Below are positions 1 through 64,000 of a DNA stretch of 64,000 bases, one piece after another (positions within the stretch are counted from its first letter, which is position 1; every line of letters starts with the position of its first letter). Below the pieces are notes generated by a model that saw only the letters and a list, made by a program, of their open reading frames with translations, was not told the DNA's origin and searched no databases. The position numbers were made by a program, and so were the translations under genes. Origin of the DNA: Candidatus Parcubacteria bacterium (GTDB taxonomy: Bacteria; Patescibacteriota; Microgenomatia; UBA12405); assembly GCA_023396915.1 (NCBI GenBank), contig JAEWUV010000007.1, forward strand, positions 146,077-210,076, in the 5' to 3' direction.

Positions 1-573
1 AGATAAACCAACATTAATCAATAATGGAACAATTTTTTTTCGACCGTCACCCGGACCATAAACATTATAAAGATTTAAAGTTACTGCATTGAAATCACAA
101 ACTTGAACATAATATTCAAGGACATCAAAAAAAGATTTTTTCAATGAAGCATATAAATCAACTGGATTATACTTAGAATCTTGTCTATAACTTTCCCAAT
201 AAGTACCAGTAGAAATTATATTTTTAACACCAATCTTTTTCATTGCGTCCAACAACTTCACTCCAAAAACAAAATTCGAATCAATCAATGGAATTAGATC
301 ATCTTTCTTAGGTTCAGCAACAAAACTTCCGGCTAAATGAACCACAACATCAGGCTTAACATCTTCTAAACAATTATAAATATCAAAAGCATCATCATTG
401 TAACGGTAATATTTTACACGTTCCTCTTCAAACAAAATGGGAGAATCTTTCCCTTGCAATAAAAACAAAGAATAATCACTTTCTTTTAGGAGACAATCAA
501 CTAAGTGTCTGCCTATATAACCAGATGCGCCAGTAACTATAACTTTAATCTTTCTTTCAGGTTCTTTAATCAT
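1..573 (-). CDS. NAD-dependent epimerase/dehydratase (N-terminal ~190 aa; gene runs off the window start)
   Basis: Minus-strand ATG at 571-573. Translation MIKEPERKIKVIVTGASGYIGRHLV... has the GxxGxxG Rossmann motif and a YASLK (YxxxK) motif. Open to position 1. Confidence 0.7.
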   Translation of the reverse strand, partial: MIKEPERKIKVIVTGASGYIGRHLVDCLLKESDYSLFLLQGKDSPILFEEERVKYYRYNDDAFDIYNCLEDVKPDVVVHLAGSFVAEPKKDDLIPLIDSNFVFGVKLLDAMKKIGVKNIISTGTYWESYRQDSKYNPVDLYASLKKSFFDVLEYYVQVCDFNAVTLNLYNVYGPGDGRKKIVPLLINVGLS

Positions 574-641
574 TTTCTAAAGTATAAAGCTTTTTTCAAA
601 AATATAATTATATAAATCGCACAAAATAAATTATTCTAAAA

Positions 642-1481
642 CTACTTAATCGAAAACAATATAAAAAGTTTTCCAAAATAATTTATTATTAATCGTAAAT
701 ATAATAAAAATTGCTCAAAGTTAGAAAGATCATATTCATCTTTATATTTTCTAAAAAGTAGAATATGTTCTTTTAGGGCTTTTTTAAAAAACAAAATAGT
801 TCCCTGACCTTTATGTAAACAAAAACCAAATTGAATATTTCGACAAAAATAACCATTCCCATATTGAAGTATTTTAATCCATAAATCCATATCACTTATA
901 TATTTAAAAGCGCTTTCAAAAAAAAGTTTATTTCTCTTAATAACTGAAGTTCTTAACGTTACTCCAGTTGGTTCACCTAAAGGATTCCTGCCAGATAATA
1001 AAATTTTATTTATCAAAACACCGCCATTAACTTTCTTGCTATATTTATAATGTTTACGAACCATTATTCTCTTGAACTTATTTGTTAAAACATTACTTGA
1101 ACCATAAACCAATACTACATCATCAAATCTATCTAAAATATTAACTTGTTCCAACAAACAATTTTTATATAGAATATCATCTGCACATAATATTTTTAAA
1201 TACTTTCCACTGGCTACCGATAAGCATTTATTCATATTTGGAAACATACCAATATTTTTTTTATTTCTATAAAGATGAATATTATTATATTTTTTTACAA
1301 ATGAATTTATAATTTCAACGCTATTATCAATAGAAGCATTATCAAAAATATAGACATCAAAATCTTTATACGACGAGCTCATTAGTGATTCCAAAGTCCT
1401 AGCTATATATTTTCCAGCATTAAAACAAGGAATACAAACTATTAATTTTTTACTTTTTTTCATTTGTCTTTTCAAGACCAA
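642..1481 (-). CDS. family 2 glycosyltransferase
   Basis: LIVCIPCFNAGKYIARTLESL...DVYIFDNASIDNS is a GT2 N-terminal signature. Confidence 0.75.
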   Translation of the reverse strand: MVLKRQMKKSKKLIVCIPCFNAGKYIARTLESLMSSSYKDFDVYIFDNASIDNSVEIINSFVKKYNNIHLYRNKKNIGMFPNMNKCLSVASGKYLKILCADDILYKNCLLEQVNILDRFDDVVLVYGSSNVLTNKFKRIMVRKHYKYSKKVNGGVLINKILLSGRNPLGEPTGVTLRTSVIKRNKLFFESAFKYISDMDLWIKILQYGNGYFCRNIQFGFCLHKGQGTILFFKKALKEHILLFRKYKDEYDLSNFEQFLLYLRLIINYFGKLFILFSIK

Positions 1482-3477
1482 GTTTAATTAAATAATAAAA
1501 ATGCAAAAGAATAAAAATATTTTTGACTCTTACATCAAACAATGAAAAACCATTTGACAAGTAATAGCAAAACCATAAACCTGCAACCATAAAACATAAA
1601 ACCGATTTTAAAAATAAAACTTTTTCTTTTGAATCTTTATCAACTTCAGTTAAAAGTACCAACATAATAGGAATTGAATATAAAAGACGATAAGCATACA
1701 CACTATTAGGAATTAAATTAATTACGGCACATGACAATATATACAATAATATATATAATTCTCTTTTTTTTAAAACTAAATATGAAAACATCTTGAAAAT
1801 ATTTTTCTTCCTCAAGTGAATAAAGGGTAAAACGAATACAAACAACAACCAAAATTTTGATATAAACGATACTAAACCAAACCGTATCAAACAAGTACCT
1901 TTGTTTACGCAACCAGTAAACAAAGTAGATATTGCCTTTATTGAATGGTTTGATACTAGGTAAAAAGGTTGTGAAAAATTACCATTAGAACCATTGTTAA
2001 ATAACAAAATACCATTCCAAATAGAAAAAATATCAGTACTCACCCCATATAAAACTGGCAAATAAGAAAAGGCTATAAAAGAAAACAAAAAAGACAATAA
2101 TGAAACCAAAACACTTCCAGAAAATAAGATTTCAATAATAGCAAATGGTAATAAAAAAAACTTTACATTACTTATATATCCAACCAAAAAACCAATAAAT
2201 AAAGACCGTAAAATCCTATTTTTTACAGGTATTTTAAGAGAAAAATAAAATAAAAAACCAATTAAAACAAATAAAAATAAATCTAAATTACCCCTCTCTA
2301 CCCCAAAAGCAAAAGGAAGCTGTAAAGAAAAAATTGAAACAAAAAGCAATAACAATAAACGATTTTTACTCTTAACTTTTAAAAAACATATCCAAATAAA
2401 TATTAAAAACAATAAAAAAAATAAAAATAGATACCACTTGTATAAAGTAATATGACAATTTAAAACATCATCAAAACTACAAACTCCATGATTTTTTAAA
2501 ACACTCAATAATGGAGCAAATGTGACTACTATACCAGTACCATAATTAGCAGCACCTTCAACAAAATTTCTTCCATTTAATAAATTATTGGCCGGTAAAA
2601 CTACACCAGTAAACAAATCTCTACCAACGGGAGATAAATAAAACAAAGACTCTGGTGCTTGAATTAAATTTTCAGAATTTCTATAGGAAACAACATACCT
2701 TGACAAGATAGTTAATAAAAGAATTACTAAAAACAAAATCAACGGATCCTTTTTAAGATTATTTTTAAACCACAAAAATATATTTTTGACTAACCAAGAA
2801 AACCAATAAAAAGCTTTCTTAAAAAAGTTAAATATGTTAATAATAAAAATCGAAAAGATAATTGCCAATAAATAATCTCCAATTGACAAAGATTTTAAAA
2901 GAGAAAATAACTTAGAAAATAAAAATATTGGAATTTCACGTTTATTTTGCAACAAATATTCCTTCGAATAACTATACTTACTAAGAAAAGAATTATTGAC
3001 AGCAAGTAGCTGAACTGAATTACCAATAACACCATCTACAGACTCGATTTCAATTACATATTCCTTCCCTTTTGATTTAGTTATCTCTGGAAAACCAAAA
3101 GGGAAATATAAACTATCTTGAAATTTACTTATTTCATAATCATTAACGTAATACCAATCATTACTAATAGATTCTTTAATCTTAAATCTTAGTAAACCAT
3201 GGTTAACTCTATTGTGTATATTAAATCTCATCGAAACTATACCTAATCTATTACTACTAGCTTCAAATCTTAAAACAACTTTTTCTCCTTCTAAAAGTTC
3301 TACGTCTTTAATATCATTAAATTTGTTAACTTGAGTTATTACTGTAGGATTAAATCCAATATAATTACTAAAACTTCTACTTTTTAACATCCCCATTAAT
3401 ACCAACACTAAAACAAAAACAAAAGGGAATAAACAAAACTTTACTTTATTAATATTTCTCATTCTCATACCAATCAT
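1450..3477 (-). CDS. large polytopic membrane protein (putative glycan polymerase / GT-C-like); function unknown
   Basis: 675 aa. N-terminal TM, then a ~150-aa soluble domain, then more than 10 hydrophobic helices. Lies inside a glycan operon. Confidence 0.4.
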   Translation of the reverse strand: MIGMRMRNINKVKFCLFPFVFVLVLVLMGMLKSRSFSNYIGFNPTVITQVNKFNDIKDVELLEGEKVVLRFEASSNRLGIVSMRFNIHNRVNHGLLRFKIKESISNDWYYVNDYEISKFQDSLYFPFGFPEITKSKGKEYVIEIESVDGVIGNSVQLLAVNNSFLSKYSYSKEYLLQNKREIPIFLFSKLFSLLKSLSIGDYLLAIIFSIFIINIFNFFKKAFYWFSWLVKNIFLWFKNNLKKDPLILFLVILLLTILSRYVVSYRNSENLIQAPESLFYLSPVGRDLFTGVVLPANNLLNGRNFVEGAANYGTGIVVTFAPLLSVLKNHGVCSFDDVLNCHITLYKWYLFLFFLLFLIFIWICFLKVKSKNRLLLLLFVSIFSLQLPFAFGVERGNLDLFLFVLIGFLFYFSLKIPVKNRILRSLFIGFLVGYISNVKFFLLPFAIIEILFSGSVLVSLLSFLFSFIAFSYLPVLYGVSTDIFSIWNGILLFNNGSNGNFSQPFYLVSNHSIKAISTLFTGCVNKGTCLIRFGLVSFISKFWLLFVFVLPFIHLRKKNIFKMFSYLVLKKRELYILLYILSCAVINLIPNSVYAYRLLYSIPIMLVLLTEVDKDSKEKVLFLKSVLCFMVAGLWFCYYLSNGFSLFDVRVKNIFILLHFYYLIKLGLEKTNEKK

Positions 3478-4294
3478 ACAAAATTTTTATACATTTTTTT
3501 ATATCTAAAAATTTGAAATCACCCAGTTCTTTTTTTAATCTCTTATTATCGCAAGTATATTCATCATTTAACCCCTCATTTTTTACTACAACCTCTGATT
3601 TTTTTTCTGCCACTTCGTTAATTATTCTAGCTATTGTCAATAAATCTATCTTTTCACCATTTCCAATGTTATAAAACTTATATTTCGCTTCGTGATTAAT
3701 AAAAAAATCAACAATTTTTACAAAATCATCAATATAAACATAAGTAAAATAAACATTTTGACTTATAGTGATTGGTAATCCAGCTAAATTTTGACAAATT
3801 GCATTTGAAATAAACCGATATCGATAATCTTCGTGTTTACCAAATAAACCAAAAATTCTTAAACTAACAATATCGTCCTGTCCTTCAATATATTTTGAAC
3901 AAATATATTTAAAAAATCCATAATCATCAACAGGAATATTTTTATCAAAATCACTTTCCTTTACATCAACAATAGACTTCGATTTATCATATTCCGCCCC
4001 TGATCCTAAATTAATCATTTTTCCAAATTTGTGTTTATTCCTAACAATATTAAAAAACATTCTTAAATTCTGAGACAATGCCGAATCAACTTGTTCTGCA
4101 GCTGTACTACCACCCACTATCGCTGCATGTATTACTACGTCAATTTTATTTTTATTAAAAAAATCATCTACCTTTTTACCATCAGTTAAATCCAATTCCA
4201 ATCTTGTTGGTGCTAAAAAATCATATTCATTTCTAAGTTTCTCATAAATATTTTTTCCTACGAAACCATTAACACCAGTCAACAAAATTTTCAT
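3449..4294 (-). CDS. short NAD(P)-dependent sugar-nucleotide reductase/epimerase (RmlD / CDP-paratose-synthase-like)
   Basis: MKILLTGVNGFVGKNIYEKL Rossmann motif, YICSK (YxxxK), 281 aa. Confidence 0.65.
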   Translation of the reverse strand: MKILLTGVNGFVGKNIYEKLRNEYDFLAPTRLELDLTDGKKVDDFFNKNKIDVVIHAAIVGGSTAAEQVDSALSQNLRMFFNIVRNKHKFGKMINLGSGAEYDKSKSIVDVKESDFDKNIPVDDYGFFKYICSKYIEGQDDIVSLRIFGLFGKHEDYRYRFISNAICQNLAGLPITISQNVYFTYVYIDDFVKIVDFFINHEAKYKFYNIGNGEKIDLLTIARIINEVAEKKSEVVVKNEGLNDEYTCDNKRLKKELGDFKFLDIKKCIKILYDWYENEKY

Positions 4295-4313
4295 ATTAAT
4301 TTAATATCCATTG

Positions 4314-4997
4314 TTATTTTATTGAAAAACCACCATCTATAACCACCACCGAGCCAGTCATATAAGTGTTTTTTTCAGAAACTAAAAACAAAACCAATTG
4401 GGCAATTTCCTCCGGATTAACTAATCTCTTTAAAGGGATATCTTCCTCCAATGCTTTTATCTTTTCTGGTGAATTTCTGGCTGTTACCAATTCAGTGTTG
4501 GTAAAACCAGGACAAACTGAATTTACTAAAATATTATCCTGTGCCAACTCTAAAGCCAAAGCCTTTGTCATTCCATTAATTCCATGCTTTGCAGAACAAT
4601 ACAAAACCTGTTTACCTCTAGCTACCACACCAAAAGCCGAACTTATATTAATAATTCTTCCCCATTTGTTTTTCTTCATATTACCAACAAAAGCTCGAGT
4701 TAATTTAATTGGAGCCAATAAATCTATCTGAAAAGTATCCTTTATATTCTTATCGTCCATCTCTTCAATCCACTGAGGGTAATTAATCCCAGCATTATTA
4801 ATTAATATATCTACTTTCAAACTCTTATTTTTTTTAATATATTGATTAATTGATTTATCATCAGACAAATCTAACTCCTGTCTAGTAGGGGAAATAACAC
4901 AATATTTATTCTCTAACAATAAATCCTTTATAGCCTTACCTATTCCCCTAGAAGCACCTGTAATTAAAACATTCTTCTTTAGATTGTTAATCATCAT
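4314..4997 (-). CDS. SDR-family short-chain dehydrogenase/reductase
   Basis: VLITGASRGIGKAI and NAG motifs, classic SDR, 227 aa. Confidence 0.8.
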   Translation of the reverse strand: MMINNLKKNVLITGASRGIGKAIKDLLLENKYCVISPTRQELDLSDDKSINQYIKKNKSLKVDILINNAGINYPQWIEEMDDKNIKDTFQIDLLAPIKLTRAFVGNMKKNKWGRIINISSAFGVVARGKQVLYCSAKHGINGMTKALALELAQDNILVNSVCPGFTNTELVTARNSPEKIKALEEDIPLKRLVNPEEIAQLVLFLVSEKNTYMTGSVVVIDGGFSIK

Positions 4998-5012
4998 ATC
5001 GTATTTTACATC

Positions 5013-6833
5013 CTATTCTTTGGTACCTCCACTTATGATCATGTTTTCTTTCATTTCCTTTTCTGAAATGAACGGACACATATCTTCAAGTGGAGGAGAA
5101 ATAAACCGGCCACCATCTACCATTTTTGTAGTTAATTTAGGAGTTAAAACTAAATCTCTAACAGTATTAATATCGCAAAGAACAGGGCCATCAAAATTCA
5201 AAACTTGCTTTATTTTCTTAACCATTTCTTGGTGATTATTAATTCTTACAGTCTTAATACCATAAGCCTGTCCTACTTTTACATAATCAGGACAACTAAC
5301 CCCACTGTTAGGATCAGACGCGACATGTCTACCATTAAATAAATTATCTTGGGTATTAACAATTGACCTGTATCCATTATTGCTATAAACAAATAATTTT
5401 ACTGGTAATTTATAATGTTTAATAACCTGTAATTCATGAACACTTAATTGCAAACTTCCATCACCCTCAAAACAAATAACCCTTTTTTTATTATTAGCAA
5501 AACAAGCACCTATCGCCGCCGGTAAACCATAACCCATCTGAGCAGCTCCCAAATTTAAAATTATCCTTTGATTTTTTTTAACTTTAAAAACTTGATAAGA
5601 ACAGTTCATTGGACCAATTCCATTAGACAATACCACAACCTCATTTTCCTTTAAAAAATCACAAACAGTGTTTATAAAACAATATTGATTAACATATTTT
5701 TTATCTTTACAAAAATCTTCGGAAAAGGGTGGATATTTTTCATTAATTTTCGAACAATAATTCAACCACCTCTTTATTTTTAAACTACTATTTTTTACTT
5801 TTTCTTTTAATTGTTTGATCATTTCGTCAATAAAATCTTTAGCGTCAAAATTAATCGGTAAATCCACTGATAAAATCGGTTTATCTAATTCGTTCTTGTC
5901 AATATCAACCATAATCTTATAAGCTTTTCTGGCAAAAGCCTTATAGTTAAAACCTACCGTTAAAATATCCATTCTAGCTCCAACAGAAAGTAAAAAATCA
6001 CTATTTTGAATAATAAAATTTGCTGCCCGTTGCCCCAAAGCATGAGCTCTTCCAAAATAATACGGATTATCATCAGCCACTAAATCATAACCCACATAAC
6101 TTGTTAAAACTGGTATTTTAAGTAACTTTATTAGTTTTAATAATTCTTTACTAGCGCCTGACAAATGAACTCCATTCCCAACATACAAAACCGGCCTTTC
6201 TGATTTTAAAAGTTTATTTATTGTTTTCATTACTAAACTAGACAACTTTTTTTTATCAATAGAAAAATCTAAATTGATTTCACTTTCTTTAAACTCCTTA
6301 AAATTCTTCTCATCAACCAAAGCCCCTTGAATATCCAACGGTATATCTAACCAAACTGGGCCTTGTCTTCCATGAGTTGCTAAAAACAAAGCTTTGTCTA
6401 AATGATATTTAATCTCATTAGGGTCCATCACTGTTACTGCATATTTTGTAATTGGTTTAACTAAATCAACTATATTAATTTCTTGTGGACCTAATTGTCT
6501 CATCCCTCCAATTTTAGCCCCCATTAATTCTCTTTTAACTTGACCAGAAATCATTAAAACCGGAATAGAATCCAACCAACTTCCCATCACTCCCGTAATC
6601 GCATTTGTTCCACCAGGACCAGTAGTAACCAAACCAACACCAAATCCACTTAAGCGCGAATATCCTTCAGCAGCGGTAGACACTGCTTCTTCGTGGTGAC
6701 AACAAACATAATTAATATTACTTCTACCCAAAGAATCAACTAAATGTATATTTCCACCACCAGACAAAAGAAAAACATCCTTTATTCCTTTAGTATTTAA
6801 ATACTTAAAGACAAAATCGCTAAGTTTTATCAC
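5013..6833 (-). CDS. thiamine-pyrophosphate-dependent enzyme, acetolactate-synthase large-subunit-like (YerE-like sugar branching enzyme candidate)
   Basis: N-terminal TPP pyrimidine-binding region (LVTTGPGGTNAITGVMGSWLDSIPVLMISGQV) and C-terminal GDGS...NN TPP-binding motif. 606 aa. Confidence 0.8.
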   Translation of the reverse strand: MIKLSDFVFKYLNTKGIKDVFLLSGGGNIHLVDSLGRSNINYVCCHHEEAVSTAAEGYSRLSGFGVGLVTTGPGGTNAITGVMGSWLDSIPVLMISGQVKRELMGAKIGGMRQLGPQEINIVDLVKPITKYAVTVMDPNEIKYHLDKALFLATHGRQGPVWLDIPLDIQGALVDEKNFKEFKESEINLDFSIDKKKLSSLVMKTINKLLKSERPVLYVGNGVHLSGASKELLKLIKLLKIPVLTSYVGYDLVADDNPYYFGRAHALGQRAANFIIQNSDFLLSVGARMDILTVGFNYKAFARKAYKIMVDIDKNELDKPILSVDLPINFDAKDFIDEMIKQLKEKVKNSSLKIKRWLNYCSKINEKYPPFSEDFCKDKKYVNQYCFINTVCDFLKENEVVVLSNGIGPMNCSYQVFKVKKNQRIILNLGAAQMGYGLPAAIGACFANNKKRVICFEGDGSLQLSVHELQVIKHYKLPVKLFVYSNNGYRSIVNTQDNLFNGRHVASDPNSGVSCPDYVKVGQAYGIKTVRINNHQEMVKKIKQVLNFDGPVLCDINTVRDLVLTPKLTTKMVDGGRFISPPLEDMCPFISEKEMKENMIISGGTKE

Positions 6834-6835
6834 TA

Positions 6836-7891
6836 CTATTCCTTATTATTAAAATAAACTAAATAATCTTCTATATCTTTTTTAAATTCTTTGTTAAATT
6901 TTAATCTAACAACACTTATTTTACCAATCCCTTCACATAAAATAGCATCCACTTCGTCTCCAATGACTTTCTTGTCTGTTTTTAAAAATTTCATATATAA
7001 GTCGATATTATCAACTGGAAACGTTTTAAAAGATATAAATTTTTTAATAAAAAGATGAATCCTTAAAAATTCATCTTTTAGTAAAATTCCTCTTTTCATT
7101 GAAATAAAATTAGCTAAATCTATCCCCATTAAAACAGCTAAACCATGAGGGATTTTATTTTTTGTATAGCCTTCTAATGCATGTCCAAAAGTATGACCAT
7201 AATTAAGTAATTTTCTTATATTTTTTTCTAATTCATCTTTCTCAACAATTTCCTTCTTTATAAGCAAACTCTTATAAACTACATCTTCAGTTACTTTACT
7301 ATTCTTTTCCAAATCAGAATAAAACACTCCTCCTTTAATTAATGCGTGTTTTATTATCTCTCCAATACCATTAATTGAATCGACTTCAGACAAAGTATTT
7401 AAAAAACTTATATTTATATATATTTCTATAGGAGGATGAAAAGAACCAACTTGATTTTTAAAACCGCCTATATTGATTCCAGATTTAGCCCCAATACAAC
7501 TATCCACCATAGAAAGAAGTGTAGTGGGAACAAAAACCCAATCAATCCCTCGTTTTATTATATGTGAAGTAAAAGATCCAATATCTTGAACTAAGCCACC
7601 TCCAATTACAACAACTTTATCTTGTTTTTGAATCCCGTTATCCAATAAAAAATAAACATACTTGTTAACTTCATTTAAGGTTTTATTTTTTTCAACCGCT
7701 TCAAAATAATTAACCGATTTAGCCAACGAAACTCCTAATTTCAAATTATCCTTATAAAGATTCCAAATATTTTTATCTATTAAAAAATGACAACGATATT
7801 TTTTAACCAACTCGTTGGTTAAATTATTTAAATTTTTAATAAAAATAACTTCATAATCTTTAATACTAGATTTTATTTTTATATTTCTCAT
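6836..7891 (-). CDS. 3-dehydroquinate-synthase-like sugar phosphate cyclase family protein
   Basis: VVVIGGGLVQDIGSF...PTTLLSMVDSCIGAKSGIN...GSFHPP...HGHTFGHALE aligns to AroB core motifs. Confidence 0.75.
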   Translation of the reverse strand: MRNIKIKSSIKDYEVIFIKNLNNLTNELVKKYRCHFLIDKNIWNLYKDNLKLGVSLAKSVNYFEAVEKNKTLNEVNKYVYFLLDNGIQKQDKVVVIGGGLVQDIGSFTSHIIKRGIDWVFVPTTLLSMVDSCIGAKSGINIGGFKNQVGSFHPPIEIYINISFLNTLSEVDSINGIGEIIKHALIKGGVFYSDLEKNSKVTEDVVYKSLLIKKEIVEKDELEKNIRKLLNYGHTFGHALEGYTKNKIPHGLAVLMGIDLANFISMKRGILLKDEFLRIHLFIKKFISFKTFPVDNIDLYMKFLKTDKKVIGDEVDAILCEGIGKISVVRLKFNKEFKKDIEDYLVYFNNKE

Positions 7892-8820
7892 TTTTTAATT
7901 AAATAATTTATAGCTTCATAAACCGCACCTACTGGAGATTTTTTTATTTCCAAAACATACGGAGGTGCATACACATTCGATTTTATAATATTACCATCAT
8001 TAGTGAAACTATAAGGATAGCTTAATAATCCCTTATTATTATCATTAGGAGAATCTCCAAAAGTAGCTAATTGATTATCTTTTATTTTTAATTTCTTAAC
8101 TAAATTTTTCATCATATACAATTTCCCATCAACAATCTTTCCATTAATTCTTAAGTTTCTACCCACATCAGCAAATGGTAAATTTCCCCAAGAAACACAT
8201 AAATCATAAGGGGTCAACTTTCTTCTCAACACATTAATGATTTTCTTTTGTTCATTAATATCTGACGGTAAGACAAAAGTAACCTTAACAGCTTCAGCAA
8301 AAACACAACCCTTAGAATTACAAGAAATCTTGTAACAAGTCTCTGGCATTAAATCCTTTGGAGGTTTATTTTTCAAAAATTCATTAAAAAAAATTTTTGA
8401 TTTTAGGTCTGGTTCAACCTTTAACTTCTTGTAAACATCAAACGTTTTTTTTAATAAAGATTTATCAAAACTATTAGAATATATTTTTTTAACAAACACT
8501 TTTTTAGGAGTAAAAGTTAATCTATTTAAAACTGCTCCTGTTCCGCCAGACCGCCAAACAGTAAAAGAACAGTCGTTCTTCATACAAAATATCAAACCCA
8601 ACTCTCTAAGTTTAATGTCTAAAGTGGTGTTTCTTCCTGATACAAAAGCAAAATCTATTCCACTCTGAAACACACGAAAAGCCAACTCAATCACATTATC
8701 TAGTGAATTATAAGTTTTATCATTCCTATCATACACTGTTCCATCATAATCAACCGCAATTAATTTTACACCTCCACACTTTACTTCTTCTAATTTTTGC
8801 CACACTAAACTATTTTTCAT
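7888..8820 (-). CDS. HAD-superfamily (IIB, Cof-like) phosphatase
   Basis: KLIAVDYDGTV (DxDGT motif I), FVSGR, FGDSPND (motif IV). Confidence 0.7.
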   Translation of the reverse strand: MKNSLVWQKLEEVKCGGVKLIAVDYDGTVYDRNDKTYNSLDNVIELAFRVFQSGIDFAFVSGRNTTLDIKLRELGLIFCMKNDCSFTVWRSGGTGAVLNRLTFTPKKVFVKKIYSNSFDKSLLKKTFDVYKKLKVEPDLKSKIFFNEFLKNKPPKDLMPETCYKISCNSKGCVFAEAVKVTFVLPSDINEQKKIINVLRRKLTPYDLCVSWGNLPFADVGRNLRINGKIVDGKLYMMKNLVKKLKIKDNQLATFGDSPNDNNKGLLSYPYSFTNDGNIIKSNVYAPPYVLEIKKSPVGAVYEAINYLIKK

Positions 8821-9401
8821 TTACCTAATTTTAAATCATTTAAATTTTTTAAAATAAATTTAAGACAATCTGAATTTTCCGTATCCACTTCTACAACTGG
8901 CCAAAAATCTATCTTTTCAAAAAAACTTTCTGCCCATCTTAATTGTTTCAAGGTAGTTATATTTGAAAAACTACCTTCCTTTTTTCTTTTATTCAATCTT
9001 TTAACAATTTCATTATCTCCCGGCTTTTTTAAATAAAATATTCTTAAAGGTATCTTATACTTAAGCAAATAATCCTTTAAGACAACCAATGGCGCCTTAA
9101 ATTCTTTCCTTGAAAACGTAGCCGGTAACAAAACTGATTCACCTGAAGAAACCATATACCAAGCCTTAGAACAAAAATAAGCATAAACCGCAGCCATTAT
9201 AGGAAATTCTTCACTTTCAGTTAATAATTTAGGAGTCTCTCCATTGCATCTGTTTGGATCGATTAAGGTTCTAATTCTGTCCAACTCTAAAATCTCAAAG
9301 TTTGACACGCTTTTAATTTTCTTAGCCAAATAATCCTTTCCTCTCAAGGGGGAGCCATATACAACAACCACACAGGGTTTATATTTATGTTTTTTTACCA
9401 T
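8817..9401 (-). CDS. P-loop kinase-like protein (divergent Walker A GSPLRGKD)
   Basis: VVVVYGSPLRGKDYLAKKI looks like a P-loop at the N-terminus, 194 aa. Translationally coupled to the HAD and DHQS-like genes. Confidence 0.4.
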   Translation of the reverse strand: MVKKHKYKPCVVVVYGSPLRGKDYLAKKIKSVSNFEILELDRIRTLIDPNRCNGETPKLLTESEEFPIMAAVYAYFCSKAWYMVSSGESVLLPATFSRKEFKAPLVVLKDYLLKYKIPLRIFYLKKPGDNEIVKRLNKRKKEGSFSNITTLKQLRWAESFFEKIDFWPVVEVDTENSDCLKFILKNLNDLKLGK

Positions 9402-9456
9402 ATTTGCCTACAAAAGTCATTATAACAAACTAGTTGGTATTATTATTTTTTAATTT

Positions 9457-10650
9457 ATGATACAATCATCCTATAATAATTACAACGTTATGAACAATAA
9501 TTCAATTTTCGATGATCTTTTCGTTTTAGAATTAGCCAATAACCATTGGGGAGACGTAAATAGAGGACTAAAAATTATCAGTGACTTTTCTAAAATTGTT
9601 AGATTTAATAATGTACGTGCTGCTATAAAATTTCAATTTCGCGATGTTGATAACTTTATTCACCCAGATTATATAAATAGAACTGATGTTCGATATATAG
9701 GCAAAACACTAGCCACTAAACTATCAGATCAAAATCTCGATATCCTAGTAAAAGCTTGTAAAAAAAGTGGTTGTATTACTATGGCCACACCTTTCGACGA
9801 AAGATCAGTTGATCTTTGTACCGAATTAAATATTGAAATAATAAAAATTGCTAGTTCTGATATTAATGATTGGGTTTTAATTGAAAAAATCGCCACTACT
9901 AAAAAACCAGTGGCTATGTCTACAGGAGGATCATCTTTAAAAGATATAGATGATTTAGTAAAATTCTTCGAAAATCGCAATATTCCATTAGCTATTAATC
10001 ATTGCGTATCTATTTATCCATCAGAAGATAACGAACTTGAATTAAACCAAATTGATTTTCTTAAAAACAGGTATCCTGACCACGTAATCGGGCTATCTAG
10101 CCATGAATACCATGATTGGGATTCATCAATAACGATTGCCTATGCCAAAGGTGCTAGGACTTTTGAAAGACATATAGACATAAGCACTGAAGATAAAACA
10201 GTTAGTCCATACTGTTCCTTACCACACCAAATAGACAAATGGTTCAAAGCTTTTCATAAAGCCAGAGAAATGTGTGGTGGTAGCGCAGATACAAAAAGAG
10301 TCCCTCCAAAAAAAGAAATTGATTATTTAGACCAATTAGTCAGAGGTGTCTATGCCAAAGAAGACCTACCAATAGGACATGTATTATCTGATGCAGATAT
10401 ATTTTTAGCAATTCCTTTACTTAAAGGTCAAATTTCTTGTCGAGAACTTATGTCTGGAGAAGTTCTCATCAAGCCAGTTGAAAAAAATAAACCAATTTTT
10501 ATTGATATGATAGATAGCCCATACGCTTACAATGAAGAACTTAAAAAAACAATATATGAAAGAGGAATAGATATGACTCCACCCGCAGAGACAGAAACAC
10601 CAAAAGAAAGTACTAATCAAACTCAACCAATCTTCAACAATCCTAAATAA
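9457..10650 (+). CDS. NeuB-family PEP-dependent aldolase (sialic/pseudaminic/legionaminic acid synthase-like) with C-terminal SAF domain
   Basis: LELANNHWGD, IKFQF, MATPFDERSVDL...IIKIASSDINDW, CVSIYPS, IGLSSHE and TFERHID all align with NeuB motifs. Confidence 0.8.
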   Translation: MIQSSYNNYNVMNNNSIFDDLFVLELANNHWGDVNRGLKIISDFSKIVRFNNVRAAIKFQFRDVDNFIHPDYINRTDVRYIGKTLATKLSDQNLDILVKACKKSGCITMATPFDERSVDLCTELNIEIIKIASSDINDWVLIEKIATTKKPVAMSTGGSSLKDIDDLVKFFENRNIPLAINHCVSIYPSEDNELELNQIDFLKNRYPDHVIGLSSHEYHDWDSSITIAYAKGARTFERHIDISTEDKTVSPYCSLPHQIDKWFKAFHKAREMCGGSADTKRVPPKKEIDYLDQLVRGVYAKEDLPIGHVLSDADIFLAIPLLKGQISCRELMSGEVLIKPVEKNKPIFIDMIDSPYAYNEELKKTIYERGIDMTPPAETETPKESTNQTQPIFNNPK

Positions 10651-11614
10651 TTTTTTTGTACCAATCAAAAATACCTTTAGAAGTTTTTGATATTAAACTT
10701 TCATTTTTCCACCCAATCTTTTTTATTTTGTCATAATTTAATGATTGGTAGGGGATTTCGTTTTTAGCAATATTTAAAACTTTATAAGGAACTTTTTTAC
10801 CCAAAGCTTTTTCAATTTCTTTTATTAAATCTATTACCGACAAAGTATCATTTGATCCAAAATTAAAAGCTTCACCTTTTACTTCATCAATTTTTTCGGC
10901 CAACATCAAATAACCTTTCACCACATCTTTGACATATAAATAATCACGCACTGCTTTACCATCGCTTCTCAACTCTAAAGTTTCATTTTTAAGTAAAGAC
11001 ATCATAATTCCTGGAATAATCCGAGAAAAATTATTATCACCTTCACCATAAATATTTCCAAATCGAGTAATAACCACTGGTACTTGGTAAGTTTTAAAAT
11101 ACATTCTCGAAATCAAATCAGTCGCCGATTTTGACACATCATAAGGATGATCACCTTTTACCGGGTCTGTTTCTATATACTGTCCCGAAGCTAATTTACC
11201 ATAAGCTTTATCTGACGATGCCACTACAACTGCTTTTATTTTTGGATAAAGCCTGGCGCTTTCCAATATATTTGTTGTCCCCATCACATTCGACTTTATG
11301 GTTTTTAACGGATTAGCATAAGCTGTAGTCACTATTGCCTGAGCCGCCAAATGGAAAATATAATCAATTTCAAATTTCGTTACTAAATCCATCACTCCAT
11401 CAAAATCAGCTATATCTACCTGTGCCATAACAACTTTTTTATCAAATCCTTTCACCATAAAATAAGACAAAGGATCGGTGTATTCAAAAGTAGTTACAAC
11501 ATTAGCCCTCTGATTGATTAATTCCTCAACTAAATGAGATCCAACAAAACCAGTTCCACCCGTCACTAAAACATTTTTTCCTGCAAATTTATTTTTTATT
11601 TCCATATTTTCCAA
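10643..11614 (-). CDS. rfbG: NDP-hexose 4,6-dehydratase, CDP-glucose 4,6-dehydratase-like
   Basis: VLVTGGTGFVGSHL, FHLAAQ, TNVMGT, SSDKAYG, YDVSK. Lies adjacent to rfbF. Confidence 0.65.
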   Translation of the reverse strand: MENMEIKNKFAGKNVLVTGGTGFVGSHLVEELINQRANVVTTFEYTDPLSYFMVKGFDKKVVMAQVDIADFDGVMDLVTKFEIDYIFHLAAQAIVTTAYANPLKTIKSNVMGTTNILESARLYPKIKAVVVASSDKAYGKLASGQYIETDPVKGDHPYDVSKSATDLISRMYFKTYQVPVVITRFGNIYGEGDNNFSRIIPGIMMSLLKNETLELRSDGKAVRDYLYVKDVVKGYLMLAEKIDEVKGEAFNFGSNDTLSVIDLIKEIEKALGKKVPYKVLNIAKNEIPYQSLNYDKIKKIGWKNESLISKTSKGIFDWYKKII

Positions 11615-12375
11615 GGTGGATTAGATTCACTCCACCAAGTGTTTAAATCCTTTAATTCCTTATTAGTATCCATACAAGCCCAAAAACCATCATGGTTATA
11701 CAATGAAAGCTGTTTTTCTTTGGCCAATCTTTGCAATGCTGGATGCTCTGTTTCACCAGGTCTTAAATATTTAAAAAATTCTCTATTAAACACCATATAT
11801 CCACCGTTAACCCAATCGTTCATTACTGGTTTTTCAGTAAACTCTTTAACCTTATTTTTCGAATCAACTAAAACAACACCAAATTTAGAAATCGGATGTA
11901 TTCCGGTTATTGTCCCTATTGTTTTTTGTCTTTTGTGAAATTCTAATAATTTTTTTATATTAATATCACTCACACCATCTCCGTAAGTCACCATAAAACT
12001 TTCATCTTCTTTTGGAATATATTTTTTACATTTTAAAATTCTTTCGCCTGGCATAGTTTCTAAACCCGTATCCACAAAAGTAATTTTAAAATCATCAACT
12101 TCTTCTCTGTTTTCCATATGGTACTCACATTCAAAATCTTTTGTATTTAAAGTAAAATCAGAAGTCAAAGCCTTTTGGTTCAAAAAGAAAGTTTTTATAT
12201 AGTCACCTTTGTAACCCAAAGCCAAAATAAACTCATTAAATCCGTAAAACGAATACATTTTCATGATATGCCACAAAATTGGCTTATTACCCACATATAC
12301 CATTGGCTTTGGTTTAAATTCCGTTTCTTCTCGCAACCTAGTTCCTTGACCACCACAAAGAATAATAACTTTCAT
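11596..12375 (-). CDS. rfbF: glucose-1-phosphate cytidylyltransferase
   Basis: MKVIILCGGQGTRLREETEFKPKPMVYVGNKPILWHIMKMYSFYG is nearly diagnostic of RfbF. Confidence 0.85.
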   Translation of the reverse strand: MKVIILCGGQGTRLREETEFKPKPMVYVGNKPILWHIMKMYSFYGFNEFILALGYKGDYIKTFFLNQKALTSDFTLNTKDFECEYHMENREEVDDFKITFVDTGLETMPGERILKCKKYIPKEDESFMVTYGDGVSDINIKKLLEFHKRQKTIGTITGIHPISKFGVVLVDSKNKVKEFTEKPVMNDWVNGGYMVFNREFFKYLRPGETEHPALQRLAKEKQLSLYNHDGFWACMDTNKELKDLNTWWSESNPPWKIWK

Positions 12376-12415
12376 AAAGTGATGATACCACAGCCCAATA
12401 TATAGTAGAATATGT

Positions 12416-13648
12416 TTGCAAATGTTTAATTTTAAATATTACTTCAAAAAACAAGTTATCGATTTTCAAAAATATGGTTGGGCTGGAGTATTTACCAAAA
12501 TCAAAAATAGACTTATATACCCAATTTTAAAAATTAGGATAAAAAAAATTCTAAAAACAGCCAAAAACTATCATCGTAAATCCATACTCATCGTCAATGG
12601 TGCCGAAAAATCTGTTTCTGAAATTCACCGAGTAAAACATTTAGAAGACAAACTTAAAATATTAAACATTCCTTTTTTATCCTTAACTGATAATTTACTT
12701 AATCGTTTTACTCCAAGAAATATTAATAAATTTAATTTACTTTATATTCATCGATGCCCTTACAAAAATAACATTATTACATTAATTAACGATTTTAAAA
12801 ATCAACACAAACTGGTTATCTATGATATTGACGATCTAATTTTTGACAAAGACCAACTTAAAAAAATAAGTTTTCTTAAAAACATGAACTCACGATTTTG
12901 CCATCAATTTATTCAAAATACCGACGTTCATTTAAAAATTATGAAGAGGTGTGATTTTACAATCACACCAACTAAATTTCTTTCTCAATACATCAACAAA
13001 AAATATAAAATCCATACCAAAGTTTTACGTAACCACTTGGATCAAAGCAGTCTAGACAAAGGCCGAAAAATTTACCAAGCTCAAAAACAATCTCAAAATA
13101 AAAATATAACCATCGGCTATTTTTCCGGTACTAAAACTCATGACAAAGATTTTCAAATTATTCAACCTTCACTTCAAAAACTTTTGACTCAAAACCCAAA
13201 TTTAAATCTAAAAATAGTCGGTATCTTAGATATAAATTCAAGTCTTAACAAATTCAAAAATCAAATAATCACCCACAAAAAAGTTCCTTATAAAAGATTA
13301 ATGAACTTGTATAAAGGTGTTGATATCAATATCGCCCCTTTAGAAATAAATAATGATTTTTGTGAAAGCAAAAGTGAATTAAAATATTTCTTTGCCGCCG
13401 CTTGTGGTATTCCTACCGTCGCTTCTGCCACCGACGCTTTTAAACACGCTATCAAACAAGGAGAGAACGGTTACCTTTGTAAAAATTCATCCGATTGGTA
13501 TCAATATTTAAATCGACTTATTCAAAATAAAAAAGAAAGATTAGTTATGGGTAAAAAAGCCTTTATCCAAACCAAACAAGAATATTCACCCAAATATCAA
13601 GCTAAACAACTTAAAAAGATACTAGAAGAAGTAAAATTTTATGACTAA
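12416..13648 (+). CDS. GT-B fold glycosyltransferase (GT4-like C-terminal domain)
   Basis: C-terminal ESKSELKYFFAAACGIPTVASATDAFKHAIKQGENGYLC resembles the GT4 E-x7-E region. Divergent from rfbF with a 40-bp spacer. Confidence 0.6.
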   Translation: MQMFNFKYYFKKQVIDFQKYGWAGVFTKIKNRLIYPILKIRIKKILKTAKNYHRKSILIVNGAEKSVSEIHRVKHLEDKLKILNIPFLSLTDNLLNRFTPRNINKFNLLYIHRCPYKNNIITLINDFKNQHKLVIYDIDDLIFDKDQLKKISFLKNMNSRFCHQFIQNTDVHLKIMKRCDFTITPTKFLSQYINKKYKIHTKVLRNHLDQSSLDKGRKIYQAQKQSQNKNITIGYFSGTKTHDKDFQIIQPSLQKLLTQNPNLNLKIVGILDINSSLNKFKNQIITHKKVPYKRLMNLYKGVDINIAPLEINNDFCESKSELKYFFAAACGIPTVASATDAFKHAIKQGENGYLCKNSSDWYQYLNRLIQNKKERLVMGKKAFIQTKQEYSPKYQAKQLKKILEEVKFYD

Positions 13649-14627
13649 TCAAGTATACGGTGTCAGCTTTATTATTCCCACCTGGAACAAGAAAGATTTA
13701 ATTATAAAATGTATCCAGCTACTTGATAAACAACTGTCTATCGAACGTCCTGAAATCAAAAAAGAAATTATTGTGGTCGAAAACGGCTCTACTGATGGTA
13801 GTTTTGAGGCTTTATCAAAACTTAAAACTAAAACTCCTTTTAAAATCCTTGCTCAAAAAACTAATCTGGGTTTTGCCAAAGCTATTAATTTGGCCGTCAA
13901 AAAGGCTAAATATGACTACCTTTATTTTCTTAATAATGACATGGAAGTTCAAAATGGATTTTTCACAGAAATTACCAAAACAGGCAATAATCTATTATCA
14001 AAAAATATTAGCTTTTTTGGCATTGCTTCACAAATATTTTTCTTTAATCCAAAGGTAAAGCGGGTAGAATCCGGCAAAACCTGGACTCAGTTTAAAAATG
14101 GAAAATTATTAGTGGGGCATGAATTAAACCCCAAAAAACTTACTCAAATTTCACCAACTGCTTACTGTGGAGGGGGATCATCTTTGATTAATAAACAAAT
14201 ATTTAATCTCCTTGGTGGCTTAGATAGCAAAGTTTATATTCCTATGTACTGCGAAGATTTAGATTTAAGTTTTGTTGCCTGGAAAAAAGGTTACCCATCC
14301 TACTTTTGCCCCAATTCAAAAGTAATTCATCACCACCGCAGCAGTAGTAAACTTTTATCTATTAGCCCCGATTATTATATTCACAAAAATTATTTATCTT
14401 TTTGTCTTAAAAATTTTGACAGTCCAATATTATTATCCAAATTATTTTTATACTACCCACTTTATTTAATCTTTAAAAAAGATTATGGGAAATATTTAAT
14501 TGATAACCTAAAAAACCTAAAAAATATTAAACGTTCTAAAGATAAATTAAAAAAAATACCCAATAAATACAAAGATATTAAACTAATAAATTTCAAATTT
14601 TTTATTAAAACATATGAACAAACCTAG
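13641..14627 (+). CDS. family 2 glycosyltransferase
   Basis: VSFIIPTWNKKDLIIKCIQ...VVENGSTDGS. Confidence 0.75.
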   Translation: MTNQVYGVSFIIPTWNKKDLIIKCIQLLDKQLSIERPEIKKEIIVVENGSTDGSFEALSKLKTKTPFKILAQKTNLGFAKAINLAVKKAKYDYLYFLNNDMEVQNGFFTEITKTGNNLLSKNISFFGIASQIFFFNPKVKRVESGKTWTQFKNGKLLVGHELNPKKLTQISPTAYCGGGSSLINKQIFNLLGGLDSKVYIPMYCEDLDLSFVAWKKGYPSYFCPNSKVIHHHRSSSKLLSISPDYYIHKNYLSFCLKNFDSPILLSKLFLYYPLYLIFKKDYGKYLIDNLKNLKNIKRSKDKLKKIPNKYKDIKLINFKFFIKTYEQT

Positions 14628-14706
14628 TCTTCTTCTTGTCTCGGCCATTCCACCTCAACCCCAAACAAGTGGGGGAGCCAACAATCACGTCAAAACTATG
14701 ATATAA
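14614..14706 (+). pseudogene. 30-codon remnant of a GT4 glycosyltransferase 5' end (MNKPSLLLVSAIPPQPQTSGGANNHVKTMI*)
   Basis: ATG overlaps the GT2 stop. LLLVSAI..PQTSGG matches the N-terminus of the downstream truncated GT4 (16126-). Terminates after 30 codons. Confidence 0.6.
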
Positions 14707-14733
14707 CCATATCAAAACGATATGGTTTTTATT
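14706..14733 (+). terminator. rho-independent terminator hairpin (ACCATATC-AAAAC-GATATGGT + TTTTTATT)
   Basis: Perfect 8-bp inverted repeat with a 5-nt loop, followed by a T-run. Confidence 0.55.
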
Positions 14734-14753
14734 AATTTTTGATATGATTTTAT

Positions 14754-14811
14754 AAAAACTTGCGAAAACGTGCAATTTCTATATAAAAAAACTTGCGAAA
14801 ACGTGCAATTT
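14754..14811. repeat. two perfect 25-bp direct repeats (AAAAACTTGCGAAAACGTGCAATTT) with 33-bp period, 17 nt upstream of the ATPase start
   Basis: Copies at 14754-14778 and 14787-14811. Each contains a TTGC-N8-GCAA partial dyad. Confidence 0.8.
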
Positions 14812-14827
14812 TTACTAAAATTTTAAT

Positions 14828-16123
14828 ATGAAACGAGATATCACAAGTAAATTATTGGAATGGAAAAACTCAGAAAACCGTAAACCATTAATTTTAACCG
14901 GCGCCAGACAAGTTGGGAAAACCTGGATTTTAAAAGAATTTGGCAAGCAATACTATCAAAATACTGCGTACATCATGTTTGAAAAAAACGAAAACATGAA
15001 AAAATTATTTGACGGATCTCTGTCGCCCAAAGATTTATTACCTTTTCTTCAAGCAGAGACTAACATCTCAATAGACCCAAAAAATACATTGATAATTTTT
15101 GATGAAATCCAAGCCGTCCCCAATGCCATTACCTCTCTTAAGTTTTTCAACGAGGAAGCACCGGAATATTCAATTATTGCTGCCGGTTCCACGTTAGGAG
15201 TTACCTTACACAATAGTGGATCTTTTCCCGTTGGTAAGGTAAATTTTATGACTCTTTATCCTATGACGTTTTTGGAATTTTTAGATGCCAACAATGAAAA
15301 ACAATTAACAGATTTAATAAAAAATACAAAAGAGTTATCTTCGATAAATATATTTCACGAAAAATTAGATAAATATCTCAAACAATATTTTTTGATTGGC
15401 GGGATGCCTGAAGTTGTTAAAAAATATATTGAAACAAACAGTTTTGAAGAAGCTCGTACAATTCAAAAACAATTACTTGACTCTTACAACCAAGATTTTT
15501 CCAAATATACAACACCCATAGCTGCAACTAAACTTCAAATGGTTTGGAAATCAATTCCTTCTCAAATAACCAAAGAAAATCGTAAATTTATATATGGAGC
15601 AGTTAAAAATAGTGCCCGAGCCAGAGATTTCGAAACCACTATACAGTGGTTAGTTGACAGTTCATTAGTAAATAAAATTAATCGAGTTAGTCTACCTAAA
15701 CCACCATTAAAAAGTTACGAGGAATTTGAGATTTTTAAGTTATTTCTGCATGATATTGGTTTACTTGGAGCTATGGTTAACGCATCACCAAAATCAATCA
15801 TCAACAATAATAATATTTACACTGAATTTAAAGGAGCATTAGCAGAACAATTTGTTTGTCAGGAGTTAATAGCCTCCGGGATAGAAACATTCTATTGGTC
15901 AGCTAATGACTCAAGACAAGAAATAGATTTCTTGACAGAAAGAAATAATGAAGTTATTCCTATTGAAGTAAAATCAGGAAAAAATTTAACATCAGTTTCA
16001 TTTAATAGATTTATGAAGGCTAACCAGTCAAAATATGGTTATAAAATATCAAATAGGCCTTATATGAATAACAAAAAAATAATAAATTTACCATTATATT
16101 TAACCTCAACAATATCCCAATAA
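14828..16123 (+). CDS. AAA+ ATPase of the AAA_14/DUF4143 family (function unknown)
   Basis: Walker A TGARQVGKT, Walker B LIIFDEIQ, then a C-terminal DUF4143-like region. 431 aa. Confidence 0.7.
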   Translation: MKRDITSKLLEWKNSENRKPLILTGARQVGKTWILKEFGKQYYQNTAYIMFEKNENMKKLFDGSLSPKDLLPFLQAETNISIDPKNTLIIFDEIQAVPNAITSLKFFNEEAPEYSIIAAGSTLGVTLHNSGSFPVGKVNFMTLYPMTFLEFLDANNEKQLTDLIKNTKELSSINIFHEKLDKYLKQYFLIGGMPEVVKKYIETNSFEEARTIQKQLLDSYNQDFSKYTTPIAATKLQMVWKSIPSQITKENRKFIYGAVKNSARARDFETTIQWLVDSSLVNKINRVSLPKPPLKSYEEFEIFKLFLHDIGLLGAMVNASPKSIINNNNIYTEFKGALAEQFVCQELIASGIETFYWSANDSRQEIDFLTERNNEVIPIEVKSGKNLTSVSFNRFMKANQSKYGYKISNRPYMNNKKIINLPLYLTSTISQ

Positions 16124-16125
16124 AA

Positions 16126-17184
16126 AATCTTCTTCTAGTCTCTGCTATTTCACCAACCCCTCAAACCAGTGGGGGATCGGTAAGAATAAAAAACACACTC
16201 GAACAACTTTCAAAATATTACCACGTCGATTTTGTTACTTTTGACGAATCAAAAATTAAAACTCAATCAAAAAAAATAACTTCAAAAATCCCTTATTGGT
16301 TTTCACCTTGGTATAACCCAAAATTAATTTCTCAAATTCAAAAATTAACCTCCGAAAACAAATACGACATTATTCAAATCGAGTTTAGCCAATTACTTTA
16401 TTTAGCTAAATATTTACCCCAAAACACCCGAAAAATCTTCACTGCTCACGACATTTCCACTATTTCTTTTTATCGTCGTGTTTCAGAAGACAATCCATCA
16501 ATTTTAAAAAAAATAATCAGGCTTTTATTTTTTCTTCAAATTTATTTCTACGAAAAAAAATACCTACCAAAATTCGATACTATTATTACTGTTTCCCAAA
16601 AAGACCAACAAACACTACAAAAATGGCTACCAGACAAAAACATAATTTGTTTGGAAAACGGCATTGAAAAAATAAATTTTCTGTCTAAAAAACCATCAAA
16701 AATACTTAAACTTGGCTATATCGGATCCTTTAACCATACTCCAAACTTAAATGCTGTTAAATATTTTTTCGACAAAATCGCCCCGTTATTTAACAAAGAA
16801 AAAATTAAATATGAATTCTACTTAGCCGGAAACAATGATCCTCAATTCATTAAAAACAATTTCCCTAAGGCCATAAATTTAGGAAAAGTAAAATCAGTAA
16901 AGGATTTTTACAAAAAAATCGACTGTCTAATTACCCCGATTTTTGCTGGCTCCGGTTCTCGAATCAAGATTCTTGAAGCGTTAAGTTTTGGTATTCCTGT
17001 CGTTTCCAGCCCTGTTGGTGCCGAAGGAATAAATGTAAAATCCGACTACCTTCAAATAGCCAAAACTCCACAAGATTATATAAAATACCTTAAAAATCTC
17101 TCCAAAAGCAATCAACAACTCAAAAAAGAACTTAGCCCATTATTATGGACAAACATATTTAAAAAATACCCACAATTTATTTAA
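16126..17184 (+). pseudogene. GT4 glycosyltransferase lacking a start codon (5' end displaced by the ATPase insertion)
   Basis: Frame open from 16072 with no ATG/GTG before the TTG at 16651. Translation NLLLVSAISPTPQTSGGSVRIKNTLEQL... through to the C-terminal GT4 motif EALSFGIPVVSSPVGAEG. Confidence 0.6.
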
Positions 17185-17189
17185 CCATT

Positions 17190-18179
17190 ATGGTCAATAT
17201 TGCTTTTTCCTCCGATAATAATTACGCCTCATTTTTGTGTGCCTCCATTTTTTCTTTACTCAAAAATTCCAATAAACAAAACAAATATAATATTTATATT
17301 TTAGACGGAGGAATATCTAAAATAAACAAGACCAAAATTTTAAACAGCATCAAACAATTTAAAAACAAAAAAATAGAATTTATTAAAGTAAACCAAGAAA
17401 TTTTTAAAAATATTAAACAGTTTCTCTAACTTAATCAATCATCATATTACCGTTTATTATTACCACAGATTCTTCCAAAAATTAAAAAAATAATTTACTG
17501 TGACTGTGACCTTTTAATTTTAAAAGATATTTCAAATTTATATAACCAAAAACTTGGCAACAATTTGATTGGTTGCTGTCAAATATTTCACCCAAATTAC
17601 CAATCAATCTTACAAAGAATACATCCCCAAACAAAAATCAGACAGGCTATAAATTCGGGTGTAACCTTAATGAATTTAGATAAACTCAGACAAGGAAACT
17701 ATTCTAAAATTTTTATAAACTTTGTTAACAGAAATTCTCACAAACTTATTGCTGGTGACCAAGATGTTTTAAATATTGTTCTGTCTAACAAAATTAAGAT
17801 CATCAACCCAAAATGGAATACCACATCATATCTTTTTGTCGTTAATAATTATAAAAAATGTAATTTATCCAAAAAATTATTTAACACATGTACCCAAAAT
17901 CCCTCAATTGTTCATTTTGACGGTATAAAACCATGGATTAGCGGATCGTCTCATCCATACAAAAAAATATTTTTCAAATATATTAAAAAAACTGAATTTA
18001 AAGACTACAAAATAAAACCAAATCTTAAAAAATTTTTATTTAATCAAGTCTTTTATCTTGGTAATAAGATCGCTAATTTATTACCCCAAAAGATATATAA
18101 TCTAGTCGAAAAACAATATCTTAAAAATAATTTTTTAGAAAAACGTTACCAACAAATTATTAAAAATGAAACTAAGTAA
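17190..18179 (+). pseudogene. GT8-family glycosyltransferase interrupted by an in-frame TAA at 17427-17429
   Basis: ORFs 17190-17429 and 17565-18179 are in the same frame. Sequence after the stop reads LNQSSYYRLLLPQILPKIKKIIYCDCDLLIL (GT8 DxD region). Preceded by MVNIAFSSDNNYA (GT8 N-terminus). Confidence 0.6.
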
Positions 18180-18771
18180 GCCTCTCTTAAACTATTTAAA
18201 TTTTATTCTCGGCCAAATTAAAAGAGGTTTTGGTATTTTTTATACCAAAGATTTAATTCCCGAATATAAAAATTCAATCGGAAAACATACCTATGGTTTG
18301 CCAAAAATTTTTAAACTAGAACCAGACAGTAAATTAACCATCGGAAAATTTTGCTCTATTGCCAATGGTGTAAAAATATTCCTTGACGGAGAACACAATA
18401 CCAAAAATATTTCAACTTATCCTTTTGGATATTTTAATAATTTTAAAACTAAAAAACGTTACAAAACGCTATCAAAAGGTGAAGTAATCATTGGAAATGA
18501 TGTTTGGATTGGTTATGGGGTAACTATCCTTTCTGGAGTCAATATTGGCGACGGAGCCGTGATCGGTGCTTGTTCCCTTGTCACCAAAGATATTCCACCA
18601 TACAGTATCGTCGGTGGAATCCCGGCTAAATTAATTAAAAAAAGATTTAATCAACAAACTATAGACAAGTTAGAAAAAATAAAATGGTGGAATTGGAGTG
18701 ATAAAACAATCCAAAAAAATATAAAAATACTACAATCAAACAATCCAAAATTACTTAATAAACTTTACTAA
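18166..18771 (+). CDS. hexapeptide-repeat (left-handed beta-helix) acetyltransferase
   Basis: IGNDVWIGYGVTILSGVNIGDGAVIGACSLVTKDIPPYSIVGGIPAK. Confidence 0.8.
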   Translation: MKLSKPLLNYLNFILGQIKRGFGIFYTKDLIPEYKNSIGKHTYGLPKIFKLEPDSKLTIGKFCSIANGVKIFLDGEHNTKNISTYPFGYFNNFKTKKRYKTLSKGEVIIGNDVWIGYGVTILSGVNIGDGAVIGACSLVTKDIPPYSIVGGIPAKLIKKRFNQQTIDKLEKIKWWNWSDKTIQKNIKILQSNNPKLLNKLY

Positions 18772-19788
18772 AGCCCAATAAACCCTATAAATCGGATTAA
18801 TTATATAAGTAATTAAAACATTATTTAACTCAGGGAAATCCAATCGTAAACTAAAAAAGGGCAATATTTTTGAATCCGGCACAATCCTACTTTTTTGAAT
18901 TTCCACCCTTCTAGCTTTTATCTTCTCTTTGTTTTTTATCAAAAAATCATATGATTTTAATTTCAAGATAAACCATCCCGTAAACAGTGAATAAACCATC
19001 ATTAATATCTCATTAAAAATTAAAATTGGTAACAACTTTAACAAAGTCCTTTTTTCATAATTTTCAAAAACCATCATCAACCTATTTTTTTCCGAATGAT
19101 ACATTTTACTTTTATTTTTCGAAAAATTGTATTTGTGCCAAATCACTCCATTAGCTGATAAAAAATGTTTATATCCCAACATTAACCCCCTCCACGAATA
19201 ATTTTGATCCTCATTATACATAAAAAAATCTTCATCCAACAAACCAACATTTTCATAATAATCCCGAGAAATTAACATCGCCGTTCCTGAAACTGAAACT
19301 ATTTCCTCATCATTTTTTGGAACTTTTGTTTTTAAATAATTGCCACAATAACCGAAACCCAAATAATGAATAGTATTCCCAATGGTATTTATTTTTCTAG
19401 GCTCACTATAGAGCATCACTGTCGGTTGAATTAAACCAACTTTCTGCTCCTTCGATTTTTCTTTATAAGACTTTATTAAATTCGTTAATAAATTTTTATC
19501 AACTTTTGTATCAGCATTTAAAAGTAAACAAAAATCAGCCTTATTGGCAAAAGCTTGTTTAATTAATTTATTATTACCTCCGGCATACCCGGTATTTTCA
19601 TTAAATTGAAAGGTCTTAACTTTAGGAAAATTTTTAGCAATATATTCTACTGAACCGTCTTTTGAATTGTTATCAGCAAACCAAACCTCGTAATTATCAT
19701 AATTTTGTTTTAAAAGCGACCCAAAACAATCGTCTAAATTTTTCAAATCATTATAACCCAATACCAAAACAAAAACTTTATTTCTCAC
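18751..19788 (-). CDS. family 2 glycosyltransferase
   Basis: VLGYNDLKNLDDCFGSL...FADNNSKDGS. Confidence 0.7.
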   Translation of the reverse strand: MRNKVFVLVLGYNDLKNLDDCFGSLLKQNYDNYEVWFADNNSKDGSVEYIAKNFPKVKTFQFNENTGYAGGNNKLIKQAFANKADFCLLLNADTKVDKNLLTNLIKSYKEKSKEQKVGLIQPTVMLYSEPRKINTIGNTIHYLGFGYCGNYLKTKVPKNDEEIVSVSGTAMLISRDYYENVGLLDEDFFMYNEDQNYSWRGLMLGYKHFLSANGVIWHKYNFSKNKSKMYHSEKNRLMMVFENYEKRTLLKLLPILIFNEILMMVYSLFTGWFILKLKSYDFLIKNKEKIKARRVEIQKSRIVPDSKILPFFSLRLDFPELNNVLITYIINPIYRVYWALVKFIK

Positions 19789-20110
19789 TTTTAACTGAAA
19801 TCTTTCTAACTAATTTCTCTATCTGACTTTCCAAATTTCTTATCTTTATATTATTTTCAATAGTTATATAAGTCAAAACCATAAATGCCAAAATCATTCC
19901 CAAATCCATTACCCGAACAATAAATAATTCTTTTAACAAAGGCTCTAATAATTTTGGAAACAAAGCCATAAAAGCAAATACCCCAAAAATAATAATCCAA
20001 CCAATAAATAATTTCGTCGAAATGTTTTTCTTTTTCCAATGCAAAAACAACGAATAAGTCATAAACAAAGCAAAAGCCAACAAAATTATTTGTAAATAAA
20101 TAATACTCAT
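19778..20110 (-). CDS. small 3-4 TM membrane protein (DUF2304-like GT2 partner)
   Basis: 110 aa, hydrophobic helices, overlaps the GT2 start by 11 nt. Confidence 0.4.
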   Translation of the reverse strand: MSIIYLQIILLAFALFMTYSLFLHWKKKNISTKLFIGWIIIFGVFAFMALFPKLLEPLLKELFIVRVMDLGMILAFMVLTYITIENNIKIRNLESQIEKLVRKISVKSEK

Positions 20111-20742
20111 ATTGTCGCTTTAATATCACCAATAACTACCTGATTTTTAAAGTCATGATATAAACAATTAACAGTATTGTCTTTATCCTTAGTTTTCCCA
20201 GCTAAAATTTTAGATATATTTTTTGCCAATAATTTTTTAGACTTCATATCAGCAATTTCAACTGTATTTCCTTTTAACAAACATTCCACTATCATGTTTG
20301 ACGGTTTTAAAAACAAAGCCGCCATCGGATCCATCCACGGTCTTGTCATATATCTTTGTGAAGTTTTAACAATATAATCATCCCTATAACCAACAAAAGC
20401 TATCGTTCCATTTTTAACTAAAAATTTTCCTAAAACTTTCGCGCATCGACAACTTCTAGCAACTACAACCGACCCTCTCAAATCTATCTTGTTCAACCCA
20501 TCATCTATTAATACTTTATCATCATATCCTGTAATCAAATTATCATAACCATGACCATTCAGAAAAAGCAAACTATGTTTATGTTTTTTATAATAACTTA
20601 ATAAATTATTCCTATTAGCCTTCTTCGACGACAAATCAGTCACGTTAATACCTCTTTTATAAGCTTCGTCTATTACCGACTTCGACCAATAATATAAATA
20701 ATTAGTTCCATAGTCGTGATTTGGTCGGGTTACTAACATCAT
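20107..20742 (-). CDS. hypothetical protein; candidate caspase-like (clan CD) fold
   Basis: Hydrophobic strand + HG (SLLFLNGHG) and, ~44 aa later, hydrophobic strand + small-Cys (VVVARSC). No other recognisable motifs. Confidence 0.25.
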   Translation of the reverse strand: MMLVTRPNHDYGTNYLYYWSKSVIDEAYKRGINVTDLSSKKANRNNLLSYYKKHKHSLLFLNGHGYDNLITGYDDKVLIDDGLNKIDLRGSVVVARSCRCAKVLGKFLVKNGTIAFVGYRDDYIVKTSQRYMTRPWMDPMAALFLKPSNMIVECLLKGNTVEIADMKSKKLLAKNISKILAGKTKDKDNTVNCLYHDFKNQVVIGDIKATI

Positions 20743-20969
20743 AAAGCATTATTCAAGGCTTCATAAAACTTTCCATTAGTTAAATCCGTCATAAATTCAT
20801 TTTGAATTTCAACCATCTTTAAACCCGCTTCAGTTTCATTTTCAATTTCTTTAGTAATAGATTCTTTATTAAAAGAACCATTTCCTCCAATAGTTATCAT
20901 CCAATCGTCATCATAACTCTCAACTTTAGCTAAGACTATCTTTTTTAAATCTGAATCAATTTTTTTCAT
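20739..20969 (-). CDS. hypothetical small protein (76 aa)
   Basis: Translationally coupled (4-nt overlap) within the glycosylation operon. No recognisable motif. Confidence 0.35.
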   Translation of the reverse strand: MKKIDSDLKKIVLAKVESYDDDWMITIGGNGSFNKESITKEIENETEAGLKMVEIQNEFMTDLTNGKFYEALNNAL

Positions 20970-21159
20970 CTTTAACTAAATAATTTAATTTATTTAATAT
21001 TTCCAAACCTTTTTTACCAAGTAAAGTATTGTTATCCACCTCAATTTTTAATACATTCCAAGAAATGGGTTCATCATCAATAACCACAGCTACTTCACTT
21101 CTAACCGGTAATGGTAAATTAGCGTAAGTTCGGTAAAACCTTGTCTTCAAATCAACCAT
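20956..21159 (-). CDS. hypothetical small protein (67 aa)
   Basis: 14-nt overlap with the downstream gene. No recognisable motif. Confidence 0.3.
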   Translation of the reverse strand: MVDLKTRFYRTYANLPLPVRSEVAVVIDDEPISWNVLKIEVDNNTLLGKKGLEILNKLNYLVKDEKN

Positions 21160-21183
21160 AATTAATTATATCATCAACTTCTC

Positions 21184-21855
21184 TTATTTCTCGAAATACC
21201 ATCCAGGGATTTTCAGAAAAATTTTAAAAGAATCAAAAAGAGTCATCCCTTTGTATTTATCAATATAAATTGTATCAATTTTTAGCTCACTAAAGGGAAG
21301 TTTATTTTTCCCCACTTTTGTTGCTATTTCAGTTTCGACTCCATATCGACAAGACTGCCACCTCACTTTTTTATAAACATCTTTTCGTATTGCCATAAAA
21401 CCACAAAGTAAATCTTTTCTCTTGATTTTAAAAAGGTTACCTATAAACCAACCGGCTATTTTATTCCCTGTTCGTCTTATCCAGGGAGCATTTTTATCTA
21501 AAACCCGATAACCAAAAACCAACGGATAGTCATTTAATTTTTTGATAAATTCTGGCAGATACTTTGGATTATGTTGCCCATCGGCATCAATAAAAATTAC
21601 TGCCTCGGCCCCCATCTTCCAAGCAACCTGAGCCCCAGTTTTCATTGCCGCTCCTTTACCCAAATTAATCAAATGACTGCAAACCATTATTCTTTTATTT
21701 TTTTTAAACGCACCTTTTATTCTTTGAAGCGAATTATCACTCGAGCCATCATCAACTACAATTACCCCAAAATTAATCGTTCCTAAAATCTCTTTGATTA
21801 CCTTTACTGCCCTTTCTTCCTCATTATAAACCGGAACCACCACCAAAACTTTCAT
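21184..21855 (-). CDS. GT2 polyprenyl-phosphate sugar synthase (DPM1/ArnC/GtrB-like)
   Basis: MKVLVVVPVYNEEERAVKVIKEI...VVDDGSSDNS, 223 aa, followed by a GT-C gene. Confidence 0.75.
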   Translation of the reverse strand: MKVLVVVPVYNEEERAVKVIKEILGTINFGVIVVDDGSSDNSLQRIKGAFKKNKRIMVCSHLINLGKGAAMKTGAQVAWKMGAEAVIFIDADGQHNPKYLPEFIKKLNDYPLVFGYRVLDKNAPWIRRTGNKIAGWFIGNLFKIKRKDLLCGFMAIRKDVYKKVRWQSCRYGVETEIATKVGKNKLPFSELKIDTIYIDKYKGMTLFDSFKIFLKIPGWYFEK

Positions 21856-23432
21856 TTTTTCAAATCTAATTTATATATTTTACATTCACCCAAGCAACCG
21901 TCGCCCACCTGTTCAAACCTAAAATTCTTTTCTAACTCAAAATAATCTCCATCCAAACCACCATGATAATAAGTCAGATAATAATTAGTTACATAAACTT
22001 CTTTTCCTTTGTCTAACAATTTTTGATATATATCAACTAACGAATCATTACCCTCAAAATATTTATCGATAAAACCCTTACCCAACCCGGAAAACTCTTG
22101 TCTTGGTGATAAAGGTACAAATTTATAATTTCCATTACCAAAATAATTTATATAAAAAGGATTGGTCGCCGTCCCCAAATAAACATCAGTTTTATCCTTA
22201 AAATATTCATTAAAACTTTGTACTGCTACCCAAGTCCAAGGAATTTCATTTTCCTCTAATCGATTGTTTAAAATTTGTCGTTTTAGTGAAGTGGCTTTTC
22301 TTTCATAAAAACCGTTAACCGTTCCTCTGGTCAAAAAATAAACTCCCAAAAACAAAATTAAATAAATATTTTTATTCAATTTGTCTAAAATTACTCCGGC
22401 TCCTAACATAAATAGGGGAATTACAGTTGAAATATATCTCCCCTCCGGATAGCTCATCATCGAATGAAACACTGTTACTGCCAAAATAAGTGCCAATAAA
22501 ATCAAAACCTTTTGTCGATATTTTTTCCAAACTAATCCCACCACCATTCCCACCAAACAAAATATTCCTAACCACTGCTCAATTTGTTGATTGGCAAACC
22601 ACAAATAACTGCCGTTAATTCCCACAAATTCTTTTAAATATATCGGTAAAGTTTTTGAAATAAATTTTATCGAAAAAGAACCACTTGCCGCAGGTAAATT
22701 TTTTATATTAGGTAAAGCCACTTTAACCGCTGCCGCTGTAAAAATAGAAATTAATAAAACACTCAAAACTATCAACTGTTTTTTTGAAAGGTTTTTCCAA
22801 AATTTTGACTTAATTATTTTTACCAAAAAGACTGTACCCAAAACCGCCAAAACCGGGAAACTGGAAATTTTTGTAAAAGCCAACAATCCCATTACTGTCA
22901 AAGTTTGGATAAAAGTAGATATTTTTAAGGGTTTAAACATTAAAATTACTGCCGCCAAAGTTAGTGGAATCAAAATATTTTCCGCCATCAGCAAAGTCGG
23001 CAAATTATAAAAATAAAAATTAGTTACCAAAACTAAACCCAAAGTAAACTGCAAAAACAATTTCCTTTTTTCTAAAAATACTTCTACTAATTTTAAAAAG
23101 AGATAAATGCTTAAAATCCCCAACAATACATTGGCATAGTAATAACACCTGACATCACCCCAAATTTTAAAAAACGGCGCCAAGACTATTCCGTAAAGTG
23201 GGGGGACTATTTTTTTGATTTCAATCCCAAAAGCCTCCATTTTAAAACCATTACCATGAACCCAATTCCACGCCGGCACCGAATAATAATAAACATCGGG
23301 TGATGGCTCTAAATTTGAAATCAAATTATTTGTTTTAAACGGGTTTTTGTAAACCAAAGCCAAATAAACCACCACACAAACCAAAAAACTGATCCCAAAA
23401 CCATATTTCTTTAAAAACTTCGCCACAGTCAA
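21852..23432 (-). CDS. GT-C fold membrane glycosyltransferase (ArnT/PMT-like)
   Basis: 526 aa, more than 10 TM helices, coupled to the polyprenyl-P sugar synthase. Confidence 0.55.
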   Translation of the reverse strand: MTVAKFLKKYGFGISFLVCVVVYLALVYKNPFKTNNLISNLEPSPDVYYYSVPAWNWVHGNGFKMEAFGIEIKKIVPPLYGIVLAPFFKIWGDVRCYYYANVLLGILSIYLFLKLVEVFLEKRKLFLQFTLGLVLVTNFYFYNLPTLLMAENILIPLTLAAVILMFKPLKISTFIQTLTVMGLLAFTKISSFPVLAVLGTVFLVKIIKSKFWKNLSKKQLIVLSVLLISIFTAAAVKVALPNIKNLPAASGSFSIKFISKTLPIYLKEFVGINGSYLWFANQQIEQWLGIFCLVGMVVGLVWKKYRQKVLILLALILAVTVFHSMMSYPEGRYISTVIPLFMLGAGVILDKLNKNIYLILFLGVYFLTRGTVNGFYERKATSLKRQILNNRLEENEIPWTWVAVQSFNEYFKDKTDVYLGTATNPFYINYFGNGNYKFVPLSPRQEFSGLGKGFIDKYFEGNDSLVDIYQKLLDKGKEVYVTNYYLTYYHGGLDGDYFELEKNFRFEQVGDGCLGECKIYKLDLKK

Positions 23433-23464
23433 TTCTAGCCTAAGTAATAATAATATCCAATAAT

Positions 23465-24238
23465 TTAGATGACTACTTCCAAATCATCCATAGCCACAAA
23501 CGAACCTGAAAATATTTTTTTGGCCAATTTTTCAGTTTTCTTTTTTAATTCAATCGAAGAATAGACGCTAGCATCAAAATGAGTCAAGGCTAATTTTTTG
23601 ACACCCTGTGCGGCTGCCATTTCTGCTACTTCAATTGGCGAACTATGACCCCAAGCATTAGACTCAGGTGCTTTCAAAAAACTACATTCATGAATCAGCA
23701 AATCAGCATTTTTTGATAATAATTCGTCATTTTTACATACGGCCGTATCACAACAATAAGTCAAAATCTTACCATCTAAATTTATTCTAAAACCAAAAGT
23801 CTCGTCTGCGTGAAACAATTTTTTGACTGTAAAAGTAAAAGGGGATTTATACTCGCCTTCTTTAAAAGATTGAAATTTAAAATTCGTAAATAATTCTTTT
23901 GGATTGGCAGTAAAAGGACTATCTAAAAAATTTTGCAACTTATCTACATACACTTCCGGACAATAAATACTTAAATCCAATTTTCCCTTTAATTTTGCCA
24001 ACGTATGCAAGCCTTCGATATGGTCAATATGAAGATGGCTAATAAACAGATAAACCGGTTTATCAAAATTGACATAACGACCAAGTTTAGACAAACCATT
24101 TCCGGCATCAAACACTAAATTAAATTTATCTGTTTCTACAAAGGTAGAAATTGTATTACCCGTTTCAGTGTCATACCAACCATTAGTCCCCAAAAAAATT
24201 ATTCTCATAATAGTCAATTTTACCCCATCTAAAAGCAT
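23465..24238 (-). CDS. MBL-fold metallo-hydrolase (RNase Z/beta-lactamase superfamily); real start probably the ATG at 24206-24208
   Basis: LFISHLHIDHIEGL (HxHxDH motif). Confidence 0.7.
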   Translation of the reverse strand: MLLDGVKLTIMRIIFLGTNGWYDTETGNTISTFVETDKFNLVFDAGNGLSKLGRYVNFDKPVYLFISHLHIDHIEGLHTLAKLKGKLDLSIYCPEVYVDKLQNFLDSPFTANPKELFTNFKFQSFKEGEYKSPFTFTVKKLFHADETFGFRINLDGKILTYCCDTAVCKNDELLSKNADLLIHECSFLKAPESNAWGHSSPIEVAEMAAAQGVKKLALTHFDASVYSSIELKKKTEKLAKKIFSGSFVAMDDLEVVI

Positions 24239-24302
24239 TTTTTCAATTTAAATGTTATAATCCCTATCCCAAGGTAACAGCACCTTGAGCACACATTAAA
24301 AT

Positions 24303-24308
24303 AGGAGG
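24303..24308 (+). promoter_or_regulatory. Shine-Dalgarno AGGAGG 10 nt upstream of the 24319 start
   Basis: Read directly from the sequence. Confidence 0.5.
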
Positions 24309-24318
24309 AAACATTTCA

Positions 24319-24549
24319 ATGGCAAAAGGACGACTTACATCCTCGGACCGACTCTGCCGAACCGCCATATGGTATTATGGCAACAACTGTTGGACAGTAC
24401 GTAAACTATCTGAACTTACCGGGTTCTTAGTAAGAGACATACTATCTGTAATCCAAAAAAATCCACAGGACTACCAAGAAAACAAAGGCAAGATTTCCAC
24501 GTATCAGGTAAAAAACCCAGAAAAATACCTTATCCCGGAAAACAATTAG
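24319..24549 (+). CDS. small winged-helix/HTH-like protein (paralog 1 of 3)
   Basis: CWTVRKLSELTGF aligns with the W-x-T-x-x-E/K-I/L-A-K-K motif of the next two ORFs. Lies in a GC-rich island. Confidence 0.45.
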   Translation: MAKGRLTSSDRLCRTAIWYYGNNCWTVRKLSELTGFLVRDILSVIQKNPQDYQENKGKISTYQVKNPEKYLIPENN

Positions 24550-24589
24550 AGACTAATTTCCTAAAAAATAAAACAGGAGAGTCTAAAAA

Positions 24590-24865
24590 ATGTCGACTTA
24601 CCCAAAAACTTTTCTAGAAAGCAGCGACGATTATACACTCACTACATTGGATCTATGTCTCAAAGTTGTCCGGTTACACAATCCATGGCTGACTCCGCAA
24701 GAGATGGCCAAAAAAACAGAGTTACAAGGGCACGAAGGTAGAATCAACTTTTTAGTCAGTCACTATGATTACCCTTTTCAGAAAAGGATTAGAAACGGTA
24801 TTGCCGAATATCGGTTAATAGACGCTAATCAATTTAGGAAAAGGAGACGTAGTCGCTGTGTTTAA
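24590..24865 (+). CDS. small winged-helix/HTH-like protein (paralog 2 of 3)
   Basis: LHNPWLTPQEMAKKTE, basic C-terminal tail RKRRRSR. Confidence 0.5.
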   Translation: MSTYPKTFLESSDDYTLTTLDLCLKVVRLHNPWLTPQEMAKKTELQGHEGRINFLVSHYDYPFQKRIRNGIAEYRLIDANQFRKRRRSRCV

Positions 24866-25067
24866 TAAATTTTTGAAAAGAATTTTTTCCCGGCAAAGAA
24901 ATAAAGACCACTATGAACTTTTCCATGTCATTTCTGATCATCCATGGATGACAGCGGAACAAATTGCCAAAAAATATTTTAAAGGAGACATTGAATGGGT
25001 AAATTTAATGACAGAACGCTATCATCTACATTTAGTCCGCAGCAATAGTCTCCACCGCCACAGGTAA
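24858..25067 (+). CDS. small winged-helix/HTH-like protein (paralog 3 of 3)
   Basis: SDHPWMTAEQIAKKYF, basic tail. Confidence 0.5.
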   Translation: MFNKFLKRIFSRQRNKDHYELFHVISDHPWMTAEQIAKKYFKGDIEWVNLMTERYHLHLVRSNSLHRHR

Positions 25068-25087
25068 ATACCCCTCCTAAATTCACG

Positions 25088-25141
25088 CCGGCAGGTTAGT
25101 GCGCATTCGCTCACTTATAAAATCCTGCCGGCCCTTTTTTT
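25088..25141 (+). terminator. rho-independent terminator (GCCGGCAGG...CCTGCCGGC + CCCTTTTTTTACC)
   Basis: 9-bp perfect inverted repeat at 25088-25096 / 25125-25133, followed by a T7 run. Confidence 0.55.
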
Positions 25142-25209
25142 ACCTTTACACATAATATTTTATTATTCAAACTCTAGCCAAAAATACACTCCTACATTAA
25201 AATAGGTAT

Positions 25210-26934
25210 ATGGACGGAGAAAGCCGCTATCAACCCGGAAAAAACACTGCCAAAGAAAAACAACCAGAAACAGTGTCAAAATTCAATACTGAAATCCAAA
25301 GTCTCATTGATCAAAAGCCTTTTGAACCAAGAATAGAACAACTTGCACTTATGGATCTACAAAAAGGACTTAAAACATATCGAATTGATGGAAAGACTGC
25401 CCCCACTTTATCCCTTTGGAATATGGCTTCAGAAACAGAAAAGATAAATGGAAACAACTTAGTTAGTGTAGGAATAAAAAAACATGGAAGATTAATTCAA
25501 AAGGCAGCAATTTATATCGCCAACAGGGTCAAAGATGGAACTATTACATTAGGGATGGACAGAGCCCAAATCTTTTCAGAACAATTATTCAACTATGGTA
25601 AAAGTTTAAATGAAGGTAGGTCAAATACCAGAACAACACCATTCGAGCAAATAGTTGAAAAAGAAGAGCTTGATCAACAACAAAGCCAAATAATCGAACA
25701 TTTATTAGGTATCGATACTTTTTTAGAAACACCAACCAGCCAAAATGATATTGAACTACAAAGAAAATCAATACTAAGAAAATTTTTTATTTCTGTCGGG
25801 GATAATCAAAGAAACATGGCCGTATTATCACAAGATTCAGATATTGTCCAAGATCAATATCAAGCTAACCAAATAATAGAAGCTATCAAAATAGCCATTG
25901 AAAAACCAGCCAGAGAATTAGAAGGTAGTATCATTCTACAGGGAATAAAACAATCACAAGAAACTATGTCATTAGTACCTTTACATGTAAAGGAGTTTTT
26001 TGACTGGCTTGGAATAAAAACAGAAGGTCTCTTTTGTTCCTTAACCATACCAAAATATAGAAGTAAACTTGAAAAGCATCGTAATAATATAGATCTTTCT
26101 AATGAAAAAATCGGAGAAAAAGAAATATCAACCGCAAAAAAAATTAGAAACGCTACTACCATTCTCACTGGTAAAGAAAGAGCCAAAAATCATAATCGAA
26201 TTCATAAGCCAACCAATAAAGAATATCATGTTCTAGCCACCACCTCAGGTGCTATCTGGATGCAACAGGCTGGAATAAATTGTGCCATTGCAAATATCCC
26301 TGACGCTTCTGGTATATTTTTTATGACCACCGACGGTAGAGTCTTTTCAATGGATATGACCAATCCAACAAAAACCTTTGATGTAACTGAAAATGTTCAA
26401 AACTCCCCATTGTTTAAACAATCTCTCAAAGCTGAAGGATTAAGAATGAGAAACCCAAAACAAACCGGTGAAAAAGCATATCTGACACTATATCCTCCAA
26501 AAGACGGTCGAAGGATTTTAACCCTTTTTAATAAAGCTATCGAATATCGAAATGCACCTCCTATAGAAGGAAAAGATCGCAATCACGCTATGGACAAATT
26601 TCGAAATTATCAATTATCTATCAAAACTTTTGAAAAAATTATTACTCCTAATCTCCAAGATGAAGATATTTGGTATCAATATGCTGTAACCCTTATGAAA
26701 AGTGTTACTGATGAACAGTTTAAAAATACAAATATAATATCAAACCAAAACAAAAATTATTCTCTTCAAAAAGCTATCGACGCCTTTTTTCAAACCACTC
26801 AATTAAATCATAACAACCACCAAGCGTATACTCATATTGCTGAAATTCTTGAAATGAATTCTCTTGACCAAGAGGCAGCCAAATTCCGTAAACAAGCAAG
26901 AGAAGCAAAGAAAAGGCAAAAACTCGTCGCCTAG
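25210..26934 (+). CDS. hypothetical 574-aa soluble protein in GC-rich island; function unknown
   Basis: Long ORF whose GC content is clearly higher than the flanks. No recognisable catalytic motifs. Helical, repeat-like C-terminus. Confidence 0.5.
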   Translation: MDGESRYQPGKNTAKEKQPETVSKFNTEIQSLIDQKPFEPRIEQLALMDLQKGLKTYRIDGKTAPTLSLWNMASETEKINGNNLVSVGIKKHGRLIQKAAIYIANRVKDGTITLGMDRAQIFSEQLFNYGKSLNEGRSNTRTTPFEQIVEKEELDQQQSQIIEHLLGIDTFLETPTSQNDIELQRKSILRKFFISVGDNQRNMAVLSQDSDIVQDQYQANQIIEAIKIAIEKPARELEGSIILQGIKQSQETMSLVPLHVKEFFDWLGIKTEGLFCSLTIPKYRSKLEKHRNNIDLSNEKIGEKEISTAKKIRNATTILTGKERAKNHNRIHKPTNKEYHVLATTSGAIWMQQAGINCAIANIPDASGIFFMTTDGRVFSMDMTNPTKTFDVTENVQNSPLFKQSLKAEGLRMRNPKQTGEKAYLTLYPPKDGRRILTLFNKAIEYRNAPPIEGKDRNHAMDKFRNYQLSIKTFEKIITPNLQDEDIWYQYAVTLMKSVTDEQFKNTNIISNQNKNYSLQKAIDAFFQTTQLNHNNHQAYTHIAEILEMNSLDQEAAKFRKQAREAKKRQKLVA

Positions 26935-26944
26935 ATATGGAAAG

Positions 26945-27028
26945 GGGTCGCGACGTTGGTACGGGAAAGTAGGGGGCGGCAAGCATACGCTAGCCACATC
27001 TATCTTCCGACACAACGTCACGACCCGC
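26945..27028. other. GC-rich (~55% GC) structured non-coding segment with a 14-bp imperfect inverted repeat enclosing ~55 nt
   Basis: GGGTCGCGACGTTG (26946-26959) pairs with CAACGTCACGACCC (27014-27027). No ORF; lies between convergent genes. Confidence 0.4.
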
Positions 27029-27168
27029 AATCCGCAGAAAACCTTTTAAGATAACCAATAATAAGCCACCAGCGCCGCCAGACACACACCGACCGAGACC
27101 AAAAATACAAGCAGAACTCGAAGGGTTCCCCTACAGTCTTCTTTTTTTTCCTCTTGTGATCTTTTCAC

Positions 27169-27789
27169 CTAAACACCTCCTTCAACGTCTTCCCAAGTGG
27201 AAAAATATTTTGGCTTGACTGACTCATAATTATAAACGGCCTTTATAATTCCAACAATCGTGCGTATATCTTGCAACGAAACACCATAAATAATATACGC
27301 AGGATTAATCGCCGCCATAATCTTACATGAACGCACATCAACCCAAAACATAGTCAGAGTGTCCATCTCAAAATCTTTGTCGTATAAGGATCTAATCACT
27401 TCGTCATCTTGATTAAGAAGCAATGTGTCCCCCAAGATAAGCGACCCATAAGGAGCTGATTCTTTTGCCCCTTGCGGCACGTATTTTCCAGAATATCCAC
27501 AAGAGATCAGCAGATTGACAGGATCAATTTCATGATGCAGACTTTCTTGAAACTCAGTCAAGGGTAACCACCCCAGTCCAGCATCAAATCCCGTTCTCAC
27601 CTTAAGGCTCTGCAAAAGCCCAACATGGACGATTGCAAAAAATCCCAAAAGAAGAAAAGCATAAACAAGATAGGATAAAACCCTTAAAAAAAACTTTTTA
27701 ATTGGGCCATCCTCCTTCTTAACTTCAGCCTTCTGGGGTTCCTTGGGTTCTTGGGGGACAGCATAGGGGTTAGGTTTCATAATTTTCAT
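27169..27789 (-). CDS. membrane-anchored hypothetical protein (single TM, ~150-aa extracytoplasmic domain)
   Basis: Start chosen at the ATG preceded by AAAGGAGA (MKIMKPNPY...); the longer ORF to 27882 begins with TTG. TM FFLRVLSYLVYAFLLLGFFAIV. Confidence 0.5.
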   Translation of the reverse strand: MKIMKPNPYAVPQEPKEPQKAEVKKEDGPIKKFFLRVLSYLVYAFLLLGFFAIVHVGLLQSLKVRTGFDAGLGWLPLTEFQESLHHEIDPVNLLISCGYSGKYVPQGAKESAPYGSLILGDTLLLNQDDEVIRSLYDKDFEMDTLTMFWVDVRSCKIMAAINPAYIIYGVSLQDIRTIVGIIKAVYNYESVKPKYFSTWEDVEGGV

Positions 27790-28138
27790 TCTCCTTTTCA
27801 ACGATAAGTTACAAAAACTTTCAGTGCGTCTTCTGAATAGATTCCAAAGAGACAAGAGATAACCACCTTTACCCAGACCCAAAAATCAATTTTTTTCATG
27901 CTAATTCTCCTTTATTTTGGTTAGTTACATAGCAACGATATATTCAAGCTTCAAAAAAGTTTAAGAAGCATTAATTTTCTGCGGATTTTAAAAGAGCGAA
28001 TAAAACATACATTTCGGACGCCTTGTCCAAAAGAATTTTATTCACAAAAACAATGATATTCTATTGAATATCGACGGTAATTTTACCAAAACCAAACTTA
28101 GAAGTCAAAAATTATAGGATATACTTTGTCTTGTAATT

Positions 28139-29458
28139 TTAATCAATCTGACGTCTTCCCACCGGAATATATCTAAAACCTAACCTCTTCATATCCTTAA
28201 GTTTAAATACATTTCGGCCATCAACCACACAAGGACAATTCATAACCTTTTTAATTTTCTCCAAATCCACCTCTTTAAACTCTTTCCATTCGGTAGTAAT
28301 TACCAAACAATCCGATTTTTCCACCGATTTTAATAAATCAGTTTCATAAACTACGCTATCACCCAACACCCCTTCGACACCTTTCTGAGCTATTGGATCA
28401 AAGACTCTTACCTTTACCCCTCTGTCTAATAATTGATGGATTACCACCAATGCCGGTGCTTCACGTATATCATCAGTTCCTGGTTTAAAAGCCAAACCCC
28501 AAACAGTTATTGTCTTGCCGGCCAAATCGTCTCCTAATATCTTTTGAATCTTAGCCAACAAAGATTTTTTCTGTGCTTCATTGGTATTTTCCACTTCTTC
28601 CAATATTCCAAAACGAATTCCGTTTTCCTGGGCCATTTGAATCAAACCTTTGACATCTTTTGGAAAACAACTACCTCCATATCCCACTCCAGCTTTCAAA
28701 AAAGCCTTAGTTCCAATCCTTTTATCCAACATCATTCCTTTAGAGACTTTTTCTACGTCGGCTCCCAGTTTTTCACACAAATTAGCAATTGAATTTATAA
28801 AAGAAATTTCCGTTGCCAAAAAAGCATTAGAAGCATATTTAATCATTTCTGCCGTTTTTATATCAGTAAAAATTAAATTTTCCGTTTTAAAACCTCCATA
28901 AAGTTCTTTTAAAATCTCTTTGGCTTTTTCCGAGGCAGCCCCAACAACAATTCTATCCGGATTCATAAAATCAGACACCGCCATTCCTTCCCTCAAAAAT
29001 TCTGGATTCGAAACCACATCAAACTCCCCTTTATAATTTTCACAAATAATTTTTGTTACCAAATCACCAGTCCCGATTGGTACAGTTGATTTGTTAATAA
29101 TTACTTTATATCCATTCATATTTTTTGCCACCGTCTCGGCCGCTGATCTAACATAATCCAAGTTGACGTTTCCATTAGGCATCGGCGGAGTTCCCACCGC
29201 AATAAAAACTATTTCTGAATTTTTTATCGCCCTCCCAGCATCAACAGTAAAACTTATCCTTTTTTCATCAATGTTTTTTTTAACTAATTCTTCCAAACCT
29301 TCCTCATAAATTGGGATAATTCCTTTATTTAAATCATTTATTCTCTTCTCATTAATATCCACCCCGATCACCTCATTACCCAATTCTGCCAAACAAGCCC
29401 CGGTCACTAAACCAACATACCCTACACCGATAACTGCAATTCTTTTCATATAAACCAA
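28139..29458 (-). CDS. ugd: UDP-glucose 6-dehydrogenase (nucleotide-sugar dehydrogenase family)
   Basis: MKRIAVIGVGYVGLVTGACLAELGNEV, GGSCFPKD (catalytic Cys motif). Likely start at M4 (29449). Confidence 0.85.
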   Translation of the reverse strand: MVYMKRIAVIGVGYVGLVTGACLAELGNEVIGVDINEKRINDLNKGIIPIYEEGLEELVKKNIDEKRISFTVDAGRAIKNSEIVFIAVGTPPMPNGNVNLDYVRSAAETVAKNMNGYKVIINKSTVPIGTGDLVTKIICENYKGEFDVVSNPEFLREGMAVSDFMNPDRIVVGAASEKAKEILKELYGGFKTENLIFTDIKTAEMIKYASNAFLATEISFINSIANLCEKLGADVEKVSKGMMLDKRIGTKAFLKAGVGYGGSCFPKDVKGLIQMAQENGIRFGILEEVENTNEAQKKSLLAKIQKILGDDLAGKTITVWGLAFKPGTDDIREAPALVVIHQLLDRGVKVRVFDPIAQKGVEGVLGDSVVYETDLLKSVEKSDCLVITTEWKEFKEVDLEKIKKVMNCPCVVDGRNVFKLKDMKRLGFRYIPVGRRQID

Positions 29459-29470
29459 TTATAGATAAAT

Positions 29471-30859
29471 TTAGGCATTTAATAAAGTCAATAAACTAAA
29501 CCCAGCAAAAAACACCACTATTAATACCAAAATCAATTTTCGCCACCAAACAGGCCTTAACGCTTTATCTAAAGTTTTTTGATTTAACCACAACAAAGCT
29601 ACTGTATAAACCATCATCGCTACTGCGTTTAAAAAGGCACTAGTCCTAACTAGTTGCCAAGGTTGTTGAAAGCCTAAAAGCAAGATTGATATTCCCAAAA
29701 AGATTTGAGTCCACAAAAAAATAAAATAAAATTTAGGTAAATTTTTTGGCTTAAATTTTTCTTTGTTCAAAATCACTAAATTTTCCGACGTAATTCGACT
29801 GGTTGCGTCCATGACTGACAATTGAGTTGAAAATAAAGTTACTGATACTAAAATCAAAAACAAAGTACCTATAAACGGCAAAGTCTTTTGTCCAATAACC
29901 CCCGCCTCCATAAACAAAAAGTTAATCCCTTCCACACCACCAGATTGACGATATACCGTCGCAAAAGCCAACAAACTTAACATCAGTATTGTCAAAGCTC
30001 CAGTTGCCCAAAAAACCATTAAGTGTTCCGTATTAATTTTTTTCCACCAATCTTTAAATTTTATTAAATTTTGTTGATTAATCTCAAACGTTTTTCCCTC
30101 TAAAGGAAAATCATCCGTCTTCTTTCGCAATAAACTGGTAATTTTACCACCATATTTACCCATACCATACTCTTTTTCGCGAATATAAAAAGATTGGGCT
30201 AAGTTTAAATTTCCTCCAGCCCCACTATAAGCAAACGCTCCCAAAAAAGTAATTAAAGACAAACCTACTGGAAAGAACCAAAAATTATCTCCTTTACCAA
30301 ATAATCCGCTTGCCAAACCCTGCCAATCGCTACCTTTGGCAAAAAACAAAGCTAATAAGAATACAATTGGCACACTAATAAAAATTAAATATTTTTGGAA
30401 TACTTCCTGTGTTTTATAAACCACTCTACCTAAACTTAAAATTAAGCCTACCAAAACCAACATAACAATTGCTATCCAACTTGGTTGGCTAAAACCAAAA
30501 ACACTGGATAAAACTACCGCCGAAGACAAAATAATTCCCGGCCACATCCAGGGAATCACCGTTGACAAGATAAACCAAATAGGGGAGAGTCTTCCAAATT
30601 TTCTAGCCCAACCTACAAACACACTTTCCCCATTAATCAATGTGTACCTTTCAATTTCCATATTAATAAAAAATTGAAAAGTAATTCCAATTACTGCCGC
30701 CCAAATTATTCCTAATCCAAAGTTAGCCACTAAATAGGGCCACATAATTAACTCGCCACTTCCCAAACCCATTCCCAACAATACAAAACTCGGACCCACC
30801 ATCTTCCTTAGCTTAGGAGCTTTTACTAATTCCCCTCGACCAATTTTTTCTATTTTCAT
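29471..30859 (-). CDS. Nramp-like polytopic membrane transporter (tentative)
   Basis: 462 aa, ~11 TM. N-terminal VGPSFVLLGMGLGSGELIMWP resembles the Nramp first-helix region. Confidence 0.4.
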   Translation of the reverse strand: MKIEKIGRGELVKAPKLRKMVGPSFVLLGMGLGSGELIMWPYLVANFGLGIIWAAVIGITFQFFINMEIERYTLINGESVFVGWARKFGRLSPIWFILSTVIPWMWPGIILSSAVVLSSVFGFSQPSWIAIVMLVLVGLILSLGRVVYKTQEVFQKYLIFISVPIVFLLALFFAKGSDWQGLASGLFGKGDNFWFFPVGLSLITFLGAFAYSGAGGNLNLAQSFYIREKEYGMGKYGGKITSLLRKKTDDFPLEGKTFEINQQNLIKFKDWWKKINTEHLMVFWATGALTILMLSLLAFATVYRQSGGVEGINFLFMEAGVIGQKTLPFIGTLFLILVSVTLFSTQLSVMDATSRITSENLVILNKEKFKPKNLPKFYFIFLWTQIFLGISILLLGFQQPWQLVRTSAFLNAVAMMVYTVALLWLNQKTLDKALRPVWWRKLILVLIVVFFAGFSLLTLLNA

Positions 30860-30866
30860 TTGTTTT

Positions 30867-31856
30867 CTACTTGCTACCAGCTAATTTGCTATTAACTAAT
30901 TGATGCCATTTCCAAGCACTTTCAATAATTGTTTCTAAATCTGCATATTTCGGCTCCCAGCCCAAAACCTCTTTTGCTTTTTTAGAATCAGCCACTAGTA
31001 CTGGTGGATCACCTTCACGTCTGCCAGCTACAGTCACCTTAAAATCAACTCCCGTAATTTTCTTTGCTGCTTCTATAACTTCTTTTACCGAAAAACCCTT
31101 TCCATTACCCAAATTAAAAGCATCACTCACCCCACCATCTAATAATCTTTTTAACGCCAAAATATGAGCCTGAGCCAAATCAATTACATGAACATAATCC
31201 CGAACACAAGTTCCATCCGAAGTAGGATAATCATTTCCAAAAATTTTTATATCCTCTCTTTTTCCGGTTGCCGCATCCAAAACCAAAGGTATTAAATGTG
31301 ATTCCGGGTTATGATTCTCACCAATTTCACCGTCTAGATCAGCACCGCAAGCGTTAAAATATCTCAAGGCTATATATTTCATTCCATAAGCCACATCGTA
31401 ATCTTTTAAAACTTTTTCAACGACTAACTTAGCCTGACCATAAGGATTAATCGGATTCTGCGGATGTTTTTCATCTATCGGGGTATATTCTGGGTTACCA
31501 AAAGTCGCTGCCGTCGAAGAAAAAATTATTTTTTTAACATCATTTTCCAACATTACTTGAAATAAATTTAAAGTGTTAGTCACATTATTTCTATAATATT
31601 TCTGCGGATCTTTAACTGATTCACCAACTTCAATAAACGCCGCAAAATGTAACACCGCTTCAATTTGATATTTCTTAAAAACACCCCTAACATCGTCTAA
31701 GTTTTCCAAATCACCTTGATAAAATTCACCCCATTTTACCGCCTCTTTGTGACCCTTAACCAAGCTATCAAACACCACTGTTTTGTAACCCTGCTTAACC
31801 AATTCTTTATTTATATGAGAACCAATATAACCAGCTCCTCCGACAATTAAAATCAT
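30867..31856 (-). CDS. galE: UDP-glucose 4-epimerase
   Basis: MILIVGGAGYIGSHINKELVKQGY...RYFNACGA..., YGQAK (YxxxK). Confidence 0.8.
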   Translation of the reverse strand: MILIVGGAGYIGSHINKELVKQGYKTVVFDSLVKGHKEAVKWGEFYQGDLENLDDVRGVFKKYQIEAVLHFAAFIEVGESVKDPQKYYRNNVTNTLNLFQVMLENDVKKIIFSSTAATFGNPEYTPIDEKHPQNPINPYGQAKLVVEKVLKDYDVAYGMKYIALRYFNACGADLDGEIGENHNPESHLIPLVLDAATGKREDIKIFGNDYPTSDGTCVRDYVHVIDLAQAHILALKRLLDGGVSDAFNLGNGKGFSVKEVIEAAKKITGVDFKVTVAGRREGDPPVLVADSKKAKEVLGWEPKYADLETIIESAWKWHQLVNSKLAGSK

Positions 31857-31899
31857 AAATTAGTAATTAATAAATAAATTTTTACAAACAATTTTACCA

Positions 31900-33045
31900 T
31901 TAAAAACTAACGCCCTGCCCTGTCAAGGGAAGGGATGGGGAAGGGTTTGTCTTTTCCCAAGAAAACTCTTCTCGACCAAAATGACCATACTTGGCTGTTT
32001 GTTGATATATCGGCCTTTTTAAATCAAATTTTTCAATAATCCCTTTAACCGACAAATCCATTAAATTCCAAGCAAAATCCTCAATAATTTTGATATCTTT
32101 TTTAGCTGTTCTAAAAGTTTCGATTGATTTTACTATCGGTTCTCTTTGACCAATCACATAAGCTAGTTGTACTTCACATCTATCGGCCAAACCAGCCGCC
32201 ACCAAATTTTTAGCCAAAAATCTGGCCGCATAAGCTGCACTTCGATCTACTTTGCTCGGATCTTTTCCCGAAAAACAACCACCACCAATTCTACCCATTC
32301 CCCCGTAAGTATCTACTACAATTTTTCTACCAGTCACTCCGGTGTCACTTGCTGGCCCTCCGATTTCCCAAATTCCGGTTCCATTAAAAATTACCTTATC
32401 TTTAGGTATTTTAGTTAAATCATATTTTTCCAACACCGGCAAAACTGCCAAATTATATAAATCTTGCTTAACTTCTTCTGTTTTATTTTCTCTTCCAAAC
32501 GGTTTAGCTAAAACCACCGTATCAACCCCCATTACTTTTCCATTATCATAAATTACACTCACTTCTGCTTTACCATCAGGTCTTAGATAATTTAATTTTC
32601 CAAATTGCAGTTCATCCATTTTTCGGCATAACTCATGCGCCAAAACTATCGGCAACGGCATTAACTGAGGAGTCTCATTACAGGCATAACCAAACATCAT
32701 TCCTTGATCATCAGCTCCGTCATTATCCGCCCCAACAGCAATATCTTTTGACTGCTCGTGAACCAAAACTTCAATATCGGCATTTTCATCAAAATTAAAA
32801 ATTGAGCTTATAAAACCAATTTCTCTAATCTTTTTTTTGGCAATCTCTTTATAGTCCAAACTTTGTTTACAACTTACTTCACCCGCCATTACCACTTTAT
32901 TAACAGTCACCAAGGTTTCCAAGGCTACTCTTGATTCTTTGTCAACCATTAACGCTGCATCCAAAACAGCATCAGAGATTTGATCACAAATTTTATCCGG
33001 ATGACCACTACAAACCGACTCTGAAGTAAATAAAGAATAATTCAT
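31900..33045 (-). CDS. metK: S-adenosylmethionine synthetase, with C-terminal 12 aa (PSPSLPLTGQGVSF region) encoded by the 37-bp repeat
   Basis: SESVCSGHPDKICDQISDAVLDA, GGGCFSGKDPSKVDRSAAYAAR, AKYGHFGR..WEKT are canonical MetK motifs. Confidence 0.9.
   Translation of the reverse strand: MNYSLFTSESVCSGHPDKICDQISDAVLDAALMVDKESRVALETLVTVNKVVMAGEVSCKQSLDYKEIAKKKIREIGFISSIFNFDENADIEVLVHEQSKDIAVGADNDGADDQGMMFGYACNETPQLMPLPIVLAHELCRKMDELQFGKLNYLRPDGKAEVSVIYDNGKVMGVDTVVLAKPFGRENKTEEVKQDLYNLAVLPVLEKYDLTKIPKDKVIFNGTGIWEIGGPASDTGVTGRKIVVDTYGGMGRIGGGCFSGKDPSKVDRSAAYAARFLAKNLVAAGLADRCEVQLAYVIGQREPIVKSIETFRTAKKDIKIIEDFAWNLMDLSVKGIIEKFDLKRPIYQQTAKYGHFGREEFSWEKTNPSPSLPLTGQGVSF
31912..31948 (+). repeat. 37-bp GC-rich element copy 1 (GCCCTGCCCTGTCAAGGGAAGGGATGGGGAAGGGTTT), inside metK 3' end
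   Basis: Exact match to the consensus shared with copies at 34719, 35760 and 38560. Confidence 0.9.
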
Positions 33046-33998
33046 TATTTGTCTCCTAAACGACTTTTTCTAAAATCAGGAGTCAAAGAAAGCAAACCAC
33101 TAAGTAAAGCTACAATTATTCCCAATATTCCCGAAAAAGTTGAAGTTAATAACAGGCTCTCTGTTGAAGTCGCCAAACCGGTAAAAAATATTAAATATAA
33201 TTGCTCTCTAGCCCCAAATCCAGCAAAAGAAATTGGCAATGCCAAAATCATTGACATAATAGGTAAAAATATAAACACAGACCAAATTGACAAACCTGCC
33301 CCGAAGTACCAAGAAATAAACCAAATTTGTATAATCCAAAAAAATTCACTAACAAAACAAAGCAATAAAGATTTTAAAATTTGAATCTTGTTATCTTTAG
33401 AAACTAATTCAGCCACTGACTTTATTTTTTTTACCAACCTAAAATTCCATAGTTTTAAACTAGCTAATCTCCCTGAAAACAATAACAAGTAAAAAATCAA
33501 ACAAACCGTAAATAAGGCCAAAAAAGCCAATTTAATCCATAAAGGAATAAAACCTTTATCAACTCCTACTAAAAAAACCATTCCTGTTCCTACAAAAACA
33601 AACATTGACAATCCAATAAATCTATCTAAAAAAACAGAGGCTAAAATTTTTGACTTGGGTATATCTGGATATTTTTCATCAATAATCATCCATTTAAATA
33701 AATCCCCGGCGACTGAAGTATTAAAAAACAAACCATAAAAACCAGATACCAAGCTCGACTTAGTAAAAATTATAATATCCTTTAATTTTGGTTTTTTAGT
33801 CAATAACAAAGACCATCTAAAAGAAACCAAGGTAGTTGCTAATAATGACAAAAGAATATTAACCAAAATAAACCATAGTTTTATTTGCTGGAGTTGTTGC
33901 CACAAAGACCGAAGATCTACTTTTTTAAAAGCAAAATATATCAATACTAAAGACACCAATATTCTAAAAATTCGCGAAGTAAAAATTTTCTTTACCAT
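33045..33998 (-). CDS. UPF0104/YbhN-like (lysylphosphatidylglycerol-synthase TM-region-like) membrane protein
   Basis: 317 aa, 8 TM, N-terminal LVLIYFAFKKVDL...W pattern typical of this family. Confidence 0.45.
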   Translation of the reverse strand: MVKKIFTSRIFRILVSLVLIYFAFKKVDLRSLWQQLQQIKLWFILVNILLSLLATTLVSFRWSLLLTKKPKLKDIIIFTKSSLVSGFYGLFFNTSVAGDLFKWMIIDEKYPDIPKSKILASVFLDRFIGLSMFVFVGTGMVFLVGVDKGFIPLWIKLAFLALFTVCLIFYLLLFSGRLASLKLWNFRLVKKIKSVAELVSKDNKIQILKSLLLCFVSEFFWIIQIWFISWYFGAGLSIWSVFIFLPIMSMILALPISFAGFGAREQLYLIFFTGLATSTESLLLTSTFSGILGIIVALLSGLLSLTPDFRKSRLGDK

Positions 33999-34041
33999 AG
34001 ACTATTATTTAGCATAACACGTATAATTTCACCAGCACTAT

Positions 34042-35295
34042 ATGTCAAAAATTCTTTGTCTTAGTCATATTTTCCCCCCGGCAATAGATGGGGGATCTCG
34101 GGTCGTCTACAAACTCGGCCAATATTTTCAAAACCAAGGTAATCAAGTTTTATTTCTTTCTTCTGACTGTTCTTCCACCGACGATTTCACCAAAAAAGTT
34201 TCCCTTTTTAAGGGAAAAACCGGTTTATCCGGAAAGGGTTTCATCAAAATTCCTGTCTATCATCATCTCCGCCGCTTTTTAAAATTTATTAATCTTTTTA
34301 TTCCTCCAAAAACCTATCTCCATCAGCTACTCAAAGTTTTTCAAAAAGGACCTATTTTTAAATTTATACCTTTTATAAAAACCACTTTCAAAATTATAAA
34401 ATTTAAACCTGACTTAATTATCGCCGGACCACTCCCCACCACCATTATTCTCTACGCCAATTTTCTCAAAAAAATATCTACGATCTACAATCTACGACCT
34501 AAAATCTTACTTAATGCTTCTTTTCACCCCACCGACCACGACTTTCACTGTCTTCCTTTAATTAAAACCTTACAAAAAGCCGACTACCTTTGGACCCTGA
34601 CCCAATTCGAAACTAACTATTTTATAAAAAATTTTAATATTAATCCAAAAAAAATAATTCTTGCCGGCAACGGCATCGACCAATCATTTTTAAAAACTAA
34701 TAAACAAAAAAAAGTAGTGCCCTGCCCTGTCAAGGGAAGGGGTAGGGAAGGGTTTCGTCTTTTATTTATCGGCTCACTTTCCGCCCATAAAGGCCTTGAT
34801 ACCCTTATCACTTCTTTCTCTAACATCTATCGTCCAAAATCTAATATCTCGTTAACCATTGCCGGTCAAAAAACTCTCTACTACCCCCAAATCAAAAAAC
34901 AAATCCAAACACTTCCTCAAAATATTAAATCCAAAATAAAATTTATTTTTAATTTCTCCCAGAACAAATTAAGCCAAATTATCGACAACTGTGATATTTT
35001 AATTTTACCCTCAAAACAGGAAAGTTTTGGCTTAGTTATTATTGAGGCTTGGGCCAGACAAAAACCGGTTATTGTTAGCGATATTCCTTCACTTTCTGAA
35101 ATAACCCAAAAAGCCAATGGGGGTCTAACCTTCAAACTCAACAATTTTTCCAATCTAAATCAAAAAATATCAAAATTATTAAAGAACTCCAAACTTGCCA
35201 ATCAACTTGGCAAAAATGGTTTTAATTATGTTAAAAATAATTACACATGGAACATAGTCGGAAGAAAAATAAAAGAAGAAATCTCATTATATTAG
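34042..35295 (+). CDS. GT4 glycosyltransferase (carries repeat copy 2 at its inter-domain linker)
   Basis: MSKILCLSHIFPPAIDGGSRVV...; C-domain start LLFIGSLSAHKG; ...LPSKQESFGLVIIEAWA. Confidence 0.8.
   Translation: MSKILCLSHIFPPAIDGGSRVVYKLGQYFQNQGNQVLFLSSDCSSTDDFTKKVSLFKGKTGLSGKGFIKIPVYHHLRRFLKFINLFIPPKTYLHQLLKVFQKGPIFKFIPFIKTTFKIIKFKPDLIIAGPLPTTIILYANFLKKISTIYNLRPKILLNASFHPTDHDFHCLPLIKTLQKADYLWTLTQFETNYFIKNFNINPKKIILAGNGIDQSFLKTNKQKKVVPCPVKGRGREGFRLLFIGSLSAHKGLDTLITSFSNIYRPKSNISLTIAGQKTLYYPQIKKQIQTLPQNIKSKIKFIFNFSQNKLSQIIDNCDILILPSKQESFGLVIIEAWARQKPVIVSDIPSLSEITQKANGGLTFKLNNFSNLNQKISKLLKNSKLANQLGKNGFNYVKNNYTWNIVGRKIKEEISLY
34719..34755 (+). repeat. 37-bp GC-rich element copy 2 (translated VPCPVKGRGREGF)
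   Basis: GCCCTGCCCTGTCAAGGGAAGGGGTAGGGAAGGGTTT. Confidence 0.9.
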
Positions 35296-35723
35296 CTTTT
35301 ATTGGTTTGCTGATTATCATTGGTATAATTTCACTTTTGCTTAAAAAGCAAAATACCTTTCCAAAAAGTTTAGGCGTAGTCATCAAAAACAACGGCTACT
35401 ATCTAGAAGTGGCTCAAAGTAACCAAGAAACAAAAAAAGGGTTATCCAACAGAGACCAGCTTTGCCCTAATTGCGGTATGCTTTTTGTTTTTAACAAGGA
35501 AGATCAACATGATTTTTGGATGAAGGATACCCATATTCCGCTAGACATTATTTGGATTAATTCAAAAAAAGAAATTGTCAAAATTATTGTCTCCGCCAAA
35601 ACTGACTCTGAAACCATCTATAGCAACAAAGCTCCCGCTCAATACGTTATTGAACTGCCAGCTAACGAAAGTCTAAAACTCAACCTGCAAGTAGGGGACA
35701 CCATTCCTATCTTTGACCAGTGA
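35247..35723 (+). CDS. DUF192-domain protein
   Basis: LCPNCGMLFVF...DFWMKDTHIPLDIIWIN...YVIELPAN matches the DUF192 pattern. The listed start overlaps the upstream GT by 48 nt, so the true start may be downstream. Confidence 0.6.
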   Translation: MEHSRKKNKRRNLIILAFIGLLIIIGIISLLLKKQNTFPKSLGVVIKNNGYYLEVAQSNQETKKGLSNRDQLCPNCGMLFVFNKEDQHDFWMKDTHIPLDIIWINSKKEIVKIIVSAKTDSETIYSNKAPAQYVIELPANESLKLNLQVGDTIPIFDQ

Positions 35724-36775
35724 AAGTTAAACAAAAGTTTACTAACAAAAAGAAGAAGTGCCCTGCCCTGTCAAGGGAAGGGATAGGGAAGGGTTTATCT
35801 TTTTCTATAGTCATTCCCAATTACAACGGAAAAAATTTTTTACCGAATTGTCTTCAATCCCTACTTCAATCAATCAAAAATTGTCCTAAGTCAAATTTTG
35901 AAATTATCATTGTCGACAATGGTTCCACCGACAACAGCATTCAATTAGTCAAAGATTTTTTTACCAAACATAAACTCCAAAATCTAGAATCTAAAATCTT
36001 ACATTTAGAATCTAACACCGGTTTCGCTTTTGCCGTTAATCAGGGTATTAAAATTGCCAAATATCCATATGTTTGTGTTTGTAACAATGATTTAAAATTA
36101 AAAAACGATTGGTTTAAAATTATTAGCCAAGAAATCAAAAACAACCAAAAAAATCATAAAATTACTACTTTTTTTAGTACTGTTCTCAACTATAATGGCA
36201 CTAAATTTGAATCCCAAGGTTTTGAATTTAATTACTCCGGCAAATGCACCAACATCAGCAACGATAAAATATTTTTAGCATCTAGCATCTTGCATCTTAA
36301 ATCTAATTTAGTATGGGGTGCTCCTGCTGCCCTTATAGTTTATAAAAAGGAAATTATCCAAAAAATAGGCGCCTTTGATTCTGACTTTTTTGCCTACGAA
36401 GAAGATGTCGATTTAAACCTCAGACTTAAAAATTTCGGTTATCAAACCCTATATATTCCCCAAGCTATTTGTTACCATCTTGGCGGCGCCACCAGTAATA
36501 GAATGGGGAATTTTAGAAACAGAATGGATGCCAAAAATTGGATTTATATTATCATCAAAAACTACCCCGCTAAATTTATTTTTAAATATTTCTTTCCTAT
36601 CATAGAACAAAGGCTCAGAAATTTATCATCTTTAATCAAAAATACGTCAATTAAAAAACTTCCAAAAGACATTATCGCTACCTATGGCGAAGTCTTATTC
36701 AACCTACCCAAAATGTTCCAAAAACGCCGCTATACCCAAAAAATGTTAAAATCAAACCATGATTATTGGACTTGA
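35720..36775 (+). CDS. family 2 glycosyltransferase (GTG start; repeat copy 3 encoded in N-terminal extension)
   Basis: SFSIVIPNYNGKNFLPNCLQSL...IIVDNGSTDNS. Confidence 0.75.
   Translation: MKVKQKFTNKKKKCPALSREGIGKGLSFSIVIPNYNGKNFLPNCLQSLLQSIKNCPKSNFEIIIVDNGSTDNSIQLVKDFFTKHKLQNLESKILHLESNTGFAFAVNQGIKIAKYPYVCVCNNDLKLKNDWFKIISQEIKNNQKNHKITTFFSTVLNYNGTKFESQGFEFNYSGKCTNISNDKIFLASSILHLKSNLVWGAPAALIVYKKEIIQKIGAFDSDFFAYEEDVDLNLRLKNFGYQTLYIPQAICYHLGGATSNRMGNFRNRMDAKNWIYIIIKNYPAKFIFKYFFPIIEQRLRNLSSLIKNTSIKKLPKDIIATYGEVLFNLPKMFQKRRYTQKMLKSNHDYWT
35760..35796 (+). repeat. 37-bp GC-rich element copy 3 (translated CPALSREGIGKGL, a different frame)
   Basis: GCCCTGCCCTGTCAAGGGAAGGGATAGGGAAGGGTTT. Confidence 0.9.
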
Positions 36776-37892
36776 TATTTCCTCTGTTGCTTATCAGACA
36801 GGAGTAAGCAATTATACCCTTAACTTAGTCAAAAACTTAATATCTATTGATAAAACCAACCACTACAAACTTTTCTTTTCCTCTCTCAGGCTACCTCTTC
36901 CCTCAGAAATTATTAAACTTAAAAACAATCGTAACGTTACCATATACCATTTTCGACTTCCTCCAACTCTTTTACAAATTCTTTGGAATCAGCTGCGACT
37001 GTTTCCCGTCGAAATGTTTATCGGTAAATGTGATATTTTTCACACCTCAGACTGGACCCAGCCGCCAACATTAAAAGCCAAAACTATTACCACAATTCAC
37101 GATTTAACTCCGTTTCTTTTCCCTCAATGGCACCACCCCAAAGTCATCAACGCCCATCATAATAAAATGTATTGGGCTGCCAAAAAATGTACCAAGTTTA
37201 TTTGTGTATCGAAAAATACTAAAAATGATTTAATCAAACTTTTCCCAAAAATTGACGAATCTAAAACAGAAGTTATTTATGAAGCCGCCGAAAATAAATA
37301 TACCTTGTTTCATAAACTTCCATTAAAAACTCAACAACAAAAAATCTCCTTGATAAAAAAACAATATAACTTAAACGAGTTTATTCTGGCTCAAGGCACC
37401 AGAGAACCTCGTAAAAATCTAGACAGACTAGTCAAAGCTTTCCTTAAATTCAAACAGGAAAATCCAAAAAACAAAATTCAACTGGCCATTACCGGCAAAT
37501 ACGGTTGGGGAAAAGATATTTCTACCTCTGACTCCGATGTAAAAATTCTTGGATTTATCCCAGAAATTAACATGGTTGCTCTACATGCCGCCGCCACTTG
37601 TCTTGTTTATCCTTCCCTTTACGAAGGCTTTGGATTACCTATTATTAAATCCTTTACCGTCGGCGTTCCAGTTGTTACCAGCAACAACTCGTCTTTGGCA
37701 GAAATTTCTCAAGATTCCGCTATTTTAGTTAATCCAAATTCAATTAATAATATTCAAAATGCCATAAAAAAAATAATTTCTTCCCCAAAACTCAGAGACG
37801 AATTATCCCAAAAAGGACTTAAGGTGGCCAATAAATTCAGCTGGGAAAAAACCGCCCAACAAACTTTACAAGTTTACAATTCATTATGTTAA
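36759..37892 (+). CDS. GT4 glycosyltransferase
   Basis: MIIGLDISSVAYQTGVSNYTLNL...; C-terminal LYEGFGLPIIKSFTVGVPVVTSNNSSLAEI. Confidence 0.8.
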   Translation: MIIGLDISSVAYQTGVSNYTLNLVKNLISIDKTNHYKLFFSSLRLPLPSEIIKLKNNRNVTIYHFRLPPTLLQILWNQLRLFPVEMFIGKCDIFHTSDWTQPPTLKAKTITTIHDLTPFLFPQWHHPKVINAHHNKMYWAAKKCTKFICVSKNTKNDLIKLFPKIDESKTEVIYEAAENKYTLFHKLPLKTQQQKISLIKKQYNLNEFILAQGTREPRKNLDRLVKAFLKFKQENPKNKIQLAITGKYGWGKDISTSDSDVKILGFIPEINMVALHAAATCLVYPSLYEGFGLPIIKSFTVGVPVVTSNNSSLAEISQDSAILVNPNSINNIQNAIKKIISSPKLRDELSQKGLKVANKFSWEKTAQQTLQVYNSLC

Positions 37893-39034
37893 TTGGAATT
37901 GACGGCAACGAGGCTAATATTTCTCAAAGGGTCGGAGTCGGGCAATATGCCCTTAAATTACTTTGGCATTTGTATAAATTAGATAAAAAAAATAAATATT
38001 TAATTTATTTAAAAGAAAAACCCTCAAAAGAACTACCTCCAACCACCGAAAACTGGCAGTATCGTGTTTTTGGCCCTAGCAAAATGTGGACCAGACTAGC
38101 CTTACCTTTCCACCTGTTCACAGACAAAATTCCACTTGATTTATTCTTTTCTCCCAGTCATTACTCACCAAAATTTTCTCCCTTTCCCACCATCCCCACT
38201 ATTCATGATATCGGTTATCTTCAATTCCAAGACCAATTTACTAAAAAAGACCTCTACCAGCTAATCAATTGGACCAAAGAATCCATAAAAAAAGCCAGTC
38301 ATATTATTACTGTTTCCAAATTTTCCCAAAACGAAATTATCAAAACTTACAACGTTAACCCAAATAAAATAAGTATCGCTTATAACGGAGTAGAGGAACC
38401 ACCTAAAATAAATCCAAAAAACCAAGCTCAAATATTGTCTTCCTACAACCTCGTGTCTAAAAACTACTACCTATACTTAGGGACCTTAAAGCCTAATAAG
38501 AATATCCCATTTTTAATCAAAGGATATTCAAAATTCATTAAAAAATTCACTAATTCAACACCCTGCCCTGTCAAGGGAAGGGTTGGGGAAGGGTTTGGTC
38601 CTAAATTAGTTATTGCCGGCAAGAAAGGCTGGCTTTTTGATGAAATTTTTAAAACAGTCAAACAAGAAAAATTGGAGGATAAAGTTATTTTCACTGATTT
38701 TCTTGATAACTTACAAAAATGGACCTTATATCAAAACGCCATTGCTACAGTTTTACCCAGCACGTACGAAGGTTTTGGTATCCCAGCCATTGAATCTATG
38801 AAAACCGGTACACCAGTAATAGTTTCTGACATTCCGCCATTCAAAGAAGTGGTGGGGGATTGTGGCCTAATTATCGACCCCAACGATACTGCTGACTTAT
38901 GTCAAAAAATGATAAATATAAATAATCCTAATATTAGGCAAAAGTATTCACACCTAGGCAAAGTGCAAGCTGATAAATTCACTTGGAACTCTACCGCCAA
39001 ATCAGTCTTAAAAGTCTTTGAAAAATTCTGCTAA
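37886..39034 (+). CDS. GT4 glycosyltransferase (carries repeat copy 4 at its inter-domain linker)
   Basis: MLIGIDGNEANISQRVGVGQYAL...; KLVIAGKKG; TYEGFGIPAIESMKTGTPVIVSDIPPFKEV. Confidence 0.8.
   Translation: MLIGIDGNEANISQRVGVGQYALKLLWHLYKLDKKNKYLIYLKEKPSKELPPTTENWQYRVFGPSKMWTRLALPFHLFTDKIPLDLFFSPSHYSPKFSPFPTIPTIHDIGYLQFQDQFTKKDLYQLINWTKESIKKASHIITVSKFSQNEIIKTYNVNPNKISIAYNGVEEPPKINPKNQAQILSSYNLVSKNYYLYLGTLKPNKNIPFLIKGYSKFIKKFTNSTPCPVKGRVGEGFGPKLVIAGKKGWLFDEIFKTVKQEKLEDKVIFTDFLDNLQKWTLYQNAIATVLPSTYEGFGIPAIESMKTGTPVIVSDIPPFKEVVGDCGLIIDPNDTADLCQKMININNPNIRQKYSHLGKVQADKFTWNSTAKSVLKVFEKFC
38560..38596 (+). repeat. 37-bp GC-rich element copy 4 (translated TPCPVKGRVGEGF; first base A instead of G)
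   Basis: ACCCTGCCCTGTCAAGGGAAGGGTTGGGGAAGGGTTT. Confidence 0.9.
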
Positions 39035-39043
39035 ACTACTCTT

Positions 39044-39637
39044 ATGCAAGACCGTAACGGTAAAGAATTGTCTCCTAACCAAGTTACTTCCAAAATTTTT
39101 ACTCGTATCAAAACTATTTTTTTAGAATTTTGGTTAATGGTTTTACGTTTTATCGGTTTTATTCCCTTGCATTTTGTCCGTAAATTCTTTTATCTTCTTT
39201 CCGGTGTCAAATTAAAACTGGACTCTACTGTCCATATTGGTGCTAACTTTTTTAATCCTTCAAACGTTTCTATTGGTCACGATACTATTGTTGGCGATCA
39301 CTGTTTTTTAGACGGCCGCGCCCCTTTAAAAATTGGCAATCATGTTGGCATCGCCAGTCAAGTTTTAATTTACAACGACGAACACGACATTAATTCCCCA
39401 ACTTACGGCAATTCTTTTGGACCAGTTGAAATAGGAGATTATGTTTTTATCGGACCCAGAGCTATTATTTTACCCAATATCAAAATCGGTAAAGGTGCTG
39501 TTGTCGCCGCCGGTGCTGTGGTCACCAAAGATATCCCTGAAAACGAAATTTGGGGCGGAATTCCTGCAAAAAAAATTAGTGATCGTAAAATTGACAAACC
39601 CAATTACAAACTCGGCCGCCCCATGCTTTTCCAATAA
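39044..39637 (+). CDS. hexapeptide-repeat acetyltransferase
   Basis: IGDYVFIGPRAIILPNIKIGKGAVVAAGAVVTKDIPENEIWGGIPAK. Confidence 0.75.
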   Translation: MQDRNGKELSPNQVTSKIFTRIKTIFLEFWLMVLRFIGFIPLHFVRKFFYLLSGVKLKLDSTVHIGANFFNPSNVSIGHDTIVGDHCFLDGRAPLKIGNHVGIASQVLIYNDEHDINSPTYGNSFGPVEIGDYVFIGPRAIILPNIKIGKGAVVAAGAVVTKDIPENEIWGGIPAKKISDRKIDKPNYKLGRPMLFQ

Positions 39638-40176
39638 TGCTCAAAAAAATTTTAGTATCAATTTTAGTAATTTTTAATCTCCTAGCTGTTTTCTATTTAA
39701 TTTCGCCCACGCCCATTCTTCCTGATCTTCCCAATAGTGCTAAATCTGATTTACCCGGAGATACCACTCAAATTAGTAATGTATCTGCCTATTTTACCAA
39801 CATGACCCGTACCGAAGTTATCAATTTTTACAAAGCCTACTACAGTGGTCTGTTTCGAATTAATTTAAATCACCCACCGGAACGAGCCAAAGATATTATT
39901 GTCGACACCATTCAAAGTTATTATTTGGAAGAATTCGTCCTCCCCTTCAAAGAATCGCTCTACATTAATGGCTTTGAATGGGAAAATGATGTTTTTACTA
40001 AAGTCGAAAACCGCAGTAAAAATAAACTTATCTATAACGATATAGAATACAAAGCCAAAATTACTTTACGCCGTTTCCCTGTTTCCATTCCCTCCCGCCT
40101 TATTGCTTTTTTCTCTGTTGAAACCGGAATTATTGTCGTCTTTTTGGTTTTTAAAACTTTTCTTCGCAAAAAATGA
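39637..40176 (+). CDS. hypothetical membrane protein (N- and C-terminal TM)
   Basis: 179-aa ORF overlapping its neighbours by 1-4 nt. Confidence 0.4.
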   Translation: MLKKILVSILVIFNLLAVFYLISPTPILPDLPNSAKSDLPGDTTQISNVSAYFTNMTRTEVINFYKAYYSGLFRINLNHPPERAKDIIVDTIQSYYLEEFVLPFKESLYINGFEWENDVFTKVENRSKNKLIYNDIEYKAKITLRRFPVSIPSRLIAFFSVETGIIVVFLVFKTFLRKK

Positions 40177-41099
40177 ACCCGATAATTTCTATTATTATAG
40201 TCTCTTACAACACTGCCGATATTACTATTGATTGTCTTCGTTCAATTTTTGCTGACAAAGGTCTAAAACAAACCCCTTTTGAAATTATCATTGTTGATAA
40301 CAATTCTCATGATGATAGTGTTACCAAAATCAAACAATTTAAAAACAAATTAAAAAACAAAAACGGCACTTTAACTTTGATTACCAACAAAGACAACCGT
40401 GGCTTTGGGGGAGCCAACAACCAAGGTCTAAAAATCGCCAAAGGTAATTATATTTTATTTTTAAACTCAGACACTATTATTCTTCATTCGGCTATCAGCC
40501 AAAGTCTGGACTGGCTTTCATCCCACCCAGAAGCCTCTACTTGTACCGCCCAACTTCTGAACAAAGATAAAACTATCCAAGCTTCCGGCGGTTTTTTCCC
40601 TAATCTTGCCAACATGTTTACCTGGTGTCTTAGCCTTGATGATCTACCCTTAGTCAACAAAATTATTAAACCTATTCATCCTCACACTCCCCAATTTTAT
40701 ACCAAAGATAAATTTTATACCAAAGATCACCAACAACATTGGGTTACCGGCGCTTTTTTACTTACCCGCAAACCTATTTTAGACAAAGTTCATGGTTTTG
40801 ATGAAAATTATTTTATGTATGGTGAAGAGTTGGAACTATCTTATCGGATTTATCAAAACACCAAGCAAAACCAGGTCTGGTATCTGGTCGGACCTCAAAT
40901 AATTCATCTTGGCGGCGCCTCAGCTGTTAATCGCATGGATCCTATCTTAAACGAGTATCGGGGTTTTATTTCCTTCTTTAAAAAACATCGCCCCTCTTGG
41001 CAACTACCCATAATTCGTTTATTGCTAAAATTAAATGCCTTTATCCGATTTATAATTAGACGTTCACCCATGTATTTGGAAATATGTTCAAAAATATAA
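40173..41099 (+). CDS. family 2 glycosyltransferase
   Basis: ISIIIVSYNTADITIDCLRSI...IIVDNNSHDDS. Confidence 0.75.
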   Translation: MNPIISIIIVSYNTADITIDCLRSIFADKGLKQTPFEIIIVDNNSHDDSVTKIKQFKNKLKNKNGTLTLITNKDNRGFGGANNQGLKIAKGNYILFLNSDTIILHSAISQSLDWLSSHPEASTCTAQLLNKDKTIQASGGFFPNLANMFTWCLSLDDLPLVNKIIKPIHPHTPQFYTKDKFYTKDHQQHWVTGAFLLTRKPILDKVHGFDENYFMYGEELELSYRIYQNTKQNQVWYLVGPQIIHLGGASAVNRMDPILNEYRGFISFFKKHRPSWQLPIIRLLLKLNAFIRFIIRRSPMYLEICSKI

Positions 41100-42511
41100 A
41101 AATAAATATATTCCGTTCACTTCTGGCTATAATTCTTATTTTTATTCCGCTGTACCCTAAATTTCCCTTACTAAGTATCAAGGGCACATACGTAGCCGTC
41201 CGCCTTGACGACATTGTTATTGCCGCTGCTGCCTTAATTTGGCTTGTCTATCAGATTAAAAATAAATTTCCCGTTTTTAAACTAAAAATTACCAGACTAT
41301 TTTTAGTCTATTTTATGGCCATTTTAGTTAGTTTTCTTAATGCTTTTTTAGTCTACCAAACTGAACCAACTAACATTCTTTTACTCCATGTTTTTCGTCG
41401 TTTCGAATATATTTCTGTCTTCTTTATTGCTATAAACGCCATTAAAAACCAAAAAGATTTCAAATTTACTTACATCTTTTTTCTTTTATCTACTGCTTTG
41501 GTGACTTTCTACGGTTTTGGCCAAAAATACCTCAAATTCCCGGTAATTTCCACCATGAATGAGGAGTTTTCCAAAGGTCAACTTATTCAGATGAATATCT
41601 GGACCCGAATTAGTTCCACTTTTGCCGGACATTACGACTTGGCCGCTTTTCTTAGTGTAGCTCTTATCATAATTCTAGGTGCCGCCCTGATTACCAAAAA
41701 TAGAATTATTAAAATTACTAGTTTTATAGTTTGGATTCCTGCTTACTATATCCTCACTCTCACTGCCTCACGGGTTTCTACTTTTGCTTTTTTAGGCGGA
41801 ATCATTATCACCCTTACATTGCTTAAAAAATATTGGTGGATAGTTCCAGTTACAATTTTAGTTATTTTTAGTATTTTTAATTCAGAAGATCTCAATCAAC
41901 GTCTGTTAGCCACTATCCCTGCTCTTAAAAATCAATTTACTTCAAACCAAACAACTGAAAACACCCCAACACCAACAGCAACCCTTATTCCTACTCAAAC
42001 TACAACAACTCCCGTAGCCAAGCCAACTAAAACTAATCTCAGCCCTACCCCCACAATTTATCGCCACCCGGTCGAAGAATATCCCGTCGCTGACGCCGAC
42101 GTCGGTGTTGCCAGATCCGGAGAGATCCGCTTCAACGCCGAATGGCCCCGAGCTATCAATGCTTGGCGTAAAAACATCTTTGTCGGCAGTGGTCTTGGAT
42201 CAATCACCTTAGCCACCGATAATGACTACTTACGCTGCTTAGGTGAAAGTGGACTGCTAGGGTTAATAACCTTTAGTGCCATTTTCATCTTTTTTATAGC
42301 AAAAACTTTACCTCTACTTTTTAAAAAATCATCTAACATCTATCATCTAACATCTATCATCTTTCTCGGTGGTTTATTAGCCACACTGGCTAATGCCGTT
42401 TTTATTGATGTTTTTGAAGCCTCAAAAACAGCTTATCTTTTTTGGATTATGATGGGACTTTATTACCAATCGTTAACTATTAAACAAGAAAATGAAAAAT
42501 CGCAAACGTAA
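41084..42511 (+). CDS. O-antigen ligase/polymerase-like (Wzy_C family) membrane protein with Thr/Pro-rich loop
   Basis: 475 aa, ~10 TM, large loop with TTENTPTPTATLIPTQTTTTPVAKPTKTNLSPTPT. Confidence 0.5.
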   Translation: MFKNIKINIFRSLLAIILIFIPLYPKFPLLSIKGTYVAVRLDDIVIAAAALIWLVYQIKNKFPVFKLKITRLFLVYFMAILVSFLNAFLVYQTEPTNILLLHVFRRFEYISVFFIAINAIKNQKDFKFTYIFFLLSTALVTFYGFGQKYLKFPVISTMNEEFSKGQLIQMNIWTRISSTFAGHYDLAAFLSVALIIILGAALITKNRIIKITSFIVWIPAYYILTLTASRVSTFAFLGGIIITLTLLKKYWWIVPVTILVIFSIFNSEDLNQRLLATIPALKNQFTSNQTTENTPTPTATLIPTQTTTTPVAKPTKTNLSPTPTIYRHPVEEYPVADADVGVARSGEIRFNAEWPRAINAWRKNIFVGSGLGSITLATDNDYLRCLGESGLLGLITFSAIFIFFIAKTLPLLFKKSSNIYHLTSIIFLGGLLATLANAVFIDVFEASKTAYLFWIMMGLYYQSLTIKQENEKSQT

Positions 42512-43706
42512 AATTTTAATGATAACTCCCTACATTCCACGTCTTTCTCAATCAGGCGGACAAAACAGTTCTTTTTACTCTATAAAATATTTATCACCCA
42601 AAAACGATATTACCCTAATTTGCCTTAGTCCTGACGAAGAAGGTCTTAACGACGTCAAACAATATTGCTCAAAAGTTGTTGTAGTTAAACGAGGTAAAAC
42701 TTGGGATCCCAAAAAAGTTTTTCTTACTGGGCTCTCTCCTTATCCATTTTTGGTTATGAAACATATCAATAAAAATTTTCGTTTAGCTATCAAAAATGAA
42801 CTGGACCATAACAAATTTGACCTAATTCATTGTGATTGTTTTTATCCTATGCCCAATATTCCCAAAACCAAAGTCCCCATCGTTTTAGTTGATTTAACTG
42901 TCGAATATAATGTTTATAAACATTACGTTGAAACCGTTACCGGTTGGAAAAAACTTTTTAAACCCATCCTTTGGCTTGATGTCCTTAAACTTAAATATTG
43001 GGAAACTTATTATTGGAAAAACACCCATACTGTCGTTGCCTTTGCTCACGAAGACCAACAATTAATCAGTAAAATTACCGGTAGAACTGATATCCAGCTC
43101 TTTCAAAACGGAGTCGACAATAAATTTTTTGAATCTACTCCAAAAACTCCAAGAAGCAGTTTTCCGTCTATTCTTTTTGGTATTTCCAATATGAAATGGA
43201 TGCAAAACAGAGAATCTGTCGAAATGATTATGAAAGATTCCTGGCCAGAAATAAAAAAAACCATACCTAACGCCAAACTTTATATCATTGGTCGTCATGC
43301 TCCCGATTACTACAACCACTACAGATCTCCTGATGTAATCATTGAAGAGGCTGATTTTGACGGGGAAAGCCATGATCCTATGTACTACTACCAGTATTGT
43401 TGGATATTATTAGCTCCCATGGGCAGTGGGGGAGGCACCCGCAATAAATTTCTCGAGGCCATGGCCTGTCAACTTCCTATTGTAACTACACCTGAAGGTA
43501 TGGGTGGAATAAAAATTAAAAATTATCAGGAATCTATTGTTTGCAACTATTCCGATGTCGGCAAAAATGCTATTAACCTACTTAAAGATAACCAAAAACG
43601 TAATGCCATGGGTAAAGCCGCTAACAAACTTATTGCTCAAAATTATTCCTATCAAAATAGTGTCGACGGTCTTAATAAAATTTACGACAAAATAACCAAT
43701 GAATAA
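42492..43706 (+). CDS. GT4 glycosyltransferase
   Basis: ILMITPYIPRLSQSGGQNSSFYSIKYL...; C-terminal GSGGGTRNKFLEAMACQLPIVTT. Confidence 0.7.
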   Translation: MKNRKRKILMITPYIPRLSQSGGQNSSFYSIKYLSPKNDITLICLSPDEEGLNDVKQYCSKVVVVKRGKTWDPKKVFLTGLSPYPFLVMKHINKNFRLAIKNELDHNKFDLIHCDCFYPMPNIPKTKVPIVLVDLTVEYNVYKHYVETVTGWKKLFKPILWLDVLKLKYWETYYWKNTHTVVAFAHEDQQLISKITGRTDIQLFQNGVDNKFFESTPKTPRSSFPSILFGISNMKWMQNRESVEMIMKDSWPEIKKTIPNAKLYIIGRHAPDYYNHYRSPDVIIEEADFDGESHDPMYYYQYCWILLAPMGSGGGTRNKFLEAMACQLPIVTTPEGMGGIKIKNYQESIVCNYSDVGKNAINLLKDNQKRNAMGKAANKLIAQNYSYQNSVDGLNKIYDKITNE

Positions 43707-44625
43707 TCCCAAAATTAAACTCTCAATTATTATTCTCAACTACAACTCCGGCGATTATCTTACCAAGTGTCTTCAAAGTATTGCCAAATCAAAACCGAAC
43801 CTTAATGATATCGAAACCATTATTGTCGACAATTCCTCTACCGACGAAAGTGCTAAATTAGCTCAAAAAGTAAAACTAAAAAATAGTAAATTCCTACTTT
43901 TGAAAACTAACAATGGTTTTGCCGCCGGTAATAATAAAGGAATAGAACAACTCAATCCAAATACGGAATACGTTTTATTTCTAAACCCTGATACTACCGT
44001 AGAACCTAATACTTTTAAAACTATGATTGAATTTTTTGATAAAAATCCAAGCGTCGACGCCGCCACTTGTTATATTAAATTAGCCGCTACCAATCAAATG
44101 CAGCCAGAATGCCACCGTGGCTTTCCAACCCCCTGGAATTCTTTTTGTTATTTTTCCGGTATCTCTAAAATATTTCCAAAATCCGCCATATTCAATGGTT
44201 ATTTTCAAGGTAACTTAGATATCACCAAAGTCCATCAAATCGAAGCTTGTGTCGGTGCCTTCTTAATGGTTAAAAAAACTGTTGGACAAAAAATAAAATG
44301 GTGGAACGAAAAGTATTTCTTTTACGGCGAGGATTTAGATTTTTGTTATCAACTTAAACAAAACGGCTTTAAATTATTTTTTAATCCAAATTGTAAAATT
44401 ACCCATTTTCAGGGAATTTCTTCCGGACTTAAAAAAGCTACCAGCAAATTAACCAAAGCCAATCGTCAAACCAAAGTTAAAGTCGCCAAAGCCAGTACCA
44501 ACGCCATGAGAATCTTTTATCGTGAGAATTTATTTAAAAAATATTCACCTCCAACCCGTATTTTAGTTCTTTTTGGGATAAAACTTTTAGAATGGAAACG
44601 TATCCTCAAAGCCAAATTTTTATAA
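43699..44625 (+). CDS. family 2 glycosyltransferase
   Basis: LSIIILNYNSGDYLTKCLQSI...IIVDNSSTDES. Confidence 0.75.
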   Translation: MNNPKIKLSIIILNYNSGDYLTKCLQSIAKSKPNLNDIETIIVDNSSTDESAKLAQKVKLKNSKFLLLKTNNGFAAGNNKGIEQLNPNTEYVLFLNPDTTVEPNTFKTMIEFFDKNPSVDAATCYIKLAATNQMQPECHRGFPTPWNSFCYFSGISKIFPKSAIFNGYFQGNLDITKVHQIEACVGAFLMVKKTVGQKIKWWNEKYFFYGEDLDFCYQLKQNGFKLFFNPNCKITHFQGISSGLKKATSKLTKANRQTKVKVAKASTNAMRIFYRENLFKKYSPPTRILVLFGIKLLEWKRILKAKFL

Positions 44626-44885
44626 TAAATTATGTTTGAAGCTAAAATAATAGCCATTTTTGACAAATACACACCAACCCCCCGTTTTTTCATTCAAAAT
44701 CCTGAAAAAAACCAACCTCAAGAAGTCAAAACATCACCTGGTTTCACCCCTGAATTTCAATCGATGGTTCAAGTTGAACAAAGAAACGAAAAAGACAAAT
44801 CTCTTCCTGAAATTTTACCAAGACAAAAAACTGATACGTAACCTCTAAAAACTAAAAATTTTTAATATGTGATAAAATCGACCAA

Positions 44886-45185
44886 ATGCCGGCAGAGCAC
44901 CAATCAGAAACAAAAAACGCCACTAGACCAATTCTACAAGGTTTTGTTGCACCAGTAATAGGTGCCAAAATAATCGAAGTTTATACCAAAAATCCAGAAA
45001 CAGGGGATGTTGTAACATGTCCAACCCCTATTGAATTTAATATCCCAGGTCTATCAGACTGCTTTATTTTAGTCACACCAGAGGCAGGGAAATCTTGTAA
45101 AACCACCCCTTATAACACCAGATCAAGAATAAAACAAAATTCTTTACCTACACCTTCCAATATCTTTCAATCTCTTCTAAAATAG
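44886..45185 (+). CDS. hypothetical protein (99 aa); coding status uncertain
   Basis: ORF in a 350-bp gap with locally higher GC. No recognisable motif. Confidence 0.2.
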   Translation: MPAEHQSETKNATRPILQGFVAPVIGAKIIEVYTKNPETGDVVTCPTPIEFNIPGLSDCFILVTPEAGKSCKTTPYNTRSRIKQNSLPTPSNIFQSLLK

Positions 45186-45189
45186 GGCA

Positions 45190-46314
45190 GTGGTAAACAA
45201 AAAGTCACATATAGTAATTGACGCCCGACTCTATGGCCCCAAACACACCGGTATTGGCCGCTACACCAAAAATCTTTTGGTTGCTTTATCAAAATTACCT
45301 GACTTCAAAAATTATTCTTTTACTTTAATTATTTATCCGAAATTAGAATTAGAAATCAAAAAAGATTTAGGCAATAATTTTAATTATGTCACCACCAATA
45401 TTCGTCATTACTCTCTGAATGAACAACTATTCTTACCGTTTCTAATTTATCGTCTTCACCCAACTTTAGTTCACTTCACTCATTTTAATAAACCAATTTT
45501 TTATTTTGGCAAATCTATCGTTACTATCCACGACCTCATCAAACATTTTTTCAAAGGCCGTTTAACCACCACCAAAAACATTTCTCTTTACTGGCTAAAA
45601 CATCTATTCTATTTAATTTTAACCAATATTACCATTAAAAATAACACCATTTTAGTCCCCAGTAACTATTGGCGTGATTATATTATTAAAAAATTCCATA
45701 TATCACCCGACAAAATTACCACTACCCACGAAGCTGTCGATCCAACATTTTTAGAAAAACTAACCAAAAATCCAAAACCAACTAAACCATCAAACTATGT
45801 TATTTACACCGGTAACTTATACCCCCACAAAAACATCGAGATTATTCTCAAAGCTCTTACAAAAATGCCTGACTTGAAGTTAAAGATTATCTGCGCCCGT
45901 AGTTTTTTTACCCAAAGAATTGAACAGTTAATTAAACAATACAAAATTAATAAACAAGTCGAATTTTTAGGTTATTTACCTGATGCTAAATTTAAACAAA
46001 TTTACTCTCAAGCACTAGCCTTAGTCCATCCATCATTAATGGAAGGATTCAGTCTCACCGGACTTGAAGCCATGAGTTTAGGTTGTCCGGTAATTTCTTC
46101 AAATAGCAGTTGCCTTCCCGAAATTTATCAAAAATCTGTTCTTTATTTTGACCCAAAAAATTCAGACGACCTGATAAGTCAAATCAAAAAACTTCAAAAT
46201 AATCCCAAATTAAGAGAAAAATTCATAAAACTCGGTTACCAACAAGTCCAAAAATACTCTTGGACCAAAACTGCCACCCAAACCCTCAATGTCTATCAAA
46301 AAAACATCACTTAA
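45190..46314 (+). CDS. GT4 glycosyltransferase
   Basis: HIVIDARLYGPKHTGIGRYT...; C-terminal PSLMEGFSLTGLEAMSLGCPVISSNSSCLPEI. Confidence 0.8.
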   Translation: MVNKKSHIVIDARLYGPKHTGIGRYTKNLLVALSKLPDFKNYSFTLIIYPKLELEIKKDLGNNFNYVTTNIRHYSLNEQLFLPFLIYRLHPTLVHFTHFNKPIFYFGKSIVTIHDLIKHFFKGRLTTTKNISLYWLKHLFYLILTNITIKNNTILVPSNYWRDYIIKKFHISPDKITTTHEAVDPTFLEKLTKNPKPTKPSNYVIYTGNLYPHKNIEIILKALTKMPDLKLKIICARSFFTQRIEQLIKQYKINKQVEFLGYLPDAKFKQIYSQALALVHPSLMEGFSLTGLEAMSLGCPVISSNSSCLPEIYQKSVLYFDPKNSDDLISQIKKLQNNPKLREKFIKLGYQQVQKYSWTKTATQTLNVYQKNIT

Positions 46315-47410
46315 AAATCTTAAAATAGCTATCTTTTACGACTGGCTTAACCAATGGGGTGGTGCTGAAAAAGTTTTACTCGATATTTTTTCTGTTTTTC
46401 CACAAGCAGACCTTTATACCTTAATTTATGACCCAAAAAAAACCAACTGGCTACCAAAAAACATTAAAGTCTACTCTTCAATCCTTAATAAATTTTCTCT
46501 ATATAAAAAAAATAATATTTTTCACACTCCATTTTATGGCTTATGTTTAGAACAATTCGATTTTTCTCAATACGATATTGTTATCTCTACCACCCAAGTC
46601 AGCGGACAGTGTCTCTTGACTCCACCCAAAACCCTTTATATTTGCTATATGCACAACATTAATCGATATGTTTATCAAACACCAAAACAATTTAAAATTT
46701 TGACTCCTTTGCTTAAACATTATCAAAAAACTGATTTTATTTATGGACAGCGACCTGATCAACTTATATGCAATTCTAAAACAGTCCAAGACAGAATCAG
46801 AAATAATTACCACCGTCAAGCCAAAATTATTTATCCCGGAATCGATACTTCATTTTTTATTCCCAATAAAAATCAATCTGTTAATCCATATTTTTTAGTT
46901 GTATCTCGTTTAGTCCGTCATAAAAAAATCGATTTGGCTATTCGAGCCTGCCAAGAGCTTAATCAAAAACTAATTATTGTCGGAGACGGCAGAGATTATC
47001 CTTATTTTTTTAAGATAAGAAATAAAGTTCCTAATTCTAAAATAATTTTTATGAGACACGTCTCAATAAAAAAACTTTTAACCCTTTACCAAAATTGTCA
47101 GGCCTTAATCTGTCCCCAAATAGAAGATTTTGGGTTAAGCCCGTTAGAAGCCCAAGCTTGTGGCAAACCGGTTATTGCTTTTCATCAAGGAGGGCTTACT
47201 GAAACAGTAATAGACGGAAAAACCGGTATATTCTTTAATTACCAAACAGTCAAATCTCTTAAAAAAGCTATTAAAAAATTTAACTCTATTTTGTTCAACC
47301 CTAAAACGTGTATTGACAATGCCGTTAGATTCTCCCGTCAAAATTTCATGTTAAACTTTAAAAAGACTATTGAAAAATTATGGCACCAACATCAAATCAC
47401 TATATCGTAA
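46289..47410 (+). CDS. GT4 glycosyltransferase
   Basis: LKIAIFYDWLNQWGGAEKV...; C-terminal EDFGLSPLEAQACGKPVIAFHQGGLTETV. Confidence 0.8.
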   Translation: MSIKKTSLKNLKIAIFYDWLNQWGGAEKVLLDIFSVFPQADLYTLIYDPKKTNWLPKNIKVYSSILNKFSLYKKNNIFHTPFYGLCLEQFDFSQYDIVISTTQVSGQCLLTPPKTLYICYMHNINRYVYQTPKQFKILTPLLKHYQKTDFIYGQRPDQLICNSKTVQDRIRNNYHRQAKIIYPGIDTSFFIPNKNQSVNPYFLVVSRLVRHKKIDLAIRACQELNQKLIIVGDGRDYPYFFKIRNKVPNSKIIFMRHVSIKKLLTLYQNCQALICPQIEDFGLSPLEAQACGKPVIAFHQGGLTETVIDGKTGIFFNYQTVKSLKKAIKKFNSILFNPKTCIDNAVRFSRQNFMLNFKKTIEKLWHQHQITIS

Positions 47411-48474
47411 TCCTTTGTGGTGGCACTGGACCACGCCTTTGGCCTTTATCCCGAGCTTATCATCCAAAGCAATTCTTAAATCTTTTTGGTAAAAAAAGTC
47501 TTTTAGAACAAACCATTTCTAGAGCTCAAAAAATAGTTCCCTCAAAAAGAATCTTTATTATTTCTAACTATCGATACAACCCTATACTTGAAAAGTATGT
47601 CAGTAAAAAAATTCCCCGCCAAAATATCATTTACGAACCAGCCAAAAAAAATACTGCCATGGCCATTCTTTTAGCCACCTGTTTAATAAAAAAAATTGAT
47701 CCCAAAGCCACCATTAGTACAATGCCTTCAGATCATTATGTCAAACAAGTCCTTCGTTTCAGCCAAACCATAAATTTTGCCACCACCATAGCCAACAGAC
47801 ATCAACAAATAGTTACTATTGGCATCTCTCCAACTTTTCCCAACCCTTCCTTTGGCTACATTGTCCCTCAAAAGAAAAAACAACAACTTTCACAAGTCAA
47901 TCTTTTTATTGAAAAACCGGATATTGATACGGCTCAAACCTTAATCAAAAAAGGCGCTTTCTGGAATTCAGGTATCTACACTTTTTCTGTCGAAACCATG
48001 ATTAACGAATTCCAAAAACTTCAACCAGAGTTCAAACCAATTATAAAACAGCTTCTTTCATCAAGCTCAACTAAAACCATAAACAAAGTTTATAAACTTG
48101 CACCTAATATTCCTATCGACAAAGCTATTTCAGAAAAAACCAAAAGTATTATGGTAACTCCAATTAAATCAGATTGGAGTGACGTAGGAGAGTGGAAGGC
48201 TATTTACCAACATTTAACTCATGACAAATCTAATATTTCCAAACTTAACAAAGAAACAAACTTTCTACAAATAAATTCCAAAAATTGTCTAGTTTCATCT
48301 TCAAAAAATAAACTTGTGGGGTTGGTAGATGTTAATAATTTAGCTATAATCGATACACCCGATGGTCTTTTAATTTGTAATATTGCCCACGACGGCAGCG
48401 CTAAAGTCAAAGAAATTGTTCGTCAAATGGTAAAAAACAAAAAATATCAAAAATATTTTCTAAAAAAAATATGA
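47380..48474 (+). CDS. mannose-1-phosphate guanylyltransferase-like nucleotidyltransferase
   Basis: [26 protein letters not shown] (NTP_transferase G-x-G-T-R-L motif). Confidence 0.7.
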   Translation: [364 protein letters not shown]

Positions 48475-49112
48475 AAAACAGATTTTTCTTTAATGTTTTT
48501 AAACGTTGTTTAGACATTTTTGGTTCCATTTTCTTATTAATTCTTTTTTCTCCGGTCTTTCTGATAACTATTATCCTGATTAAAACAACTTCTTCTGGAC
48601 CAGTTTTTTTTAAACAAAAACGAGTCACCCGAAATGACAAAGAATTTTGGATGTATAAATTCCGATCTATGTATACTGGCGATAATGACAAAAGACTAAA
48701 AGAAAATTATCCTGAACTTTGGAAGAAATATAAAAATGCCGGATGGAAACTTCCTATGTCAGAAGACCCCAGAATTACTCCTATTGGAAAAGTTATTCGA
48801 GCTACCTCTATAGACGAATTTCCCCAACTTATAAATGTTCTTAAAGGAGAAATGAGTTTAATTGGACCCAGAGCCTATCGTGAAGAAGAACTCCAGGAAT
48901 ACGAAAAAAAATACCCTTCAACCAAAAAATACATCAAAGAGATTAGATCTGTAAAACCGGGTATCACCGGCCTTTGGCAAACCTCTGGCAGAAACGAACT
49001 CAACTTTGAACAAAGAGCTAAGCTTGATTCAAGATATATCCGCAATCAAAATATTTGGACAGAGATATTAATTATTCTTAAAACCCCCATGTCGATGATA
49101 TCTCGCTGGTAA
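48471..49112 (+). CDS. polyprenyl-phosphate sugar-1-phosphate transferase (initiating phosphoglycosyltransferase, WbaP/WcaJ C-domain type)
   Basis: DIFGSIFLLILFSPVFL...SGPVFFKQKRV...FRSM...PRITPIGKVIRATSIDEFPQLINVLKGEMSLIGPRA. Confidence 0.85.
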   Translation: MKNRFFFNVFKRCLDIFGSIFLLILFSPVFLITIILIKTTSSGPVFFKQKRVTRNDKEFWMYKFRSMYTGDNDKRLKENYPELWKKYKNAGWKLPMSEDPRITPIGKVIRATSIDEFPQLINVLKGEMSLIGPRAYREEELQEYEKKYPSTKKYIKEIRSVKPGITGLWQTSGRNELNFEQRAKLDSRYIRNQNIWTEILIILKTPMSMISRW

Positions 49113-49141
49113 ATTGTCAAATTATTGTTTAAACTTATTCT

Positions 49142-51067
49142 ATGGATTTATTTACCAAAGCCGCCAATACTTCTCCAAGTAAAAAAGTCAAAAAAAGCAG
49201 TAAGCGTCATATCTTAAAACCAGTCTTAATTATTCTTACCGTCATTTTAATAATCTTGGGTGGACTTTTCCTTTCTGCCTATTTTCCAACAAAAACTCTA
49301 CTTACTCAAATCGACTCAATTAAAAGCGAGGTGCAAAACCTCCAACAGTCAGTCAATAACAAAGATCTTGATCAAGCTAAAATTTCTCTTGATAATTTAA
49401 AAACTAAAATTAATGAAACTGAACAAACATATTCCAAACTTAAATTAATTGGTTCACTTCCCTATGTTAATCAATTTTACCAAGATGGACAGCAAGTATT
49501 AAAAATTGCCACAAACGCGTCAGAAACCGGAGAAATTTTAATCACCGCTATTGAACCTTACAAAGACTTTTTAGGTATCAAAGGTGGCGCCACCAGTAGC
49601 ACTGATACTACCGAAGATAGAATCGAATTCTTAACAAATTCGGTTGAAGGATTGATTCCGTATTTGGACACCATCGAAGCTAAAATAAAGGAAATTAATG
49701 ATTCAATTAGTCAAATCAACGCTTCCAAATATCCGGATGAATTCAGGGGAATAGTTTTAAAATCAAACATAATTAAAGCCCAAGAATTAACCGATCAAAT
49801 TTATAAATACGTCAAAGACGGTAAACCCTTATTAACCAAAATATCCTGGCTTTTGGGTAAAGACGCCCCCCGAAAATATCTTATGATTTTTCAAAATGAT
49901 GGCGAACTTAGACCCAGTGGAGGATTTTGGACAGCCTACAGCACTATCACTGTCAGTAACGGTAAGGTAACTCCGGGATCCGCTAGTAATATTTACGACC
50001 TCGACGATCTTATCGGCAGTCTGGGCAAATCTCCTAGACTTATTCAAAGCTATCATATCAATGTTCCTAATCTTTATCTCCGTGACAGTAATCTTTCTCC
50101 TGATTTTCCGACAGATGCTCAACTTTTTTTGGAAGAATACACCAAAGTTAAAAAAGGCGAATTTGATGCTGTTGTCGCCATTGACACCCAACTTTTAGTC
50201 GATATGGTTTCAGTCCTAGGCAAACTTGACACCCGTGTTGGCACTTTCACCACTGAACCGGATGCACGTTGTGATGGTTGCCCCCAGATTATTTATGAAA
50301 TGCAGTACATGTCCGGTCGCCCCCGTGATTATCTTGAAGCCAACCGCAAAGATTTCATGAACCCTCTTATGTCAGCCCTACTCGCCAATGTCATGGGTTC
50401 AGAAAAAAATAAAATGGGAGAATTAATGCAAGCTTTCTTTAAAGATATTAACGAAAAACATATCTTGGTCTATTTCCCCGATTCCGATATGCAACAAATT
50501 GGAAATTCCGCTAACATTACCGGGAAAATATTTGATATTGACTCTTCCGTTGATTACCTTCACTTAAATGATGCCAATTTCGCCTCAGCCAAAAGTAATA
50601 TGTTTATCACTCAAAAAATTAAACACAATATTGACATAAAAGCTGGAGTTGCTACTCACAAAATTTCTGTCACCTATACCAACTCTGCCGCCGGATCAAA
50701 TTGCAACTTAGAAAGGACTGACGGCCTCTGTCTTAATGCTTCTGTTTACCGTGACCTATTCCGTTTTTATACTCCTATCGGTTCCAAACTTATAAAAATG
50801 ACCGGATCTGAAGTGGAAACAGTCCAATATGAAGAGCTTAATAAACAAGTTTTTGAAGGCTTTTATGGAGACAAAACCGGTCTTAACCCAAAATCAAGCC
50901 TAATAACTTCAGTAGAATATACTTCAGGTGCCAAAATCGGATCTACTTACACCCTCATGCTTCAAAAACAACCTGGGACTAAAAGTGTGGAATACGATCT
51001 AACTATTAATGGTAAAAAACAAAGCTTTAACTGGACTGCTGATAAAACCATTAAGTTCTCTCTTTAA
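49142..51067 (+). CDS. DUF4012-like membrane-anchored protein
   Basis: N-terminal TM. KYLMIFQNDGELRPSGGFWTAYS resembles the DUF4012 motif. 641 aa. Confidence 0.5.
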   Translation: MDLFTKAANTSPSKKVKKSSKRHILKPVLIILTVILIILGGLFLSAYFPTKTLLTQIDSIKSEVQNLQQSVNNKDLDQAKISLDNLKTKINETEQTYSKLKLIGSLPYVNQFYQDGQQVLKIATNASETGEILITAIEPYKDFLGIKGGATSSTDTTEDRIEFLTNSVEGLIPYLDTIEAKIKEINDSISQINASKYPDEFRGIVLKSNIIKAQELTDQIYKYVKDGKPLLTKISWLLGKDAPRKYLMIFQNDGELRPSGGFWTAYSTITVSNGKVTPGSASNIYDLDDLIGSLGKSPRLIQSYHINVPNLYLRDSNLSPDFPTDAQLFLEEYTKVKKGEFDAVVAIDTQLLVDMVSVLGKLDTRVGTFTTEPDARCDGCPQIIYEMQYMSGRPRDYLEANRKDFMNPLMSALLANVMGSEKNKMGELMQAFFKDINEKHILVYFPDSDMQQIGNSANITGKIFDIDSSVDYLHLNDANFASAKSNMFITQKIKHNIDIKAGVATHKISVTYTNSAAGSNCNLERTDGLCLNASVYRDLFRFYTPIGSKLIKMTGSEVETVQYEELNKQVFEGFYGDKTGLNPKSSLITSVEYTSGAKIGSTYTLMLQKQPGTKSVEYDLTINGKKQSFNWTADKTIKFSL

Positions 51068-51627
51068 TGCAAAAGTATCAATCAACTTTGGGTATTGTTA
51101 TTAACAAAAAAACTTCCAAAGAATCAGACCTGGTTATCACACTTTTAACCCCACATTTAGGCAAAATTATTTCCCTAGCCAAAGGAGCCAAAAATATCAA
51201 AAGCACCCGGTTGGGAAATCTCCAACTAGGCAATACTATCAAAGTTCAACTTTATCAAAAAGATGATTTTAATTGGATATCTGACTCCCAAAATATTTCT
51301 CCTTTTCTTCAAAACCCCAAAAATCTAGCCCAATTAAATCTACTTTTTTATTTTCTGGAAATTGTTAACCAATTAATTGCCGAAAACCAACAAATAGAAC
51401 ACATTTTCGAAATTTCTCAAAACATTATTAATTCCATCAACAAAAATCAAGTTCCTTCATATATTCAAAATGAAATTAAATTTTTAGAAATTTTAGGGTT
51501 CGGTTTACCTGACGAAATCAAACAAAGTTTTTTTAAAAAAGACTACAAAACCAGTCAAAAACTCATTCAACGCTTCTTTGAATCTATTGCCGAAAAACCC
51601 CTCCAAAGCAACAAACTATTTAAATAA
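51067..51627 (+). CDS. recO: DNA repair protein RecO (short form)
   Basis: LGIVINKKTSKESDLVITLLTPHLGKIISLAKGAKNIKS matches the RecO N-terminal OB-fold region. Confidence 0.55.
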   Translation: MQKYQSTLGIVINKKTSKESDLVITLLTPHLGKIISLAKGAKNIKSTRLGNLQLGNTIKVQLYQKDDFNWISDSQNISPFLQNPKNLAQLNLLFYFLEIVNQLIAENQQIEHIFEISQNIINSINKNQVPSYIQNEIKFLEILGFGLPDEIKQSFFKKDYKTSQKLIQRFFESIAEKPLQSNKLFK

Positions 51628-52906
51628 AAATATGCTTTTCTCGTGATTCCTGTTTCTTCCACTTCGGGTGTTGACGACTACATATTTCTATTTCATGAGC
51701 CGCAATTTCTGCCTTTCTTTTAGCTTTTTCAACATCTTTATCAATTGCCAAGACCACTCCCATTCGTCTGTTTATATGTGCTTCATTTTTACCAAAAAGT
51801 AAAACCGTAACTCCTTGCGTTTTTAAAGCTTTATCAATATTTTTACAACCTATATCATCACCCTCAACCGGGGACAAAATCACATGTGAAGCCGCTGGAC
51901 TAATAATTGGAATTAAATCAAAACCCAAATGCTTTTCAGTCGGAATTGGTAATCCAGTTATGGCTTTAACATGCAATGCTGCCTCAGAAAACCCAATTTG
52001 GTGTGAGGCAAAAGTCACCATGCCGGTATCATGTGGTCGGGGACTACATTCATTGGCCCAAACCATATCACCTTTAACAAACAACTCACAACCAAAAACA
52101 CCCACTCCACCCAAAGCATCAGTAATTTTTTTAGCAATTTGGTAAACTTTCTTTTCTGCCTTTTTACTAATATCCGCCATTTGCCAACTGGAATGATAAT
52201 CACCACCTCTGGTTTGATATTGCCCGATAGGATGGCAAAAAGCTGTTTTTACCTTACCCTCCTCATAATGTCTTACCACCAACTCAGTTATTTCTATATC
52301 AAAATCAATATTCTTCTCTACAATTAACTTATCTGATGATCCACGAGCTTCTTTATGTGCCTTTTCATAGGCCCCTTTAATATCCTCCTCTGTCTTAACT
52401 TTACTTGAGCCACTGCCGGAAGAATCCTGAATTGCTTTTACCCAACAAGGAAAACCGGCCTTCTTACAAGCTTGTCTTAATTCATCCAAAGAACCGACAT
52501 AAAAATATTCCGATACCGGCACCCCGGTTTTTACAATCAACTCCCTAATTCGTTCACGTTGCATGGCAGTGTAAACAGCCCTAGCATTAGGAACAACATT
52601 AAACCCCTCTTTTTCCAAATCAAATAAAACATCTAAATTAATTGCTTCAATTTCCGGAACAATATAATCTGGTTTCTCTTTTTTAATCACTGATTTTAAA
52701 AATTTTGCCTCCCGCATATCACCGGTATAAAACTTATGAGCCACTTGCTGACCCGGAGCGCCTTCATATCTATCCACTGCTACAGTAAAAAAACCTAGTC
52801 TCATCGCCTCTATAATTATTTCTTTACCTAGCTCCCCAGACCCTAAAAGCATTATTTTAGTCGCCTTTTTAGATAGGGGAGAAAAAATAGTATCTCTTTG
52901 TTTCAT
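51620..52906 (-). CDS. purT: formate-dependent phosphoribosylglycinamide formyltransferase (PurT, ATP-grasp)
   Basis: KIMLLGSGELGKEIIIEAMRLGFFTVAVDRYEGAP...KPDYIVPEIEAI aligns closely with E. coli PurT. Confidence 0.8.
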   Translation of the reverse strand: MKQRDTIFSPLSKKATKIMLLGSGELGKEIIIEAMRLGFFTVAVDRYEGAPGQQVAHKFYTGDMREAKFLKSVIKKEKPDYIVPEIEAINLDVLFDLEKEGFNVVPNARAVYTAMQRERIRELIVKTGVPVSEYFYVGSLDELRQACKKAGFPCWVKAIQDSSGSGSSKVKTEEDIKGAYEKAHKEARGSSDKLIVEKNIDFDIEITELVVRHYEEGKVKTAFCHPIGQYQTRGGDYHSSWQMADISKKAEKKVYQIAKKITDALGGVGVFGCELFVKGDMVWANECSPRPHDTGMVTFASHQIGFSEAALHVKAITGLPIPTEKHLGFDLIPIISPAASHVILSPVEGDDIGCKNIDKALKTQGVTVLLFGKNEAHINRRMGVVLAIDKDVEKAKRKAEIAAHEIEICSRQHPKWKKQESREKHIFI

Positions 52907-52907
52907 A

Positions 52908-53438
52908 TTAAAGATTATCTAAAATAAATTTTACTCTCTTCTCAATTGACATTTTAGGCACATATACCACATCCATTCCCAAACTCTTGTAATCGCGTAT
53001 CAGAAAATCTTCTAATTCTTGCGCTTCTTTGGCATTTTCTAATCTGGCATAATCCTTTTGGTAATCCAACAATTGGAATAAAAAAACTTTCTTATAACTA
53101 CACGTTTTTAATGCCTCTTTTAATAATTCATCGCATTTGATTCCACAAGACTGGTCGTAATAAGACAATGTATCGGGAATACCTCTTTCTATAAAAATTA
53201 ACTCGTCTTTAGGAAACTCTTTCTCTTTTTCAATTTTCAATTCCAATATTTTTTTCTGAAATAAATGTTCATCTTTTCTCATTTCTTCCAACGTTTTCCC
53301 ATTTTTTAATTCCTGTTCAATCCAAAATCTGGCTGTTTCATATTCCACTCTATAACCCAACTTTTTTATCTCATCCAAAGTAGTCGTCTTGCCAGAACAC
53401 GGGCCACCGGTGATTACGTACCAATTATTGTTTTTCAT
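52908..53438 (-). CDS. P-loop ATPase, AAA_28/NadR-like nucleoside kinase family
   Basis: WYVITGGPCSGKTTTLDEI Walker A, 176 aa. Confidence 0.5.
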   Translation of the reverse strand: MKNNNWYVITGGPCSGKTTTLDEIKKLGYRVEYETARFWIEQELKNGKTLEEMRKDEHLFQKKILELKIEKEKEFPKDELIFIERGIPDTLSYYDQSCGIKCDELLKEALKTCSYKKVFLFQLLDYQKDYARLENAKEAQELEDFLIRDYKSLGMDVVYVPKMSIEKRVKFILDNL

Positions 53439-54241
53439 TTTTGTTTAAAATATTCCACTGCATTTTTAAATACTTGCAAAGCTAAACCGTAATAAGGCAA
53501 TTTTTTATTTTTTCTTTTTGCCTCTTCTTTAAACCAGGTCCATTTTGGTGATTGAGTCAAAAATATTGCTCTTTCAGGGTGGGGCATTAGACCTAAAATT
53601 CTTCCACTTTCATCGGTAATTCCGGCAATATCTAAAAGAGAACCGTTTGGATTCGCCTCCAAATCATGATAATCACAAATTTCACCTTTGACATATTTCA
53701 AAGCTATTAAATTTTTCTTCTTTAGCTCTGCCAAAGTTTTTTCATCAGCATAAAATCTTCCCTCACCATGGGCAATTGCCGCCGAAAACCCATCTAAATC
53801 TTTTAACCAACAAGAATCATTCGTCACTTTTAAATCCACCCATCTGGTCATATACCGAGCTGTTTTATTAAAAAGTAATTCCACTTGCTGTTCTCCATAT
53901 TTTCCATTTAGTGCTGGTAATAAACCTAGTCTGGTTAAAACCTGGAAACCATTACAAATTCCAATTATCAAACCACCACTTTTAACAAAATTTTTTACAT
54001 CCTTCCATAAATGATTTTTTACTTTTTGGGCAAAAGCATTTCCCGAACCGGTATCATCTCCATAAGAAAAACCACCCGGAACAGCCAATATTTGATAATC
54101 CTTTATTTTTTTAAGACCAATAATCAAATCATTTACATGGACAACTTCTGCCTCAGCCCCAGCCAAATCAAAAGCAAATTTTGTTTCCTCTTCACAATTT
54201 AAACCATAACCGGAAAAAACCAAAACTTTAACTTTTTTCAT
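53435..54241 (-). CDS. purQ: phosphoribosylformylglycinamidine synthase glutaminase subunit
   Basis: KVLVFSGYGLNCEEE, GICNGFQVL, AHGEGRFY. Confidence 0.8.
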   Translation of the reverse strand: MKKVKVLVFSGYGLNCEEETKFAFDLAGAEAEVVHVNDLIIGLKKIKDYQILAVPGGFSYGDDTGSGNAFAQKVKNHLWKDVKNFVKSGGLIIGICNGFQVLTRLGLLPALNGKYGEQQVELLFNKTARYMTRWVDLKVTNDSCWLKDLDGFSAAIAHGEGRFYADEKTLAELKKKNLIALKYVKGEICDYHDLEANPNGSLLDIAGITDESGRILGLMPHPERAIFLTQSPKWTWFKEEAKRKNKKLPYYGLALQVFKNAVEYFKQK

Positions 54242-54242
54242 A

Positions 54243-57146
54243 TTAAAAATTTTTAAATGGCAACCTATAAGCCTTAAGCATTTCTTTGACTTTATTAGTC
54301 AAAATCCTTTTAGTTTTATTTCTAACTATAAAATCATCACCTCTAACCTGACCTAAATAATGTTGATTGTTTCCCATATTTTTCTCAAATTCTTTTCTAT
54401 TTTTAGAGTCAACTGAAACTAAAATACAACCCTGATTTTCAGCCAATAAAATATCTTCTAGTTTTAGTCCATTCGTCAACAGGGGAGACAAATCAATATC
54501 CACTCCTAACATCCCTGCCATTGAAGTTTTAGCCAAAGCCATTAGCAAACCTCCTCTTTCAATACTTACCGCTGACGCTATTAATTCTTTTTTAGTACAA
54601 CCATAAAAATTTCTATATAATTTCAAATTTCTTTTAGCGTCAACCTTCGGTACTTCTCCATATCTAGTTTCAAAATTTCCCAAAACATAAAGCAAATCAC
54701 CTTCAAATTTAGAATCAATTGAAACCACTTTATTAATATCATCCACTACTGATATGGATGAAATTAAAAGTGTTGGAGGTACCGATATTTTTAACTCTTT
54801 ACTGTTTTTATCATACCCAAAAAAATCATTAAACATACTATCTTTCCCCGATATAAACGGTGTTCCCAAAGCAACGGCAAAATCATAAGCCGCCTGAGTT
54901 GACTGTTTCAATTGGCCTAATCTTTTTGGATTTTTTGAATCACACCAACAAAAATTATCCAAAATTGCCACTTTGTCCGGGTTTGCTCCTACCGCTACTA
55001 AATTTCTTACTGCCGTATCTACAGCACAAGCCGTCATCCAATAAACATCCCTATTGGCATATTCCGGATACAAACTTGACGACAAAGCCACTCCTTTTTT
55101 AGAATCCAAAACCGGTCTAAACACCGAAGTAGAAGCATTGATTCTACCCCTTCCCTGTAAAGGTTTTAACACACTTCCACCGCCAACCTCGTGATCATAC
55201 TGAGAAGATAAAAATTCAAATCCGGCTAAATTCAAATCTTTCAACATGTTTATTACTTTTTTATTCCAATCTTTCACTTTTTCAAACTTTATTTTTTCAC
55301 TAAAATCAGGGCTTTGAGTTATCATCGGTCTTGGAGGTAAACCATCGTGCAAAAAATCCATTGTTAAATCCAATACTTTTTTATCTTTAAATTTACACAC
55401 GCATCGTCCGCTTTTGGTAAATTTACCAATCACACTTGCTTCCACCCCCCGTCTTTTCATTAATTCTTCAAACTTTTTCCATTTATTTTTCGGTACCGCC
55501 AAAGTCATTCTCTCCTGCGACTCAGAAATCCAAATTTGCCATGGTTCTAATCCCGGATATTTTAAAGGCACTTTGTCCAAATTAACTTCACAACCACCGG
55601 CTTCCCGGGCCATCTCTGCTACCGAAGACGACAATCCCCCGGCCCCATCATCAGTAATACTGGTATATAAACCCAAATTCCTGGCTTCTTTTATCAAAGC
55701 ATCACTCATCTTTTTTTGAGTAATTGGATCCCCAATTTGAACTGCTGTTGCTGGACTCCCTGAACTTAACAACTCCGATGAAAAAGTTGCTCCATGAATT
55801 CCGTCTTTACCCACTCTACCCCCCACCATTACTATCAAATCGCCCGAATTTGCTTTCTTCTCATACATTTTTTTCTTCCCCATCTTTTTGGGAATTAACC
55901 CCACAGTACCGCAAAAAACCAAAGGTTTTCCTCTATAATTTTTATCAAAATACAAAAATCCATGTTCTGTCGGAATACCTGACTGGTTTCCTCCTTGATT
56001 TACTCCATTAACTACTCCATCCATAATTCTTCTAGCTGACAACATTTTCTGAGTTAATTTTTTATCTCTAAAAAGTTCGCTTTCATCACTTGGGCTCGCC
56101 AAACAATAACCATAAACATTAGCTACTGGTTTTGCCCCCATCCCAAAACCCATTGCATCCCGGTTAACCCCTACAATTCCGGTAATCGCTCCACCAAAAG
56201 GATCCAAAGCTGATGGGCTATTATGAGTTTCCGTTTTATGGCTGATCAAATAATTTTCATCAAACTCTATCGCCCCTGAATTATCCTTAAACACCGACAC
56301 ACAAAAATCATTTTTACCTTTATTTTCTCTAACTTTTTCAGTTGCCGCCCTAATATGTGCTTTAAATAAACCCTTGTCAATTTCATCGATCTTATTGGCA
56401 AAAATTGTATGCTTGCAATGTTCCGACCAGGTTTGAGCAATTGTTTCTAATTCAATATCAGTTGGGTTTCTTTTTTCTTTTCTAAAATAATTAGCAATCG
56501 CTTTCATATAGGTTAAATCCAAAGCTAACGGCCCTCGACTTACCCCATTCTCATCCAAAATTCCCTCTTTACCTAACTTTACTAATTCATCATCGCTCTT
56601 TTTTTCCAAATCAATTTCTAACACTTTAAACTTATCGTTTAAATTAACTTTCGGGATCACCACACCCATCCCTTTATCTTTTTTGTATTCACTAAAACTT
56701 TTTATTACCGCCCTTTGTATTAACGGGTTATACAACCGCTGTGCCATTTCCTCAATTTCTTTTTTAGAAAGTTTTCCATCAACAAAAGTTATTTGAGAAG
56801 AGTACCACCCTTCACTTTTACCAAACTTTACTTTCAATAAATCCTCAATCATTTCCTTGGCACTATTAGCTACATTATCAGTCACTCCGGGTAAATAACC
56901 AATCTCTATCGCCCAGGAAAAATCTTTTGGACAAATCCTGTCTCCGGTTATTTGGCTTACCTTACTCGACAAGGCTGATGCTATTTTAGATAAATCTTTC
57001 TTTAAGAACTTTTTATCAACAGTGTGGACGTCGACAATAACTAAATCCGTTATCTTAGGGAAAAAACTCAAATCACTTAAACTTTTTTTTCTGACGGCAG
57101 CTCGGGTATCTTCTATTTTTGATCCTATTTCTATGCGTACTGCCAT
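54243..57146 (-). CDS. purL: phosphoribosylformylglycinamidine synthase (PurL), probably with fused N-terminal PurS-like domain
   Basis: 967 aa. AIR-synthase-related domains. N-terminal ~80 aa resemble PurS. Confidence 0.7.
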   Translation of the reverse strand: MAVRIEIGSKIEDTRAAVRKKSLSDLSFFPKITDLVIVDVHTVDKKFLKKDLSKIASALSSKVSQITGDRICPKDFSWAIEIGYLPGVTDNVANSAKEMIEDLLKVKFGKSEGWYSSQITFVDGKLSKKEIEEMAQRLYNPLIQRAVIKSFSEYKKDKGMGVVIPKVNLNDKFKVLEIDLEKKSDDELVKLGKEGILDENGVSRGPLALDLTYMKAIANYFRKEKRNPTDIELETIAQTWSEHCKHTIFANKIDEIDKGLFKAHIRAATEKVRENKGKNDFCVSVFKDNSGAIEFDENYLISHKTETHNSPSALDPFGGAITGIVGVNRDAMGFGMGAKPVANVYGYCLASPSDESELFRDKKLTQKMLSARRIMDGVVNGVNQGGNQSGIPTEHGFLYFDKNYRGKPLVFCGTVGLIPKKMGKKKMYEKKANSGDLIVMVGGRVGKDGIHGATFSSELLSSGSPATAVQIGDPITQKKMSDALIKEARNLGLYTSITDDGAGGLSSSVAEMAREAGGCEVNLDKVPLKYPGLEPWQIWISESQERMTLAVPKNKWKKFEELMKRRGVEASVIGKFTKSGRCVCKFKDKKVLDLTMDFLHDGLPPRPMITQSPDFSEKIKFEKVKDWNKKVINMLKDLNLAGFEFLSSQYDHEVGGGSVLKPLQGRGRINASTSVFRPVLDSKKGVALSSSLYPEYANRDVYWMTACAVDTAVRNLVAVGANPDKVAILDNFCWCDSKNPKRLGQLKQSTQAAYDFAVALGTPFISGKDSMFNDFFGYDKNSKELKISVPPTLLISSISVVDDINKVVSIDSKFEGDLLYVLGNFETRYGEVPKVDAKRNLKLYRNFYGCTKKELIASAVSIERGGLLMALAKTSMAGMLGVDIDLSPLLTNGLKLEDILLAENQGCILVSVDSKNRKEFEKNMGNNQHYLGQVRGDDFIVRNKTKRILTNKVKEMLKAYRLPFKNF

Positions 57147-57201
57147 CTACAAGAACAATTATATGTAAAAAACCTCAAAAATAAACCACTCAAATTACTT
57201 T

Positions 57202-57849
57202 TTATTCGCTACTAAGACCACCTACCAAATTCCCATATCGCAAACTAACTTCCAATTTCAAATTATTACCAACTAAACAGCCTCCGTCGTTAAAAGAAAC
57301 TCTTCTAATTTTCATTGCCTCTTCAATTAAAGGCTTTTTATCAGCAGAAAAAAAAGTATTATGTAAAAAGTTGTCGTTCTTACCTGAATCACAACCTCTC
57401 TCAGAATAAACTCTCCTCAATCCATCAATCAAAACTCCCATTGCATCTCTATAATGAAACATTAAAATATCTCTCCTTTCCTCAGAACAAACATCTTCAT
57501 CTATCTCATCTTTTGTAACTCTTACCACCATTTCCGCGTCTAATATCAAAGCCATATTTCTCACTATATAATTCATTCCTGAGTGTTCCGGAGCATATCT
57601 TCCGATAAAAGAATCAACACCTTCATCCTTATACCCATCTTTTTTAGCAGAAGTTCTGCAATATCTATGAAAAGGTAAATCAAACCCCAAATCAACCAAT
57701 AAGTCCAAATATCTTCTCGCTTTATCTTCAATAGGTATCTCCTTATTCGCCGCATTAACGACAACAAAGGAAGAAGAACCATCACCTGCACTTCGTTCTA
57801 TATGATTTCTCATGTAACGGTACAATACCACTTTAAAATTCTCTGTCAA
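57202..57849 (-). CDS. hypothetical protein (215 aa), unknown function
   Basis: Only long ORF in the interval. Has a VVVNAANKE segment but lacks the following GGGV of macro domains. Confidence 0.35.
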   Translation of the reverse strand: MTENFKVVLYRYMRNHIERSAGDGSSSFVVVNAANKEIPIEDKARRYLDLLVDLGFDLPFHRYCRTSAKKDGYKDEGVDSFIGRYAPEHSGMNYIVRNMALILDAEMVVRVTKDEIDEDVCSEERRDILMFHYRDAMGVLIDGLRRVYSERGCDSGKNDNFLHNTFFSADKKPLIEEAMKIRRVSFNDGGCLVGNNLKLEVSLRYGNLVGGLSSE

Positions 57850-57901
57850 CCCAACTTCTATTCCATAACAATCTCCAACTTAAGTACGCTATAATACTTT
57901 C

Positions 57902-59224
57902 ATGCCAGAAAATAACCAAAATGAATTAGTCAGTAAAATCGTTAGCCTCTGCAAACGCAGGGGAATTATTTTTCAAAACTCAGAAATTTATGGTGGTGTT
58001 CAGGGTTTTTACGATTACGGACCAGTCGGATCACTGATGAAAAAAAATTGGAAAGATTTATGGATTCACGATAATGTTACCTCTCGTCGCGATGTAGTCA
58101 TGATTGACGGATCTATCATCACTCATCCAACTGTTTGGCAAGCCTCAGGCCATGTCAAAAATTTTGCCGACATTATGGTCGAATGTAAAAAATGCCACAA
58201 ACGTTTTCGACCCGACTTGCTTGATGATTCCACCAAGTGCCCAGAATGTGGTGGTGAATTTACTGAAGGTCGCAAATATAATATTTTATTTGAAACCGAA
58301 ATTGGAGTTATTGAAGGTGAAAAACTTCATGCCTATTTACGTGGTGAAGCTTGCCAAACTATTTATTTAGACTTTAAAAATATAGTCGATTCTACCCGTG
58401 TCAAAATACCATTTGGTATCGCTCAAATTGGAAAAGCTTTCCGAAATGAAATTACTCCCAAAAATTTTCTTTATCGTACCCGAGAATTCGAACAATGGGA
58501 TATTCAATATTTTGTTCATCCGTCAGAAATGGACAAATGGTATGAATACTGGAAAGAGACTCGTATGAGTTGGTATCAATCAATTTTTAATAATTCTAAA
58601 AATCTTAGATTCCGACAACATGCTTCAGACGAATTAGCTTTTTATGCCAAAAAAGCCTTCGATATCGAATACAACGCCCCTTGGGGTTGGGCCGAAATGG
58701 AAGGTATTCATTGGCGATCAGATTACGACTTAACTCAACATTCCAAATTTAGTGGTAAAGACCTATCTTATATTGACCCGGAAACTCACGAAAAATACGT
58801 TCCCCACATTACCGAAACTTCCGGCGGTGTCGACCGTAGTTTTTTCTTTTTACTTTTAGACGCTTATAACGAAGAAAAAACCGAATCCGGAGACATACGT
58901 ACCGTATTAAAAATTAATCCTAAAGTTTCTGCCTACAAGATGGCTATTTTTCCACTTGCTAGCAACAAACCAGAATTAGTCGACAAATCAAAAACCATTT
59001 TTGAAAAACTTGTTCAAAAATATTCTGTCGACTATGACGACTCTAGTAATATTGGTAAAAAATATCGTCGCCAGGACGAAATCGGTACACCCTGGTGCGT
59101 CGTCGTCGACTATCAAACACTAGAAGACAACACTGTTTCTATTCGCGACCGAGACACTATGAAACAAATCCGTCTAAATGCTGACGAAATTGACACTTGG
59201 CTTGAAAAAGAGTTAAATAAATAG
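57902..59224 (+). CDS. glyQS: glycine--tRNA ligase (alpha2 dimeric type)
   Basis: IYGGVQGFYDYGPVG...WQASGHV...GIAQIGKAFRNEITP...ETSGGVDR. Confidence 0.9.
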   Translation: MPENNQNELVSKIVSLCKRRGIIFQNSEIYGGVQGFYDYGPVGSLMKKNWKDLWIHDNVTSRRDVVMIDGSIITHPTVWQASGHVKNFADIMVECKKCHKRFRPDLLDDSTKCPECGGEFTEGRKYNILFETEIGVIEGEKLHAYLRGEACQTIYLDFKNIVDSTRVKIPFGIAQIGKAFRNEITPKNFLYRTREFEQWDIQYFVHPSEMDKWYEYWKETRMSWYQSIFNNSKNLRFRQHASDELAFYAKKAFDIEYNAPWGWAEMEGIHWRSDYDLTQHSKFSGKDLSYIDPETHEKYVPHITETSGGVDRSFFFLLLDAYNEEKTESGDIRTVLKINPKVSAYKMAIFPLASNKPELVDKSKTIFEKLVQKYSVDYDDSSNIGKKYRRQDEIGTPWCVVVDYQTLEDNTVSIRDRDTMKQIRLNADEIDTWLEKELNK

Positions 59225-59225
59225 T

Positions 59226-59933
59226 ATGAAAAAACTAAAATTTTTATCCCTGTTTATAACCGTATTAGCTTCGTCTTTTATTTTGTCAGGTTGTGGTAAA
59301 AAGGATACCAGTAATACCTCCAACACTAACACTGCTAATTCTAAACAAAACAGTGAATTAGTTTTGCAAGATTCAGAAAAACCAATTATTTCTTTAATTC
59401 CTCGAGCCGACGGCCACGAGCTTAAACTCAAAATCGAAAATATCCCCTCAAATGTTAGTCAAATTGAGTATGAATTAATCTATTCAGCCACCGACAGTGG
59501 TTTAACTATGGAAAAAGGAGTAGGGGATACTGTTAAAATCAGCTCTTCTTCAATTGAAAAAGACCTTTTATTGGGTACTGCCAGTTGTACTAACGGCTGT
59601 AAATATAAATACGATGAGAATGTCGATAGCGGCACCTTAACCTTGTACCTTTATACCGATGACAATCAAAGCACCACTTTTGAGACACCTTTTATTCTTA
59701 CCACTTCCTCTAAAATTAAAACCAATAGCGGATTTAGTTTAGACACCCAGAATTTTTCCGTCAAAGCTACTACCACTACTAAAAGCGATTACTTCGTAGT
59801 TATCAAAAATTATCCTAGCTATTACTCCGTTTTTTCTAGTGGAACTGGCGCTGGTAAAGTCACCTCCATTACTCCCGACACAGTCACTAAGGATGATATG
59901 ACTTCACTTGTCGGCAACTATAAAATCCAATAA
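59226..59933 (+). CDS. hypothetical lipoprotein
   Basis: Signal peptide with lipobox ILSGC, Ser/Thr/Asn-rich linker. Confidence 0.6.
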   Translation: MKKLKFLSLFITVLASSFILSGCGKKDTSNTSNTNTANSKQNSELVLQDSEKPIISLIPRADGHELKLKIENIPSNVSQIEYELIYSATDSGLTMEKGVGDTVKISSSSIEKDLLLGTASCTNGCKYKYDENVDSGTLTLYLYTDDNQSTTFETPFILTTSSKIKTNSGFSLDTQNFSVKATTTTKSDYFVVIKNYPSYYSVFSSGTGAGKVTSITPDTVTKDDMTSLVGNYKIQ

Positions 59934-60808
59934 TGGACTATCACACACCGGTACTATTAACAGAAACCATCGATGTTCTAGAAGTTAATCCAAATAAGGT
60001 TTTTGTTGATGTTACTTTGGGTCACGGTGGTCATACTATCGAAATTCTTAAAAACGGAGCCGAGGTTTATGGTTTTGACCAAGACCCCATAAACTTAAAA
60101 ATTGCCACCGACAGAATCACCCAACTTAATCTTTCTTCAAAATTTCATCCCATCCATGCTAATTTCAACCAACTAAAAAATATTTTCAATCAACAAATCA
60201 AAATCAAAGTCGACGGGTTACTGGCTGATTTGGGTTTAAGTCAAAATCAACAAACCGGCCAAGACAGGGGTTTTTCATTTAATGACCCAAACTCTTTGGA
60301 TATGCGACTTGATTCACAAAAGCAAAATTTAACCGCCGAAGAGATTATTAATACTTACTCCTTCGATGACCTTTATCAAATATTTACTAAATACGCCCAA
60401 GAGCTTTATGCCAAACCAATAATCCTCAGAATTATTCGCCAACGCCAACAATCACCAATTAAATCAGGCCAAAGATTAGCTGAAATTATTAACAACTACT
60501 ACCGGGAACATCACATAAAAACAAAAATAAATCCGGCCACTAAGATTTTTATGAGCTTACGAATTGCCGCTAACAACGAATTTTTTAACCTTTCTCAATT
60601 GTTGGAACAAAGTCTTTCAATAGTCAAAAATAATGGCACAGTTGCCATTATTACCTTTCACTCCGGTGAAGATAGAATTGTCAAAAATTTCATCTCATAT
60701 CATCAAAAACAAATAATTGCCCAAAAACCGGTAAAACCTAGTAAACAAGAAATCCTTAAAAACCCTTTATCTCGCTCAAGTACCCTAAGAGCGTATAAAA
60801 TAATTTAA
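59933..60808 (+). CDS. rsmH: 16S rRNA (cytosine1402-N4)-methyltransferase RsmH/MraW
   Basis: YHTPVLLTETID...VDVTLGHGGHT...GFDQDP. Confidence 0.85.
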   Translation: MDYHTPVLLTETIDVLEVNPNKVFVDVTLGHGGHTIEILKNGAEVYGFDQDPINLKIATDRITQLNLSSKFHPIHANFNQLKNIFNQQIKIKVDGLLADLGLSQNQQTGQDRGFSFNDPNSLDMRLDSQKQNLTAEEIINTYSFDDLYQIFTKYAQELYAKPIILRIIRQRQQSPIKSGQRLAEIINNYYREHHIKTKINPATKIFMSLRIAANNEFFNLSQLLEQSLSIVKNNGTVAIITFHSGEDRIVKNFISYHQKQIIAQKPVKPSKQEILKNPLSRSSTLRAYKII

Positions 60809-61059
60809 TGCCTAAAATTTTTACCGCGATTATTATTGCTAGCTTAATTCTTCAGATAATCTTTTCTTTTTTTTACTCCAACGAAATTTTGACCCAAAAT
60901 AGTCAGCTTAATCAATCTCAATCGAAAATTGAAATAAATTCATTAGAAATTGAAACACTCCAAAAACAAGCCTCTGACTTATCATCTATTCATCTTCTGA
61001 ACCAAAGTACTCCCTCAGCTTCTTATAATTTTATTAATCAGTCATTAACCGTCAACTAA
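60808..61059 (+). CDS. ftsL: FtsL-like small single-TM division protein
   Basis: 83 aa, N-terminal TM, lies between rsmH and ftsI. Confidence 0.45.
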   Translation: MPKIFTAIIIASLILQIIFSFFYSNEILTQNSQLNQSQSKIEINSLEIETLQKQASDLSSIHLLNQSTPSASYNFINQSLTVN

Positions 61060-61062
61060 TAA

Positions 61063-62715
61063 ATGTCTCGCTATAAAATTATTCTTATTAGTTTTTTATT
61101 TTGTTTTTTTGTAATTAGTTGTCGTCTTTTTTATTGGCAAGTAATTAAAAGTTCAGAATATAGTCAAAAAGCCAATAATCAAACTTATAAAATGGAAGTA
61201 AGCAAACCTACTCGTGGTTTAATTTACTCATCAGATGAATTTCCCCTAGCCGTCAATCAAACTGATTATGTTGTTTCTCTTTATAAACCTAATTTTAAAC
61301 AAAATACCGAGTCGGTTTATCAACAAATTGAGCAAATCCACCCCGGATTCATTCGCGACAATCAAAATCTTCTAGAAAATTTTAGCAAAAATGACCGGCA
61401 ACTTTGGATCGATTTAAACACTTTTTTTAATAAACCTGAATCTGAACAACTGGCTCAAATTCCAGGAATAACAGTAAGTCAACTCAAATCACGTTATTAT
61501 CCGGAAGGGGATTTGGCCCAAAACATTCTTGGGTTTATTGCCAAAAACACTCAAGGTAATTACATCGGATATGGTGGACTAGAAAATTATTACAATAAAC
61601 AACTCCAGGGGAAAACCGGTTTTACTTGGGCTCCTCAAGACGCCACTGGTAAAACTATTCTAACCAAAAAAAGCTGGAATTCTCCGACATATGACGGCAA
61701 CAATCTTTACACTTCTATAAACAGAGCTGTTCAACACTTAGTGGAAGCTACCATAACTCAAGGAGTTGAAAAATATCAAGCCGATTCTGGGTCCGTCAGT
61801 GTAATGGAAAGCGGTACCGGACGAATAATTGCCATGGCTAGTATTACTGCTACTTCTTCTGCCACTCCCAGTGCATCAAAAAATCCGGCTATTTCTGATC
61901 TTTTTGAACCAGGATCAATTTTTAAACCAATAATCATGACCATGGCTCTAGATCAAAAATCTATTAACACTGATTTTATTTGTACTGAATGTAGTCATTC
62001 TAGAACCATTGGCCAATATACTATTAGCAACTGGGATAATTCAGTCCACCCTGATTCGACTCTCAAAGACATCATCAAAAATTCCGACAATATCGGTATG
62101 AGTTATATTATTACTCAACTAGGACTAGATAACTTTTTAAAATATTATCAAAAACTAGGATTAAATCAAAAAACCGGTATTGACCTCCAAGGAGAAACAC
62201 GTCCTACCCTAAAAAGTTCCTGGCCGGAAATAGATTTAGCCACTGCTTCTTTTGGACAAGGCATAGTTGTCACTCAAATCAATATGCTTAGAAGTTTCAA
62301 TACTATTGCTAATGATGGAATTATGGTTAATCCAACCATAGTTGATTACTATACTGACTATTTAAACAAAAAAACCGTACCTAAAAACAGAAATGAACAA
62401 ACCCGTGTTTTTTCCCAAGAATCAGTTTCTCAAATGAAAGAAATTCTAAAATATGCGGTCGAAAATGGAGTAGTCGACCAATTCCGCCCCGACGATCTTG
62501 AAGTTTGCGCCAAAAGCGGAACTGCCCAAATTGCTGTTAAGGGTAATTACACCGATTCCGCCACTATTGCCTCTTATATCGGTTTTACCCCTTGTGATAA
62601 TCCAAAATTTACCATGATTGTTACCATTAACAACCCAAGATCATCACCTTGGGGTTCAAGTACTGCCGCTCCTATTTGGTATGAGCTAGCTTCAAAAATT
62701 AGATTTTTGTTATAA
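61063..62715 (+). CDS. ftsI: penicillin-binding protein 2B / FtsI transpeptidase
   Basis: N-terminal TM, GSIFKP (SxxK), ...KSGTAQ (KTG-like). Confidence 0.8.
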   Translation: MSRYKIILISFLFCFFVISCRLFYWQVIKSSEYSQKANNQTYKMEVSKPTRGLIYSSDEFPLAVNQTDYVVSLYKPNFKQNTESVYQQIEQIHPGFIRDNQNLLENFSKNDRQLWIDLNTFFNKPESEQLAQIPGITVSQLKSRYYPEGDLAQNILGFIAKNTQGNYIGYGGLENYYNKQLQGKTGFTWAPQDATGKTILTKKSWNSPTYDGNNLYTSINRAVQHLVEATITQGVEKYQADSGSVSVMESGTGRIIAMASITATSSATPSASKNPAISDLFEPGSIFKPIIMTMALDQKSINTDFICTECSHSRTIGQYTISNWDNSVHPDSTLKDIIKNSDNIGMSYIITQLGLDNFLKYYQKLGLNQKTGIDLQGETRPTLKSSWPEIDLATASFGQGIVVTQINMLRSFNTIANDGIMVNPTIVDYYTDYLNKKTVPKNRNEQTRVFSQESVSQMKEILKYAVENGVVDQFRPDDLEVCAKSGTAQIAVKGNYTDSATIASYIGFTPCDNPKFTMIVTINNPRSSPWGSSTAAPIWYELASKIRFLL

Positions 62716-62726
62716 TTAACAACTAA

Positions 62727-64000
62727 ATGACATCAAAATCAATAAATTTTTATATTCAAAAAATAAAAAATATCTTTTGGCATTACCCTAAAAATATTTT
62801 TCTTACTCTTAAATATCATCATCCAGCCAAAAAACTTACTTTAATCGGAGTAACCGGAACCGACGGAAAAACAACTACCTGCACTCTTATCTACGAAACT
62901 CTAAAAAAAGCCGGAATTAACGCGGGGTTAATCACTACTATTGGAGCTAAATTTGGCAACGACAAAGAAATTGACACTGGTCTGCACATGACCAGCCCAG
63001 ATCCGTATCTCATCCAACAAATTCTGAGTCAAATGTTAAAAGCCGGCGTTACTCATGTTGTCTGTGAAGTCACCGCCCACGCTCTTGACCAACATCGCTT
63101 TTATGGTTGCCATTTCCAAGTTGCTTTAATCACCAACACCTCACACGAACACTTAGATTATTTCCTTAATATGGAAAATTACATCCAGGCAAAAAGTAAA
63201 CTCTTTACACAAGCCAAGTTTTCAATCTTTAACAAAGACGACCCCTCGTTCAAACTTTTGATATCAAAATTCCCCAAGGCCAGAACTTACAGCATTGACA
63301 AAAAATCTGATTTTCAGGCTAAAAAAGTTCAGATAACTCCTCAAAAAGTAACTTTTTCTGTTAACCAACAAAAAATCACTACGGACACCATCTATCGCTA
63401 CCAAATTTACAACATTCTGGCTACACTGGCCACAATCTCTCAATTAAATATCGACACTGACTATCTTGTTAAGACAGTAATAAATTTTCCTCTTACCAAA
63501 GGACGCCGTGAAGAAATTACCAATGATTTAGGAATAAAAGCCATTATTGATTTTGCCCACACCCCTAACGCTATCGAAAACACGCTATCTTCTCTCCAAA
63601 CAATTAAACAAGCAAAAATTATCGCTCTTTTTGGAGCCACTGGCGGACGGGATCAGAGTAAGCGCCCGGAAATGGGGCTAGCCGCTTCAAAATTTGCCGA
63701 CATAGCCATAATTACTGCCGATGATACTAGAAATGAAAAAATTGATGATATTAATAAACAAATAATCAGTGGTATCCCCAAAAACAGTCTCCTAATTGAA
63801 TCTACTAATATTTCCCAAATCAAAAAAATTATCAAGGATAACCCTAAAAAATTTATTTATTTCAATATTCCCAACCGTCAAGACGCTTTTAATCTAAGCA
63901 TTAAACTAAGTCAACCAAAAGACATCGTCATTGCCATGGGTAAAGGCCATGAAACCACTATTCTTCATGGGCAAACCGAATACCCTTGGTCAGAAAGTGA
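62727..64000 (+). CDS. murE: UDP-N-acetylmuramoyl-tripeptide ligase MurE (3'-truncated by window end)
   Basis: GVTGTDGKTTT, TAHALDQHRF, DDTRNE (DNPR-like), GGRDQSKRPEMG. Confidence 0.75.
   Translation, partial: MTSKSINFYIQKIKNIFWHYPKNIFLTLKYHHPAKKLTLIGVTGTDGKTTTCTLIYETLKKAGINAGLITTIGAKFGNDKEIDTGLHMTSPDPYLIQQILSQMLKAGVTHVVCEVTAHALDQHRFYGCHFQVALITNTSHEHLDYFLNMENYIQAKSKLFTQAKFSIFNKDDPSFKLLISKFPKARTYSIDKKSDFQAKKVQITPQKVTFSVNQQKITTDTIYRYQIYNILATLATISQLNIDTDYLVKTVINFPLTKGRREEITNDLGIKAIIDFAHTPNAIENTLSSLQTIKQAKIIALFGATGGRDQSKRPEMGLAASKFADIAIITADDTRNEKIDDINKQIISGIPKNSLLIESTNISQIKKIIKDNPKKFIYFNIPNRQDAFNLSIKLSQPKDIVIAMGKGHETTILHGQTEYPWSES

Follow-up and report, generated by a model that had tools for sequence, protein, structure and literature searches.

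Does the ATPase gene of this locus interrupt a single glycosyltransferase gene, or does it lie between parts of two different alleles? The locus belongs to a 64,000-nt stretch of metagenome-type sequence, here called the window, from a Candidatus Shapirobacteria-like (CPR) bacterium. A preliminary description read the locus as one GT4 gene split in two by an insertion. Every feature in that description was found at or near the position given, including the terminator hairpin, tandem repeats and ATPase gene between the two GT4 segments (Table 1). We conclude that the locus is not a single gene split in two but an ordinary kind of rearrangement. It probably represents a candidate defence cassette in a recurrent site. 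A stub lies to the left of the cassette and a complete GT4 with an ATA start to the right, and the distal operon is probably decaying.

Table 1. Coordinates of features at the locus (window positions)
Feature	Position	Strand	Remarks
GT2 glycosyltransferase	13641..14627	+	Pfam Glycos_transf_2, E 2e-19; conserved left flank of the cargo site
30-codon ORF	14614..14706	+	Putative stub of the former resident GT4 allele; GT4 similarity stops at ~14679-14685
Direct repeat, upstream copy	14628..14676	+	49 nt; GT4 codons LLLVSAIPPQPQTSGG
Terminator-like hairpin and T-tract	14705..14737	+	9-bp stem, 5-nt loop; within the 65-nt stretch 14686-14750
Two tandem operator-like repeats	14751..14814	+	Left end of the conserved ATPase module; 33-nt period
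AAA_14 ATPase with DUF4143 (PD-(D/E)XK-type) domain, 431 aa	14828..16123	+	Pfam; PADLOC PDC-S01
Complete GT4 gene, 354 codons	16120..17184	+	Start position is ATA 16120-16122, overlapping ATPase stop TAA 16121-16123
Direct repeat, downstream copy	16128..16176	+	49 nt; inside the complete GT4
GT8 glycosyltransferase gene	17190..18179	+	In-frame TAA 17427-17429, nonsense at codon 80

The arrangement is fixed in the population

The exact ATPase sequence was present on 16 contigs and the exact GT2 sequence on 17, with an identical arrangement in all. No variation in presence or absence of the module was seen among the 17 contigs with the exact GT2. Within this population the arrangement is fixed (17/17). 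These data bear on whether the locus is an artefact, either an assembly chimera in which a mis-join made the repeat, or sequencing errors that produced the ATA and TAA. The metagenomic origin of the sequence invites such doubt, and a conserved motif common to both copies could mislead an assembler. However, the 16-17 contigs come from separate assemblies and reach 0.9 Mb, one matches the window without a difference across 21 kb, and a 169-aa GT8 fragment recurs on 10 contigs. An artefact is extremely unlikely.

The downstream gene is a complete GT4 with an ATA start

The downstream frame is open from 16072, and its earliest in-frame ATG, GTG or TTG is the TTG at 16651, both as first described. 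The ORF is nevertheless not a gene fragment. From 16120 it encodes the whole GT4 and aligns from residue 1 with orthologs beginning MKNLLL. Both domains of the GT-B fold are complete; Pfam matches cover positions 2-167 of 170 in Glyco_transf_4 and 3-139 of 142 in Glyco_trans_1_4. The frame contains no stop and no frameshift. Its product is 59-74% identical to 57 orthologs (355-369 aa) over 98-100% of its own length. Deviations occur at 6 of 121 near-invariant columns, and all are conservative changes. Identity to the related locus L030 is 73% for GT4, which is not below that of the neighbouring GT1 (60%) and GT2 (69%). Sliding-window identity to 15 orthologs revealed no mosaic breakpoint within the gene.

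The lack of a canonical start codon, already pointed out in the preliminary description, is real. The ATA aligns with the methionine of orthologs starting MKN, MKK or MQK, and the 57 orthologs use ATG in every case except one GTG. At the same position, L002 and L034 read ATG AAA AAT CTT with an ATGA overlap. In the window, the overlap of ATPase stop and GT4 start is ATAA instead of the ATGA usual in relatives. Four-base gene overlaps are common in the window, with at least nine examples. The GT4 is intact except for a single base of its start codon, ATA for ATG. Similarity of the ATPase gene to L013 and L016 continues to the base before the ATA, and similarity of the GT4 to L002 and L034 begins right after it. 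By these alignments, the ATPase/GT4 joint falls exactly at the GT4 start codon.

Any translation of the GT4 would need re-initiation at the ATA after the ATPase stop. In E. coli, AUA initiation reaches 1-2% of AUG (bioRxiv 10.1101/063800); here the host is a CPR bacterium and the start overlaps a stop. A GT4 still expressed from the ATA would fit the intact 354-codon frame equally well. Gene callers reduce this gene to a 177-aa fragment, a probable misannotation that is put right when the locus is read as a stub followed by a full-length, start-less GT4.

The 30-codon ORF resembles the 5' end of a different GT4 allele

The 30-codon ORF is present as previously described. Its ATG lies 14 nt inside the end of GT2, an overlap like that of intact GT4 genes in relatives, and MNKPSLLLVSAIPPQPQTSGGA agrees with the N-termini of orthologs. 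A split gene should yield two complementary halves without overlap. Instead, the ORF duplicates codons 4-20 of the downstream gene and adds no missing codons.

The two GT4 5' ends share a direct repeat with a spacing of exactly 1500 nt. The identity of about 80% noted earlier holds over 49 nt but is no higher than the background of the GT4 family. Over 51 bases, the two 5' ends of the window match at 39, which is the level seen between orthologs of different genomes (mean 39.4, range 34-46). The upstream copy is closer to L004 and L026, with 42 of 51 bases in common. Of the codons that differ between the 5' ends, 6 are synonymous and 3 nonsynonymous, and the corresponding haplotypes, IPPQPQ and ISPTPQ, both occur among intact orthologs. 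Because the divergence is at ortholog level and mostly synonymous, the copies are neither a target-site duplication nor the two halves of one gene. On sequence grounds, the ORF is what remains of a different GT4 allele, a stub with 22-24 codons of the old gene.

Past 14680, local alignments with 13 GT4 genes gave no significant similarity (z <=1.0 against shuffles). By eye, the hairpin region resembled GT4 codons 30-45; a longer stub was rejected, as these alignments were no better than those of shuffles. A conserved leader peptide or attenuator was also considered, and the comparison with relatives speaks against it. A short ORF plus hairpin after GT2 occurred in no locus beyond the same strain; relatives carry full-length GT4 or AbiE genes there.

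The GT2|GT4 boundary is a cargo hotspot

The preliminary description proposed a search of related genomes for an intact GT4 at this site. In nine fetched loci with seven distinct sequences (L004, L018, L019, L020/L025, L022, L027, L030, L033 and L036), GT2 runs directly into an overlapping GT4 with no ATPase between them. Because the two genes are directly joined there, the stretch of ~1.4 kb in the window is extra DNA, as had been supposed. The GT2 of the window is 69-80% identical to the GT2 preceding GT4 in L004, L019, L020, L022, L027, L030, L033 and L036. The order GT1-GT2-GT4-GT8-Hexapep in L030 and L033 equals that of the window minus the extra segment.

An ATPase at the GT4 locus was found in none of ~24 related GT4 loci. 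Other cargo is present at the same boundary: one AbiEi/AbiEii pair in L034 and L035, and three pairs in L002. Hence, the boundary is a cargo hotspot, for which empty, single AbiE, triple AbiE and PDC-S01 states are observed.

Defence islands and hotspots between conserved flanking genes are known in many bacteria, and PADLOC 'PDC' candidates were found embedded in them. Like these, the GT2|GT4 site is one syntenic position with different defence or toxin-antitoxin cargo and no dedicated recombinase. Unlike typical hotspots, it lies inside a glycan-synthesis operon, between translationally overlapping genes, where occupation disturbs the operon. It also differs in its CPR host, with three occupied lineages seen. 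The locus adds no new principle. It does provide a concrete example in CPR bacteria, with AbiE or PDC-S01 cassettes at one site of a surface-glycan operon.

The extra segment carries a candidate defence gene with its own upstream repeats

Within the segment, a family match was obtained for the ATPase gene only. Its product matches AAA_14 (4.8e-28, residues 17-152) and DUF4143 (1.5e-35, residues 222-384) in Pfam. Against the PADLOC PDC-S01 profile PDLC04786, residues 1-429 align with positions 3-432 of 439 (E 3.1e-177). Walker A (GARQVGKT), Walker B (IIFDEIQ) and an EIDF...IEVK motif were read directly from the translation. According to its published description, PDC-S01 combines an ATPase with a PD-(D/E)XK domain in one protein (PMC12988326), and PD-(D/E)XK families include DUF4143 (PMC3424549). 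The window ATPase has the two-domain architecture of PDC-S01 (COG1373 'predicted AAA+ ATPase'; AAA_14 plus DUF4143), with Walker and D...ExK motifs. We regard it as a PDC-S01-family member and a candidate phage-defence gene. Defence is a candidate activity for family and gene alike; the PDC-S01 representative tested in E. coli was outside the four candidates that protected. Searches of the ATPase against solved structures and NCBIfam, and Rfam and tRNA scans of the window, gave no matches.

Homologs at 63-66% identity include proteins whose sources are named Elusimicrobiota, Prevotellaceae and Bacteroidia. By these matches, the family moves between lineages, in line with the earlier suggestion that DUF4143 ATPases often associate with mobile or variable regions. 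Within the segment we found no transposase or integrase and no convincing terminal inverted repeats. A transposable element or IS was rejected on these grounds and on the direct repeat being only 80% identical. As for a phage vehicle, viral contigs contained no relative of the ATPase; nine motif matches in them were isolated chance matches with no ATPase nearby.

Two tandem repeat units (14751-14781 and 14784-14814) precede the gene. The window contains two copies of their 17-nt core, CTTGCGAAAACGTGCAA, where chance predicts 0.16. The second unit supplies a promoter-like -35 element (TTGCGA, 17-nt spacer, TAAAAT; 14793-14821). In L013, L014 and L016, the same repeats lie at the same distance from the ATPase ATG, and L015, L048 and L050 have related arrays with one to four copies. 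This distribution indicates that the repeats belong to the ATPase module and accompany the gene elsewhere. Around the 80%-identical module of L013, a search for a duplicated fragment of a flanking gene gave only weak 25-nt matches. We found no mention of a conserved upstream direct-repeat array in the PDC-S01 papers that we consulted. Such an array could help to study the control of a very common, uncharacterised candidate defence gene.

Between stub and repeats lies the hairpin. The stem-loop (14705-14727) has 9 pairs, three of them G-C, and is followed by TTTATTAATT (dG -15.2 kcal/mol, z -4.7). With a G+C-containing stem-loop and a T-run, it is a predicted intrinsic (factor-independent) terminator and one of only two terminator-like sites across 6.6 kb. 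The hairpin segment has no second copy in the window and no similarity to GT4 genes or to regions upstream of other ATPase modules. We rejected it as a part of the ATPase module, as comparison with what lies upstream of the modules in L013 and L016 gave no significant similarity.

Origin of the locus

The site is the GT2/GT4 boundary of a surface-glycan operon, a recurrent cargo position that is empty in most relatives. In this genome its cargo is a candidate defence gene of the PDC-S01 type, preceded by a repeat-bearing promoter of its own. We infer that the cassette arrived when the locus recombined with a diverged counterpart, rather than by transposition. The incoming DNA would have carried, directly after the ATPase, its own complete GT4 allele. 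On the left, the joint would be illegitimate, ~22-24 codons into the resident GT4. Its remnant would be the 30-codon ORF, still coupled to GT2 and now running into the terminator-like hairpin. Because a donor-like arrangement, with PDC-S01 directly upstream of GT4, was found in no other genome (~24 loci), this route is drawn from the anatomy of the locus. Two observations count against it: the GT4 has no mosaic breakpoint, and no source could be identified for the 65-nt hairpin segment.

Homology-facilitated illegitimate recombination at capsule and O-antigen loci is known from naturally transformable bacteria. In such allelic replacement, homology anchors one side and the other joint is illegitimate. 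A truncated resident gene beside an incoming allele, in a variable surface-polysaccharide locus, would be the likeness here. We know of no experimental studies of recombination in Shapirobacteria.

The preliminary description instead envisaged a mobile ATPase element entering one GT4, duplicating a target of ~50 bp and leaving a 30-codon head and a start-less body. Relatives do lack the ATPase segment at this site, a 49-nt direct repeat does flank it, and the downstream ORF has no ATG, GTG or TTG before 16651. The full-length alignment already contradicts this account, as the downstream ORF begins at orthologous codon 1 and spans the entire N-terminal domain. With 10 mismatches in 49 bases, most of them synonymous, the repeat copies are no closer to each other than to the GT4 of other genomes. 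An IS or transposon with target-site duplication likewise places extra DNA between direct repeats, but transposase, integrase and terminal inverted repeats are missing here. Moreover, both copies of the repeat are internal to coding sequence rather than placed at the element ends, and they stem from two alleles, not from a duplicated target. We consider such an insertion improbable. An ancestral tandem GT4 pair after GT2, with the ATPase module replacing everything between codon 24 of the first copy and the beginning of the second, would also account for two diverged 5' ends beside a complete second copy. The Thr of QTSGG is common to both; in most orthologs this residue is Asn. This Thr is an unreliable shared derived character, however, being present in the unrelated orthologs L026, P0050 and P0051, and tandem GT4 copies occur in 0 of ~24 related loci. 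We consider a tandem origin as improbable as the insertion.

A reading with the same anatomy holds that the GT4 is functional, and translated by termination-reinitiation at the ATA, or at an in-frame ATT, ATA or ATC just upstream, in coupling with the ATPase. Control of the glycan step would pass to the defence-gene promoter. In its favour, the frame is intact with conservative substitutions, the four-base overlap has the geometry of the ATGA overlaps of the window, L002 and L034, and no terminator-like site separates ATPase and GT4. Bacterial code table 11 also allows ATA as a rare initiator, and AUA initiation is measurable in E. coli. Against this stand the ATG or, once, GTG of every ortholog, the low efficiency of AUA in E. 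coli, and the nonsense codon of the adjacent GT8, which suggests lapsed selection on this branch of the pathway. A functional GT4 is possible, though we think it the less probable outcome. More speculatively, the GT2|GT4 junction could be a dedicated defence-cassette exchange site in Candidatus Shapirobacteria-like (CPR) bacteria. The repeat-controlled promoter and ATAA overlap would tie translation of the downstream glycosyltransferases to defence-gene expression, and a self-sensing ATPase-nuclease would regulate itself through the conserved TGCRAAAAYGTGCAATTT array as its operator. Surface-glycan, and so phage-receptor, synthesis would then follow the state of the defence gene. We judge this elaborate scheme unlikely. 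A cassette gained by recombination at a recurrent site, with decay beyond it, remains our preferred reading.

Distal genes of the operon are probably decaying

The GT8 gene following GT4 also has a single-base defect. FLQLNQS of the orthologs (326-332 aa) corresponds to FL*LNQS in the window, a CAA>TAA change, and Pfam profile positions 1-70 and 86-249 flank the stop. Because of this nonsense codon, together with the GT4 start defect, the first two genes after the cassette are probably being lost or are at best weakly expressed. The distal operon is probably decaying. Two single-base defects in adjacent glycosyltransferase genes suggest a recent loss of a glycan branch in the population, which may bear on phage or host attachment. 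As in start-loss and nonsense pseudogenes of other glycan loci, ATG>ATA and CAA>TAA affect two adjacent, otherwise intact genes. In contrast to ordinary pseudogenes, the ATA sits in a four-base stop/start overlap that might permit re-initiation, and the GT4 may be down-tuned rather than dead.

A candidate defence-gene cassette in a glycan operon

Between GT2 and GT4, a CPR glycan operon has a cargo hotspot; the extra DNA at this site is a cassette with a candidate defence gene. A relic of the displaced GT4 precedes it, and a complete, start-less GT4 follows it. Homologs of this GT4 are labelled Candidatus Shapirobacteria; therefore, the window is from a CPR bacterium. The glycan-synthesis cluster reads epimerase(-), NTP-transferase(-), GT1, GT2, extra segment and GT4, GT8, hexapeptide acyltransferase, GT2(-) and DUF2304(-), where (-) denotes the minus strand. 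The G+C content of the window is ~25-40%, and GC skew is negative in all 1-kb bins regardless of gene strand. Scans of the 64-kb window gave neither tRNA genes nor Rfam hits at gathering score.

The arrangement is no assembly accident. Sixteen contigs carry the exact ATPase gene and 17 carry the exact GT2, with the same arrangement in all; one contig and the window are identical over 21 kb. Because these 16-17 contigs agree, an assembly artefact is excluded.

Coordinates of features in the window and in related loci (L numbers denote fetched loci or contigs)
Feature	Sequence	Position
GT2, left of stub	Window	13641-14627
30-codon stub	Window	14614-14706
49-nt direct repeat	Window	14628-14676; 16128-16176
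End of GT4 similarity in stub	Window	near 14679-14685
CAACAAT heptamers	Window	14679-14685; 16107-16113
Terminator-like hairpin	Window	14705-14727
Repeat array	Window	14751-14814
Repeat array	L013	5792-5853
Repeat array	L016	~260-320
Repeat array, upstream of ATPase gene	L015, L048, L050	
ATPase gene	Window	14828-16123
GT4 frame open	Window	from 16072
Seven-A run	Window	16073-16079
ATA at GT4 start	Window	16120
ATPase stop codon (TAA)	Window	16121-16123
Complete GT4	Window	16120-17184
First ATG/GTG/TTG in GT4 frame (TTG)	Window	16651
GT8	Window	17190-18179
TAA within GT8	Window	17427-17429
Junction compared for GT-D	Window	18771 / 18751
GT-D gene	L030	8579-9490
GT-D gene	L033	8579-9490
Three minus-strand ORFs	Window	20107-21159
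PDC-S01 module with the adjoining two-frame GT2	L013	5870-8270
GT2 in two frames	L013	7361-7708; 7785-8132
Junction empty, GT2 overlapping GT4 (seven distinct sequences)	L004, L018, L019, L020/L025, L022, L027, L030, L033, L036	
Junction with one AbiEi/AbiEii pair	L034	4741-6004
Junction with one AbiEi/AbiEii pair	L035	2022-3319
Junction with three AbiEi/AbiEii pairs	L002	144-4536
Junction with PDC-S01 module	Window	

The downstream GT4 is complete except for its start codon

Read from ATA, the downstream GT4 has 354 codons, interrupted by neither a stop codon nor a frameshift. It covers positions 2-167 of 170 in the Glyco_transf_4 profile and 3-139 of 142 in Glyco_trans_1_4. The 57 GT4 orthologs (355-369 aa) are 59-74% identical across 98-100% of the query. 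Fourteen of these proteins start MKN, MKK or MQK followed by an (L/I)LL motif, for example MKNLLLISAIPP in P0005 and P0008. In the alignment, their Met falls precisely on the ATA, where the window has I-KNLLLVSAISP. At the DNA level, ATG AAA AAT CTT CT in L002 and L034 compares with ATA AAA AAT CTT CT in the window. Of 121 near-invariant family columns, the window protein deviates in only 6, each time by a conservative exchange (A>S, E>Q, I>V three times and L>F). Identity to L030 is 73% for GT4, 60% for GT1 and 69% for GT2. Hence, with GT4 no lower than its neighbours, there is no sign of long-term GT4 decay. A canonical start codon is the only thing that this GT4 lacks.

The 30-codon ORF as a relic of another GT4 allele

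The 30-codon ORF begins 14 nt inside the 3' end of GT2. A 49-nt direct repeat connects it with the complete GT4; the copies are 80% identical and spaced by exactly 1500 nt. Between the LLL codons and GGA-GCC, stub and complete GT4 match at 39 of 51 nt. For the same 51 nt, comparisons between orthologs of different genomes give 39.4 matching positions on average (range 34-46). The stub is nearer to L004 and L026 (42/51) than to the complete GT4 next door. Six of the nine codon differences leave the amino acid unchanged, and the amino-acid versions of the two copies, IPPQPQ and ISPTPQ, are each present in intact orthologs. Thus, the copies diverged inside working genes. A fresh duplication or target-site duplication as the source of the repeat is ruled out by this ortholog-level, mostly synonymous divergence.

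The stub ATG overlaps the end of GT2, as full-length GT4 does in relatives. Hence, the ORF is the stub of another GT4 allele, a relic of the resident gene. Past the end of GT4 similarity, alignments to GT4 were no better than shuffles. The hairpin, followed by a T-tract, sits after the stub and between the repeat copies (dG -15.2 kcal/mol, z-score -4.7); a 6.6-kb stretch holds only one other such site. The 65 nt between stub and module, which bear the hairpin, matched no sequence compared. No terminator-like site was seen between the ATPase gene and GT4. One heptamer, CAACAAT, is found close to each end of the extra segment: once at the stub end and once within the 3' end of the ATPase gene, 7 nt before ATA. 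This pair may be chance or microhomology.

The ATPase stop codon overlaps the GT4 start position

Likeness to other ATPase genes runs to the base before ATA, and GT4 likeness starts right after it. The ATPase stop overlaps the ATA to give ATAA. This geometry equals the four-base ATGA overlaps of L002, L034 and at least nine gene pairs in the window. Read most simply, the overlap was ATGA in the ancestor and its G became A; the exchange is silent in the ATPase frame, turning TGA into TAA, and abolishes the GT4 start. Alternatively, the G was possibly lost during formation of the joint. The final 50 nt of the ATPase gene contain a seven-A run, at a point where the GT4 frame has opened. Slippage here could, in principle, produce an ATPase-GT4 fusion. 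The run is not kept in L013 or L016.

The ATPase module carries a conserved repeat array

The ATPase gene encodes 431 aa with matches to AAA_14 and DUF4143, and a PADLOC match to PDC-S01 spans the full protein (E 3.1e-177). Walker A, Walker B and D...ExK motifs are readable in the sequence. PDC-S01 is described (PMC12988326) as a very common, unvalidated single-gene candidate that combines an ATPase with a fused PD-(D/E)XK domain and has been transferred several times from one domain of life to another. DUF4143 is classed as PD-(D/E)XK (PMC3424549). When one PDC-S01 representative was tested in E. coli, it did not protect. The closest homologs are 82% (L016), 80% (L013/L014) and 71% (L015) identical and have unrelated contexts. 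Those ~63-66% identical include source-named Elusimicrobiota, Prevotellaceae and Bacteroidia proteins.

The two tandem repeats upstream have a period of 33 nt; the window has two copies of their core, where chance predicts 0.16. Both are kept, in sequence and in distance to the ATG, in L013, L014 and L016. Related arrays of TGCRAAAAYGTGCAATTT, in 1-4 copies, lie upstream of 63-71% identical homologs. Direct repeats of this kind, with a spacing of ~33-37 nt, are seen ahead of PDC-S01 homologs as distant as 63% identity. Since the repeats are conserved with the gene, the conserved module runs from ~14751 to the ATPase stop. The gene-proximal repeat supplies the -35 of the module's own promoter-like element (TTGCGA, 17-nt spacer, TAAAAT), and the -10 (TAAAAT) ends 7 nt before the ATPase ATG. 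The array looks like a conserved operator array for the uncharacterised PDC-S01 family. The 80% identical module of L013, another CPR contig, also lies within a glycosyltransferase cluster. It is just upstream of a GT2 broken into two frames, and an SNase-like gene borders the module at its opposite end.

Cargo at the GT2-GT4 junction and origin of the arrangement

Occupancy of the GT2-GT4 junction differs between relatives. The full order in L030 and L033, GT1-GT2-GT4-GT8-Hexapep-(GT-D)-GT2(-)-DUF2304(-), is that of the window minus the extra segment. GT4 directly follows the divergent NTP-transferase in L005, L017, L023 and L031/L032, and it comes after other glycan genes in L003, L006 and L021. 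The AbiE-bearing loci have a GT4 with a short MKNLLL start and an ATGA overlap onto the stop of the last AbiEii. An ATPase next to GT4 was found in none of ~24 related loci. The junction is therefore a recurrent cargo site, with cargo of the defence or toxin-antitoxin type.

All features listed in the preliminary description were found; its reading of them, one GT4 gene split by an insertion, is supported in part only. Extra DNA is indeed present at the site. However, a plain insertion splitting one gene is contradicted, because the downstream GT4 is complete from the ortholog start position and the stub is a different allele with ortholog-level divergence. Had tandem GT4 paralogs been present and the first been deleted, a stub of another allele would also be left, but this has no support in the ~24 loci. 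We infer instead that recombination with a diverged locus brought in the cassette together with its own downstream GT4. The right join would be homologous, and the left join illegitimate, inside the resident GT4.

GT4 and GT8 each carry one disabling transition

GT8 has a TAA where six orthologs (326-332 aa) have Gln. This is a single-base nonsense mutation (FL*LNQS in the window, FLQLNQS in orthologs), and the truncated product is found on 10 contigs. Hence, adjacent GT4 and GT8 carry one disabling transition each, in frames otherwise well preserved. Transcription from the GT1-GT2 promoter now probably stops at the hairpin, and the ATPase promoter probably drives GT4 and GT8. Translation of GT4 would occur only through weak initiation or re-initiation at ATA. 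In E. coli, AUA initiates at 1-2% of the AUG level (bioRxiv 10.1101/063800). We consider it rather unlikely that GT4 is still functional via ATA; the anatomy is unchanged under that reading. Given the GT8 nonsense codon, the pathway branch served by GT4 and GT8 is probably lost or strongly reduced.

The locus is a new instance of known processes: cargo exchange at a hotspot, recombination at a surface-polysaccharide locus and pseudogenes arising by point mutation. Its importance is modest; of its by-products, the hotspot and the repeat array conserved ahead of PDC-S01 genes are of most use.

Further differences lie downstream. In L030 and L033, a 303-aa GT-D gene separates the hexapeptide transferase from the minus-strand GT2; it is absent from the window, where the order at the corresponding junction is that of L031. 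The locus is mosaic. Three minus-strand ORFs (211, 76 and 67 aa), none of them matching Pfam or PADLOC, separate DUF2304 from a 223-aa GT2. In L031 and L033, the counterparts of these two genes adjoin without intervening ORFs. The three ORFs look like a second strain-specific insertion at this locus.

What the first reader, a model, noticed from the sequence alone, without database searches (positions are those of the whole stretch)
24240..27900. GC-rich island, likely horizontally acquired
GC content rises abruptly (sampled 60-nt windows about 45-50%, against about 30% in flanking genes) from about 24.29 kb to 27.9 kb. The island lies between the MBL-fold hydrolase and ugd. It encodes only lineage-orphan proteins: three small wHTH paralogs, a 574-aa soluble protein and a membrane-anchored protein. 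It also has its own strong SD sequences, a canonical terminator and a GC-rich structured non-coding stretch.

No integrase, transposase or tRNA is visible at the borders. The only direct repeat at the borders is a weak 9-mer, AATTTTACC, at about 24244 and about 28080.
Basis: seen in the sequence. Interest (0 to 1): 0.6.

Follow-up and report, generated by a model that had tools for sequence, protein, structure and literature searches.

The report
Conserved orphan locus, not acquired island
The supposed GC-rich foreign island is a weakly GC-enriched but vertically inherited locus of an uncultivated small-genome bacterium, and its main gene encodes a fast-evolving, probably catalytically dead relative of an undescribed enzyme-like protein family.

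Summary
The GC rise is real but much smaller than reported. The segment is 37.1% GC against 32.7% for the rest of the window, and the right half of the window is already 35-37%.

The rise is confined to two short modules. One is a three-gene operon of small basic proteins at 24.3-25.1 kb. The other, at 26.9-27.9 kb, holds a long conserved hairpin and a convergent cassette for three small proteins, at least two of them membrane proteins. The 574-aa gene between them has native composition (GC3 23.7%, codon-usage z +0.26).

Homologues of that gene occupy the same slot, next to the MBL hydrolase and/or the ugd cluster, in all five other lineages found. A sister lineage with dS of about 1 carries every part of the segment plus one extra gene.

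The 574-aa protein is not an orphan. A profile search finds 210 related cluster representatives. Sixty of 66 aligned members have invariant Cys/His/Asp residues followed by TPR repeats. The window's subclade has lost the Cys and the His and evolves 3-4 times faster than its neighbours.

There is no integrase, tRNA, phage or plasmid match, and the 9-mer border "repeat" is chance. A 13-nt inverted repeat flanks the cassette and changes in concert across lineages; its role is unexplained.

The parts
23465..24238 (-). MBL-fold hydrolase. This is the conserved left anchor of the locus, not part of the GC-elevated segment.
   Evidence: It matches Pfam Lactamase_B_2 at 1.2e-20. It is 75-76% identical in L003 and L088 with dN/dS of 0.14-0.16. 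It lies next to the large gene's homologue in L003-L005 and the P0004 contig; in L088 two genes lie between them.
24253..24287 (+). Putative extended -10 promoter (TGTTATAAT, 24253-24261) and a leader palindrome (CAAGGT-N6-ACCTTG, 24270-24287) upstream of orf76.
   Evidence: Read directly from the sequence. The stretch is nearly invariant between the window and L003, although synonymous sites in the neighbouring genes are saturated. The function is inferred.
24319..24549 (+). orf76, a small basic protein with a strong Shine-Dalgarno site (AGGAGG).
   Evidence: It is 84% identical in L003 with dN/dS 0.20, and its synonymous divergence is unusually low (pS 0.28). GC is 41%, GC3 43% and codon-usage z -5.0. 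It has no Pfam, NCBIfam, PHROG, PADLOC or PDB match. RNA folding is not unusual (z +0.67).
24590..24865 (+). orf91, a small basic protein.
   Evidence: It is 67% identical in L003 with dN/dS 0.15. Only one homologue exists among 5.8 billion clusters. It shares a 12-residue motif with orf69 (HNPWLTPQEMAKK / HPWMTAEQIAKK, E 2e-4).
24858..25067 (+). orf69, a small basic protein. Its GTG start overlaps the orf91 stop codon, which suggests translational coupling.
   Evidence: It is 71% identical in L003 with dN/dS 0.22. ORF listing; sequence.
25087..25141 (+). Intrinsic terminator of the small-ORF operon (GCCGGCAGG ... CCTGCCGGC followed by a T-run).
   Evidence: Sequence. L003 shows a compensatory G-C to A-T change in the stem.
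25210..26934 (+). The 574-aa soluble protein. It has an N-terminal helical region, an alpha/beta core homologous to a Cys/His/Asp domain but lacking the Cys and the His (H340, A366), and C-terminal TPR-like helices.
   Evidence: Close homologues are P0002-P0004. A profile search finds 210 related representatives. The Cys/His/Asp columns are analysed. A profile built only from active members hits this ORF at 2.2e-17. The AF2 model has pLDDT 88.6 and pTM 0.88. The C-terminus gives TPR structural matches. No transmembrane segment is predicted. Composition is native. It evolves fast: 40-45% identity against 74-81% for the conserved flanking genes (MBL, ugd, 462-aa, epimerase).
26944..27026 (-). 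Long GC-rich hairpin between the convergent genes. It is probably the terminator or 3'-end stabiliser of the minus-strand cassette, and possibly acts in both directions.
   Evidence: Folding z-scores are -4.1 (+ strand) and -4.75 (- strand). All three lineages fold into it (-39 to -53 kcal/mol) with compensatory pairs (UA/GC, CG/GC, GC/UA, CG/UA, GC/AU). In the sister lineage it stays with the cassette rather than with the large gene.
27029..27041 (.). Left arm of the 13-nt perfect inverted repeat (AATCCGCAGAAAA). It lies between the stop codon of the 40-aa ORF and the hairpin.
   Evidence: Found. It is identical and at the same relative position in L086 and L087. In L088-L090 both arms carry the same 1-nt deletion (AATCCGCGAAAA / TTTTCGCGGATT).
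27046..27168 (-). 40-aa ORF encoding a small single-pass membrane peptide. Its GTG start overlaps the stop codon of the 206-aa gene.
   Evidence: ORF listing. A hydrophobic segment spans residues 12-40. A 39-aa counterpart sits at the same position in L086 and L087, and a 53-aa peptide with a hydrophobic stretch (read from its translation) sits there in L088.
27169..27789 (-). 206-aa membrane-anchored protein (ATG at 27789). It has a charged N-terminus, one transmembrane helix and a C-terminal domain of about 140 aa.
   Evidence: The gene is called as 206 or 203 aa in the public contigs. The transmembrane segment spans residues 32-64. Its only homologue is P0153 (43-49% identity), from the same metagenomes as L003, with dN/dS 0.18. 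GC is 40.7% and codon-usage z -4.2. No family matches.
27798..27899 (-). 33-aa ORF with a good Shine-Dalgarno site (AAGGAG). It is the first gene of the cassette.
   Evidence: ORF listing. A 35-aa counterpart is called in L087. The start region is conserved.
27975..27987 (.). Right arm of the inverted repeat (TTTTCTGCGGATT). It lies in the 5' leader of the cassette.
   Evidence: It sits in the most conserved block of the leader alignment. It is unpaired in the predicted fold of the leader.
28012..28108 (-). Conserved promoter and leader of the cassette: TTGACT-17-TGGTAAAAT (28108-28080), the palindrome GATATT-N6-AATATC (28055-28072), and a small hairpin followed by a U-run (28032-28012).
   Evidence: The promoter scores 10/12 with a TG extension, and the hairpin is terminator-like. 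All these elements are conserved in L086 and L088, and the small hairpin shows compensatory changes.
28139..29458 (-). ugd (UDP-glucose 6-dehydrogenase). This is the conserved right anchor of the locus, not part of the segment.
   Evidence: All three Pfam UDPG_MGDP_dh domains match. It is 81% identical in L088 and syntenic in the P0003 contig and in L088.

Best explanation
This is a vertically inherited, lineage-specific locus. It occupies a fixed chromosomal slot between an MBL-fold hydrolase and the ugd/epimerase/metK envelope-sugar gene block. The host is a low-GC, probably CPR (Roizmanbacteria-like) bacterium. It is not a recently acquired GC-rich island.

Its constant component is the 574-aa gene.
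- The gene has native composition.
- It belongs to a sizeable, undescribed family of soluble proteins that includes at least one Parcubacteria (CPR) member.
- Family members have a helical N-terminus, then an alpha/beta core with invariant Cys, His and Asp, then C-terminal TPR repeats.
- The Cys sits at the start of a helix and the His and Asp on the following strands, a layout like that of papain or transglutaminase-type thiol enzymes.
- In the window's subclade the Cys and His are replaced, while the fold is still predicted with high confidence and selection remains purifying but relaxed.
- Inferred: the protein most likely works as a non-catalytic binding or adaptor protein. It would use the disabled pocket and the TPR surface, and its partners change quickly.

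The modest GC excess comes from two short accessory modules on either side of this gene.

1. An operon with an extended -10 promoter, three small basic proteins (76, 91 and 69 aa) and an intrinsic terminator. Inferred: these proteins are DNA-binding regulators.

2. A convergent cassette transcribed from a conserved promoter just downstream of ugd.
- It encodes a 33-aa peptide, a 206-aa single-pass membrane protein and a 40-aa membrane peptide.
- It ends in a long GC-rich hairpin that acts as its terminator.
- It is bracketed by a 13-nt inverted repeat, with one arm in the 5' leader and the other directly before the hairpin.
- Inferred: the two arms pair within the one transcript and couple its 5' and 3' ends, affecting stability or translation.

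The accessory modules are shared with one sister lineage and replaced by other genes in more distant relatives. The slot is therefore a small hot spot of gene turnover around a stable core gene.
For: Composition: searches show that the 574-aa gene is typical and that only the small modules are atypical.

Synteny:
- Homologues of the large gene lie beside the same MBL hydrolase in L003-L005 and the P0004 contig.
- They lie next to ugd-epimerase-metK-LPG synthase in the P0003 contig.
- In the 130-kb contig L088 the gene lies between both anchors, and the same gene order continues for 10 kb.
- The sister lineage carries orf76, orf91 and orf69, the terminator, the large gene, the hairpin and the 35/226/39-aa cassette, all in one order. 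This order was reconstructed from a 119-nt contig overlap.

Age of the locus: dS is about 0.9-1.8 for flanking genes.

Coding status of the small ORFs: dN/dS is 0.15-0.22.

Family membership:
- 210 representatives match at E<=1e-3 and 128 at E<=1e-10.
- Sixty of 66 aligned members have the Cys and the His; the window protein and P0002-P0006 lack both.
- A profile built from active members only hits the window protein at 2.2e-17.
- TPR Pfam families match in 58 of 66 members.
- One member is annotated as coming from Candidatus Parcubacteria.

Structure: the AF2 models have pLDDT 88.6 and 92.0. Their secondary structure puts the Cys column at the start of a helix and the His and Asp columns on successive strands.

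Fast evolution: the large protein is 40-45% identical across lineages, against 74-81% for the conserved flanking genes (MBL, ugd, 462-aa, epimerase), with dN/dS 0.38-0.41.

Hairpin and inverted repeat.

No mobility signatures.
Against: - orf76 and the 206-aa gene have the most atypical codon usage in the window. They and orf91 have no homologues outside two sister lineages. Foreign origin of those modules cannot be excluded.
- No relative with an empty slot, or one clearly lacking the large gene, was available. The only named genome hit (Roizmanbacteria, 58% MBL identity) shows no synteny at all. Vertical inheritance is therefore shown only within a shallow clade.
- The thiol-enzyme fold is not demonstrated. 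Foldseek against PDB gives nothing significant for the whole model or for the isolated core. The HMM search against PDB sequences and the Pfam scans give nothing. hhalign against four solved transglutaminase cores aligns the Cys motifs in register, but at a probability of only 1.1%.
- The adaptor function, the DNA-binding role of the small proteins and the RNA pairing of the repeat arms are inferences without direct tests.
- A perfect 13-nt inverted repeat within 1.2 kb occurs about 9 times per 64 kb by chance in this composition. Only its cross-lineage behaviour gives it weight.
Confidence: 0.7

Rival explanations
1. The whole segment was acquired horizontally, but long ago. It entered the common ancestor of this small clade. 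Since then the large gene has drifted to host composition, while the small genes have kept a foreign codon signature.
For: orf76, orf91, the 206-aa gene and the 40-aa ORF have atypical GC3 and codon usage. The same elevated GC is seen in the sister lineage: orf76 39.8%, orf91 41.3% and the 226-aa gene 37.9%, against 32% for the MBL gene. The closest homologues are extremely few. The locus sits inside a polysaccharide gene cluster, a class of region that is often mosaic.
Against: Differential amelioration within 3.6 kb is ad hoc. The large gene belongs to a family that includes at least one other CPR (Parcubacteria) member. There are no integrase, tRNA, repeats, phage or plasmid matches. The more distant relative L088 has the large gene without the small modules, so the parts have different histories.
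Confidence: 0.12
2. The locus is an uncharacterised conflict or defence-type system. The fast-evolving dead-protease/TPR protein would be the sensor, the small basic proteins the regulators, and the small membrane proteins the effectors. The system would sit in a variable slot.
For: The large protein and the 206-aa protein evolve 3-4 times faster than their neighbours. Gene content around the large gene turns over between lineages. The combination of TPR repeats, a protease-like domain and small transmembrane proteins recalls abortive-infection layouts; this is my own recollection and was not tested.
Against: PADLOC and PHROG scans give no hits, apart from a Csn2 match at E 0.045 that is chance level. 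dN/dS stays below 0.5, so positive selection is not shown. The neighbouring genes are envelope-sugar metabolism genes, not a defence island. Active family members sit in unrelated housekeeping contexts.
Confidence: 0.08
3. The 13-nt inverted repeats are recombination sites. The 0.95-kb membrane-protein cassette would be an invertible or exchangeable DNA segment (a phase-variation shufflon or inverton), which would also explain why cassette content differs between lineages.
For: Perfect inverted repeats bracket the cassette exactly, and their boundaries are conserved in three lineages. The same 1-nt deletion occurs in both arms in L088-L090, as gene conversion between recombining arms would produce. 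The content between the arms differs between lineages: 33/206/40 aa, 35/226/39 aa and 62/53 aa.
Against: No recombinase is found within about 10 kb on either side, and none is evident among the window's other large ORFs. Every assembly examined has the same orientation. The arms are short. Both arms lie inside the predicted transcript, which suits an RNA-level role equally well.
Confidence: 0.07

Closest known systems
Transglutaminase-like / papain-like thiol enzymes fused to TPR repeats (for example the SirB1/YchA-type 'transglutaminase-like + TPR' architecture, recalled from memory), and CPR-C4, a CPR cysteine protease whose transglutaminase-like (vasohibin-type) fold was invisible to sequence searches (PMC9108980)
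   Same: The wider family has invariant Cys, His and Asp residues. The Cys lies at the start of a helix, followed by a conserved G-I 15-16 residues later. The His and Asp are 16 residues apart on successive strands. A C-terminal TPR array follows. As with CPR-C4, the family includes a CPR (Parcubacteria) member and has no Pfam match.
   Different: There is no significant sequence, profile or Foldseek match to any solved transglutaminase or papain-like structure. No 7OB6, 7OB7 or 7PJO (CPR-C4) chain appears among the top 50 structural hits. The proteins carry a roughly 300-residue helical N-terminal region. The window protein itself lacks the Cys and the His.
Genomic islands (horizontally acquired, compositionally deviant segments)
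   Same: The segment shows a local GC and codon-usage deviation in some genes. It encodes lineage-restricted hypothetical proteins and lies within a polysaccharide biosynthesis region.
   Different: The deviation is small and patchy. The largest gene has native composition. There is no integrase, tRNA or att-like repeat. The segment is present at the syntenic position in all relatives recovered.
5'-UTR/3'-UTR base pairing within one bacterial mRNA, as in icaR of Staphylococcus aureus (PMC3868564)
   Same: Two perfectly complementary 12-13-nt tracts lie in the predicted 5' leader and the 3' UTR of one transcription unit. They are conserved, and they change together across lineages.
   Different: The 5' arm lies about 75 nt upstream of the first Shine-Dalgarno site rather than covering it. 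There is no transcript or RNase evidence. DNA-level roles (operator or recombination site) are not excluded.
Rho-independent terminators shared by convergent genes
   Same: A GC-rich hairpin lies between two convergent coding regions and is conserved through compensatory changes.
   Different: The hairpin is unusually long (about 83 nt, imperfect) and the U-tract is weak (CCCCUUUCC). The simple terminator scan did not call it.

Membership tests
Horizontally acquired genomic island | Base composition or codon usage clearly different from the host genome across the segment | tested here: inconclusive
   The segment is 37.1% GC against 32.7%, about 1.4 SD above the mean. The 574-aa gene is native (GC3 23.7%, z +0.26). 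orf76 (z -5.0) and the 206-aa gene (z -4.2) are atypical. Other parts of the window deviate as much in the opposite direction.
Horizontally acquired genomic island | Mobility genes, a tRNA target or flanking direct repeats at the borders | tested here: not met
   There is no tRNA or tmRNA. No recombinase or transposase Pfam domain occurs within about 10 kb on either side. The 9-mer AATTTTACC occurs 7 times in the window against 3.8 expected. There is no phage or plasmid DNA match.
Horizontally acquired genomic island | Absent from the syntenic site in related genomes | tested here: not met
   The large gene is present at the same slot in all five other lineages found. L096 is too short to judge. 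All parts of the segment are present, with one extra gene, in the sister lineage. Only the small modules are missing in L088. No genome with an empty slot was available.
Transglutaminase-like / papain-like cysteine hydrolase superfamily | Catalytic Cys-His-Asp(/Asn) triad | tested here: not met
   The window protein has His at the Cys column (residue 340) and Ala at the His column (residue 366). It keeps D375 and D382. Sixty of 66 family members have both the Cys and the His.
Transglutaminase-like / papain-like cysteine hydrolase superfamily | Core fold with the nucleophile at the N-terminus of a helix, packed on a beta-sheet that carries the His and Asp | tested here: inconclusive
Transglutaminase-like / papain-like cysteine hydrolase superfamily | Sequence or profile match to a curated family (for example Pfam Transglut_core) | tested here: not met
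   No Pfam family other than TPR matches any of the 66 members or the 32 isolated cores. The HMM search against PDB sequences gives 0 hits. hhalign against four solved cores gives a probability of 1.1%.
TPR repeat proteins | Tandem helix-turn-helix repeats recognised by TPR profiles or by structure | tested here: met
   Fifty-eight of 66 family members hit Pfam TPR families. The window protein's C-terminal helices (430-573) match designed TPR and MamA structures (Foldseek probability 1.0, E 0.014-0.06). It gives only a weak NCBIfam MamA match (E 0.011) and no Pfam TPR hit of its own.
Winged helix-turn-helix DNA-binding proteins (orf76, orf91, orf69) | Recognisable HTH or wHTH domain by profile or by structure | tested here: inconclusive
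   There are no Pfam, NCBIfam or PDB sequence hits. The proteins are basic (K+R exceeds D+E) and have no transmembrane segment. Paralogy is limited to a 12-residue motif shared by orf91 and orf69. orf76 is unrelated by BLASTP.
Intrinsic (Rho-independent) terminator at 25087-25141 | GC-rich stem followed by a T-run, downstream of a stop codon | tested here: met
   A 9-bp GC-rich stem is followed by TTTTTTT, 20 nt after the orf69 stop codon. The stem shows a compensatory change in L003. The simple scan missed it because its loop is longer than 8 nt.
Invertible DNA segment (inverton) | Inverted repeats, a site-specific recombinase, and both orientations present in the population | tested here: inconclusive
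   Inverted repeats are present and conserved. No recombinase lies nearby. Only one orientation is seen in the assemblies. Read-level data cannot be examined with these tools.

The most novel reading that the evidence does not exclude
The locus is a previously unrecognised functional module of CPR bacteria. A rapidly diversifying, catalytically dead thiol-hydrolase/TPR protein would act as a sensor or decoy for a partner that its active paralogues process. It would be wired to a membrane-peptide cassette whose expression is switched by the conserved, co-varying 13-nt inverted repeat, either through 5'-3' mRNA pairing or through DNA inversion. In other words, it would be a new kind of conflict or surface-variation system in episymbiotic bacteria.
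Probability: 0.1. Interest if true: 0.7.

Novelty: new variant of a known kind. Interest (0 to 1): 0.3.

Why it matters
As a candidate for horizontal transfer, the finding does not hold up, and recording that prevents a false island call. A small GC bump in an AT-rich genome can come from structured RNA hairpins and a few short genes rather than from foreign DNA.

Two by-products have modest value.
- The work delimits an undescribed protein family of at least 210 cluster representatives, at least one from a Parcubacteria (CPR) genome. The family has a conserved Cys/His/Asp core and TPR repeats and is absent from Pfam. It includes a subclade that has lost its catalytic residues yet persists and evolves fast, which makes it a clean natural example of a pseudoenzyme.
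- It identifies a short inverted repeat that brackets a membrane-peptide cassette and changes in concert on both sides across lineages. This is directly testable as an RNA-level or DNA-level switch in organisms where almost no regulation has been characterised.

Tried and rejected
- **Known RNA families.** Rfam at gathering thresholds and ARAGORN over the whole window found nothing.
- **orf76 as a structured RNA.** This was considered because the region is GC-rich and has low synonymous divergence. The fold z-score is +0.67, and the substitutions favour third codon positions with dN/dS 0.20, so it was rejected.
- **Family scans of the island proteins.** Pfam, PHROGs, PADLOC and NCBIfam gave no meaningful hits.
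- **PDB sequence searches for the three small proteins.** Only noise was returned.
- **Structural identification of the core.**
  - Foldseek of the whole model against PDB returned only weak TPR hits.
  - Foldseek of the whole model against BFVD returned nothing significant.
  - Foldseek of a separately predicted core domain against PDB returned nothing significant.
- **Profile tests for transglutaminase homology.** The HMM search against PDB gave no hits. hhalign against four solved transglutaminase cores gave a probability of 1.1%.
- **Metagenome-contig scan with the family alignment.** No confirmed locus was found.
- **Genome-contig scan with the MBL hydrolase.** The nearest named genome is a Roizmanbacteria MAG at 58% identity, which has no synteny and is therefore uninformative about presence or absence.
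- **Genomic context of two active family members.** The contexts are unrelated housekeeping neighbourhoods and give no functional clue.
- **RNA duplex energy between the leader and the 3' UTR.** It is not distinguishable from shuffled controls.
- **Chance frequency of 13-nt inverted repeats.** It is high in this composition, so the repeat is not significant on its own.
- **The small ORF upstream of the distant homologue in L096.** It shows no BLASTP similarity to orf91 or orf69 and no Pfam match.
It is a chance match.

Full report
**1. The observation**

The window is AT-rich at 33.0% GC. The segment 24240-27900 is 37.1% GC, against 32.7% for everything else. It ranks first among 1207 sliding windows of the same length, but lies only about 1.4 SD above their mean. 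The 1-kb bins to its right (28-64 kb) are mostly 33-39% (29.5-39.4%). Sixty-nt windows inside the segment range from 20% to 60%, and only 12 of 62 reach 45%.

Per-gene analysis shows that the excess is patchy:

| Feature | GC | GC3 |
|---|---|---|
| 574-aa gene (47% of the segment) | 34.0% | 23.7% |
| Genes outside the segment (mean ± SD) | 32.6% | 27.5 ± 4.8% |
| orf76 | 41% | 43% |
| orf91 | 40% | 38% |
| 206-aa gene | 40.7% | 38.6% |
| 40-aa ORF | 44.7% | 41.5% |

The hairpin-containing intergenic stretch is also elevated.

I ran a likelihood test of synonymous codon choice, with simulation for gene length. It gave z = -5.0 for orf76, -4.2 for the 206-aa gene, -2.5 for orf91 and +0.26 for the 574-aa gene. 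The other genes in the window have SD 1.8 and a minimum of -3.8. The left 20 kb of the window deviates as strongly in the AT direction. So there are two short compositionally odd modules around a native gene, not one island.

**2. Borders**

- The window holds no tRNA or tmRNA and no Rfam family.
- No recombinase or transposase domain occurs in the precomputed Pfam annotation of the 21.7 kb centred on the locus.
- The 9-mer AATTTTACC lies at 24216 (inside the MBL coding sequence) and at 28079. It occurs seven times in the window against 3.8 expected.
- The 28079 copy is the reverse complement of the extended -10 box (TGGTAAAAT) of a promoter that is conserved in relatives.
- The segment has no blastn match in the phage or plasmid collections.

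**3. Related genomes**

The 574-aa protein has three close homologues among 5.8 billion protein clusters (37-42% identity). The exhaustive profile search added two more, P0005 and P0006. The genomic contexts are as follows.

- **P0002 (L003-L005).** The order is metK(-), MBL(-), then orf76, orf91, orf65 and the 538-aa gene on the + strand.
- **P0003.** The order is an 81-aa gene, the 557-aa gene and two further genes. After these come ugd, the epimerase, metK and the LPG synthase on the - strand.
- **P0004.** MBL(-) lies directly next to the 600-aa gene.
- **P0005 (L088, a 130-kb contig).**
  - The order starts with MBL(-). A 188-aa gene, a 712-aa sulfatase-domain gene and the 526-aa gene follow on the + strand.
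  - Two small ORFs with hydrophobic stretches come next on the - strand.
  - After them come ugd, a 461-aa membrane protein, the epimerase, a 557-aa gene, metK and the LPG synthase on the - strand, and finally GT4, DUF192 and GT2 on the + strand.
  - Apart from the extra 557-aa gene, this is the same order as in the window for 10 kb to the right.

The 206-aa protein has a single homologue, P0153 (43% identity by BLASTP, 49% in a global alignment). It comes from the same two metagenomes as L003 and L004, and it sits in an identical 35/226/39-aa cassette. The end of L003 overlaps the reverse complement of L086 by exactly 119 nt, the assembler's k-mer size. The sister lineage therefore has all parts of the segment in the same order, with one extra gene between the large gene and the cassette.

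Flanking genes differ between these lineages by dS of about 0.9-1.8, so the arrangement is old. The one caveat is that no genome with an empty slot could be examined. The nearest named genome in the species-representative collection is a Candidatus Roizmanbacteria MAG at 58% MBL identity, and it shows no synteny.

**4. The small-ORF operon**

All three ORFs are conserved in L003, at 84, 67 and 71% identity, with dN/dS of 0.20, 0.15 and 0.22. They are real genes. Each has a good Shine-Dalgarno site. orf69 starts at a GTG that overlaps the orf91 stop codon.

Upstream lie TGTTATAAT and the palindrome CAAGGT-N6-ACCTTG. Both are nearly invariant in L003. The operon ends in a hairpin plus T-run at 25087-25141, and the stem carries a compensatory G-C to A-T change in L003.

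The proteins are basic and lack transmembrane segments. The wHTH assignment could not be tested: nothing matches in Pfam, NCBIfam, PHROGs, PADLOC or PDB sequences. orf91 and orf69 share only a 12-residue motif. orf76 is unrelated to orf91 by BLASTP. orf91 has only the L003 homologue in the whole database.

orf76 has oddly low synonymous divergence (pS 0.28 against 0.51-0.62 for the neighbours). Its RNA folds no better than shuffled sequence (z +0.67).

**5. The 574-aa protein**

A profile of the four close homologues, searched against 1.84 billion representatives, found 210 proteins at E<=1e-3 and 128 at E<=1e-10. Most are 550-750 aa, and the match covers profile positions of about 64-440. One carries the source name 'Candidatus Parcubacteria bacterium'.

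In a 66-sequence alignment, 60 members share the motif NC[VL]GAS..GG..E.G[IL].YLV...P.HS.L.L.TSD..V.W.DM. The Cys and the His are each present in 60 of 66 sequences, and the two Asp in 60 and 62. Pfam recognises only C-terminal TPR repeats, in 58 of 66 members, and nothing in the first 400 residues or so.

The window protein and P0002-P0006 have His, Tyr or Ala at the Cys column and Ala, Thr or Tyr at the His column. A profile built only from active members still hits the window ORF at 2.2e-17, and it hits nothing else in the window.

AlphaFold2 models are confident: the whole protein has pLDDT 88.6 and pTM 0.88, and the core residues 296-450 have pLDDT 92. In the models the Cys column lies at the start of a helix (336-353), the His column at the start of a strand (366-372) and the Asp column at the end of the next strand (378-381). 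TPR-like helices follow (430-573).

That layout, and the spacings (Cys to G-I at +15/+16; His to Asp at +16), resemble transglutaminase-like cores. I checked this against real solved sequences retrieved.

- hhalign aligns the two Cys motifs in register, but at a probability of only 1.1%.
- The HMM search against PDB sequences finds nothing.
- Foldseek finds no significant PDB match for the core. A few cysteine-protease or deubiquitinase chains appear at E of about 1.

I therefore treat 'thiol-hydrolase-like' as a supported resemblance, not as membership. Loss of the putative nucleophile and base in the window's subclade is a direct observation.

The protein has no hydrophobic segment. It evolves 3-4 times faster than its neighbours. 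Against L003 it is 45% identical where MBL is 76%. Against L088 it is 40% identical where the neighbours are 74-81%. dN/dS is 0.38-0.41 against 0.08-0.16.

My committed reading is a non-catalytic binding or adaptor protein (a pseudoenzyme) whose ligand changes quickly. This is inference. The contexts of two active family members gave no functional clue.

A published precedent shows that CPR genomes hide transglutaminase-like proteases undetectable by sequence (CPR-C4, PMC9108980). No 7OB6, 7OB7 or 7PJO (CPR-C4) chain appears among the 50 structural hits listed.

**6. The minus-strand cassette and its RNA/DNA elements**

Downstream of the ugd stop codon, reading on the - strand, lie the following elements.

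- A promoter, TTGACT-17-TGGTAAAAT (28108-28080).
- A palindrome, GATATT-N6-AATATC (28055-28072).
- A small hairpin followed by a U-run (28032-28012).
- A conserved block ending in AATCCGCAGAAAA (- strand reading of 27987-27975).
- The 33-aa ORF, the 206-aa single-pass membrane protein and the 40-aa membrane peptide, with their start and stop codons abutting or overlapping.
- Four nt after the last stop codon, the complementary 13-mer (27041-27029).
- Immediately after that, the 83-nt hairpin (27026-26944).

The hairpin folds far better than shuffled sequence (z -4.1 and -4.75). It is kept in three lineages with several double-sided changes. In the sister lineage it stays with the cassette rather than with the large gene. 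I therefore read it as the cassette's terminator or 3' stabiliser.

A perfect 13-nt inverted repeat within 1.2 kb is not rare here: 15 occur in the window, and about 9 are expected. This one, however, has three distinguishing properties.

- It is identical at both positions in L086 and L087.
- It has the same boundaries in L088-L090. There both arms carry the same one-base deletion, giving AATCCGCGAAAA / TTTTCGCGGATT.
- A polymorphism between L086 and L087 lies just 3 nt outside the arm, while the arm itself is intact.

Both arms lie within the predicted transcript. Intramolecular 5'-3' pairing, as described for icaR (PMC3868564), is therefore my preferred reading. Operator sites or recombination sites remain open. 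The content between the arms differs between lineages. No recombinase lies nearby, and only one orientation is seen in the assemblies.

**7. Verdict**

The GC signal is weak and composite. The segment as a whole is not a recently acquired island.

It is a conserved, clade-specific locus in which a stable, fast-evolving pseudoenzyme gene is flanked by two older accessory modules that sit in a variable slot.

The undescribed Cys/His/Asp-TPR family, its catalytically dead subclade and the co-varying inverted repeat are modestly interesting. None of them is extraordinary for CPR genomes, which are rich in uncharacterised genes.

Noticed in passing
window 1-20000: The left 20 kb is a cluster of glycosyltransferase and sugar-modification genes. 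It is markedly more AT-rich than the rest of the window: 24-33% GC per kb, mostly below 31%, with GC3 down to 16%. Its codon-usage z-scores run from +2 to +5. This is a larger compositional anomaly than the reported island, in the opposite direction.
   Followed up: partly
window 34042-42511: Several glycosyltransferase genes on the + strand have codon-usage z-scores of about -3 to -3.8. They are nearly as atypical, in the GC direction, as the island's small genes. Compositional heterogeneity is therefore widespread in this window.
   Followed up: no
window 23465-24238 (-): The MBL-fold hydrolase carries a precomputed hit to PF23023 (Anti-Pycsar_Apyc1) as well as to Lactamase_B_2. Its homologues at 40-47% identity are widespread in Syntrophales, Omnitrophota, Elusimicrobia and methanogenic archaea. 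It looks like a broadly distributed housekeeping-type enzyme rather than an anti-defence gene.
   Followed up: partly
window 24319-24549 (+): orf76 shows about half the synonymous divergence of its neighbours between the window and L003 (pS 0.28 against 0.51-0.62). Its RNA has no unusual predicted structure. The extra constraint on its nucleotide sequence is unexplained.
   Followed up: partly
window 28055-28072 and 24270-24287: Two different perfect palindromes sit just downstream of the two putative extended -10 promoters: GATATT-N6-AATATC and CAAGGT-N6-ACCTTG. Each is conserved in relatives. They are candidate operators or 5' stem-loops.
   Followed up: partly
L003 4807-5358 joined to L086 (reverse complement): The sister lineage has an additional gene of about 266 aa, with no Pfam match, between the large gene and the membrane cassette. 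The two contigs overlap by exactly 119 nt, which implies an assembly-graph break inside that gene, possibly from strain variation.
   Followed up: partly
L088 7102-9956: In the more distant relative, the three small ORFs are replaced by a 188-aa protein with no Pfam match and a 712-aa polytopic sulfatase-domain protein that resembles a lipoteichoic-acid synthase. This shows gene turnover in the slot.
   Followed up: no
L096 17-265: An 82-aa ORF lies upstream of the most distant dead-triad homologue (P0006). By eye it resembles a small helix-turn-helix protein. It has no BLASTP similarity to orf91 or orf69 and no Pfam match.
   Followed up: yes
window 14828-16123 (+): An AAA_14/DUF4143 ATPase gene sits about 8 kb to the left of the locus. 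It is isolated among sugar-metabolism genes, next to what look like fragmented Glyco_transf_8 ORFs (79 and 169 aa in L001).
   Followed up: no

Follow-up and report, generated by a model that had tools for sequence, protein, structure and literature searches.

Locus and repeat copies

The window (the whole 64-kb stretch of DNA that was analysed) holds five copies of a short, GC-rich repeat, all in direct orientation and contained in 6.7 kb of a polysaccharide cluster. They lie inside the gene for S-adenosylmethionine synthetase (metK) and inside two GT4 and one GT2 glycosyltransferase genes:

31900–33045, − strand: metK (S-adenosylmethionine synthetase), C-terminus ending in NPSPSLPLTGQGVSF and the stop
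31913–31948, + strand: copy 1, spacer ATG, antisense in the 3′ end of metK
34042–35295, + strand: GT4a (Glycos_transf_1 / GT4), contains VPCPVKGRGREGF
34199–34241, + strand: copy 5, diverged, long-linker type, in frame in GT4a (residues 53–67)
34617–34826, − strand: spurious antisense ORF, held open by copy 2
34720–34755, + strand: copy 2, spacer GTA, sense, frame 0, in GT4a
34720–34728, 34729–34732 and 34733–34741: pyrimidine arm, loop GTCA and purine arm of copy 2
34742–34744, 34745–34752 and 34753–34755: spacer, mirror purine arm and TTT of copy 2
35720–36775, + strand: GT2, contains CPALSREGIGKGL
35761–35796, + strand: copy 3, spacer ATA, sense, frame 2, in the N-terminal extension of GT2 (PALSREGIGKGL)
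37886–39034, + strand: GT4c, contains TPCPVKGRVGEGF
38467–38694, − strand: spurious antisense ORF, held open by copy 4
38561–38596, + strand: copy 4, spacer TTG, sense, frame 0, in the inter-domain loop of GT4c (PCPVKGRVGEGF)

A consensus search allowing up to 3 mismatches recovered four near-identical matches, all on the + strand (31912–31948, 34719–34755, 35760–35796 and 38560–38596), precisely where the sequence-only reading had placed them; the consensus was matched in 0/100 shuffled sequences. The host ORFs with their translated peptides and both antisense ORFs are also present as that reading described them. It had confined variation among the four copies to the 3-nt spacer (ATG/GTA/ATA/TTG), which does vary, but base 1 (G/A) varies as well, and no other position does. 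The claimed contrast in base composition was borne out in kind, with measured values of 62% GC for the 37-mer and 33–36% for the surrounding region in place of ≈ 65% and ≈ 30%. The unit itself comprises 36 nt, a multiple of three, and is free of stops in 5/6 frames, in agreement with the earlier statement; its layout in the window is CCCTGCCCT-GTCA-AGGGAAGGG-NNN-GGGAAGGG-TTT.

Neither a fuzzy search (up to 7 mismatches) nor a generic triplex scanner found a further canonical copy in the window, which upholds the earlier inventory except that the diverged copy 5 had been overlooked. This copy is composed of TTTCCCTT, TTT, AAGGGAAA, a hairpin linker AACCGGTTTATCCGG and AAAGGGTT, it encodes VSLFKGKTGLSGKGF in GT4a, and a canonical copy (TPCPVKGRVGEGF) occupies its site in three orthologues (L081, L115 and L034). 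Because copy 5 is detected by the relaxed scanner alone, for which shuffles yield 0–1 hits per window, it is less certain than copies 1–4.

Insertion sites and orthologues

Copy 1 provides the last ≈ 14 codons of metK (NPSPSLPLTGQGVSF), the ancestral stop having been replaced. Copy 2 is situated between the two Rossmann-like halves of GT4a (PCPVKGRGREGF), and copy 4 shares both its reading frame and its inter-domain position in the second GT4 gene. The GTG start of GT2, the host of copy 3, overlaps the stop of the upstream DUF192 gene.

Across syntenic orthologous clusters all four copy sites are polymorphic, being present, decayed or absent, so that the alignment to orthologues once proposed as a check came out in favour of insertion. 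Of the 120 MetK orthologues nearest in sequence only 3 have the tail, whose absence from the other 117 extends to L081 and L084 at this site. At the site of copy 2 the element is decayed in L081/L115 (≈ 72% identity by eye, length unchanged), expanded in L034 and absent in L083. The site of copy 3 is filled in L083 by a copy of another subfamily (CCCCGCCCT...AGGGAGGGG TTT GGGGAGGG), and five other orthologues are missing the whole N-terminal extension of GT2. Copy 4 is identical in L018/L103/L084/L064 despite diverged flanks, decayed in L034, and its site is empty in L115 and L083; where copies at orthologous sites are identical but their flanks have diverged, gene conversion or selection could be the cause, and not recent transposition. 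Since orthologues lack the element, carry it or hold it in decayed form, the copies are DNA insertions and not a peptide motif. Together with the use of five reading frames in the wider family, this supports the earlier proposal of a mobile or recombinogenic repeat acting at the level of DNA.

The copies are not an artefact of assembly, a possibility the sequence-only reading had wished to see checked: an identical MetK, tail included, is encoded on 16 contigs that were assembled independently, one of them a 906,714-bp scaffold. One Logan contig breaks off within copy 4, as is expected because the element is a dispersed repeat.

The element family in public (meta)genomes

In public (meta)genomes the element was found in 156 unique contexts, 116 of them (74%) inside ORFs of at least 120 aa, where it is oriented sense in 47 cases and antisense in 69 and is read, across the contexts, in all five open frames. 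The host proteins form 58 families (clusters), including TsaD, QueH, aminoacyl-tRNA synthetases, ribonucleotide reductase and MetK, and one and the same protein loop is struck in different frames, even in opposite orientations, in different species. Subfamilies are set by the 5′ trinucleotide and the spacer, and inverted doublets are found in high-GC contigs. The 5′ flank reads (C/T)(T/G), then CCC; neither a target-site duplication nor exact element ends could be defined. The pattern of presence and absence, the decayed copies, the recurrent hits and the subfamilies show that the element spreads, both inside genomes and from one related genome to another, and that it decays and gets lost. Direct copies can recombine, as seen in a related genome, where locus L164 equals L163 minus 2.2 kb between two such copies.

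It could be argued from this deletion, from the instability of TMECO loci in E. coli, from the five direct copies contained in 6.7 kb of the polysaccharide cluster and from the matching frame and inter-domain position of copies 2 and 4 that the host keeps the copies as recombination sites, which shuffle or delete glycosyltransferase modules to vary the surface polysaccharide, and that they are not selfish DNA. This is unlikely, although of the alternatives it survives best: the hosts cover 97 Pfam families, mostly housekeeping, with glycosyltransferases accounting for just 6–9/110, and no chimeric GT4 variant was observed. Such recombination need not compete with the triplex-repeat explanation developed below, with which it is compatible as a side effect.

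Three-arm architecture

The element can be read as a pyrimidine arm, a purine arm and a mirror purine arm, laid out as 9 / 4 (GTCA) / 9 / 3 / 8+T. The hairpin formed by the first two arms, recognized early on, is supported by covariation that 0/500 shuffles attain; its pair at columns 4–19 is UA in 28 sequences and CG in 22, and a G.A mismatch occupies pair 5–18 in most copies. An alternative hairpin using the third arm showed no covariation. What had been called a tandem GGGAAGGG, however, is better described as a mirror purine arm: in the mirror register 103/108 free cells follow the purine-motif triplex code (C-G*G, T-A*A/T), compared with 42/108 in the direct-repeat register and a shuffle maximum of 81. 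In register, the code is obeyed in 98% of strict copies and 88% of other variants, falling to 26–50% in shifted registers. Of 417 C-G pairs, 412 face a G as third base, and of 130 T-A pairs, 121 face an A or T. In some variants all three arms are 1 nt longer together, and in others a stem-loop takes the place of the spacer with the mirror arm kept. Since the G3 and C3 blocks were prescribed by the patterns used for searching, only free positions and bystander variants are informative here, and the copies are also phylogenetically related. The sequence of the element fits a hairpin plus third strand; the triplex is inferred from covariation and by analogy with TMECO, without biophysical data.

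An intramolecular G-quadruplex (G3N2G3N3G3N2G3) might instead be the functional structure, with the C-rich arm as competitor, in the manner of the pilE G4 that drives recombination. All four window copies do hold four G3 tracts, and G-rich triplex motifs could in principle adopt a G4 (Holder et al. 2015, PMC4666352). This proposal is improbable, since 30/135 element types have only 2–3 such tracts, so that the requirement for four conserved ones is not met, yet the mirror arm is kept. It also leaves unexplained the Watson-Crick covariation of the C-arm, the mirror A/T-versus-G code and the joint +1 change of the arms, and for TMECO a G4 was ruled out by NMR (Holder et al. 2015, PMC4666352).

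Replication strand and the DUF559 gene

The G-rich strand of the element mostly lies on the locally C-rich strand, irrespective of gene strand, which is about 50/50 overall. It falls on the strand of negative GC skew in 136/144 contexts and in 69/75 independent clusters (p = 2.6e-17), and the orientation of the element is thereby tied to the replication strand, with leading and lagging assigned by the GC-skew convention.

In loci selected by the element, 8/10 DUF559 genes lie within ≈ 100 bp of a copy. In loci sampled by protein homology only, 10/11 DUF559 genes are abutted by class II triplex motifs; these 10 loci comprise E. coli ycjD and genes from CPR, Vibrio, Nitrospirota, Brocadiales and metagenome contigs (one of which has 66% GC), and shuffled sequence, run for seven of the homology-sampled loci, gave 0 motifs. 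The flanked gene encodes a Vsr-like PD-(D/E)XK protein (DUF559/PF04480), and its flanking copies occur in two arrangements (+/− and −/+), with one pair direct (L124). E. coli K-12 ycjD, itself a DUF559 gene, has an adjoining TMECO copy, and in E. coli TMECO copies follow the presence of ycjD (13–30 in phylogroups A/B1/C, 1–2 in B2), a relation that rests on few phylogroups and is confounded by phylogeny. The 1,310 ORFs located up to 1.5 kb from copies (1.07 Mb of loci) include no other recurrent family, transposase-like or otherwise, and the 64-kb window contains no DUF559 gene, a statement that applies to the window only. The association of gene and element is observed; the role of the nuclease and its activity on the element are inferred, and we know of no insertion chemistry for DUF559 proteins.

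Some of these features would also suit a conventional hairpin of the REP/REPIN or IS200/IS605 type, mobilised in single-stranded form by an HUH (Y1) transposase: the palindrome is short and imperfect and forms inverted doublets in high-GC contigs, the replication-strand bias is strong, as orientation tied to the direction of replication would require (polarity being inferred from skew only), and inverted copies flank one small nuclease gene. We nevertheless give such a hairpin little credence. The GTAG or CGTC tetranucleotide head that adjoins the palindrome of REPs (PMC3733652) is missing, neither tetranucleotide being present at the element. The flanked gene is DUF559 and not a Y1/HUH RAYT, and the ORFs surveyed above contain no TnpA (Y1) or TnpB cluster. 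The structured strand, moreover, lies on the C-rich (lagging) side and so runs counter to the IS608 rule, provided that the usual convention on skew is valid.

A role in RNA, as terminator, attenuator or structured mRNA motif, is very unlikely: a GC-rich hairpin followed by TTT, with an RNA fold of about −17 to −21 kcal/mol, would suit it, but fold energies are no better than those of shuffles (z −0.8 to −2.1), Rfam gave no match, copies lie within essential ORFs, copies in ORFs at large are both sense and antisense, whereas orientation tracks GC skew, and RNA is unable to adopt purine-motif triplexes (PMC4666352). The idea of a conserved peptide motif or of faulty assembly can be dismissed, for although PCPVKGR.GEGF is common to two GT4 proteins, it is refuted by the five frames, by DNA that is identical where flanks diverge, by orthologues without the peptide and by the 16 independent contigs.

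Relation to known repeats

BoxC/PIT/TMECO repeats have been known since the 1990s, and no assigned function, spread mechanism or partner protein was found in the literature consulted on them. It is the mirror repeat obeying the triplex code that places the element with these intrastrand-triplex repeats. The BoxC/PIT (potential intrastrand triplex)/TMECO repeats of E. coli and other Proteobacteria (Hoyne et al. 2000; Holder et al. 2015) have the same layout: a 9-nt C-rich arm, a 3–6-nt loop, a 9-nt G-rich arm, a 3-nt loop and a second G-rich arm that obeys class II triads. Both often have TTA or CCG as the 3-nt spacer, and they share one frequent mismatched triplet, heterotypic inverted pairs, copy numbers that differ between close relatives and structurally unstable loci. 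The element meets the three-block test (pyrimidine, purine, purine; class II triads in mirror register) and the geometry (stems of about 9 nt, loops of 3–6 and 3 nt, at most one mismatched triplet). The window copies do not meet the sequence pattern CCCTCNCCC N3-6 GGGNGAGGG N3 GGGNGAGGG, which only the TC/GA/AG subfamily of high-GC contigs approaches. TMECO, which has this three-arm architecture, forms a triplex in vitro by CD and NMR, shown for TMECO oligonucleotides only (PMC4666352). In E. coli the copies are ‘always intergenic’ and TMECO loci unstable (PMC4666352), without strand bias or a link to mobile elements (Holder et al. 2015, PMC4666352). The present element differs in its host phylum (CPR), in its strong replication-strand bias, in the 116/156 contexts within ORFs, and in long-linker variants with a stem-loop replacing the 3-nt loop.

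The likeness to Rickettsia palindromic elements (RPEs), suggested by the sequence-only reading, holds as a way of working but not as membership. The element, as selfish palindromic DNA, likewise sits in frame in diverse protein genes of a reduced genome, without disrupting the ORF, is tolerated as an extra surface peptide and has polymorphic sites. RPEs, which Ogata and co-workers reportedly described (2000, 2002) in frame in many unrelated, often essential genes, are roughly 100–150 bp long and comprise several unrelated sequence families (RPE-1 etc.) of alphaproteobacterial endosymbionts; with 36 nt and a host among the Shapirobacteria, the element does not fit these consensus families. To our knowledge RPEs have no triplex or mirror architecture, strand bias or associated nuclease gene.

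H-DNA and mirror repeats in eukaryotic genomes are associated with instability and polymerase stalling. The element resembles H-DNA in being a mirror repeat of purines and pyrimidines from which R*R-Y triads can form; in contrast, a single strand carries its three arms (single-stranded DNA folded back twice), and it is a discrete 36-nt dispersed family and no long homopurine tract. With the REP/REPIN-RAYT system, in which the RAYT gene is flanked by REPs (Bertels and Rainey 2011, PMC3116915; Nunvar et al. 2010; PMC3733652), it shares a short, structured, dispersed repeat, singlets and inverted doublets, inverted copies flanking a small nuclease gene, and an abundance that follows the presence of the gene. 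It departs from that system as an intragenic, three-arm triplex motif whose enzyme is DUF559 and not HUH Y1.

Proposed mechanism and significance

We consider it probable that the element represents a 36-nt, non-autonomous lineage of the BoxC/PIT/TMECO triplex repeats in Candidatus Shapirobacteria (Candidate Phyla Radiation, CPR). Its G-rich strand, when single-stranded, would form a hairpin of 9 bp (CCCTGCCCT/GTCA/AGGGAAGGG), in which one G.A mismatch is usual and onto whose purine arm the 3′ GGGAAGGG(T) may fold back antiparallel as the third strand of a purine-motif triplex (C-G*G, T-A*A or T-A*T). Within genes the element would be translated into a loop of 12 residues, rich in Gly/Pro/Ser, at termini and between domains, where it survives because it is 3n long and stop-free in 5/6 frames; the integrity of the ORFs in essential genes is shown, translation of the element inferred. 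Its orientation might arise from insertion via single-stranded DNA at the fork or from selection against copies with the G-strand on the exposed lagging-strand template, both of which are inferred. The most likely partner would be a DUF559 (YcjD-like) endonuclease, with inverted copies on either side of its gene just as REPs stand on either side of RAYT; the insertion mechanism, as well as the nuclease role, remains an inference. Since direct copies recombine in a relative, the same-frame copies 2 and 4 could, by inference, delete or exchange glycosyltransferase modules.

A wider reading, tentative and with the odds slightly against it, is that DUF559/YcjD Vsr-like endonucleases are dedicated partners of intrastrand-triplex repeats throughout bacteria, mobilising or maintaining them, with the CPR repeats having colonised coding sequence. 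The association would be REPIN-RAYT-like and might operate through recognition of the folded triple helix, possibly of its conserved mismatched triplet.

The mostly intragenic location, the G-strand/skew rule and the DUF559 flanking look new. The covariation among natural variants makes a case that selection maintains a three-arm triplex register, and the replication-strand rule suggests that the state that matters is single-stranded DNA at the fork. As an intragenic repeat lineage, the element is a second, independent example of the RPE type in another reduced-genome group. In metagenome-assembled CPR genomes, annotation has to reckon with such elements as a source of false antisense ORFs, additional peptide loops and broken contigs. 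With DUF559, including E. coli YcjD, as candidate cognate nuclease, the question becomes experimentally tractable in E. coli. If true, this partnership would give a role to the BoxC/TMECO repeats and to a widespread domain of unknown function, and the colonisation of coding sequence in CPR would write a DNA triple-helix motif into the proteome.

Copies in the window

The sequence-only reading had described four copies of a GC-rich repeat lying within genes, and its observation is confirmed by the present analysis. A search with the consensus returned four matches, all on the + strand, and none in 100 dinucleotide-preserving shuffles of the window; a generic triplex scanner run on the 64-kb window found exactly these four. 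A fifth, diverged copy lies in the first glycosyltransferase gene (GT4a).

Copies of the element and their host genes
31912, + strand: copy 1, antisense in metK (31900-33045, - strand)
34199-34241, + strand: fifth copy, diverged, GT4a residues 53-67, in frame, triplex code still satisfied
34719, + strand: copy 2, sense in GT4a (34042-35295, + strand)
35760, + strand: copy 3, sense in GT2 (35720-36775, + strand)
38560, + strand: copy 4, sense in GT4c (37886-39034, + strand)

All five copies are in direct orientation. The host ORFs and translated peptides that had been quoted proved correct, the two antisense ORFs named along with them exist, and the unit, 36 nt and thus a multiple of 3, has a stop codon in only one of its six frames, as had been noted. 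Variation had been placed at the NTN positions only; the 3-nt spacer is indeed variable, but base 1 varies as well. The 37-mer has a GC content of 62% in a region of 33-36% GC. The fifth copy reads TTTCCCTT-TTT-AAGGGAAA-[AACCGGTTTATCCGG]-AAAGGGTT, and at its site in GT4a a canonical copy is present in L081, L115 and L034, three of the loci fetched from public genomes and metagenomes for comparison. The concern that the copies might be assembly artefacts is answered by 16 contigs, all from independent assemblies and one a 906,714-bp scaffold, that encode an identical MetK, tail included; a Logan contig ends within copy 4, as expected at a dispersed repeat. The nearest named relatives of this MetK belong to Candidatus Shapirobacteria, a CPR lineage. 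Elsewhere in the window, at 14750-14814, two tandem 31-33-nt copies of (A)AAAACTTGCGAAAACGTGCAATTT, 33 bp apart, directly precede an ORF starting near 14819 and look like a duplicated operator or promoter element.

Architecture of the repeat

The element consists of a pyrimidine arm 1, a loop, a purine arm 2, a 3-nt spacer and a purine arm 3. Letting the internal dinucleotides vary revealed a series of subfamilies.

Subfamilies, by internal dinucleotides of the three arms (among the matches listed)
TG/AA/AA: at least 85 contexts
CG/AG/GA: at least 22 contexts
TC/GA/AG: at least 13 contexts
CA/AG/GA: at least 11 contexts
CG/AG/GT: at least 7 contexts
CT/AG/GT: at least 4 contexts

Arms 1 and 2 covary as a Watson-Crick hairpin, pair 4-19 being UA in 28 distinct sequences and CG in 22, with a covariation score reached by none of 500 shuffles; the alternative hairpin of arm 1 with arm 3 shows no covariation. 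The hairpin of the earlier description, a hairpin plus a tandem repeat, therefore stands, but the tandem does not, as arm 3 is the mirror image of arm 2: in 103 of 108 free cells a G of arm 2 faces G, and an A faces A or T, whereas a direct-repeat register of the two G-arms fits only 42 of 108. The maximum for the mirror code in 2,000 shuffles was 81 of 108.

The 12-nt core CCCTGTCAAGGG occurs 237 times in the 1.16 Mb of DNA fetched (about 0.14 expected by chance, by our own estimate), and the same code is found in this full set, which represents 135 element types. Here 412 of 417 C-G pairs have G as the third base, and 121 of 130 T-A pairs have A or T. In register, the code is obeyed in 98% of cells in strict copies and 88% in other variants; after a shift of 1-2 nt, only 26-50% of cells comply. 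Some variants have all three arms lengthened together by 1 nt (CCCTTGCCCT / AGGGAAAGGG / GGGATAGGG), and others carry a 13-25-nt stem-loop in place of the 3-nt spacer with the mirror arm kept. This is the antiparallel purine-motif code, C-G*G, T-A*A and T-A*T; that the window sequence itself folds into a triplex is inferred.

A G-quadruplex was ruled out as the conserved feature, because 30 of the 135 element types lack four G3 tracts and it is thus not kept across the family. Nor is a plain RNA hairpin the signal, since the RNA folds no better than shuffles. Rfam gave no match for the whole window at gathering thresholds and nothing relevant at E values up to 10 between 31.5 and 39 kb, and a tRNA/tmRNA search found none.

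This architecture is exactly that of the E. coli repeat TMECO, also known as BoxC or PIT, with the pattern CCCTCNCCC-N3-6-GGGNGAGGG-N3-GGGNGAGGG and 3,610 copies in 262 proteobacterial genomes (Holder et al. 2015, PMC4666352). The TMECO triplex was found stable by CD and NMR (Tm 70-82 °C), and purine-motif triplexes cannot form in RNA (PMC4666352). In E. coli, TMECO is always intergenic, without strand bias or link to mobile elements or gene function, often forms heterotypic inverted pairs, and goes together with local instability of the genome (PMC4666352). Structurally the element belongs to these BoxC/PIT/TMECO intrastrand-triplex repeats; as the architecture has already been described, what is new is the sequence lineage and not the structural class.

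Insertion into host genes

The proposal that the element is a mobile or recombinogenic repeat at the DNA level, not a peptide motif, is supported by a syntenic gene cluster found in eight fetched loci (protein identity 55-85%), among which all window sites are polymorphic. The metK tail is found in the window and in L115 but not in L081 or L084; of the 120 closest MetK orthologues in the protein database, only 3 have it. In GT4a, the copy that is perfect in the window has decayed without change of length in L081 and L115 (about 72% identity by eye), is expanded internally in L034 and is missing from L083. For GT2, the window shares its copy with only one orthologue, the most distant one, L083, whose copy is of another subfamily. 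In GT4c, the copy is the same base for base in five genomes despite diverged flanking codons; L034 has a decayed form, and L115 and L083 lack it cleanly.

An exact-pattern scan of one genome per species gave 39 loci, some 1-10 exact copies in each genome; they come from MAGs of Shapirobacteria and from low-GC ones labelled 'Gammaproteobacteria/Pseudomonadales'. The MAGs so titled as 'uncultured' bacteria (loci L004-L041; CAYUUU01, CAYOPC01, CAZCYZ01, CAYRYK01 and others) have 26-48% GC. These record titles look wrong, since at least one such MAG (L018) shows synteny with the Shapirobacteria window, with protein identities of 71-77%. A relaxed pattern yielded at least 120 loci in metagenomes, and both scans pooled gave 156 unique flank contexts among the matches listed, to which the following counts refer. 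Of these contexts, 116 lie within ORFs of at least 120 aa; sense frames 0, 1 and 2 account for 19, 4 and 24 contexts and two antisense frames for 39 and 30, and insertion positions are spread evenly along the host proteins. The hosts form 58 sequence clusters and 97 Pfam families, which rules out a glycosyltransferase-specific element, and include TsaD, QueH, class I aminoacyl-tRNA synthetases, ribonucleotide reductase, radical-SAM enzymes, MetK, VirB4/TraG-like ATPases and glycosyltransferases. Depending on the species, one and the same TsaD loop has the element in either of two frames, and one insertion site has it in either orientation. The insertions are thus recurrent and independent, and filtered by protein tolerance.

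The two bases just 5' of strict copies are non-random, with C in 76 and T in 62 cases but no G at position -2, and with T in 92 and G in 38 at position -1. The trinucleotide at the 5' end covaries with the spacer (e.g. AAG with TTT in 10 contexts), and the mobile unit probably exceeds 36 nt by 2-3 nt. At L120 (4950-5103), at least three head-to-tail 51-nt units, each the 36-nt element plus TTCCCCTTTGCTTTC, form a tandem array up to the contig end. In the high-GC contigs L098, L114, L143 and L150 (GC 0.59-0.63), the TC/GA/AG subfamily occurs as inverted doublets about 25 nt apart, mostly intergenic and without clear skew bias, a form that resembles REPINs.

Other classes of repeat fit poorly: spacing and context do not suit a CRISPR-like array or an integron attC site, and the element, which is intragenic, is too long and too rare for a JUMPstart/ops-like operon signal, an uptake sequence, Chi or a KOPS-like polar signal. 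The KOPS resemblance of GGGNAGGG was dropped because the copies lie on the strand opposite to KOPS expectation.

With respect to recombination between copies, L164, from a second assembly, equals the Shapirobacteria locus L163 except that it lacks 2.2 kb (one gene) lying exactly between two direct copies; this is either a deletion or a cassette insertion. The segment in L163 (3395-5670) holds a 684-aa TPR-like gene bounded by two direct 39-nt copies. As copies 2 and 4 share the frame and the inter-domain position in two GT4 genes, a deletion between them would yield an in-frame chimera; no such GT4 chimera was observed.

Orientation and replication strand

In 136 of 144 unique contexts with 1.5 kb or more of flank, among the matches listed, the G-rich strand of the element is found on the strand that is locally C-rich. 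By host-gene sense, negative skew is seen in 39 sense and 61 antisense contexts, as against 5 sense and 2 antisense with positive skew, so that the bias holds for both senses. Collapsing related contexts left 75 independent clusters among the matches listed, 69 negative, 3 positive and 2 mixed (p = 2.6e-17). Over the whole window (1-64000) the GC skew is evenly negative, at -0.09 to -0.41 per 2 kb, despite an about 50/50 gene-strand split in these genomes; the skew is thus strong and does not depend on gene strand. By the usual convention, the structured G-strand serves as template for the leading strand and the C-strand as the exposed template for the lagging strand. The bias may reflect insertion through fork-associated single-stranded DNA, or there may be selection against copies whose triplex-forming strand would be exposed on the lagging-strand template; both readings fit and cannot be separated here.

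A candidate nuclease partner

In the set of 1,310 ORFs that lie up to 1.5 kb from a copy, no HUH transposase recurs, and the only non-orthologous family recurring right at the element is DUF559 (PF04480), a predicted Vsr-like PD-(D/E)XK nuclease, found in 8 loci and each time within 150 bp of a copy. In a second sample (n = 11), DUF559 genes were picked by protein similarity alone and their loci then fetched; class II triplex motifs of lineage-specific sequence abut the gene in 10 of the 11, usually as an inverted pair with one motif within about 15 nt of the start and one overlapping the stop. Shuffled-sequence controls gave no motifs in the seven DUF559 loci tested.

DUF559 loci and triplex motifs
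L163, Shapirobacteria: motifs present
L165, L167, related CPR-type contigs: motifs present
L171, Vibrio: motifs present
L172, L173, Nitrospirota: motifs present
L175, Brocadiales: motifs present
L176, 66%-GC contig: motifs present
L177: motifs present
L170, E. coli K-12 ycjD: sole motif in 22 kb about 170 nt downstream, partial arm at the stop codon
L168: the exception, no flanking triplex motifs, DUF559 inside a type I restriction-modification operon

In L168 the gene (3001-3429) lies between hsdS and hsdM, a position which suggests that DUF559 proteins have more than one genomic lifestyle. In L170 (NC_000913.3, 1351040-1351420), an approximately 50-nt duplicate of the ycjD 3' end (GAGACGGTGCTGGAGAATATT...) lies downstream of the gene and is followed by the TMECO; the partial arm overlapping the stop codon is C-rich, and the 3' region looks like a rearrangement hot spot. 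The ycjD gene is present in E. coli phylogroups A, B1 and C, with eefRABCD in its place in B2 and others (PMC12817139), and TMECO counts are 13-30 in A/B1/C strains, 1-2 in B2 and 6-15 in D/E/F (Holder supplement, PMC4666352). This correlation runs in the predicted direction but is phylogenetically confounded. Both the nuclease activity of DUF559 and the insertion chemistry are inferences.

Relation to other repeat families

The element works as an in-frame selfish insertion, like RPE, and is a repeat with an associated nuclease, like REP; the earlier interpretation is supported overall. A literature search with the element sequence gave no match, and in the literature that could be searched there was no report of such repeats in CPR or inside genes, nor any paper linking ycjD or DUF559 to BoxC or triplex repeats. 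As far as could be found, what is new for this class of repeats is the intragenic lifestyle, the replication-strand rule, and the association with DUF559, which extends to E. coli.
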